Source: a virus (lineage: Duplodnaviria > Caudoviricetes). Taken from it: DNA of 31,804 nucleotides. This document shows, piece after piece, positions 1 to 31,804 of this stretch (position 1 is the stretch's first letter; each line of letters starts with the position of its first letter). The translations under genes and the position numbers were made by a program. The stretch lies in IMG/VR virus record IMGVR_UViG_3300016482_000012, positions 1-31,804 of that record. One strand, given 5' to 3'. The notes under the pieces are model-generated. The model did no database searches and was not told the origin of the DNA. It saw only the letters and a list, made by a program, of their open reading frames with translations.

Positions 1-3000
1 AGGTTCTTGATCTGGTTGTCGATCGCATTATTCAGCCCAACCAGCTTACCCAGCGGCTCGGAATTCAAGAACTCGTAGGGATTCAGGCCGTCTTTTGCCC
101 TGCCCTTGGCCTCGTTCTCGATCATGTTGATTTCGCGATTGTTCCGGTAGAACTGCTCGGCATTGCCAGTGGGTCCACGGGTATTGCCATACAGGCGCCC
201 GACCAGCGGGATCTTGTAGGCCGGCAATTCATCGCCCGTGACCATGGACGACAGACTCTGTTCCAGCTTCATCGCCTCACGGCCAACGCCGCCGGTCAGC
301 TGTCCAATCACGTAATCGATCTGATCGGGTGACGGGCTGAACCAGCCAGGGCGGTAAGCATTACCACCCGTTAGGTCATTGATCGCCTTGGCCGACTCCT
401 TACCCAAGAAGCTGGCGCTATCCTTGGCCATCGTGAAACCTGGCTTCGGATTCTGCGGGTTGTTATTCTCGCGGTAGATCGTGCGCCCCGTCCAGTCTTT
501 GTTCTCGATCAGCGCCAGCGGCAGATCAATGACGGTGGGCGCCAGCGTTTGAGCCAGCGTAGAGGATGTACCAATCGGGTTGAACGACTCGGCCAAAATT
601 AGCATCAGGTTGCCAAGATGTTGACCAGCCGTTTTCTCGTTTTTGCCCATCGCCATTTCTACAGCAATGCGGCCAATGTTCGGGAAGACGTTATAGCCCA
701 GCGGCATCGGGATTGAAACGAACTGATCGCGGCTTACCGGAATGATAAAGCTGCGTTCCTTCACAAAGTCTGGAATCTTCGCGTAGTTGTCATCGTCGCC
801 GTCGCCGCCCATGACGGCCATGGTCATCAGGGCATCCAGCGCGCCCAGCAGCACACCGCCGTACATGATCTTCTTACCCATTGGGCCGGCCAGCGTCTGT
901 GCCATTCGTGCCGTGCCCTGCATGGATGCATTAAAGAATGCATACAGCGCACTTATGGTGCCGCTCTTAGCGCCCTTACGGTTAAAGTTCACGGTCAGGT
1001 TCTTGCCAATACTGGCGGCGCGCTCTTTGCTGATACCGGAATCAATCGCAACCTTGTAGGCGGCAAGGCGTACCGCATTTTCCATGGCCGTGTTGTAGTC
1101 ATTAATCCATTCAACAGTCGGACCGATCGAATAGCCGTAAGCCGTCTTGAACAGTCGCTTTGATCCCGCCCAGACACCGGTAGCATCGTCAGCGCCTAGC
1201 TTCTTAACGATATCCTTCTGGCGCTCTTTGGCGTCAGAGAATAGTTCGCGGTAGCCAGTAGCACCGCCCATCTCCTGATACTCACGCCAAAGCGCCTGGT
1301 ATTCTTTTGTGGCTTTCGTGGCATCCTTGCCGCGCTCGCCACGGTAGATCGCGCGCATTGCCGCCGGAATCTCCTTGGCAATCGCTTTCTGCTTGCCGGC
1401 AATGGCCGTGGTGGACAGGTTCAATGCGGCACCCTGGACGTCGCGGGCGAAGTTGATGACACCAAACACCGGGTTGTACTGGGTATTGATGCTGGCGAAC
1501 CAGCGCGTACCCTTCTGCGCCAGCTTGAGCAGGCCATCGACCGAATCCATATCCAGATTCTTCATGGCCGCAGCCAGACGTACGGCGTTCGGGTTATGCT
1601 CATTAAAGACGATAGCCGTATCCACGCCGCCAATCTTGAGCATCACGACATTGGGCAGGTTCTTGTAGTTGGGATCAACGTCCCGCACCACAAAGCCGGT
1701 GCGCGGGTCGATATAGCTACGCTTCGGGCGCTCAAGTGTCCAGAACTTGTTGTCCGGATTCTGCGCTGCCAGCAGATACAGCTTCTTGGCGACAATGTTT
1801 TTCTCGCCACGGGTAACGGCAGCATTACGCTGCATCGCAATGTGCGCCAGAATGTTGGTGACCTTGGCACCGCTACCTACGCGCCGGCGTGACTCCTGAC
1901 CCTTGACGCTAAAGCCCTGTCCAATTGGGTGGCTCTTGCTATCCGGGTGTGCCTCATCCCGGTGCAGCGGCACGTAGTGCTTGTACTTGCTCTGCCATGC
2001 GCGAATCGTTTCACGGTCAGACAGCCCGTATTGCAGCTGCAAATCAAGCGTCTTGGCATTCATGGCGTCGATCTTTTCGGCCAGCTTATCCAGGGCGGCA
2101 CGGCGCTTGGCGTCGTAACCCGCCATGATCTGCTCGGCTTCCTGATCAGACATGCCGGATAGCGCCAGCCGTTCCTCTTCGGTACCGTTGAATGCCTGGG
2201 CGCCGCTCCACCGGTTCAAGTCGTCAATGGCCTTTGACAGCGACCGCTCGATGTCCTTGGTGGCGCTGCCTTCCTTGGTGGATTTGTCCAGCTGTTCGCG
2301 CAGCGCCTTGACTTCATCGCTGGCCGTCTTGCGGCCTTCGTCAATCATGGCCTGCGTCGGGTTAGCTTCTGCCATAGCAGCATTGGCTTCCGGCGCATGG
2401 CGTGCATGCAGGAAACGCTCAAACTCTTCGATACCTACGCCAGCCGTACGCATCTCGGCCAGCAGCGGCTTGAGTTCGTTTTCCTCAAACTGGTTGACGC
2501 GAGTGGCGACGCGCCCGTGATACAGCTCTTCGCCCAGATAGGCGTCATTCAAGTCGCTGATTGTTCCCTTGGTGGCCTTGATCTTCTCGCGTAACCGTTT
2601 CAGATCAATAAACTTGTCCTGATAGTTGTAGATCAGGTCGTCGTATTTCTCCGGGTTGGTCAGTTCCTTGATCTTGGCACGCGCCTTTTCGTAGCGGTTC
2701 GCAATGGTTGGGTCCGTCTCGGGAGATTCATTGTCGCCCATGGTTGACCGGCTAAAGCGGATGTCGTCGTTGCCTGCTGACAGCTTCGTATCCACCACCG
2801 TTGCCAAACGCCCTGTGCGGCCACTGCGCACCCATAAACGGGCAGCATTCACAACATCCGCCACGACCAGATCAGCCTTAGCCTGATCCGACATACCGGC
2901 CTTGGACAGTTTGTCCAGATGACCGGCGAAGGACTTGAATCCGTGATCGTTTAACCAGTTGCGGATATGCTGCACCAGACGGCGCCAGCCTTTAACCTTC

Positions 3001-6000
3001 GCCAAATCCTCCGGCGCCATCTCCACCAACACTTCTTCCGTGGCGGCGACATTGGAATCCAGCCCATATTTGTTGCGCAGCGCATTGGCTTTCTTGCGAA
3101 CGGCTGCATTGTTCATCCAGATATTGTTCATAATCGGGTCAATATCGGTGCCGAATACAGCGCGCAATCCGTAGTGCCCAACCTCGTGATTAACCAGCAC
3201 ATGCTCGGCACGGAATTCGTCGGCAATGTTATCGGCAAACAGGTAAATCTCGCCTTCGTGGGTAGCACCTTCGACATCGCCCATGGCATTGCTTGCCACG
3301 ATGCTGTCGTACAGCCGTTTGTGCGTCGGGTTGTCCAGGTTCAAATCATCCGGTTTCGCGAAAACCTGTACGTTGGGCAGGTTCGCGAGCGACTTCTTGG
3401 CACGGGTGACAATGGCATTCAGATCGCGTAGCGCGATACCGCGCCCACCGCGTCGTGATAGATCGGGATCAATGTCGCTGGCGCGGCTAAAGATGGCCGT
3501 GCCCGTATCGGTTTCTTTGGTGTTGATTACCGACACGAGTTGGTCAAATGCCGCATTGATCGCCTTGCGCTCTTCACCATGGGGATACGGACGCCGTGCG
3601 CCCCACGGCGTCAGAATGGCGATGTTTTCCGGGGCATAGTTCAGGAACGGGCTTCTTGCACCAAGTTCGGCAATCTTGTCTTCGACGTAACCCTGGAAGG
3701 CGCGCGCTGCCATTTCGTGCGGCGTCGTCCAGTAGTTTTCACCACGACCCTGATCCAGTTCCTTGGCGTTCATCGCAAAAGACGTCGGCACCTTACGCGT
3801 CTTCTTGTCGCCTTGTTGCGCCTCAGCCAGCATCTTGAGGCGCTGGCTATAGCGCTGCATCGACCGACGAAGATCATCCAGTCTGCCGCTTTGCTTGGTT
3901 GCATCAAAACCGCTGCGGCCACGCACCGCCTTGTTGATAGCGCTCAAGGCTTCCAATAGATCGTTCGACCATCGCGCACCGCTCAGACCGTACTTGCCAC
4001 GCGGGTTAGGGTTAATCAAATTGACATCCAGCGATTCGCCGTTGACGATCTTCTTGGCGATGGTGTCAAACTCGGCCAATTGTTCAGCGCTGGCCGGCTT
4101 ATTGTTGCGCTTGTAGTATCGCGGATCCTTTTGCTCAGACAGGTCCTTGCGCATCTTGTCCAGGTCTTCCGCAACCTCTTCGCGAGACACGGCCACAAAC
4201 TTGTCTGCAAGCTTCGTATCTTCCACATAGGTTTCTGCCTTGCGGAACATGGTATCCATGACATTGTTGTATGCGACACGCAGCGCCTCGCGCACCCCGG
4301 AATTGTTGTACTGGAACCCGCCGCTTGCCATGTCATTCTCGGCGCCCTTGATGTTAAAGGTACGGGTGCCGTCGGGCAGCGTCTGCCATTTTCCGGATGC
4401 CTTGCCATCCTGCCGGCCAAGGTAATGATCCAGTGCATGAAACCACTCATGCGCCAGGGCTCCGGCACCATTCATCTTGGTCAGGTTAATCACAGCACGG
4501 CTACGCTCATAGTGCGCGCGGGCACTGCTCAAGCCCTGGCCACGGGCACCAAACGCCAGCGCCAAGTCGCCATTCAAACCAATCGCCTTGGCCGGGATAT
4601 TCAAAACCTCGGCCAAATCCATGAGTCCGTCATAGGCAGCGTTCATCACCTCTTGGCGCTCAATCTGGTTATTCCAGTTGCCAAATTCAACCCCACGGAA
4701 CCCGAAGGCTTCCATGAAGTCTTTGCCTTCGACGTCGCCAGTTCGGCGCGCAACGCCAGTTCGCTTCGTGTTGTCCGGTGTCGGTAGGTCGGCTTCGCCA
4801 AACGTGGTGCTGGTTTCCAGAATCTCACGGGCATTTTTCGCCATGTATTCCATGGCGGCTGTGCGTGACGGAAATAGCTTGTCTACGACTTTGACGCGCT
4901 TCTTGTCCGTTACATCGCGCCAGATTTCATACTGGGGCTCGCCGTTTTCGTCTTTCGTGCCGGACGTGACAACACGGTGCTTCATCGCAACCGCTAATAG
5001 CGGAATAGCATCGAGCGCCTCTTGCTCGGTTGCAAACCCATTCCTGCTGCCAACAATCTGTTCTTTGCCAAGCCAGTCTTTGCTTCGGCTATCTCGGACA
5101 AGCCAACGCCCTTCATCGTCTCCTGCAACGACTTGCGACACCTTGAAGCGGCGCGCCCATGTCGGGCGATCATCCTGCGCCTTGGTCTTACCGGTGCTGC
5201 CGGTTTTGGTTGCCGTATCCTTGCGGGCGCCGCCGATCTTTTCGCCCAGATCGGTAATGGTATCGGTTGCTTTGAGCTGGATAGGTACTGACTGCTGTGC
5301 CGGTTCGGTTTCCATGGCTGCGGCGGTCTGCGCCTCGGTCATGCCCTTCTTCTGCATGTACTTGCGGGCATCGGCCTCGGTCTTGAAGACTCGCGGCGGC
5401 ACGGTGTTCATTACGCCTGGGGCATTCGGGCGGCCAGACATGACGACGCCGCCGCCATTGTCGGATTCGATCAGGAAGCCGCCTTCGGTCGGTTTGACGG
5501 CGTAGGTAAACTCGCGTTTTACGCCTTGACCGGCTCTGGTGTCGGATGCTTGCGGTTCTTGCGCTTGAGTTTTTACGGCTTGAGCGGTGCCATCGCCTTC
5601 TTGGCCTTGCGGATTGCCGTTGCCATTTTGCTGTCCTGCGGCAGCTTCGGCATTTTGGTCTGGTTGTCCATTGCCGCTTTGATCAGCTGCTCCCCGGCCT
5701 TCGTTGTCGACAGGTCGTTGTATCTCTGCCCGTCCGCCAGTAGTGTTGCCCCCAGCAGGGTTGCCGCTAAGGGGGAGTCCGAGCGTTTGACCGGTGCCGG
5801 TACCGTCTTCTGTTGGGTCATTGATCGCTCCTAGAATATCCAGCGGCGACACAGAATCGCCAAATAATCCCGCATCACCGCGGGTTTCCATTGCCGCCTG
5901 GATGTACTTGCCCAGCACGTCCAGAACGCGCTCACGCCCCTTGGCGCGAGTCAGATAGGTGCCAGTATAGAACAGGCGTAAAACGTCGATCGTCAGCGGG

Positions 6001-8366
6001 TCTGGCATGCTGCCGGTTTCCAGACTGGCCTGACGGGTCATCTCGTACAGCGATTGACGGGTTTCGCGCGACGTCCGAATCATGTTCACGGCTTGCAACA
6101 GATTGCCGGTAATATCGACTTGCGGATCAATCGCGCCAATCTCTGCCGAATCGCGCATGTTTGCCCAGCCGCCAGCTGTTAGCTTCAGCACTTCGCCAAT
6201 CGTTTTAATATCCGAGTCCAGGCTATCAAACATGGTCTCTACCAGATCAGCATCACCGTAGGCGCGCTGCACCAGCGCCGCCTGAATCCGATTGCGCCCC
6301 ATGGGGGACAGCGTACCGTCTGCCGTCAGGAATCCGGCGACATCCTGACCGGCGCCAGCCAGCTTGCCGATGAAGCCACGCACGAAATCGCGGTTCGCGC
6401 CATGCGTAATATCAACGGGTTGATACAGGCCAATCAGGCTTGAATCAATCAGCGGTGCGTCCTGTGCCGCCAGTTCGGCCGGCGACATGCCAAGGCCCTG
6501 CCCCTGACTCTTTGCGGCCATGTTCTCGGTATTGCTGGTGTCAGAATACACGCGCACCAGCATCGGGTTTTTGATCTTGGCGATTTCCTCAGCAGGAATG
6601 CCGTGCGTCTGAACGTCGGCGACCAGTTCGCGCGTATAGGCTTCGGCCTTGCCATTCTGATAGGCGGCACGAATGCCCGCCGTGCGCCCATTGTTCAGCG
6701 CCTTGATGGTGCCCGGCACTTTGGAGGAAAACTCGGGATTGACCGTGCCATCGGCAAAGTTAGACGGCTGCACCGCATTGGCATCCACTACCGCGTAGCG
6801 GAACGGCACGCGCTGGCCATCGGCCATGACGGCAATATCTTCGCTGCCCACAGCTTCCGGTTTAATCAGGCTGGGCGCATAATCGACGGCAAAGACCATC
6901 GGCGCACCGGAGTCCGGGGTACGGCTCGGGCCAAGGCGCATGTAATCCGGATTCTTGGCAATGTTCGCCATCTGAATGACCGAGGCCGTGCGGGCACGGT
7001 CACGGTTTTGCAGATCGGTCTGCACGGCGGCAGGCGCTGGCTGCGGCGCGGCATCCAGTTCGATGCCGACCGGTGCCACCGATTTGGTCGTGGCGACTGC
7101 GGCAGGGTCAATGACTGCTACGCCTTGGCTGGAAACGGGTACTTCGGCTGGTTGTCGCGGTTCTGCCGCGATGGCTTCTTGGGCTTGAGCGCCATTCTGT
7201 TGCTCCGTTGGTTGGTTGATACCTAACTGATTAAGATCAGTCGGCTGATCTTGTTCTTGTGCAGTAATCTGCGTCAGTAGATTTGCAGCTTCCTGCTGCT
7301 CGTCTGCCGTTAGTTGGCGCTGCTGACTGGCCAGCTCAATCTCTGCCAAACGGTTCAGCGGATCCACCGGCTGCGGCGGTGCCGTTTCCAACGGCTGCTC
7401 AGCTACCTGATCAGGCGCACCCACAACCGTGACGTTAGGGACCGGCTGCGCGGGATCTGCCGCGCCCTGCTTACGGTTTGCGACATAGTTATAGCCGCCG
7501 CCTACGCCGCCCATTGCAGCGCCAGCCAGCAGGCCAGTAGCGGCGGCATTGCCGACGCCTTCCATAATGGGCTTGCCGGTTGCAAAGTTCTGCCACATCT
7601 GCTCCTGCATCGATTGCGGCAATTCTTCAAAAGCACCTTCCGACATCCCAGCTTTGCCGACCTGGCTAACAAAGCCTTGAGCAGTAGCGCGTGGCCCGCC
7701 CTGTGCCAGCAGAGTATCCACATCAGCCACGCCCAGTTTCTGTGCCAGCTTGCCGCCAGCAAAACCCAGAACGCCGGTACCAATACCAGAGCCAATGGCT
7801 GACAGGGATTGTTTGGCCGTCAGCGTGCCATCAGCGGATTCGCTACGGATCTGTTCAGCGGCGCTACCTGCGCCTATGGCACCCTCACCCATTGCCCCTG
7901 CGGCGACAGCGCCAATACGCGGCGCGACCTTCAGCCCAAAACGAGCAAGGCCGGCGCCGCCCAGCATCGACGGCAGCGATTCCAGCGTGGTTGCAGCAAT
8001 CGTGCTGGGGTTCTGTACGGCAGTGGCCAGCGTGTCTGTAAAGCCTTCAGCCTCACGAACCTTGGCATTGGCTTCCTGCTGTGCTGGCGAAAGAAACGTA
8101 TCGAGATATTCCTTGGCCTGCCTCGGGTTATAGCCAATATCTTCCAGAGCCTTGCCAACCGAACCACCAGCTGGAATATCAACAAGACCTACTACGGATT
8201 CTGGTAGAGAAGTGGCGCCTTTGAGTCCTGTAATGCCGATGTCTTTAATCACATCCAGGGCATCACGATCCTTTGGCTTCTTTGGGGTTATGCCAGATTC
8301 TGCAAACAGATCCCGGCCTTCGGAGCCGACAGAAATTCCAGCTTCAGCAAATAGGTCACGCGCCAT
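1..8366 (-). CDS. Giant polyvalent virion/ejection protein (>2788 aa, 3' end beyond window) with DdrB-like ParB, LPD5-like motif, LPD1-like HEWFH zincin, second HEVGH zincin and LPD38-like C-terminal region
   Basis: ATG at 8366 with GAGGG upstream. Manual translation gives MARDLFAEAGISVGSEGRDLFAESGI... The same frame gives LQNRDR (~7000), NNGRT (6681-6695), DLGEKIGGARKD (~5220-5255), HEWFHALD (HEWFH 4437-4451), YWTTPHEMAARAFQGYV/PYPHGEER (~3570-3735), HEVGH (3174-3188) and PSPDQIDYVIGQLTGGVG (~285-340), and is still open at position 3. The ORF track lists no ORF in this frame, consistent with no stop in the window. Confidence 0.88.
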   Translation of the reverse strand, partial: MARDLFAEAGISVGSEGRDLFAESGITPKKPKDRDALDVIKDIGITGLKGATSLPESVVGLVDIPAGGSVGKALEDIGYNPRQAKEYLDTFLSPAQQEANAKVREAEGFTDTLATAVQNPSTIAATTLESLPSMLGGAGLARFGLKVAPRIGAVAAGAMGEGAIGAGSAAEQIRSESADGTLTAKQSLSAIGSGIGTGVLGFAGGKLAQKLGVADVDTLLAQGGPRATAQGFVSQVGKAGMSEGAFEELPQSMQEQMWQNFATGKPIMEGVGNAAATGLLAGAAMGGVGGGYNYVANRKQGAADPAQPVPNVTVVGAPDQVAEQPLETAPPQPVDPLNRLAEIELASQQRQLTADEQQEAANLLTQITAQEQDQPTDLNQLGINQPTEQQNGAQAQEAIAAEPRQPAEVPVSSQGVAVIDPAAVATTKSVAPVGIELDAAPQPAPAAVQTDLQNRDRARTASVIQMANIAKNPDYMRLGPSRTPDSGAPMVFAVDYAPSLIKPEAVGSEDIAVMADGQRVPFRYAVVDANAVQPSNFADGTVNPEFSSKVPGTIKALNNGRTAGIRAAYQNGKAEAYTRELVADVQTHGIPAEEIAKIKNPMLVRVYSDTSNTENMAAKSQGQGLGMSPAELAAQDAPLIDSSLIGLYQPVDITHGANRDFVRGFIGKLAGAGQDVAGFLTADGTLSPMGRNRIQAALVQRAYGDADLVETMFDSLDSDIKTIGEVLKLTAGGWANMRDSAEIGAIDPQVDITGNLLQAVNMIRTSRETRQSLYEMTRQASLETGSMPDPLTIDVLRLFYTGTYLTRAKGRERVLDVLGKYIQAAMETRGDAGLFGDSVSPLDILGAINDPTEDGTGTGQTLGLPLSGNPAGGNTTGGRAEIQRPVDNEGRGAADQSGNGQPDQNAEAAAGQQNGNGNPQGQEGDGTAQAVKTQAQEPQASDTRAGQGVKREFTYAVKPTEGGFLIESDNGGGVVMSGRPNAPGVMNTVPPRVFKTEADARKYMQKKGMTEAQTAAAMETEPAQQSVPIQLKATDTITDLGEKIGGARKDTATKTGSTGKTKAQDDRPTWARRFKVSQVVAGDDEGRWLVRDSRSKDWLGKEQIVGSRNGFATEQEALDAIPLLAVAMKHRVVTSGTKDENGEPQYEIWRDVTDKKRVKVVDKLFPSRTAAMEYMAKNAREILETSTTFGEADLPTPDNTKRTGVARRTGDVEGKDFMEAFGFRGVEFGNWNNQIERQEVMNAAYDGLMDLAEVLNIPAKAIGLNGDLALAFGARGQGLSSARAHYERSRAVINLTKMNGAGALAHEWFHALDHYLGRQDGKASGKWQTLPDGTRTFNIKGAENDMASGGFQYNNSGVREALRVAYNNVMDTMFRKAETYVEDTKLADKFVAVSREEVAEDLDKMRKDLSEQKDPRYYKRNNKPASAEQLAEFDTIAKKIVNGESLDVNLINPNPRGKYGLSGARWSNDLLEALSAINKAVRGRSGFDATKQSGRLDDLRRSMQRYSQRLKMLAEAQQGDKKTRKVPTSFAMNAKELDQGRGENYWTTPHEMAARAFQGYVEDKIAELGARSPFLNYAPENIAILTPWGARRPYPHGEERKAINAAFDQLVSVINTKETDTGTAIFSRASDIDPDLSRRGGRGIALRDLNAIVTRAKKSLANLPNVQVFAKPDDLNLDNPTHKRLYDSIVASNAMGDVEGATHEGEIYLFADNIADEFRAEHVLVNHEVGHYGLRAVFGTDIDPIMNNIWMNNAAVRKKANALRNKYGLDSNVAATEEVLVEMAPEDLAKVKGWRRLVQHIRNWLNDHGFKSFAGHLDKLSKAGMSDQAKADLVVADVVNAARLWVRSGRTGRLATVVDTKLSAGNDDIRFSRSTMGDNESPETDPTIANRYEKARAKIKELTNPEKYDDLIYNYQDKFIDLKRLREKIKATKGTISDLNDAYLGEELYHGRVATRVNQFEENELKPLLAEMRTAGVGIEEFERFLHARHAPEANAAMAEANPTQAMIDEGRKTASDEVKALREQLDKSTKEGSATKDIERSLSKAIDDLNRWSGAQAFNGTEEERLALSGMSDQEAEQIMAGYDAKRRAALDKLAEKIDAMNAKTLDLQLQYGLSDRETIRAWQSKYKHYVPLHRDEAHPDSKSHPIGQGFSVKGQESRRRVGSGAKVTNILAHIAMQRNAAVTRGEKNIVAKKLYLLAAQNPDNKFWTLERPKRSYIDPRTGFVVRDVDPNYKNLPNVVMLKIGGVDTAIVFNEHNPNAVRLAAAMKNLDMDSVDGLLKLAQKGTRWFASINTQYNPVFGVINFARDVQGAALNLSTTAIAGKQKAIAKEIPAAMRAIYRGERGKDATKATKEYQALWREYQEMGGATGYRELFSDAKERQKDIVKKLGADDATGVWAGSKRLFKTAYGYSIGPTVEWINDYNTAMENAVRLAAYKVAIDSGISKERAASIGKNLTVNFNRKGAKSGTISALYAFFNASMQGTARMAQTLAGPMGKKIMYGGVLLGALDALMTMAVMGGDGDDDNYAKIPDFVKERSFIIPVSRDQFVSIPMPLGYNVFPNIGRIAVEMAMGKNEKTAGQHLGNLMLILAESFNPIGTSSTLAQTLAPTVIDLPLALIENKDWTGRTIYRENNNPQNPKPGFTMAKDSASFLGKESAKAINDLTGGNAYRPGWFSPSPDQIDYVIGQLTGGVGREAMKLEQSLSSMVTGDELPAYKIPLVGRLYGNTRGPTGNAEQFYRNNREINMIENEAKGRAKDGLNPYEFLNSEPLGKLVGLNNAIDNQIKN
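5573..5821 (-). CDS. Putative nested (alternative-frame) 82-aa protein inside the giant gene
   Basis: AGGAG 6 nt upstream of the ATG (ctAGGAGcgatcaATG). It overlaps a low-complexity linker of the giant protein. Confidence 0.45.
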   Translation of the reverse strand: MTQQKTVPAPVKRSDSPLAATLLGATLLADGQRYNDLSTTKAGEQLIKAAMDNQTKMPKLPQDSKMATAIRKAKKAMAPLKP

Positions 8367-8399
8367 GAGTCAACACCCTCAACAGTAGTTTGCCGAGGG

Positions 8400-8415
8400 T
8401 GCCATGCTTGCCACG
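8400..8415 (-). promoter_or_regulatory. 16-bp late-region motif CGTGGCAAGCATGGCA, copy 1 (upstream of giant gene)
   Basis: Exact copy, intergenic, 33 nt before the ATG at 8366. Confidence 0.75.
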
Positions 8416-8417
8416 GT

Positions 8418-9941
8418 TTACTTCAGTCCAAGCTGCTTTCGCACAGCTTCTTTGCTGATCCCGTACTTCTTGGCGGTCGCCGCAATATCTTCTTCCGTCA
8501 CGTTTTCCAGGGGCTTCGGCGCAGCGGCTGGCTGTGCCCCGGTGTCCGGTGCGGCAGCTGGTGCAGCGGCTGCTTGTTTGACACGTGGTCCCTGAATCGT
8601 GATCGGCTGGCCGTCTGTCGGTGGCTTAACCGGGATAATGGTTACCGTGCCATCCCGCAGCTTCTGGATGACGTTGCCGCCTTGACCATACTGGTCCTGT
8701 TTGAACTCAACGCTTACGCCGTCATTGCTCTTCGGCGCGGCGTCAATCACGCCAGTACGCACGGCATTGATCTGTGCCGTCGTCGCATTCGGATTCGTCT
8801 CTTTGTACAAACCAACAGCGGCGTCACGCTTCTCCTGCCGGTCATTGCGGTTTTCGTTAAAGTTGTAGGCGGCACGGCCTTCGGACGCATTGGCGCGGTC
8901 ATTTTGTTGAATGTTGAAGAACCGATTGAATGCCTCGTTTGCCTTGCCGAGCGAGTCAAGTTCAGACACCGTATTGAGCGATCGCGTATTGCCATTGGCA
9001 TCACGGTAGGTGATCACACGGGTATTGATACCGCCCTGCCCTTTAACCATCTTGTCGGAGATAACGCTCTTCTCGTCAAACTTGGTCGTTCCGGTTTTGT
9101 TGAATTGCGCCAGAACGTCAGAAAGCGGCGCGCCACTTTGCGCCAGACGGAGGGCGGACTCATAGCCCTCGTTCTGCAATCGGGTCAGGGAGTCAGATAG
9201 TTCCCCGAACTTCTTGGCATCTAGTTTTCCGTACTTGGCATCAACGGCCAGCATCGATGCGCGGTCTGCCAGCTGGTCACCAATGGTGTAATCCGGACGC
9301 GCCGGCATGGTTGGCGGCAACCCGAGTTGCGCACCAGTTTTGCCAGAGGCTTTGGCGCTTTCGTAATCCGATAGGCTTTGCTGGTATTCACCAAGGGCTT
9401 TGTTGTACTGCTTCTGGTTCTGGCCGAAGCGCGTGCCCTGCATAGCTTGGCCAAATTCCTTCTCGTAATCCTGTTCCTTCTGGAAACGAGCTTCTTCGCG
9501 CGCACCCTGCCGTGCCTGCATTTCCATGGCGATACCCTTGATCGGGTCGCCCATGGATTTAAGCACGCCAGCCATAGCCTGATTTTTGGCGCTCAACTGT
9601 TCGCTCTCAGTTGGTGCTTTATCGTAGGTCTTGCCAAGAAACTGATACTGTTCCTTTTTCATGGTAATCGGTGCTGCGGTGCCCTCAGACCCGTCCGCTG
9701 TAAAATTCGGGGTGACAGTAACCGTGCCATTATCGCCGCGCTGCACATTGTAGAAAGCCTTGCCGCTTTCATCTTTGGCATCGGTCATTGCTTTAACCTG
9801 ATCATCTGTCCAGCCATCAGTTTTCTCGACTTCCGACCTTCCGATTTTGGCAAGCTTCGCGTCAAGTACAACATTCCGCACTGTGTTATAAGTGCTATTA
9901 AATGATGCCATTGCATCTACAATAGAATTACGACGCGGCAT
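8418..9941 (-). CDS. Probable internal virion/DNA ejection protein (~507 aa)
   Basis: Long Ala/Gln/Lys-rich ORF. Likely start is MPRRNS at 9941 with a GAGGAG RBS. It lies between the pilot-like gene and the giant gene, the usual ejection-protein slot of podoviruses. Confidence 0.65.
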   Translation of the reverse strand: MPRRNSIVDAMASFNSTYNTVRNVVLDAKLAKIGRSEVEKTDGWTDDQVKAMTDAKDESGKAFYNVQRGDNGTVTVTPNFTADGSEGTAAPITMKKEQYQFLGKTYDKAPTESEQLSAKNQAMAGVLKSMGDPIKGIAMEMQARQGAREEARFQKEQDYEKEFGQAMQGTRFGQNQKQYNKALGEYQQSLSDYESAKASGKTGAQLGLPPTMPARPDYTIGDQLADRASMLAVDAKYGKLDAKKFGELSDSLTRLQNEGYESALRLAQSGAPLSDVLAQFNKTGTTKFDEKSVISDKMVKGQGGINTRVITYRDANGNTRSLNTVSELDSLGKANEAFNRFFNIQQNDRANASEGRAAYNFNENRNDRQEKRDAAVGLYKETNPNATTAQINAVRTGVIDAAPKSNDGVSVEFKQDQYGQGGNVIQKLRDGTVTIIPVKPPTDGQPITIQGPRVKQAAAAPAAAPDTGAQPAAAPKPLENVTEEDIAATAKKYGISKEAVRKQLGLK

Positions 9942-11052
9942 TTTTAATCTCCTCAAACGGGACGTTAATCAGGGCATAGTCCACGCTGGCAAAGCCAAGG
10001 TCGTCGTACACCACAGCATCCGGAACCAGCGTCTCCACTTCATCCGACATGACGCCAATAAACTTACGGTCTGGGCTACCGATATAGTTAAACTCGTACA
10101 GGTTAAATCGGTCAGATTCATCGCGTCCAACCAGAACAATATTTTCCTTGAGGCGGCGATCAGAAAACGCCGTAGCCAATCCAGCGACAGCGCCAGCGCC
10201 GCCCATGATTTGCGAGAACGGGCTTTGATAGTTTGCGGCTTGCGACGAGTAGACGCTATTGAGCCCGTTGGCATAGCTCGTCTGCGAACTAAGAACATTT
10301 CCAAGCCCTGATAGCTGCATACCCAGACCTTGCTGGATAGTATTTGTTCCGGCATTCAATCCATTCAAATAACCAGCGGCATTCTGCTGCTGGGTGCCAG
10401 CCGCGCTATTGCCTGCCGTCGTACCCGCCTGATAGAAAGTCGGCGCGCTCGAACCGAGGCCGGCATAGGTGTTGTAGACGTCGCCTAGCTTGCCGTAATA
10501 CTTATCACCCGCCTGGGTACGCGCGGCATTGGACGACGCAACCTGGCTCTGCGCACCCGCCACGGCGGCAGACGTACCCAGTGATGCCAGCTTGGCCGGT
10601 GACCAGCCATACCGTGCGCCCTGACGAATCAGCTGGTTCATCTGTTGCGTTGTGCCCTGACGGGAATCGGCAATGGCTTGCGCCGAGGCTTCGTTCATCT
10701 GGCGCTGTTTGATCGCGCTGGTGACACCCAGCGCCTCATCGCGCAACAGCTGCTGAATCGGACGGCCTTCGTTCTGGAAAGTGTTGTAGTTCTGCACGCC
10801 CTGCTGATACGACTGCTCCATCAGCTTGGTCTGTGCATCAATGATCGGCTTAGTCGTTTCGCGCGTCAGGTCATACTGGCGTTTGGCTTCGGCAATCTGT
10901 TCGCGGCCTAGCGCGTCTGAAATGGCGGCAGCTTGTGTCGATGCATTCGCCAGTGATGAATAATCCGGTGCTGCCGCACATGCGCAGTCGCAATCAAAGA
11001 TTCCGTGAAGCCCACCGAAGGGCAATAGCTTGGATTTGAGATAAGAGATCAT
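9928..11052 (-). CDS. Probable pilot/ejection protein (374 aa) with N-terminal CDCAC-APDY motif and C-terminal peptidase S74-like (intramolecular chaperone) domain
   Basis: Start re-called at ATG 11052, which overlaps the radical SAM stop (ATGA) and has an AAGGTGG RBS. The body is Ala/Gly/Gln-rich. The C-terminal FSDRRLKENI...YEFNY...FIGVMSDEV...VDY matches the S74 pattern. Confidence 0.72.
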   Translation of the reverse strand: MISYLKSKLLPFGGLHGIFDCDCACAAAPDYSSLANASTQAAAISDALGREQIAEAKRQYDLTRETTKPIIDAQTKLMEQSYQQGVQNYNTFQNEGRPIQQLLRDEALGVTSAIKQRQMNEASAQAIADSRQGTTQQMNQLIRQGARYGWSPAKLASLGTSAAVAGAQSQVASSNAARTQAGDKYYGKLGDVYNTYAGLGSSAPTFYQAGTTAGNSAAGTQQQNAAGYLNGLNAGTNTIQQGLGMQLSGLGNVLSSQTSYANGLNSVYSSQAANYQSPFSQIMGGAGAVAGLATAFSDRRLKENIVLVGRDESDRFNLYEFNYIGSPDRKFIGVMSDEVETLVPDAVVYDDLGFASVDYALINVPFEEIKNAAS

Positions 11053-12323
11053 GCTGCCACCTTCATCATAATGACTCGGCGGGACGCTCCTGGTCTCCAA
11101 CCTGAAATAGAACAAACTTTTTGCCCGGTCAAAAGGGTAATCACCCCTTCCAATATGGCGCGGTTATACCAATACGATGCTTTGCACGAGGATGTAAAGC
11201 CTTCGCCATCAAGAAACATGCAGGATCCGTAGCACAAATGCACCACCGGGCAGCGGTTACAGTCCGGCCGGACGGCAAACGATCGGCTTGTATTGAGCGT
11301 CACGCCATCCAGATTCTTGACGCTGCCAATCCGGTGACCAGACTCAGCGCCGGCGTTCTGGCAGGTCAGTACATTCCCGTGCAGATCGACGGCTAGCTGT
11401 TCGCGCCGATCCATGCCGCAAACCTGATGCGACCCGCCAAGCGGCTTGGCAATCGCCAGCGACTCCATGAACTGCATGGCGCTCCACCGTAGCCGTGGGA
11501 AAGCCAGCGCTAGCCCTGATTCAGTTTGCGCCTTGATCGTGCCGTACATGGCCTGCAGCTGGTCATCCGTCCACTGTGCGCCGCCGTAATCGGTCACGAT
11601 GTCTTCAATGTTGACCCGAACTTCAAAGCCCATCCGATCTTCAAACCAGAAGAACGTTTGCGCCAGATCAAAATTCAGCGGGGTAATGACGGTATTGAAG
11701 GTTATCCGGTTACCGAATAGCTTGAATACGTCGCGGATCATGGCAAGCCATACCGGATCGTTAAACGGGTCGTCGCCACGCAGTGCCTGCCCGGGGCCAT
11801 CGTGCGAGACGGCTACGGTAAACCCGTGCCGATATAACCATTCGGCCTTCTCCGCCGTCAGCAACGTGCCATTGGTGACCACCGACATGGCGGCATCTGG
11901 GAAACGGGCTTTGAGCGCCGGCACCAGATACGCCAGCTTCTGCCAGTACAGCATAGGCTCGCCGCCCCAGAACTCAATTTTGGCGGGATGTTCGTGCAGC
12001 CAGCTATCCAGCTGGTCAATAAAGCGTTCAGCGTCCTTGTTGCTGGTCAGCGTTGGTTTCTGGCCGCCCTGCGAACAGTAGCTGCAGGTGTAGTTGCACC
12101 CAAGACCGAGTTGAATTTTCAGGATTCGCGGCTGGTCTTTGCCGACCACCGGATTCTCCGGCGAGAATGCCGCCTGACCGTTATCGCCACGGACGCCATC
12201 GATGTACGGATACGCAAAACGATTGAGCGGCACGCGCTCGCCGGAAGCATCCAGCAGCAACGATGGATCGGTATCGTAGGTCAGGCGCCGCCCGTCTTCA
12301 AGACTGATTTCAAACTGTGCCAT
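11049..12323 (-). CDS. Radical SAM protein with SPASM domain (424 aa)
   Basis: CxxxCxxC (CNYTCSYC), FWGGEP and VTNGTLL. The C-terminal C-x13-G-x4-C ... C-x2-C-x5-C-x3-C-x11-C is the 7-Cys SPASM signature. Confidence 0.95.
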   Translation of the reverse strand: MAQFEISLEDGRRLTYDTDPSLLLDASGERVPLNRFAYPYIDGVRGDNGQAAFSPENPVVGKDQPRILKIQLGLGCNYTCSYCSQGGQKPTLTSNKDAERFIDQLDSWLHEHPAKIEFWGGEPMLYWQKLAYLVPALKARFPDAAMSVVTNGTLLTAEKAEWLYRHGFTVAVSHDGPGQALRGDDPFNDPVWLAMIRDVFKLFGNRITFNTVITPLNFDLAQTFFWFEDRMGFEVRVNIEDIVTDYGGAQWTDDQLQAMYGTIKAQTESGLALAFPRLRWSAMQFMESLAIAKPLGGSHQVCGMDRREQLAVDLHGNVLTCQNAGAESGHRIGSVKNLDGVTLNTSRSFAVRPDCNRCPVVHLCYGSCMFLDGEGFTSSCKASYWYNRAILEGVITLLTGQKVCSISGWRPGASRRVIMMKVAA

Positions 12324-12332
12324 AGTGCCCGC

Positions 12333-12740
12333 CTACGCCTTTAGCCACTTGCATTGATGCTTCCAAATCACCAGATAGACCGAATCGCTGCCGTCGTGCG
12401 CTGCCTTTGACAAGCGGCCCTCTTCCCGAAAGCCCAGCGCATCATCAAAATTCAGCGCCTCGTCATTCGAGGCCGCGACAATGGTGGTCATGCGGGGCGC
12501 GCCCATCGTCACAAAGGGGTGGATCATCAGTGCCCTGATAAATCCGGGGGTTGCCCACCGCTTTGTGCCATCGCTACACCCGTGGAAAAAGACATTGTGG
12601 CCATTGAAGCGCTCGTAGATTGCGCCGGCAATGATCAGCCCGTTTTCTTCCAGCCCCACCGCCGTACACGGCACGCGAATCCTGCCAATCTGAGATTCGA
12701 CAAACTCGGTCACCCTGGAATCGTGAACAATCCGCTTCAT
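12333..12740 (-). CDS. GNAT-family N-acetyltransferase (phage tail-region type)
   Basis: 135 aa with the RimJ/L-like C-terminal pattern ASNDEALNFDDALGFREEGRL. It follows the tail genes, as is common in podoviruses. Confidence 0.8.
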   Translation of the reverse strand: MKRIVHDSRVTEFVESQIGRIRVPCTAVGLEENGLIIAGAIYERFNGHNVFFHGCSDGTKRWATPGFIRALMIHPFVTMGAPRMTTIVAASNDEALNFDDALGFREEGRLSKAAHDGSDSVYLVIWKHQCKWLKA

Positions 12741-12750
12741 ATCGGCAGAC

Positions 12751-12766
12751 TGCCATGCTTGCCACG
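12751..12766 (-). promoter_or_regulatory. 16-bp motif, copy 2 (upstream of GNAT-radical SAM block)
   Basis: Exact copy, intergenic, 10 nt before the ATG at 12740. Confidence 0.75.
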
Positions 12767-12771
12767 GCGAC

Positions 12772-12963
12772 TTATTGCAGTACGCCGATGATTTGATTGA
12801 TTTTTTTGATCACGTCAGCCAGCGTTGCGTCATCCGGTAGCCTATCCAAACGGGTGGCGATACCGCGCTGACCGGTAATCTGTTCCAGTATCTCTTTGAT
12901 GGCGGCATCAAACTGCCCGCGCTGCGGGTCAATTGGTGCCTGCGGAATGGCGCGCTTGGTCAT
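12772..12963 (-). CDS. Small hypothetical virion-associated protein (63 aa)
   Basis: ATGA overlap with the upstream tail gene and a natural-looking sequence ending ATLADVIKKINQII. Confidence 0.7.
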   Translation of the reverse strand: MTKRAIPQAPIDPQRGQFDAAIKEILEQITGQRGIATRLDRLPDDATLADVIKKINQIIGVLQ

Positions 12964-14741
12964 ATCTCGGCCAGCCCACGCTTGGTTTCGGCAATCTTGA
13001 CCGACTTGACGCGCACATTGCCCACCAGACGGATCGACAGGATGTCACTCTTGTAGCCGGACGGCAGGCTGAATGCCTCGTTGCTGAATACGCTCTTGGT
13101 GAAGATTTCCCCGTTGCGGCCGTAGACGGTAACCGATAGGCTTTCGCGCTCGACGCCACGCGGGCGCACCAGATGCGAGCCATTGATGGTCATGCCATTG
13201 AATCGCTCGTTATTGAATGCGCCGACCTGTACAGCGCCATTGATAACCGACTGATTGAAGGCGATGTCCGCCAGATAGTTAGCCTCTTCCTGAGCGACAT
13301 CGGCCTGCGACATGAGCGAGGCAAACTCCACCTTGGCGGCGCCAAAGTTCATCGGCGTCGGAAACTCAAATTCCTTGGACAGCCAGTTAAATACCATGCG
13401 CATGCCGTACCCGGCGTCCCACCGATCGACAGAGTAGCCGACCAGATAGAGTAAGCCCGTTGTCGGGTCTACATACAGCCCCGTCGGCGACAGGTTATAG
13501 CGCACCAGTGACGCGGTTTCGCCGGGGTTGATAACCATCAGTTGCGTGGTATTGCCGGGCTTGGTATAGGCCACAAACACCATGCCCTCGGCATAGGCGC
13601 ACACCATCTGTGACGGATCCAGCGGCCACCACTCTTCCTTGGTGTACAGGTTCTTGGTGAACAAGTCTTGGCCGGTTGAGCCGATATAGGCCAGCCCGTT
13701 CGTCGTGGCGTAGATCACGCCATCGCCTACCGACGTCATGCTGCGTTTCGACAGGCACGGCCATGCCTTGTCGATACTGTTATCCATGGTCACGACAGAC
13801 GGATCAGAACCAACGGCGACGACCGGCTTGGCCGACGTGCCCACCACAACGGTGGTGCCGAAGTTATCCACGGCAACAATCGGGAAATCAGTACCGTAGC
13901 GGTAAGCCGACGGCCATGCATGCGGCTGATACGGTTCGCTATAGCACAGCAGATTGCCCGAGAATCCGACCAGCGACCCATTGGGCAGCGCCATGATGCC
14001 TTTAAGATCGGCCGGCGGTGGCAACCAGTCGGCGCTAATCAGTTCGTCGCCAAGAATGGCGGCATCGCTCAGGTTGTCAGACCAGCTACCCGTAGATACC
14101 GGGCGCTCGGCAACCAGCTGCATGGAAGCAGATGTGCCCGTGGTCCGGTACAGGCGATGATGCAGCCCCGTCTTGCGCCACGGCGCGTCGCGGGTATCCG
14201 TCGGCAGGTCATTCAGATTGGTAATCAGCCACGCGCCATCGACCGCGCCTGATACGATGTCCGATACGGCAGATGGTGCCGATTCTTCGCCGGTATCCGG
14301 ATGATAGTAAGTGACGCAGTAAATCCGGTTGATCACGCTACCGGCACCGCCGGATACGGTCACGGTAGGTTTGTTGGTGGGCGCAGGCAAACCGATGGCG
14401 TAGGCGCTGGCGCCGAATTCGTCAAAGGTTGCGTAGCGCGGGCACCCTTCCCCCGTCCAGTAATAGCGGGGCGATACGTCAGCGCTGAATGGCGCCTTGG
14501 CCACGTCAATGTCGTCGTCCCAGGCGAACCACTTCTCTTTGCCGTTGTAGACAGCGCGATAGGCAGACTTCTTCGGGTTGCCGCCGGCGGGTGCGTACAC
14601 CATCAGCGGTGGCCGAATCGGGCGAATCTCGCCGGACGTCAGGTTGATATTCTCTGCCTGTTGTGCGGCAAGGTCAGGCAGCAGGCGCTCCGCCGTACGC
14701 GGCACCTCCGCCTGAAATCCAACGAGTTTTAATCCGGCCAT
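12960..14741 (-). CDS. Tail protein, probable nozzle/tail tubular (beta-propeller-type), 593 aa
   Basis: Size, beta-rich composition, YSEPYQPHAWP motif and position before the GNAT/ejection genes. The family call is inferred. Confidence 0.65.
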   Translation of the reverse strand: MAGLKLVGFQAEVPRTAERLLPDLAAQQAENINLTSGEIRPIRPPLMVYAPAGGNPKKSAYRAVYNGKEKWFAWDDDIDVAKAPFSADVSPRYYWTGEGCPRYATFDEFGASAYAIGLPAPTNKPTVTVSGGAGSVINRIYCVTYYHPDTGEESAPSAVSDIVSGAVDGAWLITNLNDLPTDTRDAPWRKTGLHHRLYRTTGTSASMQLVAERPVSTGSWSDNLSDAAILGDELISADWLPPPADLKGIMALPNGSLVGFSGNLLCYSEPYQPHAWPSAYRYGTDFPIVAVDNFGTTVVVGTSAKPVVAVGSDPSVVTMDNSIDKAWPCLSKRSMTSVGDGVIYATTNGLAYIGSTGQDLFTKNLYTKEEWWPLDPSQMVCAYAEGMVFVAYTKPGNTTQLMVINPGETASLVRYNLSPTGLYVDPTTGLLYLVGYSVDRWDAGYGMRMVFNWLSKEFEFPTPMNFGAAKVEFASLMSQADVAQEEANYLADIAFNQSVINGAVQVGAFNNERFNGMTINGSHLVRPRGVERESLSVTVYGRNGEIFTKSVFSNEAFSLPSGYKSDILSIRLVGNVRVKSVKIAETKRGLAEI

Positions 14742-14759
14742 AGCAAACCCCGACTCTGG

Positions 14760-14999
14760 TTACGCGAAATCTGCCTTGCTAAACCCGAAACGCTCGATCG
14801 TGGTAAGGTCTTCAACGTCCGTCCAGATCGGTTCCAGCTTGGGGCCCGTGTACTCGGGTTTGTTGTAATCCGCCGGATACGACTGCATATCCTGCTTGCG
14901 GGTCATGCTGCCCTTCAAATAGGCCATGAACTGATCGTGGCGCGGCGTACCCATGGTGGCATCCAGATCGGCACGGGTGTTAATGATATGCAATTCCAT
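14760..14999 (-). CDS. Hypothetical protein downstream of the DGR reverse transcriptase (79 aa)
   Basis: Overlaps the RT 3' end by 20 nt and fills the gap to the tail gene. Confidence 0.7.
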   Translation of the reverse strand: MELHIINTRADLDATMGTPRHDQFMAYLKGSMTRKQDMQSYPADYNKPEYTGPKLEPIWTDVEDLTTIERFGFSKADFA

Positions 15000-15966
15000 A
15001 GCGGTTCTCCATCCAGTTAAAAAGATTGCAGGTATCAGCCCATTGAGCGTGCCCGCTCCACGAACCCATAAACTTGGTCAGGTTGTCATACTCGCCACGA
15101 GAGACGAACCGCTTGACCTTGCGCTTGGCGCGAATCACGGAATCCTTGCGCAGCAGCTTGTAGTCTTTCCAGATGCGGTAGCCCAGAAAGTTGACGCCGT
15201 GGCTGACCGGGTGCGCGTGCCAATGGCTGATACGCATCCCCAGGCGATCCATCGAAAACTCCTGAATCCTGCAGAACTGATCGCGTAGCCGGTGGATGTC
15301 GTTATCGAGAATCACGATGTCATCCATATAGCGCGCCCAGTACGGGCACTTCAAATCGAAGTGGATAAACCGATCGGCAATGCCGCCCACCAAGTTGGCC
15401 GTTAGCTGACTGGTCAGACTGCCGATGGGAATGCCGCACCCACCATCCGGCGGAATGATTTCCGCAATGATGTCCATCGTCCGATAACAGCCGATCTTGT
15501 TGCCGTACATCGATACCGCCAGATTGCGGTTGATGCTCGGAAAGAACTTGCTGTAATCGGTCTTGAGAAAGTGCGTAACCTCGGGACGCCGCAGCCTGGA
15601 CTGCACAAAGCGCACGCCGGCATGTGTGCCAAATCCCGTGCGACAGGCAAAGGTATAGGGCAGCAGCGATGACTCCATAATGGGGCCGACGATGTTGCAC
15701 AGGGCGTGCTGCACCAGCCTGTCTTTGAAGTCGAGGGCGGAAATCAACCTGACCTTTGGTTCGCGCACCGTGAAATGGCGGTACTCGCCAATCGTGTATC
15801 CGCCATCCAGCAGTTCTTCCCGGATTAACGACAGGTTGACCGCCGAATACTCCTTGAATTCCAGACAGCCATACGTGCCACGCTTGCCCTTGGATGTCTT
15901 GCGATACGCAATCTCCATGTTTTCCGGGCTGGCAATCTGATCGATCAGTCGTTTTTTTCGCTTCAT
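14980..15966 (-). CDS. brt: DGR reverse transcriptase (328 aa)
   Basis: YMDD catalytic motif, KTDYSKFFPSI, DGR-type GIPIGSLTSQ (SQ rather than SP) and GVNFLGY. It lies 152 nt downstream of TR. Confidence 0.96.
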   Translation of the reverse strand: MKRKKRLIDQIASPENMEIAYRKTSKGKRGTYGCLEFKEYSAVNLSLIREELLDGGYTIGEYRHFTVREPKVRLISALDFKDRLVQHALCNIVGPIMESSLLPYTFACRTGFGTHAGVRFVQSRLRRPEVTHFLKTDYSKFFPSINRNLAVSMYGNKIGCYRTMDIIAEIIPPDGGCGIPIGSLTSQLTANLVGGIADRFIHFDLKCPYWARYMDDIVILDNDIHRLRDQFCRIQEFSMDRLGMRISHWHAHPVSHGVNFLGYRIWKDYKLLRKDSVIRAKRKVKRFVSRGEYDNLTKFMGSWSGHAQWADTCNLFNWMENRYGIAYH

Positions 15967-16118
15967 GGGGAGTTGTCGGGCTCGCCGTTCGATACGTCCT
16001 ACCAGGCGCTATCCCAAACCAAGTAGCGTGTTTCCCGAAGGGGGACAGGTCCGGCTGACCACAGGGATGTGAATCTGCCTGCTGCGCCGTAGCCACAGCA
16101 GAGCGGTGTTTCGTTGTC

Positions 16119-16235
16119 GTCACAGACGAAGCGCGAACCGATGTTGTTGTTCGAGTTCGAGGCAGCGTTGTTCCAGTTCGAGCAGCGCGAGCCGCAATTC
16201 GACCCGTTGTCCCAGTTGCCGCCGAAGATGACCGC
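16119..16235 (-). repeat. DGR template repeat (TR), 117 bp
   Basis: Aligns without gaps to 16663-16779 with 8 mismatches, all A on the TR coding strand. It has 24 adenines, 20 of them in ten AAC/AAT codons. Confidence 0.97.
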
Positions 16236-16236
16236 T

Positions 16237-16614
16237 TCATTTCCCAGCCTGCCCTATGCCTTTATGTCGCTTGATCCAGGCGTTGAGCATGGCGCCGACT
16301 TCGGCCACGAGTGCCTGAGACGTCTCCAATTGTTTCTTGCTCAACATCCGGTGCTTGAACATAAAGCGCAACCATCGACGCAAGACCGCCAGCCCGCGAT
16401 CTGCGTCATAAATTTTGCTGATCTGATTCGATTTACCCGCGATGTAAAACAACTCGGCCTGATCTAGCAGCGTATCCAGCGCCTTATTCTTTGCTCGGCC
16501 ATGTTTGCTCGGGATGCTTTGCATGATCGGATACAGATAGTCTTCCACCCGCTCGAATTTCTCGACGATGGCCATCTGATCAAAACACATGGAAGCATCA
16601 CGAATTGGCTGCAT
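16237..16614 (-). CDS. avd: DGR accessory variability determinant (Avd, four-helix bundle), 125 aa
   Basis: Basic helical protein between VR and TR, with an Avd-like pattern KSNQISKIYDADRGLAVLRRWLRF...EVGAMLNAW. Confidence 0.92.
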   Translation of the reverse strand: MQPIRDASMCFDQMAIVEKFERVEDYLYPIMQSIPSKHGRAKNKALDTLLDQAELFYIAGKSNQISKIYDADRGLAVLRRWLRFMFKHRMLSKKQLETSQALVAEVGAMLNAWIKRHKGIGQAGK

Positions 16615-16623
16615 GGCTGTTCA

Positions 16624-16643
16624 ACAAGGGCTTTCGCCCTTGT
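16624..16643 (-). promoter_or_regulatory. DGR target-recognition hairpin/cruciform downstream of VR
   Basis: Minus strand ACAAGGGC-GAAA-GCCCTTGT is a perfect 8-bp stem with a GAAA loop, 1 nt after the mtd stop codon. Confidence 0.88.
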
Positions 16644-16644
16644 C

Positions 16645-17763
16645 TTACGAAAGAATCAGGTGGTCACAGACGAAGCGCGAACCGAAGCTGGCGTTCGAGT
16701 TCGAGGCAGCGTCGTTCCAGTACGAGCAGCGCGAGCCGCAATTCGACCCGTCGCCCCAGTTGCCGCCGAAGATGACCGCGTGCGGCGCGTTGTGCTCCGA
16801 GCCAAAGCCTTCGGTATTCGCGTTCCAGCCACCCGTGTTGTAGGCGCCGCCACGGTCATCGCCCCATTGCCACATGACGCCGGAAACCTGATGGCAACCC
16901 CACTTCGAGATAAAGATGGCGATCAGGCTGGTTACGCCCGGGTCGCTGCCATTCTGCGTAGCTTCCGTGGTGCCATAGGCCAGCGCCATAAACTCGCGCT
17001 GCGTCGGCAGGCGCTTGCCAAAGGCCGCTGCCAGCTGACAGGCTTCAAACCAGGTGTAGCTGCCGTAGGTTGCCGAACCATTGCCGCCGAACATTGCCGG
17101 AATCTTCGGCGGGCTTGAACCGTCGGCAATCGTCACGTTGTAACGCGACGAGCCATTGGTGATGGCATCCACACCGGTCAGGTAAATATCCGACCAGAAG
17201 GCATCGGCCACCAGCGTCATGCCGCGCGGATCCACGCAGGATGGGCGGAACTTCATATCCCAGAACGAATACTCGTTGATCTGGGATGTCGTATTGCCAC
17301 CCGATTGGCCGGTAGCGTTACCGCCCGGGGCATAGTGGAAACCGCCGATCTTCGTGCTGTTGGCGGTTGTCCAACCGCTCGGATACGAGAAGTTGCTGTC
17401 GGCGCGGAAATTGCCGTCGTCGCAGACATACACGGCGTAATCCGTACCAGCCGTCAGCGCCGGCATGATGATTGATGCGGCCGACAGGACTTGCACCAGC
17501 TTGCCGTTCACTTCAAAGATATTGTTGGCCTTGACGGTAGCCGAACCCACGCCCGTCTTGCTGAAAGCAACGGTAAACGGGTCAGCCTTGAACATCGTGC
17601 CCTTGACGAACTCGTGGCGGGCCAGCGGAAAACCGCCGGCCGTCACGCCGTCATGGACGACAACGGTTTTTTTGGTCGTATCAATCGTGGTTTCACCGAT
17701 CAGACCGATAAAAGTGGCGTGTTCAGCCGTGGTGCCACGGCGGCGTTGGCGTGCAGTAGACAT
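16645..17763 (-). CDS. mtd: Major tropism determinant-like receptor-binding protein (DGR target, C-type-lectin/FGE-like fold), 372 aa
   Basis: N-terminal RRRGTTAEHATF.G..GE.TIDTTKKTVVVHDG.TAGGFPLA (Mtd_N-like), GKRLPT..EF, GVMWQW, and a C-terminal VR ending GSRFVCDHLILS. Confidence 0.95.
   Translation of the reverse strand: MSTARQRRRGTTAEHATFIGLIGETTIDTTKKTVVVHDGVTAGGFPLARHEFVKGTMFKADPFTVAFSKTGVGSATVKANNIFEVNGKLVQVLSAASIIMPALTAGTDYAVYVCDDGNFRADSNFSYPSGWTTANSTKIGGFHYAPGGNATGQSGGNTTSQINEYSFWDMKFRPSCVDPRGMTLVADAFWSDIYLTGVDAITNGSSRYNVTIADGSSPPKIPAMFGGNGSATYGSYTWFEACQLAAAFGKRLPTQREFMALAYGTTEATQNGSDPGVTSLIAIFISKWGCHQVSGVMWQWGDDRGGAYNTGGWNANTEGFGSEHNAPHAVIFGGNWGDGSNCGSRCSYWNDAASNSNASFGSRFVCDHLILS
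16663..16779 (-). repeat. DGR variable repeat (VR) at the 3' end of mtd, running into the IMH
   Basis: Encodes AVIFGGNWGDGSNCGSRCSYWNDAASNSNASFGSRFVCD, versus TR AVIFGGNWDNGSNCGSRCSNWNNAASNSNNNIGSRFVCD. It continues as TCTGTGACCACCTGATTCTT, whereas TR diverges after TCTGTGAC. Confidence 0.97.
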
Positions 17764-18251
17764 TAGAGTGCTCCATCATCAAGGGTTGAACTGGCTGCAG
17801 ACGTAATCAATCCGTCATCGGCAATTGACGCGCCAACCTGAGTGGCCAGCGCGTTAATGTCGGCAAGGCTTTGTGCGGCCGCGGTCGCCGAAGCGGCAGC
17901 AGCAGTCTCGGAAACGCCGGCGTCATAGGCACGGGCAAACGCATCGGTCACCACACCAGCAGTCAGGCGCAGCGCAACGCTGTCACCGGCCTGCCATGCG
18001 CGTGCAACCGTGCCTTCCTGAGCGCGTGCAATCGTGATGCTGGACGAACCGTTGTCATGGCGCGTTACCTTGACGATTTCGACATTCAGTGCCGCGTCTT
18101 CCAGCGTCAGATAGGTGTAATCCGTCCCGCTGCCGCCCTGATTGATAATCGGGAATTTGGCGGTATCGGCAGTCTGGATCGTCAGCGTCGTGCCGCTATC
18201 CGTAATGCCAGCCGCCAGTGTTGACGCGCAATCATTCGCTGCCTTGTACAT
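17763..18251 (-). CDS. Probable tail fibre anchor/adapter protein (162 aa)
   Basis: N-terminal STLAAGITDSGTTLTI...FP and EIVKVT...TIARAQEGTVARAW.AGD.V.LRLTAG are typical of fibre N-terminal modules. Its stop overlaps the mtd start. Confidence 0.65.
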   Translation of the reverse strand: MYKAANDCASTLAAGITDSGTTLTIQTADTAKFPIINQGGSGTDYTYLTLEDAALNVEIVKVTRHDNGSSSITIARAQEGTVARAWQAGDSVALRLTAGVVTDAFARAYDAGVSETAAAASATAAAQSLADINALATQVGASIADDGLITSAASSTLDDGAL

Positions 18252-18864
18252 TCTGGCCTCCGTTTGGTGGGGTTACTTTTCTGAAACGGCCGTAGAAATT
18301 CGCCATGGCCTGAGCGGCGCGATTGGTATTCACGGACTCGTCATTTCGGCTTTCAGCGCGACCAACGATGTAATCAACAACGGCTGATTCAAGCGTGGTC
18401 GGCAAACCGGTGTCCTGATCTGCGGCGTAGGATTCCGGCACCTTCACGTAAATGATGTTCAGCTTCTGGCCGGCAGGCGCTTTCGGGCACACCATGAAGC
18501 GCATGGGCTCGTCTGGAATGGGAATAAAGTGCTTGGCAGGCCCTGCCGGATCGGTCATCCAAGTCGGGCGGAACTGATCGAGAATCTTGCGATCAACCGG
18601 CGTAATGGCTGGACCATCCTTGATACCGATAATGTTGACCAGCGCCAAAGCGTTGTCGTAGGGAACCTGCTGCAGCACGGCATTGGGCGTGCATTCCAGT
18701 TCGCCATCAGTATGGAAGAACTGGGGCGCTACTTCGCACAGCGCATCCAATGCGTCATTGGCGTACTTGAGCAGGTCTTCCGGACTGTAGCGATACCCGG
18801 AGGCATCCCGATCATTCAGGATGCCCCGTGCCGTATCAATCGCAGCGTTAAGCTTGAGACCCAT
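18232..18864 (-). CDS. Head-tail adaptor-like protein (~210 aa)
   Basis: ARGILND...RYS..DLLKYANDAL N-terminus and AVVDYIVGRAESRNDE C-terminus, as in podovirus adaptor proteins. Start re-called at MGLKL (18864), 1 nt after the upstream stop. Confidence 0.7.
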   Translation of the reverse strand: MGLKLNAAIDTARGILNDRDASGYRYSPEDLLKYANDALDALCEVAPQFFHTDGELECTPNAVLQQVPYDNALALVNIIGIKDGPAITPVDRKILDQFRPTWMTDPAGPAKHFIPIPDEPMRFMVCPKAPAGQKLNIIYVKVPESYAADQDTGLPTTLESAVVDYIVGRAESRNDESVNTNRAAQAMANFYGRFRKVTPPNGGQNVQGSE

Positions 18865-18865
18865 G

Positions 18866-19372
18866 TTATGCCGCCGTATCACCCTTGACGGTCAGGGTCA
18901 TGCCGTCATTGTTGTACGCGGCAGCGCCGGCAGTCACTGCACGGCGTACCCAGACGGCCTTGCTGGCGCCCGGCGCCAGATCGCCGATCGACAGCGAACC
19001 CTCCTCGTTGGCCGCCAGCGAAAAACTCACGCCGGTTGGTGCCGTGCCCTCGTTGGCAATCGTCTGTTCGGTGCCGTTGATAGCCGACGTACCTAGACCA
19101 ATCGTCGCTTCGGTATCTGCCGACGGCGTATTGCTGGCGATCCAGATTTTCGCGCCGTAGAGCGTCAGGCTGGCATGGCTGTTGCGGACATAGATGCAAC
19201 GGTATTCCGCGTCACCAGCGGCCGACTCGTCGCCGGACACGTAGTCAAACAGGGAATTGACCGACGAACTGACGGCATTGTTCGAGATGGCGCCGCCCAG
19301 GGATGCATCGCCAGAATTATTGCTGGCCCCGCCCGACAGACGGAAGACAATATCAGTTGCAGTTATTGGCAT
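18866..19372 (-). CDS. Virion structural protein, Ig-like/beta-sandwich-like (~168 aa)
   Basis: Start MPITATDI with an AGGAG RBS. Ser/Gly/Ala-rich, with EYRCIYVRN and GDLAPGASKAVWVRR motifs. Confidence 0.65.
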   Translation of the reverse strand: MPITATDIVFRLSGGASNNSGDASLGGAISNNAVSSSVNSLFDYVSGDESAAGDAEYRCIYVRNSHASLTLYGAKIWIASNTPSADTEATIGLGTSAINGTEQTIANEGTAPTGVSFSLAANEEGSLSIGDLAPGASKAVWVRRAVTAGAAAYNNDGMTLTVKGDTAA

Positions 19373-20168
19373 CGCCAACTCCTTGTTCAATGATCGTTAC
19401 GAAGGTATTGGCCGGTGTCAGACCGGCTTTCTGACCGCCTGCCGACAAGCCGGCGGACGGATGCTGGTTGCTGGCCGACCGATCCCAAAAGAATCGTTGG
19501 CAGCGGCGGGCATTGATACGGATGGACCATGACAACGGGGTGTTGTCGGACATGGGCACGCAAACATCCCACGTGGTTACGTCGTCTGACGACACCGGCA
19601 TGGCCATGTCCCAGATCGATTGCAGATCGGCATACAGTCGATTGCGCAGCGTCCAGCTGAGGCTGTCTTCCACAGCGATGTTTTCGCGCACGACCCAGAC
19701 AACGGACTGGGTTTCACCCACCTGGGCGCGCACATGCCATTGGGCTTCTGCCGACTGGATACCCTGCTGCCGGACGTTCCAGCCGGCAGACTGCGAATCC
19801 GTAGCAATCTGATGCAGCAGCCACTGCAGCGACCCGTTTTCAACGACGATTCGGCGCACGTCCCAAACCATGGCGCATGGCTGGCGCACGTCTTGGCGCA
19901 CATGCCAATCCAGCGACTGGCTGTCTTGCGCCAGGGCGCGTATCGCCCAGCTGGCCGACTGCGATTCCACGACACCCTCGCGCAACGTCCAGCCGCATTG
20001 CAGCTGGTCCAGCACATTGGCGCGCGTATCCCAGCTGGCCGACATGCTTTCAACGGCATTGCTCATCAACGTCCAGAGCGCCGATTCGCCGCCGGTTGCC
20101 GCGATACCGCTCCCGTCGTTAATGGCGTTCCTGCCGTACACGATGCTGTTGTAGGTGCCGAAATCCAT
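19353..20168 (-). CDS. Trp-repeat protein (14-aa period), probable fibre shaft, 271 aa
   Basis: All 15 Trp residues lie at exact 14-aa intervals (W32 to W228). The gene sits among structural genes. Confidence 0.75.
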   Translation of the reverse strand: MDFGTYNSIVYGRNAINDGSGIAATGGESALWTLMSNAVESMSASWDTRANVLDQLQCGWTLREGVVESQSASWAIRALAQDSQSLDWHVRQDVRQPCAMVWDVRRIVVENGSLQWLLHQIATDSQSAGWNVRQQGIQSAEAQWHVRAQVGETQSVVWVVRENIAVEDSLSWTLRNRLYADLQSIWDMAMPVSSDDVTTWDVCVPMSDNTPLSWSIRINARRCQRFFWDRSASNQHPSAGLSAGGQKAGLTPANTFVTIIEQGVGDANNCN

Positions 20169-20171
20169 GGG

Positions 20172-20807
20172 TCAGCACCACTTGGGTCGTGAGGAAAGAC
20201 GGCCACGGCTAAAGCCCTTGGCCGCTTCAAAATTCGTATTGCCGATATCCACTTCAAACTTGGCATTGAAGGATTCGGCCAGTGCGGCATTCGCCCACGG
20301 CGCATCCTTGTACAACATGAGCTTGGCCTTGGCGCCAGCCACCAGCGTGTCTCGGAAGGCAACCGCCAGATGATCCGGTAGCCCAGTAGCGCTATCACTC
20401 GGCTTCACGGCGACGAAGAACGTCAGGCCGGTCAACGTGGCGCTGCTCGGGATCGGGTACAGATCAATGATCCCCGGAACACTCTGCACCAGCTTAGCCG
20501 GCGTACCGCGCTGTGCGCGCCAATCGCCAGACATGCCGTCATCCAAAATGTCCGGCGAAATCACATCCAGCTTCTTGCCGTCATAGGTGCCGTGTTCAAT
20601 GCGCACCAGATCGAGACCGTCGCCCACATTCACGGTCACAACGGACTGACCGGACGAAATACGAACGGGCGCCGTCGTAATGCGCCACGCCCGTGTTTTG
20701 TCGAAGAATTGTTGCGCCGCCCGTTTCAGTTCCTGTTCGGCAACCATTGACGGGCAACCAACGACATGCGGTAGCACGTCAGGCAGAAAGTAAGACCACT
20801 CTCGCAT
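20172..20807 (-). CDS. Head completion/adaptor-like protein (211 aa)
   Basis: WSYFLPDVLPHVVGCP...F...TRAWR N-terminus and a position after the capsid genes. Confidence 0.65.
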   Translation of the reverse strand: MREWSYFLPDVLPHVVGCPSMVAEQELKRAAQQFFDKTRAWRITTAPVRISSGQSVVTVNVGDGLDLVRIEHGTYDGKKLDVISPDILDDGMSGDWRAQRGTPAKLVQSVPGIIDLYPIPSSATLTGLTFFVAVKPSDSATGLPDHLAVAFRDTLVAGAKAKLMLYKDAPWANAALAESFNAKFEVDIGNTNFEAAKGFSRGRLSSRPKWC

Positions 20808-20824
20808 CGCGTGCTACCTCTGCC

Positions 20825-21181
20825 TTACTTCTTCTTGTTGCTGTTTTTCGGCTTAGCCGTCGGCGCCGGCTGTTCCGTCGGCGGCGACTTCTGAGCAGCG
20901 TCGCCCGGGTTGGCTTCCTGGCTACCGGCTTCGTCAGCGTCATCGCCGCCAGCGCCGTTGTCATCGCCACCGGACAGCAGTGTTTCAGCCACGTCAAAAT
21001 CTTCCTCGTCTGCCGGGTAGAACTTGCCACCAGCCAGCAGGCCGGCTACCGTCAGTTCGCAGGGAATATCAAACTCGATGTCGCCAAAGGTATTCGCAGT
21101 GCCTTCATAGACCGTGCCATCAGCACCAGTCACGTTCAGCGTGCCGTCACGGCGCGCTGGAATCGTCGTCAAAAGCTTCAT
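20825..21181 (-). CDS. Hypothetical protein (118 aa, acidic low-complexity C-terminus)
   Basis: GGAG RBS; the ORF fills the gap in the structural operon. Confidence 0.75.
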   Translation of the reverse strand: MKLLTTIPARRDGTLNVTGADGTVYEGTANTFGDIEFDIPCELTVAGLLAGGKFYPADEEDFDVAETLLSGGDDNGAGGDDADEAGSQEANPGDAAQKSPPTEQPAPTAKPKNSNKKK

Positions 21182-21201
21182 TGCTTTATCTCCAAAGAAG
21201 T

Positions 21202-21223
21202 GAGGGGGAGCGCACTCCCCCTC
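21202..21223 (-). terminator. Stem-loop after the capsid/decoration genes, possible weak intrinsic terminator
   Basis: GAGGGGGAG-TGCG-CTCCCCCTC is a 9-bp perfect stem, followed on the minus strand by ACTTCTTT. Confidence 0.55.
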
Positions 21224-21264
21224 GACTCATCACGGCATTGCTGCCGCACTTAGAACAGAGGGGC

Positions 21265-21732
21265 TTAGACTTGGCGATACAGCAGCGTCAGACCGATCTG
21301 ACCTGCCTGCTTGGTCGCCGAAGCCGCCGTAAACTTCACGGCAATCTTGCGATCAGCCTGTGTTGCCACAACGCGTGCCAGTGCCTTAGACAGCACCTGA
21401 ACTTGACCGCCGGCTCGGCAGACCGTGATACCGGCACCCCAGACAGCACCGCCGTCATTGGTTGCGGTCGATAGGTCATCGCCAGCAGCATTCAATACGC
21501 CAACCGATGCCTCAATGGTGGGCGTAGCGTTGGTGTCCAGATCGTCGGAGTCGATCAGCAGACCGACAGGCACGCAGCCTGCTGGAAGAATGCCGACAGC
21601 GCCGATGTCGCCAGCGTCCAGATCGGCCGCAACCAGATCCAGTGCGTAGCGTTCGGCAACAACGTCCGAGCAATCGCAAGTCACGACCGGCTTACGACCG
21701 GTCAGGAAGTCATTCGTATTCGTGAAAGACAT
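21265..21732 (-). CDS. Probable capsid decoration/cement protein (155 aa)
   Basis: Directly after the major capsid gene, with an AGGAG RBS. Beta-rich, with an LPAG...DSDDLD motif and an N-terminal TCDCS. Confidence 0.65.
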   Translation of the reverse strand: MSFTNTNDFLTGRKPVVTCDCSDVVAERYALDLVAADLDAGDIGAVGILPAGCVPVGLLIDSDDLDTNATPTIEASVGVLNAAGDDLSTATNDGGAVWGAGITVCRAGGQVQVLSKALARVVATQADRKIAVKFTAASATKQAGQIGLTLLYRQV

Positions 21733-21760
21733 GGTGGTTTGCTCCTAATGAGTGAACGAG

Positions 21761-21783
21761 AGCGCCGGGGGTTTCCCGGCGCT
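21761..21783 (-). promoter_or_regulatory. Stem-loop immediately after the major capsid stop (mRNA stabiliser or attenuator)
   Basis: AGCGCCGGG-AAACC-CCCGGCGCT is a 9-bp perfect stem with no U-tract. Confidence 0.55.
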
Positions 21784-21788
21784 TCTGG

Positions 21789-22907
21789 TTAGCGGGCAGC
21801 TGCCGCCGTGTCCAGGGAGAACACGCCGAAATCCTGCGCACCGGCCTCGTCGGTATCAAAGGTGACCTTCTTGATACCGAAGATTGACGAGGTGGAAATC
21901 ACCACCTTGTCGCCGTTGTCGCGGGTCTCTTCGTGCCAGTCGAAACGCAGGTTGGTACCCGGCGAACCGAAGGCAACGACGGCGGCTTGCGAACCCATGA
22001 ACAGGCCGCGCGCCGATTCCACGTTGTTACCGCTGCCAGCGTTGTTGAAACGGATGGCGTTGCGGTGGCTGTGGAGGATGACGCCGCGATACATGCCCAG
22101 CGAACCCTTGAAGAGCGGGCTGTTACGGCCTTCGGCGGTCGCAGCAGCCTTCTGGATGTCCAGCCATTGGCCGGTTCCGGTGTTGCTGCGCAGATCGTCT
22201 TCTTGGAAGGTGTGCATGACGCAGACGAAGGTTTCGTTGCCGTCGATCTTGCAAGGCTGCAGCACCGGGATACCGGTTGCGCCGCCACCCTGGCTATCGG
22301 CCTTGGTCTTGGCACGGTCTACCAGACGCAGATCAAACACGTCGGCGGCGTCCAGGTTGGCAAATGCCGTGGCGTTGCCGCCGTAAATAGTGTGGTTCGC
22401 GTCCGGCGAAACCAGCGCATTGCCAGCGCGGCCGGTGTAACCCTGCGGCAACAGGAAGTTGCTGTTGACACCGCGTGCGCCCGATAGATAGATGAACATC
22501 AGTTCGTCCATCAGACGTGCCCACCAGCTCGACTGCTGGCGCTTGGCCTTTTCACGCAGATCGTGCAGGGTGCGCTTGCGGGTCATGCGACCGCCAGTGT
22601 TCACGCCACAACGGGCTTGGTCGATGTAGATTTCATCGGTGTAGAACTTCTGGCCTTCTTCCTTGCCTTCCAGAATGTCCTCACCTTCAACCGGTGCCAT
22701 CTTCAATTCGGCCAGCAGGTCATAGCTGATCAGTTCGCCGGCATCCGATTCCAGATCGGTCAGAATCTGAACAGGAACTTCGGCTTCTGCACCGCGTGCC
22801 ATGAAGCGCTGATTGAAGTACGATTTTTGGCTGGTGTCATAGGCCAGAAGACCAGACCAGCGCTTTACTGCTTTGGGATCATTAACCCCGATGATGGTGC
22901 GAGCCAT
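21789..22907 (-). CDS. Major capsid protein, N4-gp56-like family (372 aa)
   Basis: MARTIIGVNDPKAVKRWS, LESDAGE.ISYDL, IDQARCGVNTGGRMTRKRT.HDLR. It has an AAGGAG RBS and follows the scaffold gene. Confidence 0.9.
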   Translation of the reverse strand: MARTIIGVNDPKAVKRWSGLLAYDTSQKSYFNQRFMARGAEAEVPVQILTDLESDAGELISYDLLAELKMAPVEGEDILEGKEEGQKFYTDEIYIDQARCGVNTGGRMTRKRTLHDLREKAKRQQSSWWARLMDELMFIYLSGARGVNSNFLLPQGYTGRAGNALVSPDANHTIYGGNATAFANLDAADVFDLRLVDRAKTKADSQGGGATGIPVLQPCKIDGNETFVCVMHTFQEDDLRSNTGTGQWLDIQKAAATAEGRNSPLFKGSLGMYRGVILHSHRNAIRFNNAGSGNNVESARGLFMGSQAAVVAFGSPGTNLRFDWHEETRDNGDKVVISTSSIFGIKKVTFDTDEAGAQDFGVFSLDTAAAAR

Positions 22908-22915
22908 AAGAGCTA

Positions 22916-22954
22916 CTCCTTAGGTAATTACCTGAAAGAGCACTTCCTGCGCTC
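22916..22954 (-). promoter_or_regulatory. Candidate CsrA-type binding sites in the capsid mRNA leader
   Basis: Hairpin GAGCGC-AGGAA-GUGCUC (22938-22954) has GGA in the loop. A second GGA lies in the Shine-Dalgarno (22916-22920), 25 nt away. Confidence 0.55.
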
Positions 22955-22975
22955 GGTTTACTAATAGCGGTAACG

Positions 22976-23176
22976 CTATGGTTTGCAATCTGCCATGCTT
23001 GGCACGGCTTTGCCTGAACGTGAATCCTTTTTTTCAATCATCACATCGCGTGGCGCAGTGACGCGCAAGCGCGCCAACTGCCCACTCTTTTGCACCAGTT
23101 CAACGGTGGCGCCACCAGACAAGGCCAGGGCTTCCCCAGGCCTGACGTCAATGATGAGTCTCGACATACGCGACAT
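22976..23176 (-). CDS. CsrA/RsmA-like small protein (66 aa)
   Basis: LIIDVRPGEALAL.GGATVELVQKSGQLARLRVTAPRDVMI parallels CsrA [41 protein letters not shown]. TGATG overlap with the scaffold stop. Confidence 0.7.
   Translation of the reverse strand: MSRMSRLIIDVRPGEALALSGGATVELVQKSGQLARLRVTAPRDVMIEKKDSRSGKAVPSMADCKP
22991..23006 (-). promoter_or_regulatory. 16-bp motif, copy 3 (upstream of major capsid gene, 1 mismatch)
   Basis: CGTGCCAAGCATGGCA, inside the 3' end of the CsrA-like gene, 83 nt before the capsid ATG. Confidence 0.7.
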
Positions 23177-24246
23177 CAGGTGCCTCGCGAGTAGCGCTCC
23201 CGTTGCTCCGGCGACATCTTGCGAATCGCCGATTCCAGTTGGTCGCCGGTCAGGCTATCCAGATCGGCAAACTCACTGCCGACATCGCCTGGACCATCAC
23301 CGCCTGGAACATTGGCAATCGACGGTGGCAGATTGGACGTGTCAGGCTTGCGGCCTTGCTTGGCCTGTTTCAGCTTGTCGTCTGCCGTCTGTTTGTTACC
23401 TGCTGCCACAGCGGCAGGGTCAGCCGTTGGCGATGCAGCCGGCTTGACCGGTGCCAGATCATGCAGGGCCAGCACGCGCTTATGGGCTTGGTCAAGGAAC
23501 CAGCGCATGTCGCGATGCTCATTCGCCGGATTCGCAGCCAGCGTCTTCACGAAAGCATCCAGGTCGGCCGCTTTCTCGGCATCCTTGGAATAGTCGATCC
23601 GTCCGCCGTCTTCCGGCAGCTTGGATGCATAGTCAACGAAACCGGAAACCGTCTGGCTCCACTGGTATTCCGCCGACTTGGCGCGCGCCTCGTCCGACTG
23701 TATGTGCATCTCGTTCGAGATTTCCGACTTGGTGCGCAGACGTTCAAGTTCGCTGCGCTCCTGAAACAGCAGTTCGCGCTGGGCGTCGTATTCGTCAAAC
23801 TCTAATTCGCCATCGCGAAACTTCTGACGCAACTCGGCTTCACGGGTTCCCAATGACGACAGGCGATCATTGAAGTCAGCCGGCAGCTCGGCGTTGTAAA
23901 CGAAATCTGCACGGCTGGCTTCTTGTGCCTGCTTGGCCTGACGTTGCGTTTCAGCTTCTTTTGCGGCCCTGGCGGCAGCAACATCGGCAGCTACGCCGTC
24001 ATCACCATCGGCGGCGCCAGCATCGCCGGCGGGATCGCCAGCAGCGGATGCCGCAGCAGCAGCGCCGTCGTCTCCGGTGGCGGCACCATCGCCGTCATCG
24101 TCGTCGTCATTGTCATCATTATCCCCACCGGAACCAGCGATGTTCTGCATAGTGGCCAGTTCTTCCGGTGTGTAATCGCTGCCTTGGATGGCTTCGCGTT
24201 CTTCCTGGGTCAGGGTGTCAAGTGCGTCGTTATCGAGCGTACTCAT
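23176..24246 (-). CDS. Probable capsid scaffolding protein (356 aa)
   Basis: Very acidic N-terminus, coiled-coil middle and a C-terminal LESAIRKMSPEQRERY helix. It lies just upstream of the capsid gene. Confidence 0.75.
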   Translation of the reverse strand: MSTLDNDALDTLTQEEREAIQGSDYTPEELATMQNIAGSGGDNDDNDDDDDGDGAATGDDGAAAAASAAGDPAGDAGAADGDDGVAADVAAARAAKEAETQRQAKQAQEASRADFVYNAELPADFNDRLSSLGTREAELRQKFRDGELEFDEYDAQRELLFQERSELERLRTKSEISNEMHIQSDEARAKSAEYQWSQTVSGFVDYASKLPEDGGRIDYSKDAEKAADLDAFVKTLAANPANEHRDMRWFLDQAHKRVLALHDLAPVKPAASPTADPAAVAAGNKQTADDKLKQAKQGRKPDTSNLPPSIANVPGGDGPGDVGSEFADLDSLTGDQLESAIRKMSPEQRERYSRGT

Positions 24247-24274
24247 GCGCGCTTCCTTTCTTGCGGGTTAAAAA

Positions 24275-24457
24275 TCAGTCTTCCTTGGATGCCACTTTGG
24301 CAACTTCGGTCATGCGTTCTTTGGCGAGTGCCTGCACCTTGGCAAAGCGCTTTACATCGTTCTTGATGGCCTCGGCTTCAATCATCGTGCGCAGATCACT
24401 CTCGACGCGCCACTTCTCGTCATCCTTGAGAACGGCGGCGGCAGAATTCTTTTTCAT
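24275..24457 (-). CDS. Hypothetical protein (60 aa)
   Basis: AGGAG RBS and helical composition. Confidence 0.75.
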   Translation of the reverse strand: MKKNSAAAVLKDDEKWRVESDLRTMIEAEAIKNDVKRFAKVQALAKERMTEVAKVASKED

Positions 24458-24500
24458 GGTCTTACTCCTGAATGGGTTGACGGCTGAACAGATGGCAAAT

Positions 24501-24516
24501 TGCCATGCTTGCCACG
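24501..24516 (-). promoter_or_regulatory. 16-bp motif, copy 4 (upstream of scaffold block)
   Basis: Exact copy, intergenic, 43 nt before the ATG at 24457. Confidence 0.75.
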
Positions 24517-24518
24517 AA

Positions 24519-24962
24519 CTAACGCGGCTGCAGGCTATCCATCACTTGATAGCACGCGCTTAATGCTGCATCTTGGTCGGCAGCGATAGCTGCGAACTGG
24601 ACAAGAAACTCTGCATCGATTCTTGCCAGTTCAGCCCCGTTTGCACCCGTGCAGGCAGGTCGGGAACCTGCGGACACGTTGGTGGCACGCTCGGGGCGGT
24701 TCCGCAGGCCGGCAAGATCAGCGCGCAGGCGGTTATTGATAGCAGCCTGATCGGCAGCTTGTTGACGGATGGCAGCATTGGCTTTCTCCTGACGGTCGCG
24801 CTCGGTTGTGAGCGCTTGTTGGACAGCAGCGGCTTTATCGGCATTGATCCGACTCAGCCAGTAATTGTTTTTGGCGCTACTGCCCCAGGCATAACCACCG
24901 AATATCAGAGCAATCGCGGAAGCAAGGGTGCCAAGCAGCACCCACGGATTAAGGGTTGGCAT
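24519..24962 (-). CDS. Rz: Inner-membrane spanin (Rz-like)
   Basis: Start re-called at MPTLNPW (GGAG RBS). N-terminal TM helix followed by a coiled coil; it follows the endolysin gene. Confidence 0.85.
   Translation of the reverse strand: MPTLNPWVLLGTLASAIALIFGGYAWGSSAKNNYWLSRINADKAAAVQQALTTERDRQEKANAAIRQQAADQAAINNRLRADLAGLRNRPERATNVSAGSRPACTGANGAELARIDAEFLVQFAAIAADQDAALSACYQVMDSLQPR
24560..24778 (-). CDS. Rz1: Outer-membrane lipoprotein spanin (Rz1-like), embedded in Rz
   Basis: CAGGAG RBS, signal peptide MLPSVNKLPIRLLSITACALI with lipobox LPAC, and a Pro-rich mature part. It is in an alternative frame within Rz. Confidence 0.85.
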   Translation of the reverse strand: MLPSVNKLPIRLLSITACALILPACGTAPSVPPTCPQVPDLPARVQTGLNWQESMQSFLSSSQLSLPTKMQH

Positions 24963-25446
24963 TGTTTTCTCCAAGACAGACAGCCATTTCGGCATGACGT
25001 CGCTTAACCAAGCCGGGCAACTGAACTGACGTTCCGCCAACTGTGGCACGAGACCACTTGGGCAGCTCTTTGCAGGCCTCGGTGTAACGCCCCGCTTTCA
25101 GCAAACGGGCGGCGGTTGATCGGCTGGTATCGCAGGCAATACGCGGTCCGATGTTGTAGACCGCATCACCAAAGGCAATAAGCACGCGATCAGGCAAGCC
25201 CGGAACACAACGATCGACAGTGCGTACGGCATTGAGCATGTCGTTGTCCAGCCGGGCTCGGCACTCTTCCAGGCTGTATTTCTTGCCTTTTTGCACCTGT
25301 GTCGTCGAACCGTAGCAAACAGTGAGGATTCCAGGGGGGTCATAGTAGGCATATTGGCGCAGCCCTTCTGCCGGAATGGCAATTGCTGCAGCGGCCAATG
25401 CGGCCACTTTCAGCCGTTTCATCTTGTCGGCTTGCTGTTCCATCAA
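24949..25446 (-). CDS. Endolysin, GH24 (T4-lysozyme-like), possibly SAR type
   Basis: E-x8-D-x5-T triad (EGLRQYAYYDPPGILT), YNIG and GLVKRR. The N-terminal segment is basic then Ala-rich and hydrophobic. Confidence 0.92.
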   Translation of the reverse strand: MMEQQADKMKRLKVAALAAAAIAIPAEGLRQYAYYDPPGILTVCYGSTTQVQKGKKYSLEECRARLDNDMLNAVRTVDRCVPGLPDRVLIAFGDAVYNIGPRIACDTSRSTAARLLKAGRYTEACKELPKWSRATVGGTSVQLPGLVKRRHAEMAVCLGENNANP

Positions 25447-25646
25447 ATACCCTTTTGCGCAACAAGGCGGGCCACAAATGCTGCAGAGACTGCGGCAAAT
25501 GACAGAACAGCAAAGAGGTTGCGCGGTATTTGGTCAGCGAATAGCGGCAGGACGATTTCGCATCCTGAAAGCATGCCTGCCAGAATAATGAAACGCAGGC
25601 TCCATGACCGGCGGACAATCTCGCGCCAGTTGTCGTACAGCCTCAC
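25443..25646 (-). CDS. Holin (2 TM segments, 67 aa)
   Basis: Two hydrophobic segments and an ARLVAQ C-terminus; it overlaps the endolysin start. Confidence 0.78.
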   Translation of the reverse strand: MRLYDNWREIVRRSWSLRFIILAGMLSGCEIVLPLFADQIPRNLFAVLSFAAVSAAFVARLVAQKGI

Positions 25647-26116
25647 TTGACACCCCGCACCACTAACTCTTTCACTGTCACATCAAGGCGCTGCAGCTGG
25701 TCATTCTGCAGGCGATTGGCGATGATGCCTTCCTGCACGTTGGTGAATACCCAGACCACCGACGCCACCACCAGTACCTGAATCACGCCAAACATGATGC
25801 CGAACGCCCAACCGGCGCCCTTGGCTTTGTTGATGTTTTCGTTGGTGTCGTTTTCCACCGTCGTGATGCGGGTATTCGTATGCTCGACGCGGTTCTTGAT
25901 TTCTTCGACCTGACGCCACAGCGTTTCGATATTCTCGCGAGCATGACTGTTGTGGATAACCACCTCGGCAATGGTCTTGTCCAGCTTGGCGATCTGAGTC
26001 ACGCTGGTTTTGATGTCTTCAACCTTGTCGGTCAGCGCCGCAATTTGCGTTTCCAGACGCGACATCTGCGCGTGTATTTCGTTGGCGTTGTTTTCGGTGC
26101 CCATGTTCGCGACCAT
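25643..26116 (-). CDS. Coiled-coil membrane protein of the lysis cassette (157 aa)
   Basis: Heptad-rich N-terminus plus one TM helix (GAGWAFGIMFGVIQVLVVASVVWVF), directly upstream of the holin. Confidence 0.7.
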   Translation of the reverse strand: MVANMGTENNANEIHAQMSRLETQIAALTDKVEDIKTSVTQIAKLDKTIAEVVIHNSHARENIETLWRQVEEIKNRVEHTNTRITTVENDTNENINKAKGAGWAFGIMFGVIQVLVVASVVWVFTNVQEGIIANRLQNDQLQRLDVTVKELVVRGVK

Positions 26117-26123
26117 TCAGCGG

Positions 26124-28514
26124 TTATTGTTCCTGGCCGGTCATGGGCACAGTCGTCAGGTTGTTACCGGATGCCGGTGCGGGCTCCGGTATCAATGTGG
26201 GTAGCGGTTCGGCTGCGCCACCACCCAATTGATCGATGCGTGCCTGCAGCGATTCAATGGTTTTATTGCTGGCGGCGGCAATTTCGGCAATGCGCTCTTT
26301 GGTGTCGGCATTGATGCGGGCAATTTCCAGCTTGGTGTCGCTGTCACGCTTCAAGGCAAGCGTCCGGTCAGCCAGTTCCGACTGTGCGGCGCGCAGCTGT
26401 TCGGTCACGCGCTCCAAGGCAGCATCGGCCTGACGGCGAATCTGGTTGACGGCATCGCCACCCCCGGCCGCACCACTGGCGCCACCGGCTTCGCTCTCGA
26501 ACTTGGCGGCACGGGCGTTAATCTCGCGAATCTTGGCGCGCTGTTCTTCCAGGGCGTTAATGGCGGTCTGCCGCTGCATCTCCATCGACTCGGCCTGCAT
26601 CTGCATTTGCTGCTGCTGGCTGGCGGCTTCTTCCGGCGTCAGCGGCTTACTCGGGTCACGCTGTCCGGTCAGTTGGCGAATCTGGTCAGCGATCAAATCC
26701 TTGTTCGGCAGATCGGAGAACTCCATCGAAATCACCATCAGGCGCAACGCCACCTCGGGCGGCAAGCGGCTGGCCAGCCCATTCAGGCTGTCGAACATGA
26801 CCTGGCGCAGCGTGCCGGCATAGTCCTGCTCGGACACAATGAAATCAGCCTGACTGGCGGTAATATCATTGAGGAAACGGACACTGCCATCGGGCTGCAA
26901 TTCCGGCTGGTTGATGTTGATCCATTCCAGCGCGCCCTTCTCACCAGACAGGCGAATCACCTTTTCCTCGGTATAGAACTGTTCGACCAGACTCAGCTGC
27001 TTTTCGCCTTGAATCTGGACGGCCAGACGCAGATTGTCGAAGGGTTCCGTAGTCACGACGCTGCCCTGCAGCTGGCGCGCTTTGATCGCCTCACCAGAAA
27101 CGGCATTCGTCTGGCGCCCCAGATTCTCATTCGAGACGCCGGCGGCTTTCTGGATGCTGTTCGCGGCCAGCGTCATCATCTGAATTTGGCCGGTCGCGGC
27201 ATCGGTATCCCGGCGCAGCGTGAAGTCTGATCCTTGCTTCTTCTTGATCACGCCATCCGGGCGGTCGGCTTCGTCTCGTGCCTCGTTCCAGTCATCAACT
27301 GCATTGGCATCGGCGATGATCTGGTTCGTGTTGAGCATGAACAGGGCTTTGGAGGCGCGCTTGTTTAAGTCCATCTGCATATCGCGCACCCGGCGAATCA
27401 CGCCATACGGCAGGCGGTCACGGCCACGGCGATAGCACCAGATCGGTGTCAGGCTGAATCGGTTATGGCGCAGGATGCTCTCGCCCATACCCAACAGATC
27501 AGACTCGGTAAACACCACCCAATGAACGCGCATCATCACTTTTTCAACGATGGAATGCCCGTTGGCGGCAATCAGCTGCACCAGATTGGCATCGCGATCA
27601 CCGAGAATGGCGCCACGCATCGGGCCGTCGGCCACGATCCTGACGCGCACCGGCTTGCGGTACTGGCCTTCAATCAGACGAATGCGGCGGCGCTTGGCAT
27701 CAGCCAGCGTACCAACGCCCGTGGCGTAGATATAGCCACTGCGCACCGACTGCGCATCGGCCGGCGAACGCCAGGTATCTTCTTCCCAGCCATCGGCCTG
27801 ATACTGGGTCGCTTCTTCAACCCCGGAACGCACCTGAGACTGGCGGTTGGGGAACATCGCCAGCGCCACATCCTCGTCAACCCATTTCCAGCGGAACACA
27901 TAGCGGGCATCCGACAGATCGTAGTTGTAGCAGGACGAATCCCACAGCACATTGCGCCAGTCTTCATGCTTCGAGTAGATGATGTCTTGCGTTGGGTCAT
28001 CCCGTACGCCATCATCCAGCCAGCCAATCCCCACCTTGACGGCATCGGCAAAGGCACGTGAACGCTCAAAGGTGCAGCGGTTGATGTCGGAGACGTATTT
28101 CAGTACCTTCGTCTTGACGTCGGCCAGTTGCACGTCGTCTTCGGTACGCGGCAATACCTTCCAATCAACCCGGCTGCGGCGCTCGGTGCCAATCAGCCAG
28201 TCCACCATCGGGGCAATCTCGTTGTACACCAGCGGCATCTGGCCGCGCTCATGCAGCGCCGCGATGTCGTCGGGGTCCCACTGCAGGTTGTCGTAGAAAT
28301 CGGCATCCATCGCCATTTCCAGACGGTTAAGTGATTGCTTCTCACGCTCGTAGTAGAACCATTCCAGCAGCTGGCGGTGCGTATCTTTAGCGTCCTGCGT
28401 TTCCAGCGGGTCTACGGCCGGATGCTCGGGCGTCATCTCGGTAGACGCTGCCTGACGGCGGAAATAGTCATCACCCGGCGCGTTATGGTTCGCGCGAACA
28501 TCGAAGTCAGCCAT
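26124..28514 (-). CDS. Portal protein (P22-like, long C-terminal barrel), ~796 aa
   Basis: DFYDNLQW, RGQMPLVYNEI, LGRQTNAVSGEAIKARQ.QG and a Gln-rich helical C-terminus. It follows the terminase. Start is probably MADFDV (28514). Confidence 0.92.
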   Translation of the reverse strand: MADFDVRANHNAPGDDYFRRQAASTEMTPEHPAVDPLETQDAKDTHRQLLEWFYYEREKQSLNRLEMAMDADFYDNLQWDPDDIAALHERGQMPLVYNEIAPMVDWLIGTERRSRVDWKVLPRTEDDVQLADVKTKVLKYVSDINRCTFERSRAFADAVKVGIGWLDDGVRDDPTQDIIYSKHEDWRNVLWDSSCYNYDLSDARYVFRWKWVDEDVALAMFPNRQSQVRSGVEEATQYQADGWEEDTWRSPADAQSVRSGYIYATGVGTLADAKRRRIRLIEGQYRKPVRVRIVADGPMRGAILGDRDANLVQLIAANGHSIVEKVMMRVHWVVFTESDLLGMGESILRHNRFSLTPIWCYRRGRDRLPYGVIRRVRDMQMDLNKRASKALFMLNTNQIIADANAVDDWNEARDEADRPDGVIKKKQGSDFTLRRDTDAATGQIQMMTLAANSIQKAAGVSNENLGRQTNAVSGEAIKARQLQGSVVTTEPFDNLRLAVQIQGEKQLSLVEQFYTEEKVIRLSGEKGALEWININQPELQPDGSVRFLNDITASQADFIVSEQDYAGTLRQVMFDSLNGLASRLPPEVALRLMVISMEFSDLPNKDLIADQIRQLTGQRDPSKPLTPEEAASQQQQMQMQAESMEMQRQTAINALEEQRAKIREINARAAKFESEAGGASGAAGGGDAVNQIRRQADAALERVTEQLRAAQSELADRTLALKRDSDTKLEIARINADTKERIAEIAAASNKTIESLQARIDQLGGGAAEPLPTLIPEPAPASGNNLTTVPMTGQEQ

Positions 28515-28923
28515 AGCTTGCGCCATCCTTTTCAAGCTTGATCGACTCGCTGGCAACGATATTGCCGTCGGCTTTCAGCATGAGTTCGCCAAAACTGGTC
28601 TTGTGGAATTCTTTCGCGGGCTCCGTCGGCATCCGGATCAGATCGGGCAAGCCTTCATTGATGATGCTGCCGATACGTGACCAGTTGGCCGTACTTGGTT
28701 CAATGCCAAGCACATTGCAGGCCACCGGACACTGGCGCGCCAGATAGCGCACGTCGTCGTATTTGTAGGCCGCTGATTCCAGAACGATGTACCACGGCGC
28801 CTTATGGCGGTAGGCCGGCAACAGAATCATTGCCCGTTCGTCATTCACCCAGGAAAAAATAACCAGAATGTCGCCATGCTGGCGGGTCAAATGCGCCTTG
28901 CTGATGTCGATGGATGCGCCCAC
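28507..28923 (-). CDS. Hypothetical protein between terminase and portal (~138 aa)
   Basis: Probable GTG start at 28923 (GASIDISKAHL...); the stop overlaps the portal start. Confidence 0.7.
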   Translation of the reverse strand: MGASIDISKAHLTRQHGDILVIFSWVNDERAMILLPAYRHKAPWYIVLESAAYKYDDVRYLARQCPVACNVLGIEPSTANWSRIGSIINEGLPDLIRMPTEPAKEFHKTSFGELMLKADGNIVASESIKLEKDGASYG

Positions 28924-28957
28924 GGAAACCCCGAATCGTCGAAAATTTCCGCAAAAA

Positions 28958-28973
28958 TGCCATGCTTGCCACG
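28958..28973 (-). promoter_or_regulatory. 16-bp motif, copy 5 (upstream of portal block)
   Basis: Exact copy between the terL stop and the GTG at 28923. Confidence 0.75.
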
Positions 28974-28995
28974 ACAATCAGGCAGTTTTACCAGG

Positions 28996-30618
28996 CTATA
29001 CCGCCATCCCTGACCGACGCCGACGCAGTGGCCGCGCCTGATTGGGCACGTTGACATTGCCCGCCGTCAGGAACTGATTGCCCGATTGAAACTCCTGGCC
29101 GAACTGGCGGAAGGCATCGGCGCCGTGGCTGTTGATGTCGTGCAGCGGCTCGTCGCGCCAGCAGCCACGGTTCTTGTCCCACATCTTGCGGTAGTTGCCG
29201 AGACGCGCAAGGCCGACCGAACAACCCTCTTCGCTGAACCAGCACGTACCAAACGCACTGCGTGTGGCCTGAATCCCGGCGTTGATGTTCGAGACAACGG
29301 GAATCACCTCGAACCGGTGACCCGGCAGCAGCCTTTCCAGTATTTCCTTGAGCGTGAAATTGGTGTCGCGGTTCATGCCAAGCCGACGATAGTTGGCGTC
29401 ATGCGGCAGGAAGTGCGTACCAAAGACGTAGCCCGTTTTCTGCAGGTAATCGGCGAAGTGATCCAGATCCTCGCCACTTTCCTCGTAGTAGCGGATGAAC
29501 CGGTTCTCCATGGCGATACGCTGGTGAAACCAGATTGATGTCATATCGCCGCGCCCCAAGTCCCAGAATGTATTGACAGGCACGGACTCGGCCGGAATGA
29601 CCGGCACAATGCGTCCGGTCTTGCGGGCATCAGCCATCTGGTTGGCGTAGTAGCAGCCATCCGTCGAAACCTGAAACGCCTCTTCGGGAAACGACGGGTA
29701 TTCCTGCCACATCAACGGGGCTTCGCCGTTGAAGTCGCTGCGCAGCGTCGTGACGTACCACGCCTTCTGGCCGTCCGTGAGTTTCCGCTTGATCTTGCCT
29801 TCGACGTGGTGGAAATACTTGTTGTCAGCCTCGGTCAGCACAATGCCGTCGGGATCCAGCGTGTATTCGGGTGCTTCCCACCAGGCGAAGAAGTGAAACC
29901 GGTAATCCTTCTTCGTCAGCGTAATGTCGGCATTGGCGGCAATCTGTTCATCCAGCGCCTTGGCGCGCATGGTCTTCTTGTAGAAATCGCCGTCCTGCCC
30001 TTCCGCCGTGGACTCGATCACCAGAATGCCATTGGCAGGCACCGCCGGAATCGAACCGGTCACCACTTCTTTGGCTTTGTGCGGATACTGCTTGCAGATT
30101 TTCCCGTACTCGGAGATATGCAGCCGGTGAATCGTGCCGGAACGAACCGATGTCGCCACCTTGATGTTCGAGTTGTTGTGGGCAAACTCAATCTCGCTGG
30201 TCGTGCATTTCAGCAGCGGGAATTCCGCCTTGAGCGACTCCGGAAGATTGTCGTAGGCGAACTTGATCTTGGTGCGGAATATCTTTTCCGCTGCGCCTTT
30301 ATCCTGGGCGATGATGCCCAGCTGCATTGGACTCTTGGCAAACAGCGCCGTGTCCAGCCAGAGGATGCAGATCAGCGTGGTAAACCCCAGCTGCCGCGCC
30401 TTGAGGATAATGTTCCGGTGCCACAGGCGCGCCATCAGTCGGCGCTGGGCGCGGTTCGGTTTGAACTGAATAACCAGCCCGTTATCTTCCTCGTCGCCTT
30501 CGTCGTCACCCTTGACGATGATCTTGTACAGATTACAGACCCGCCACATCGGGTCGTCAAGATTCGCCGCCAGCGTGGCGGCGTCAATCTCGACAGGATC
30601 GGCGATAACCGCGCCCAT
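28996..30618 (-). CDS. terL: Terminase large subunit (540 aa)
   Basis: Walker A KARQLGFTT, Walker B LHISE, coupling motif ESTAEG, and nuclease motifs FWDLG and SHGADA. Confidence 0.95.
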   Translation of the reverse strand: MGAVIADPVEIDAATLAANLDDPMWRVCNLYKIIVKGDDEGDEEDNGLVIQFKPNRAQRRLMARLWHRNIILKARQLGFTTLICILWLDTALFAKSPMQLGIIAQDKGAAEKIFRTKIKFAYDNLPESLKAEFPLLKCTTSEIEFAHNNSNIKVATSVRSGTIHRLHISEYGKICKQYPHKAKEVVTGSIPAVPANGILVIESTAEGQDGDFYKKTMRAKALDEQIAANADITLTKKDYRFHFFAWWEAPEYTLDPDGIVLTEADNKYFHHVEGKIKRKLTDGQKAWYVTTLRSDFNGEAPLMWQEYPSFPEEAFQVSTDGCYYANQMADARKTGRIVPVIPAESVPVNTFWDLGRGDMTSIWFHQRIAMENRFIRYYEESGEDLDHFADYLQKTGYVFGTHFLPHDANYRRLGMNRDTNFTLKEILERLLPGHRFEVIPVVSNINAGIQATRSAFGTCWFSEEGCSVGLARLGNYRKMWDKNRGCWRDEPLHDINSHGADAFRQFGQEFQSGNQFLTAGNVNVPNQARPLRRRRSGMAV

Positions 30619-30631
30619 AACCGCTGCTCCG

Positions 30632-30826
30632 TTACCCGTAGACCTGAATGGTGTCGCACTCCGAACAGAGGTGGCCGTACTTGGTCAGGTAGAACAGTCG
30701 GCATCCGCACTGGCACTCCCAGACTTCCAGCGGTTCATCGGAAGGCGGGGTCGTCGCCGTCTGGGTAGTTGGCGATTCGTACAGTTCCTTGGCCTGCTCA
30801 CGATCGATCTTGATGATATTGCCCAT
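30632..30826 (-). CDS. Small Cys-rich (zinc-ribbon-like) protein (64 aa)
   Basis: WECQCGC...CSEC and a GGAG RBS. Confidence 0.7.
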   Translation of the reverse strand: MGNIIKIDREQAKELYESPTTQTATTPPSDEPLEVWECQCGCRLFYLTKYGHLCSECDTIQVYG

Positions 30827-30829
30827 GGT

Positions 30830-31051
30830 TTACTCTCCGTCTTCGGTATAAAGCGTCCAATTCTTGGCGCGTTCCAGAAGGAACAGCGCCTCGGCGCGGG
30901 TCAGGCGTGACGACCGAACGGCCATATTGCCGTCGGCGTCATAGCCCACAATCAGTACATCGGTCAGATTCAGCGACTGCGCAGACGACAACGCCTGCTC
31001 GGGCGTCATCGTCACGGTCGCCGGAAAGTGAACAACCTTGTCGTTATTCAC
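30830..31051 (-). CDS. Hypothetical protein (~73 aa)
   Basis: Probable GTG start at 31051 with a GGAG RBS; DVLIVGYDADG...RSS.LTRAEALFLLE. Confidence 0.7.
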   Translation of the reverse strand: MNNDKVVHFPATVTMTPEQALSSAQSLNLTDVLIVGYDADGNMAVRSSRLTRAEALFLLERAKNWTLYTEDGE

Positions 31052-31580
31052 AGACGCTCCAATCCTCGGCCAGCACATCGGTCTGGCTGGCCAGCCATGG
31101 CACGACGCCACAATCCACCGTCTTCATGGCGATCCACGGCAGCAGGTGGTAATCCACCGGCATTTCACCGATACTGCCGCTCCATCTCGCGACCAGGCAT
31201 AGCCACATGCCTTTGCCATTCCATCCGGAACGGCTCACCCGCTTACCGGCTTTCAGGGCTTCGAGCGCAACGCCAAACGACATATTGCCCACCGGGCTAT
31301 AGCCTTCCTCAAAGGCTTTCGCCGGCGAGTACGATTGATAGCCGTCGTCATACACCACGAAATAGCCGCCCGGTTTCGGCTTGTGCTTGGTCATGTACTC
31401 CGCCGAAACCTCGAACGGCGCGCGGCTCGGGTCATCGGGAACCATTGTTGCGCCGTACGATTCGGCAGCTGATTGGCCGGACAAATCCGGGTTATCTTTG
31501 GGGATGACTTCGAGAATCTTCAACGCCCAGACATGCTTATGGCAGCGAAAACGTGGCAGGGTCTTGTGCTGAATCATCAC
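31044..31580 (-). CDS. Two-domain protein with C-terminal DUF2829 (Tad2-like anti-defence sponge family), 178 aa
   Basis: MSFGVALEALKAGKRVSRSGWNGKGMW...PWLASQTDVLAEDW is the DUF2829 pattern. The N-terminal domain ends GGYFVVYDDGYQSYSPAKAFEEGY. Confidence 0.82.
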   Translation of the reverse strand: MMIQHKTLPRFRCHKHVWALKILEVIPKDNPDLSGQSAAESYGATMVPDDPSRAPFEVSAEYMTKHKPKPGGYFVVYDDGYQSYSPAKAFEEGYSPVGNMSFGVALEALKAGKRVSRSGWNGKGMWLCLVARWSGSIGEMPVDYHLLPWIAMKTVDCGVVPWLASQTDVLAEDWSVCE

Positions 31581-31777
31581 CGGCCCCGCTTTCCAATACG
31601 GCCTTCGCGTGCCATGCGCGCCATCTTGGCGCCAGGCTTGCCGTTGTTTTGTTGAGTCTGTCCTTGGTTGTTGTACGGGTTGTCGTACGACATGCCGCCA
31701 AAACGTGGTGTGTACTGAACTGATAAACCAGCAGCCATCGCGGCGGCAACCGCCAATGAAGCACGATTCTTTTGCAT
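31577..31777 (-). CDS. Hypothetical protein (66 aa)
   Basis: AGGAG RBS and ATGA overlap with the next gene. Confidence 0.7.
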   Translation of the reverse strand: MQKNRASLAVAAAMAAGLSVQYTPRFGGMSYDNPYNNQGQTQQNNGKPGAKMARMAREGRIGKRGR

Positions 31778-31804
31778 TGCTCTCTCCTGTAGTTAACGCT
31801 GTGC

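Follow-up and report, generated by a model that had tools for sequence, protein, structure and literature searches.

A radical SAM/SPASM enzyme encoded among the virion genes of a tailed phage is, in our best explanation, a modifier of a short cysteine tag at the N-terminus of the neighbouring predicted DNA ejection protein, probably through the formation of Cys-Asp thioether rings; as a whole this reading, which draws on sequence patterns, a structure model and analogy, is moderately favoured. That the DCDCAC tag is the substrate of the enzyme appears highly probable from sequence and model, while a Cys-Asp thioether as the product, which is suggested by sequence and by analogy with known enzymes, has marginally better than an even chance. 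The initial annotation of the window (the whole stretch of 31,804 nucleotides that was analysed) had proposed a full RiPP-like maturation of this protein; its link between enzyme and tag stands, whereas the dedicated leader and the role given to a GNAT acyltransferase mostly fail.

Gene organization of the locus

The gene order recomputed here is the one first described (Table 1): the GNAT gene is followed after a gap of 9 nt by the radical SAM gene, which overlaps the ejection gene by ATGA at 11049-11052. Contigs from four wastewater or unlabelled metagenome runs span the whole block. No sigma-70 promoter was found in 8300-13100. The 16-bp motif occurs in five copies in the window (at most two mismatches) versus 0.21 expected. 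It had been regarded as special to the enzyme block, but it also precedes the same slot in the enzyme-free phages L209 and L210, and is present in the satellite-like element L289; it is not specific to the radical SAM enzyme.

Table 1. Features of the predicted tag modification locus, in window positions
Feature	Position	Strand	Basis or remark
16-bp repeated motif (GTGGCAAGCATGGCA at 12751-12765)	12751..12766	-	precedes GNAT; likely late-promoter/activator site
GNAT acyltransferase, 135 aa	12333..12740	-	PHROG 4470 acyl-CoA N-acyltransferase, E=5e-31
Radical SAM/SPASM enzyme, 424 aa	11049..12323	-	PF04055; PHROG 1802 family, E=2e-51
CxxxCxxC radical SAM cluster motif (C76, C80, C83)	12075..12098	-	invariant in both alignments
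Seven-Cys SPASM domain (C302-C380)	11184..11420	-	invariant 29/29 and 37/37; TIGR04085 above cut-off
First of three predicted ejection proteins, 374 aa, C-terminal Peptidase_S74	9928..11052	-	PHROG 8003/6121/4287, PF13884, gene order
N-terminal 19 residues of ejection protein, variable leader ending GIF	10996..11052	-	length not conserved
DCDCACA tag (D20-A26), predicted substrate	10975..10995	-	identical in 29/29 tagged homologues
Second predicted ejection protein, no Cys	8418..9941	-	position and size only; no family match
Giant polyvalent third ejection-type protein (ddrB-ParB, LPD1, LPD38), no Cys	3..8366	-	runs past window edge

The enzyme and its candidate substrate

The three Cys of the radical SAM motif and the seven SPASM Cys (302, 321, 355, 358, 364, 368 and 380) are all invariant in the two sets of aligned homologues, as is GGEP; PF04055 scores above its cut-off, and the SPASM model TIGR04085 reaches 29.3 bits against a cut-off of 27. 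A single-sequence search of viral contigs with the enzyme gave no matches, and the homologues were retrieved by alignment-based searches. All NCBIfam maturase matches lie far below cut-off: the best is PapB (NF047865; E=2e-21, 76.6 bits versus 340), the anSME model TIGR03942 reaches 49.7 bits versus 349, the CrpC family TIGR04463 40.6 versus 525, and the HxsB/HxsC models are likewise far under. No sulfatase, the CxPxR partner of anSME, was found among the 29 window proteins scanned. In the structure model (pLDDT 87.6) the closest fold, ranked first by both Foldseek and VIA, is the thioether synthase CteB (5WGG; Z 20.3, rmsd 4.6, 350 aligned residues, 17% identity); anSME comes third among the fold families (Z 17.6), and viperins are among the matches (Z 13.5). 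The model overlays CteB from residue 1, while the N-terminal domain alone reaches a best Z of only 2.7; this domain has three strands without the helical bundle of a full RRE (three strands plus three helices). The SPASM model match, the maturase-type profile matches and the CteB-like fold uphold the class first proposed, and an enzyme of the peptide- or protein-modifying SPASM type is supported by both sequence and model.

The downstream gene matches PHROG 4287, 'DNA ejection protein' (E=7e-12), and PF13884 (E=3.5e-6), and it heads a three-gene ejection block, i.e. the gp7/gp14-like first position. As the initial annotation had claimed, the window translation gives C21, C23 and C25 (10978-10992) as the only Cys of the protein, and these stand out because the two large downstream frames (512 aa and 2787 aa) have none. 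No second CxCxC occurs in any virion gene of the window. The CDC of a 155-aa head protein (21265-21732) was ruled out as a second substrate, being present in two enzyme-free genomes. In the ejection protein no 19-residue stretch exceeds 1.2 hydropathy; searches found neither a solved structure matching its body nor a full-length homologue in a cultured phage.

Among the tagged homologues the tag is kept with synonymous codons varying, while the bodies drop to ~40% identity. D20xxC23 and D22xxC25, i.e. an (N/D)xxC register, are found in 29/29 of them, and an i-1 register fits equally. The Cx3D spacing, which is the substrate motif of PapB ranthipeptide maturases, is absent, the i+4 residues of C21, C23 and C25 being C, A and P.

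Co-occurrence and history of tag and enzyme

Comparison of tag and enzyme across related phages had been set as a check on their link. The 44 dereplicated ejection-gene loci comprise 8 with both tag and enzyme, 35 with neither, none with the enzyme only and 1 with the tag only, in rows that are not independent (L010 and L324 are alleles, L293 and L306 near-identical) and with four of the positives recovered via the enzyme. Tag and enzyme co-occur as the initial annotation had expected. A search of DNA for the tag, made without regard to the enzyme, showed the enzyme immediately upstream of four of five tagged ejection genes; nine of ten ejection homologues that could be paired with an enzyme homologue, indirectly, by identical length of their longest contigs are tagged; and the enzyme was found nowhere in tag-free records of 97-100% completeness (0/7; positive controls 3/3). 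This joint distribution makes it likely that the enzyme cross-links the tag. There are exceptions: L289 bears a tag but lacks the enzyme, and L133, within the close enzyme clade, shows neither GNAT nor tag in the ~600 downstream bases covered.

Tagged bodies do not form one clade (14 changes in a tree of 93 rows; AU p=1.7e-38 on 55 rows), and the enzymes of tagged loci form a single branch (7 rows, support 91). As the tag is invariant yet scattered over the body tree, either tag and enzyme are transferred together as a cassette or they have undergone repeated loss. Because the tag adjoins the enzyme, a single crossover close to the conserved APDY would be enough to transfer the pair, and linkage alone could yield the table of 44 loci. 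The relative L010 carries an insert with intein/Hint motifs (C1, TxxH, terminal Asn and +1 Cys), its allele L324 being insert-free; the profile matches of the insert are weak (TIGR01445, E=0.015, below cut-off; NEQ068, E=0.067).

Cysteine ladders in the wider enzyme family

(Asn-Cys)n ladders are found at the C-termini of fibre-like proteins near 107 of the 128 enzyme-family loci with at least 4 kb upstream, and near 34/46 after 70% clustering versus 4/80 control loci; an antisense control (15/128) is confounded by the Ser-Cys runs that TGC-AAC repeats encode on their opposite strand. The 21 loci without a three-Cys ladder include a clade of 11 rows, apparently from bacterial chromosomes, and another of 3 rows from phages. 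The fibre form also occurs in the cultured Achromobacter phages JWF and 2-1. This partnership is absent from the initial annotation. Ladders paired with the family lie in unrelated proteins and positions, i.e. at fibre C-termini, before Hint domains and at N-termini; with the fibre C-terminal ladder as the usual partner, the ejection tag would represent a wider system in a new location.

Asn or Asp precedes the first Cys in 34/42 independent ladders, compared with 20/42 at the last X (17:3, p=0.003), and in 94/106 cases versus 17/106 two places earlier. Internal X is N, D, A or Q at 92/102 positions, and X positions also include Val, Arg, Tyr and Phe. This polarity, a trend only and one that an adjacent (i-1) acceptor fits equally well, would fit NxxcB-like Cys-to-Asp/Asn thioethers.

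Alternative explanations and proposed mechanism

A single RiPP-like assembly line, with a dedicated leader that draws in the enzyme and a GNAT that caps the processed Cys core, is quite unlikely. The GNAT, whose profile matches GNAT structures at E=1e-6, does accompany 11/11 enzyme-ejection loci, but it also lies beside the ejection gene in 27/35 enzyme-free loci, which argues against its membership of the enzyme's pathway, as initially proposed; the GNAT is an ancestral neighbour of the ejection gene. Identity to the window GNAT is 31-83% for enzyme-adjacent GNATs and 23-36% for those without the enzyme, and the divergent enzyme-adjacent ones are thus no closer to it than the enzyme-free ones. 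The three-stranded N-terminal domain, overlaying the start of CteB, and G-[LIF]-F-D, kept directly before the tag in 27/29 tagged proteins, would also suit an assembly line. However, the rest of the leader is divergent, and the ~20-aa enzyme-specific leader once proposed is not borne out: 19-37 residues precede the first Cys in 28/29 tagged proteins (11 in the remaining, truncated one) and only 2 (MD) and 6 (MSGLFD) in the tagged relatives L135 and L324, so that no conserved leader peptide of the kind borne by RiPP maturase substrates is present, and leaders of the same length occur in 59/87 tag-free homologues. In P22 gp7, moreover, deletion of a 20-aa leader has little effect, according to excerpts of one account (PMC8402733).

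Other chemistry on the same tag is unlikely, though it keeps an appreciable share of our belief. It could give a sactionine (alpha-thioether), Cys-to-Cys or inter-chain thioethers stapling an oligomer, anSME-like oxidation of Cys to thioaldehyde or formylglycine, or a metal site prepared from aligned Cys. The rank of anSME among the folds and the Val, Arg, Tyr and Phe in ladders are consistent with it, and fibre tips are trimers, in some phages with axial metal sites. Cys-only chemistry, however, has no need of the Asn/Asp kept ahead of the first Cys, and a SPASM domain with seven Cys instead of eight leaves one iron open, as described for thioether synthases (PMC13692751). Less probable still than an assembly line is a passenger enzyme whose target is a nucleotide, a protein of the host or a different virion protein, with the tag as a hitchhiking disulfide or metal motif. 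Physical linkage, the tag of L289, the ladder-free family members and the viperin matches agree with a passenger, but hitchhiking at one locus cannot account for the pairing with ladders in unrelated proteins and positions; the window virion genes hold no further CxCxC, and the CDC of the head protein recurs in enzyme-free phages.

In the favoured reading, thioether formation on the tag, the enzyme would recognise the short G-[LI]-F-D-C junction and not a long leader. A 5'-deoxyadenosyl radical would take a beta-H from Asp (NxxcB-type), and the Asp radical would then couple to a Cys bound on an auxiliary cluster, joining Cys sulfurs to Asp side-chain carbons in rings predicted at C23-D20 and C25-D22. 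This would take place inside the infected cell, ahead of packaging. Less firmly, the leader may be removed, the GNAT may acylate the N-terminal region as in enzyme-free relatives, in a separate and older step, and a rigid tip may help the first-ejected protein to anchor at, or survive in, the host envelope.

We tentatively suggest, with somewhat less than an even chance for the following points jointly, that the enzyme belongs to a portable radical-SAM 'tag and staple' module, in which an (Asx-Cys)n ladder could be attached to any virion protein that makes the first contact with the host. The ladder would have left the tips of tail fibres for its present place at the N-terminus of the first ejection protein, the cassette would have been swapped among many ejection-protein lineages, and the satellite would borrow the enzyme in trans. 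The slot before the ejection gene would be a hotspot of interchangeable tailoring enzymes, namely GNAT, a DDxxD protein, a methyltransferase, an Asp/Asn hydroxylase and radical SAM. By exchanging them, phages engaged in an arms race against envelope defences would vary the chemistry at the tip of their DNA-delivery channel.

Comparison with known systems

Radical SAM enzymes are known to form thioethers in peptides and in a few cellular proteins, and no published radical SAM modification of a virion or virus injection protein was found in the literature searched. If the proposal is true, an injected phage protein bears a cross-link formed by an enzyme, and the building of the podovirus entry channel gains a further layer; the large uncharacterised PHROG 1802 family gains a function; and a seven-residue tag with one enzyme makes a system testable in E. 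coli, while phages JWF and 2-1 open the fibre form to virion mass spectrometry.

The likeness to CteB and PapB lies in the best fold, the best NCBIfam match and the seven-Cys SPASM domain; the differences are the 17% identity to CteB, the PapB score (76.6 versus 340 bits), the lack of Cx3D in the tag and the incomplete RRE. NxxcB, a SPASM enzyme of a streptococcal radical SAM RiPP, makes a Cys-to-Asn beta-thioether and tolerates Ala, Gln and Asp, according to excerpts of its description (PMC9389541); this acceptor set matches the ladder X set, and the tag holds two DxxC registers. NxxcB/NxxcA, likened here by substrate pattern, involves one ring in a short peptide, whereas here the registers overlap in a 374-aa virion protein. 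A precedent for SPASM action on a protein encoded alongside is CrpC/CrpA of Methanococcus voltae, in which, as excerpted, ranthionine links are made in the whole protein (PMC13692751); that system is archaeal, of the TIGR04463 family, with C-x-x-Q/D repeats in which Cys comes before the acceptor, whereas the viral substrate considered here seems to have its acceptor ahead of Cys. Like P22 gp7 and T7 gp14, the ejection gene is the first of a three-gene block of rising size, and gp7 has a removable ~20-aa leader (PMC8402733, PMC8954989). The protein differs in its 374 aa, Peptidase_S74 tail and Cys tag, is placed in this class by gene order and PHROG match, and has a radical SAM partner, of which the excerpts of those accounts make no mention for gp7/gp14. 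In the HXS anti-phage system, too, a protein that works at the stage of DNA entry is matured by radical SAM chemistry, but this protein is an effector of bacterial defence, carries His-x-Ser repeats, is served by two enzymes and stands on the opposite side of the conflict (PMC13128918).

Results

Gene block of the enzyme and the tagged ejection protein

The window is an entire 31.8-kb virus record, in which the minus strand carries the late region of a podovirus. This region encodes terminase, a P22-like portal, a PF13252 capsid protein, adaptors, an Mtd fibre accompanied by a diversity-generating retroelement and a tail protein, followed by the GNAT/radical SAM/ejection block and two large ejection-type genes. 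The features that the initial annotation described for this block, i.e. the GNAT gene, the 9-nt gap, the radical SAM/SPASM gene, the ATGA overlap and the three-cysteine 374-aa protein, are all present. The window contains five copies of a repeated 16-bp motif versus 0.21 expected, and a CsrA-like gene overlapping one copy may be the source of its activator. TCDCS near the start of a head-associated protein was rejected as a second substrate, since enzyme-free phages carry it too.

Features of the window and of related loci (L-numbers)
Feature	Position	Strand	Remark
GNAT	12333-12740	-	9-nt gap to radical SAM gene
Radical SAM/SPASM gene	11049-12323	-	ATGA overlap with 374-aa protein gene
374-aa ejection protein	9928-11052	-	cysteines C21, C23, C25 only
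15-16-bp motif	8400, 12751, 22991, 24501, 28958		before late gene blocks
CsrA-like gene	22976-23176		66 aa
Retroelement	14980-17763		complete; Mtd fibre, Avd, reverse transcriptase
Variable repeat	16660-16779		Mtd fibre
Template repeat	16116-16235
Head-associated protein	21265-21732		TCDCS
Tad2-like anti-Thoeris domain	31044-31580		PF11195, E=6e-25
Asp/Asn beta-hydroxylase	L130:1074-1598		PF05118, E=2e-33
Collagen-like protein	L194:7297-7743		MGMCLCDCQC...
DDxxD protein in place of GNAT, before ejection gene	L209:5475-5975; L212:5422-5895; L218:1223-1678; L210:4700-5890; L244; L261; L326		PHROG 21390
Intein-like insert	L010:7284-7649		122 residues

The enzyme belongs to PHROG 1802 (E=2e-51) and matches 894 proteins in a large protein collection; its CxxxCxxC, GGEP and seven SPASM cysteines do not vary in either of two alignments, one with 29 homologues and one with 37. 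None of the NCBIfam maturase models reaches its cut-off, the top one being PapB (76.6 bits, cut-off 340). The first fold match of the structure model (pLDDT 87.6) is CteB (Foldseek E=1.5e-13; VIA Z 20.3, rmsd 4.6, 350 aligned), followed by ChlB (Z 19.3), anSME (17.6) and TigE (17.2). In the first 60 residues, the model has three strands but not the helices that would complete an RRE; folded alone, this segment gave no fold match above Z 2.7.

Co-occurrence of tag and enzyme

Among 120 ejection homologues listed of 216 matches, at least 29 carry a ladder of three alternating cysteines, which reads DCDCACA (the tag) in 29 of 29, several being near-copies of the window protein; the coding DNA of the tag varies synonymously in nine loci. 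Requiring an ejection homologue of at least 180 bits and at least 1.8 kb upstream, with duplicates removed, left 44 loci, in which four positives were reached via the enzyme. Tag and adjacent enzyme occur together in eight, neither in 35, the enzyme alone in none and the tag alone in one (Fisher p=5e-8, for rows that are not independent). The restriction of the tag to enzyme-carrying phages, the check proposed initially, thus holds apart from this one row, L289, a 16.9-kb satellite-like element (G001, 16,866 bases) that carries genes for integrase, AlpA and DnaB helicase and three of ejection type. Neither the enzyme nor a GNAT nor an evident capsid gene was found in it, five of its ORFs having been scanned. 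As the 16-bp motif is common to L289 and the window, supply of the enzyme in trans from a putative helper is plausible.

The filter removed L135, which has tag and enzyme and a short flank, and L013 (172 bits), whose tag-free ejection gene adjoins its GNAT and whose enzyme lies 4 kb upstream, next to a fibre ladder. A scan for the tag DNA pattern, blind to the enzyme, returned 36 loci; five encode a tagged ejection protein, four of them with the enzyme directly upstream. The enzyme is absent from the whole record in seven of seven tag-free records (97-100% completeness), and was detected in three of three positive controls. Indirect support comes from ten ejection homologues whose longest contig is equal in length to that of an enzyme homologue; nine of the ten are tagged. 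The available downstream DNA of L133, whose enzyme falls in the close clade, contains no GNAT and no tag.

Ladders in the wider enzyme family

Ladders of three or more alternating cysteines, whether C-terminal, ahead of a Hint domain or N-terminal in an ejection protein, were counted in the 128 of 203 enzyme loci with at least 4 kb upstream. They are present in 107 (65/83 at 90% clustering, 34/46 at 70%), and in 4/80 control loci. Two cultured phages serve as examples: Achromobacter phage 2-1, where CNCDCNCSC is followed by a Hint-like start, two genes upstream, and Ralstonia phage RSP15, whose side fibre ends in NCQCGN. The ejection-protein tag appears to be a relocated form of this widespread phage ladder system.

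Among the 21 loci without such a ladder are two-cysteine forms, a clade of phages in which the neighbouring genes are oxygenase-like, and a clade of chromosomal appearance with 11 rows. In a clade of the same enzyme, apparently on bacterial chromosomes and without the three-cysteine ladder (L136-L138, L144-L146, L149, L157, L160, L163, L175, L186), peptide substrates may be encoded by short frames upstream that contain TSDC-like motifs. L194 has another N-terminal ladder, unrelated to the tag, on a Gly-rich collagen-like protein directly behind a family enzyme.

A probable mobile cassette in an older gene pair

On a tree of 93 ejection-protein bodies without N-termini, the tag requires 14 changes, and monophyly of the 18 tagged rows was rejected in a 55-row subset (p-AU 1.7e-38, after removal of 16 rows that were distant or on long branches). 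Some tag-free bodies are 57-61% identical to that of the window, many tagged ones only 45-51%. The enzymes adjoining tagged genes all fall on a single branch (7 rows, support 91). The tree pattern shows a putative mobile cassette of tag and enzyme rather than catalysis, because adjacency alone would carry the two together and repeated gain and repeated loss are not distinguishable on it.

The initial annotation had also proposed a leader of ~20 aa and a GNAT that may acylate the processed N-terminus, and had pointed to the copy of the 16-bp motif at the block; a specific tie to the enzyme was supported for none of the three. At least 20 residues precede the PDY motif in 59/87 tag-free homologues, and the near-leaderless L135 (MDCDCAC, with a clear ribosome site ahead) and L324 (MSGLFDCDCAC) are tagged. 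For P22 gp7, the available text reports that host OpdA removes 20 N-terminal residues, whose deletion costs little (PMC8402733). GNAT is present in 27/35 enzyme-free loci; identity to the window GNAT can be as low beside the enzyme (31-33%) as in its absence (23-36%). L209 and L210, which lack the enzyme, carry the motif ahead of the corresponding slot too. These distributions indicate that the enzyme was inserted into an older GNAT-ejection pair. Acylation of the ejection protein by GNAT is possible as a candidate activity. In five enzyme-free loci the GNAT place is held by a DDxxD protein, a weak isoprenyl-synthase look-alike (Atlas score 0.78-0.79), apparently fused to a methyltransferase in L210; as an alternative, the ejection protein may be lipidated there.

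The L010 insert, in an allele of L324, lies exactly between GLFD and CDCAC, so that splicing would restore the L324 sequence, and a similar one in the homologue P0194 ends before CAC. Such intein-like inserts, which have weak profile matches, occupy two tag positions, before the equivalents of C21 (L010) and C23 (P0194).

Discussion

The window enzyme and tag are a real, conserved candidate enzyme-substrate pair. The ladders have a polarity: the residue in front of the first Cys is Asn/Asp in 94/106 distinct ladders, versus 17/106 two places earlier, whereas the last X is Asn/Asp in only 49; taking a single ladder from each 70% enzyme cluster gives 34/42 and 20/42 (17:3 discordant, p=0.003). 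The window tag offers D20xxC23 and D22xxC25, its last X, Ala, being free, and the product of the enzyme is probably a thioether. An acceptor adjacent to the Cys (i-1) matches the polarity counts equally well, and the enzyme may instead link separate chains or carry out a different chemistry on Cys. In L130, an Asp/Asn beta-hydroxylase gene lies between GNAT and radical SAM, and its product could target the same Asp residues.

In the literature searched, which leaves out most subscription journals, no paper was found in which a radical SAM enzyme modifies a virion protein of a phage. The HXS defence system, as far as its available text goes, is a mirror case on the host side (PMC13128918). The portion available on CrpC describes a SPASM enzyme able to form ranthionines in a whole protein, a precedent for such a substrate; the supplements list more Cys-rich proteins beside such enzymes, and phage cases could be among them (PMC13692751). 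NxxcB, in the text accessible, joins Cys to the Asn beta-carbon and also accepts Ala, Gln and Asp as the partner residue (PMC9389541), to be compared with the N, D, A or Q found at 92/102 internal X positions of the ladders.
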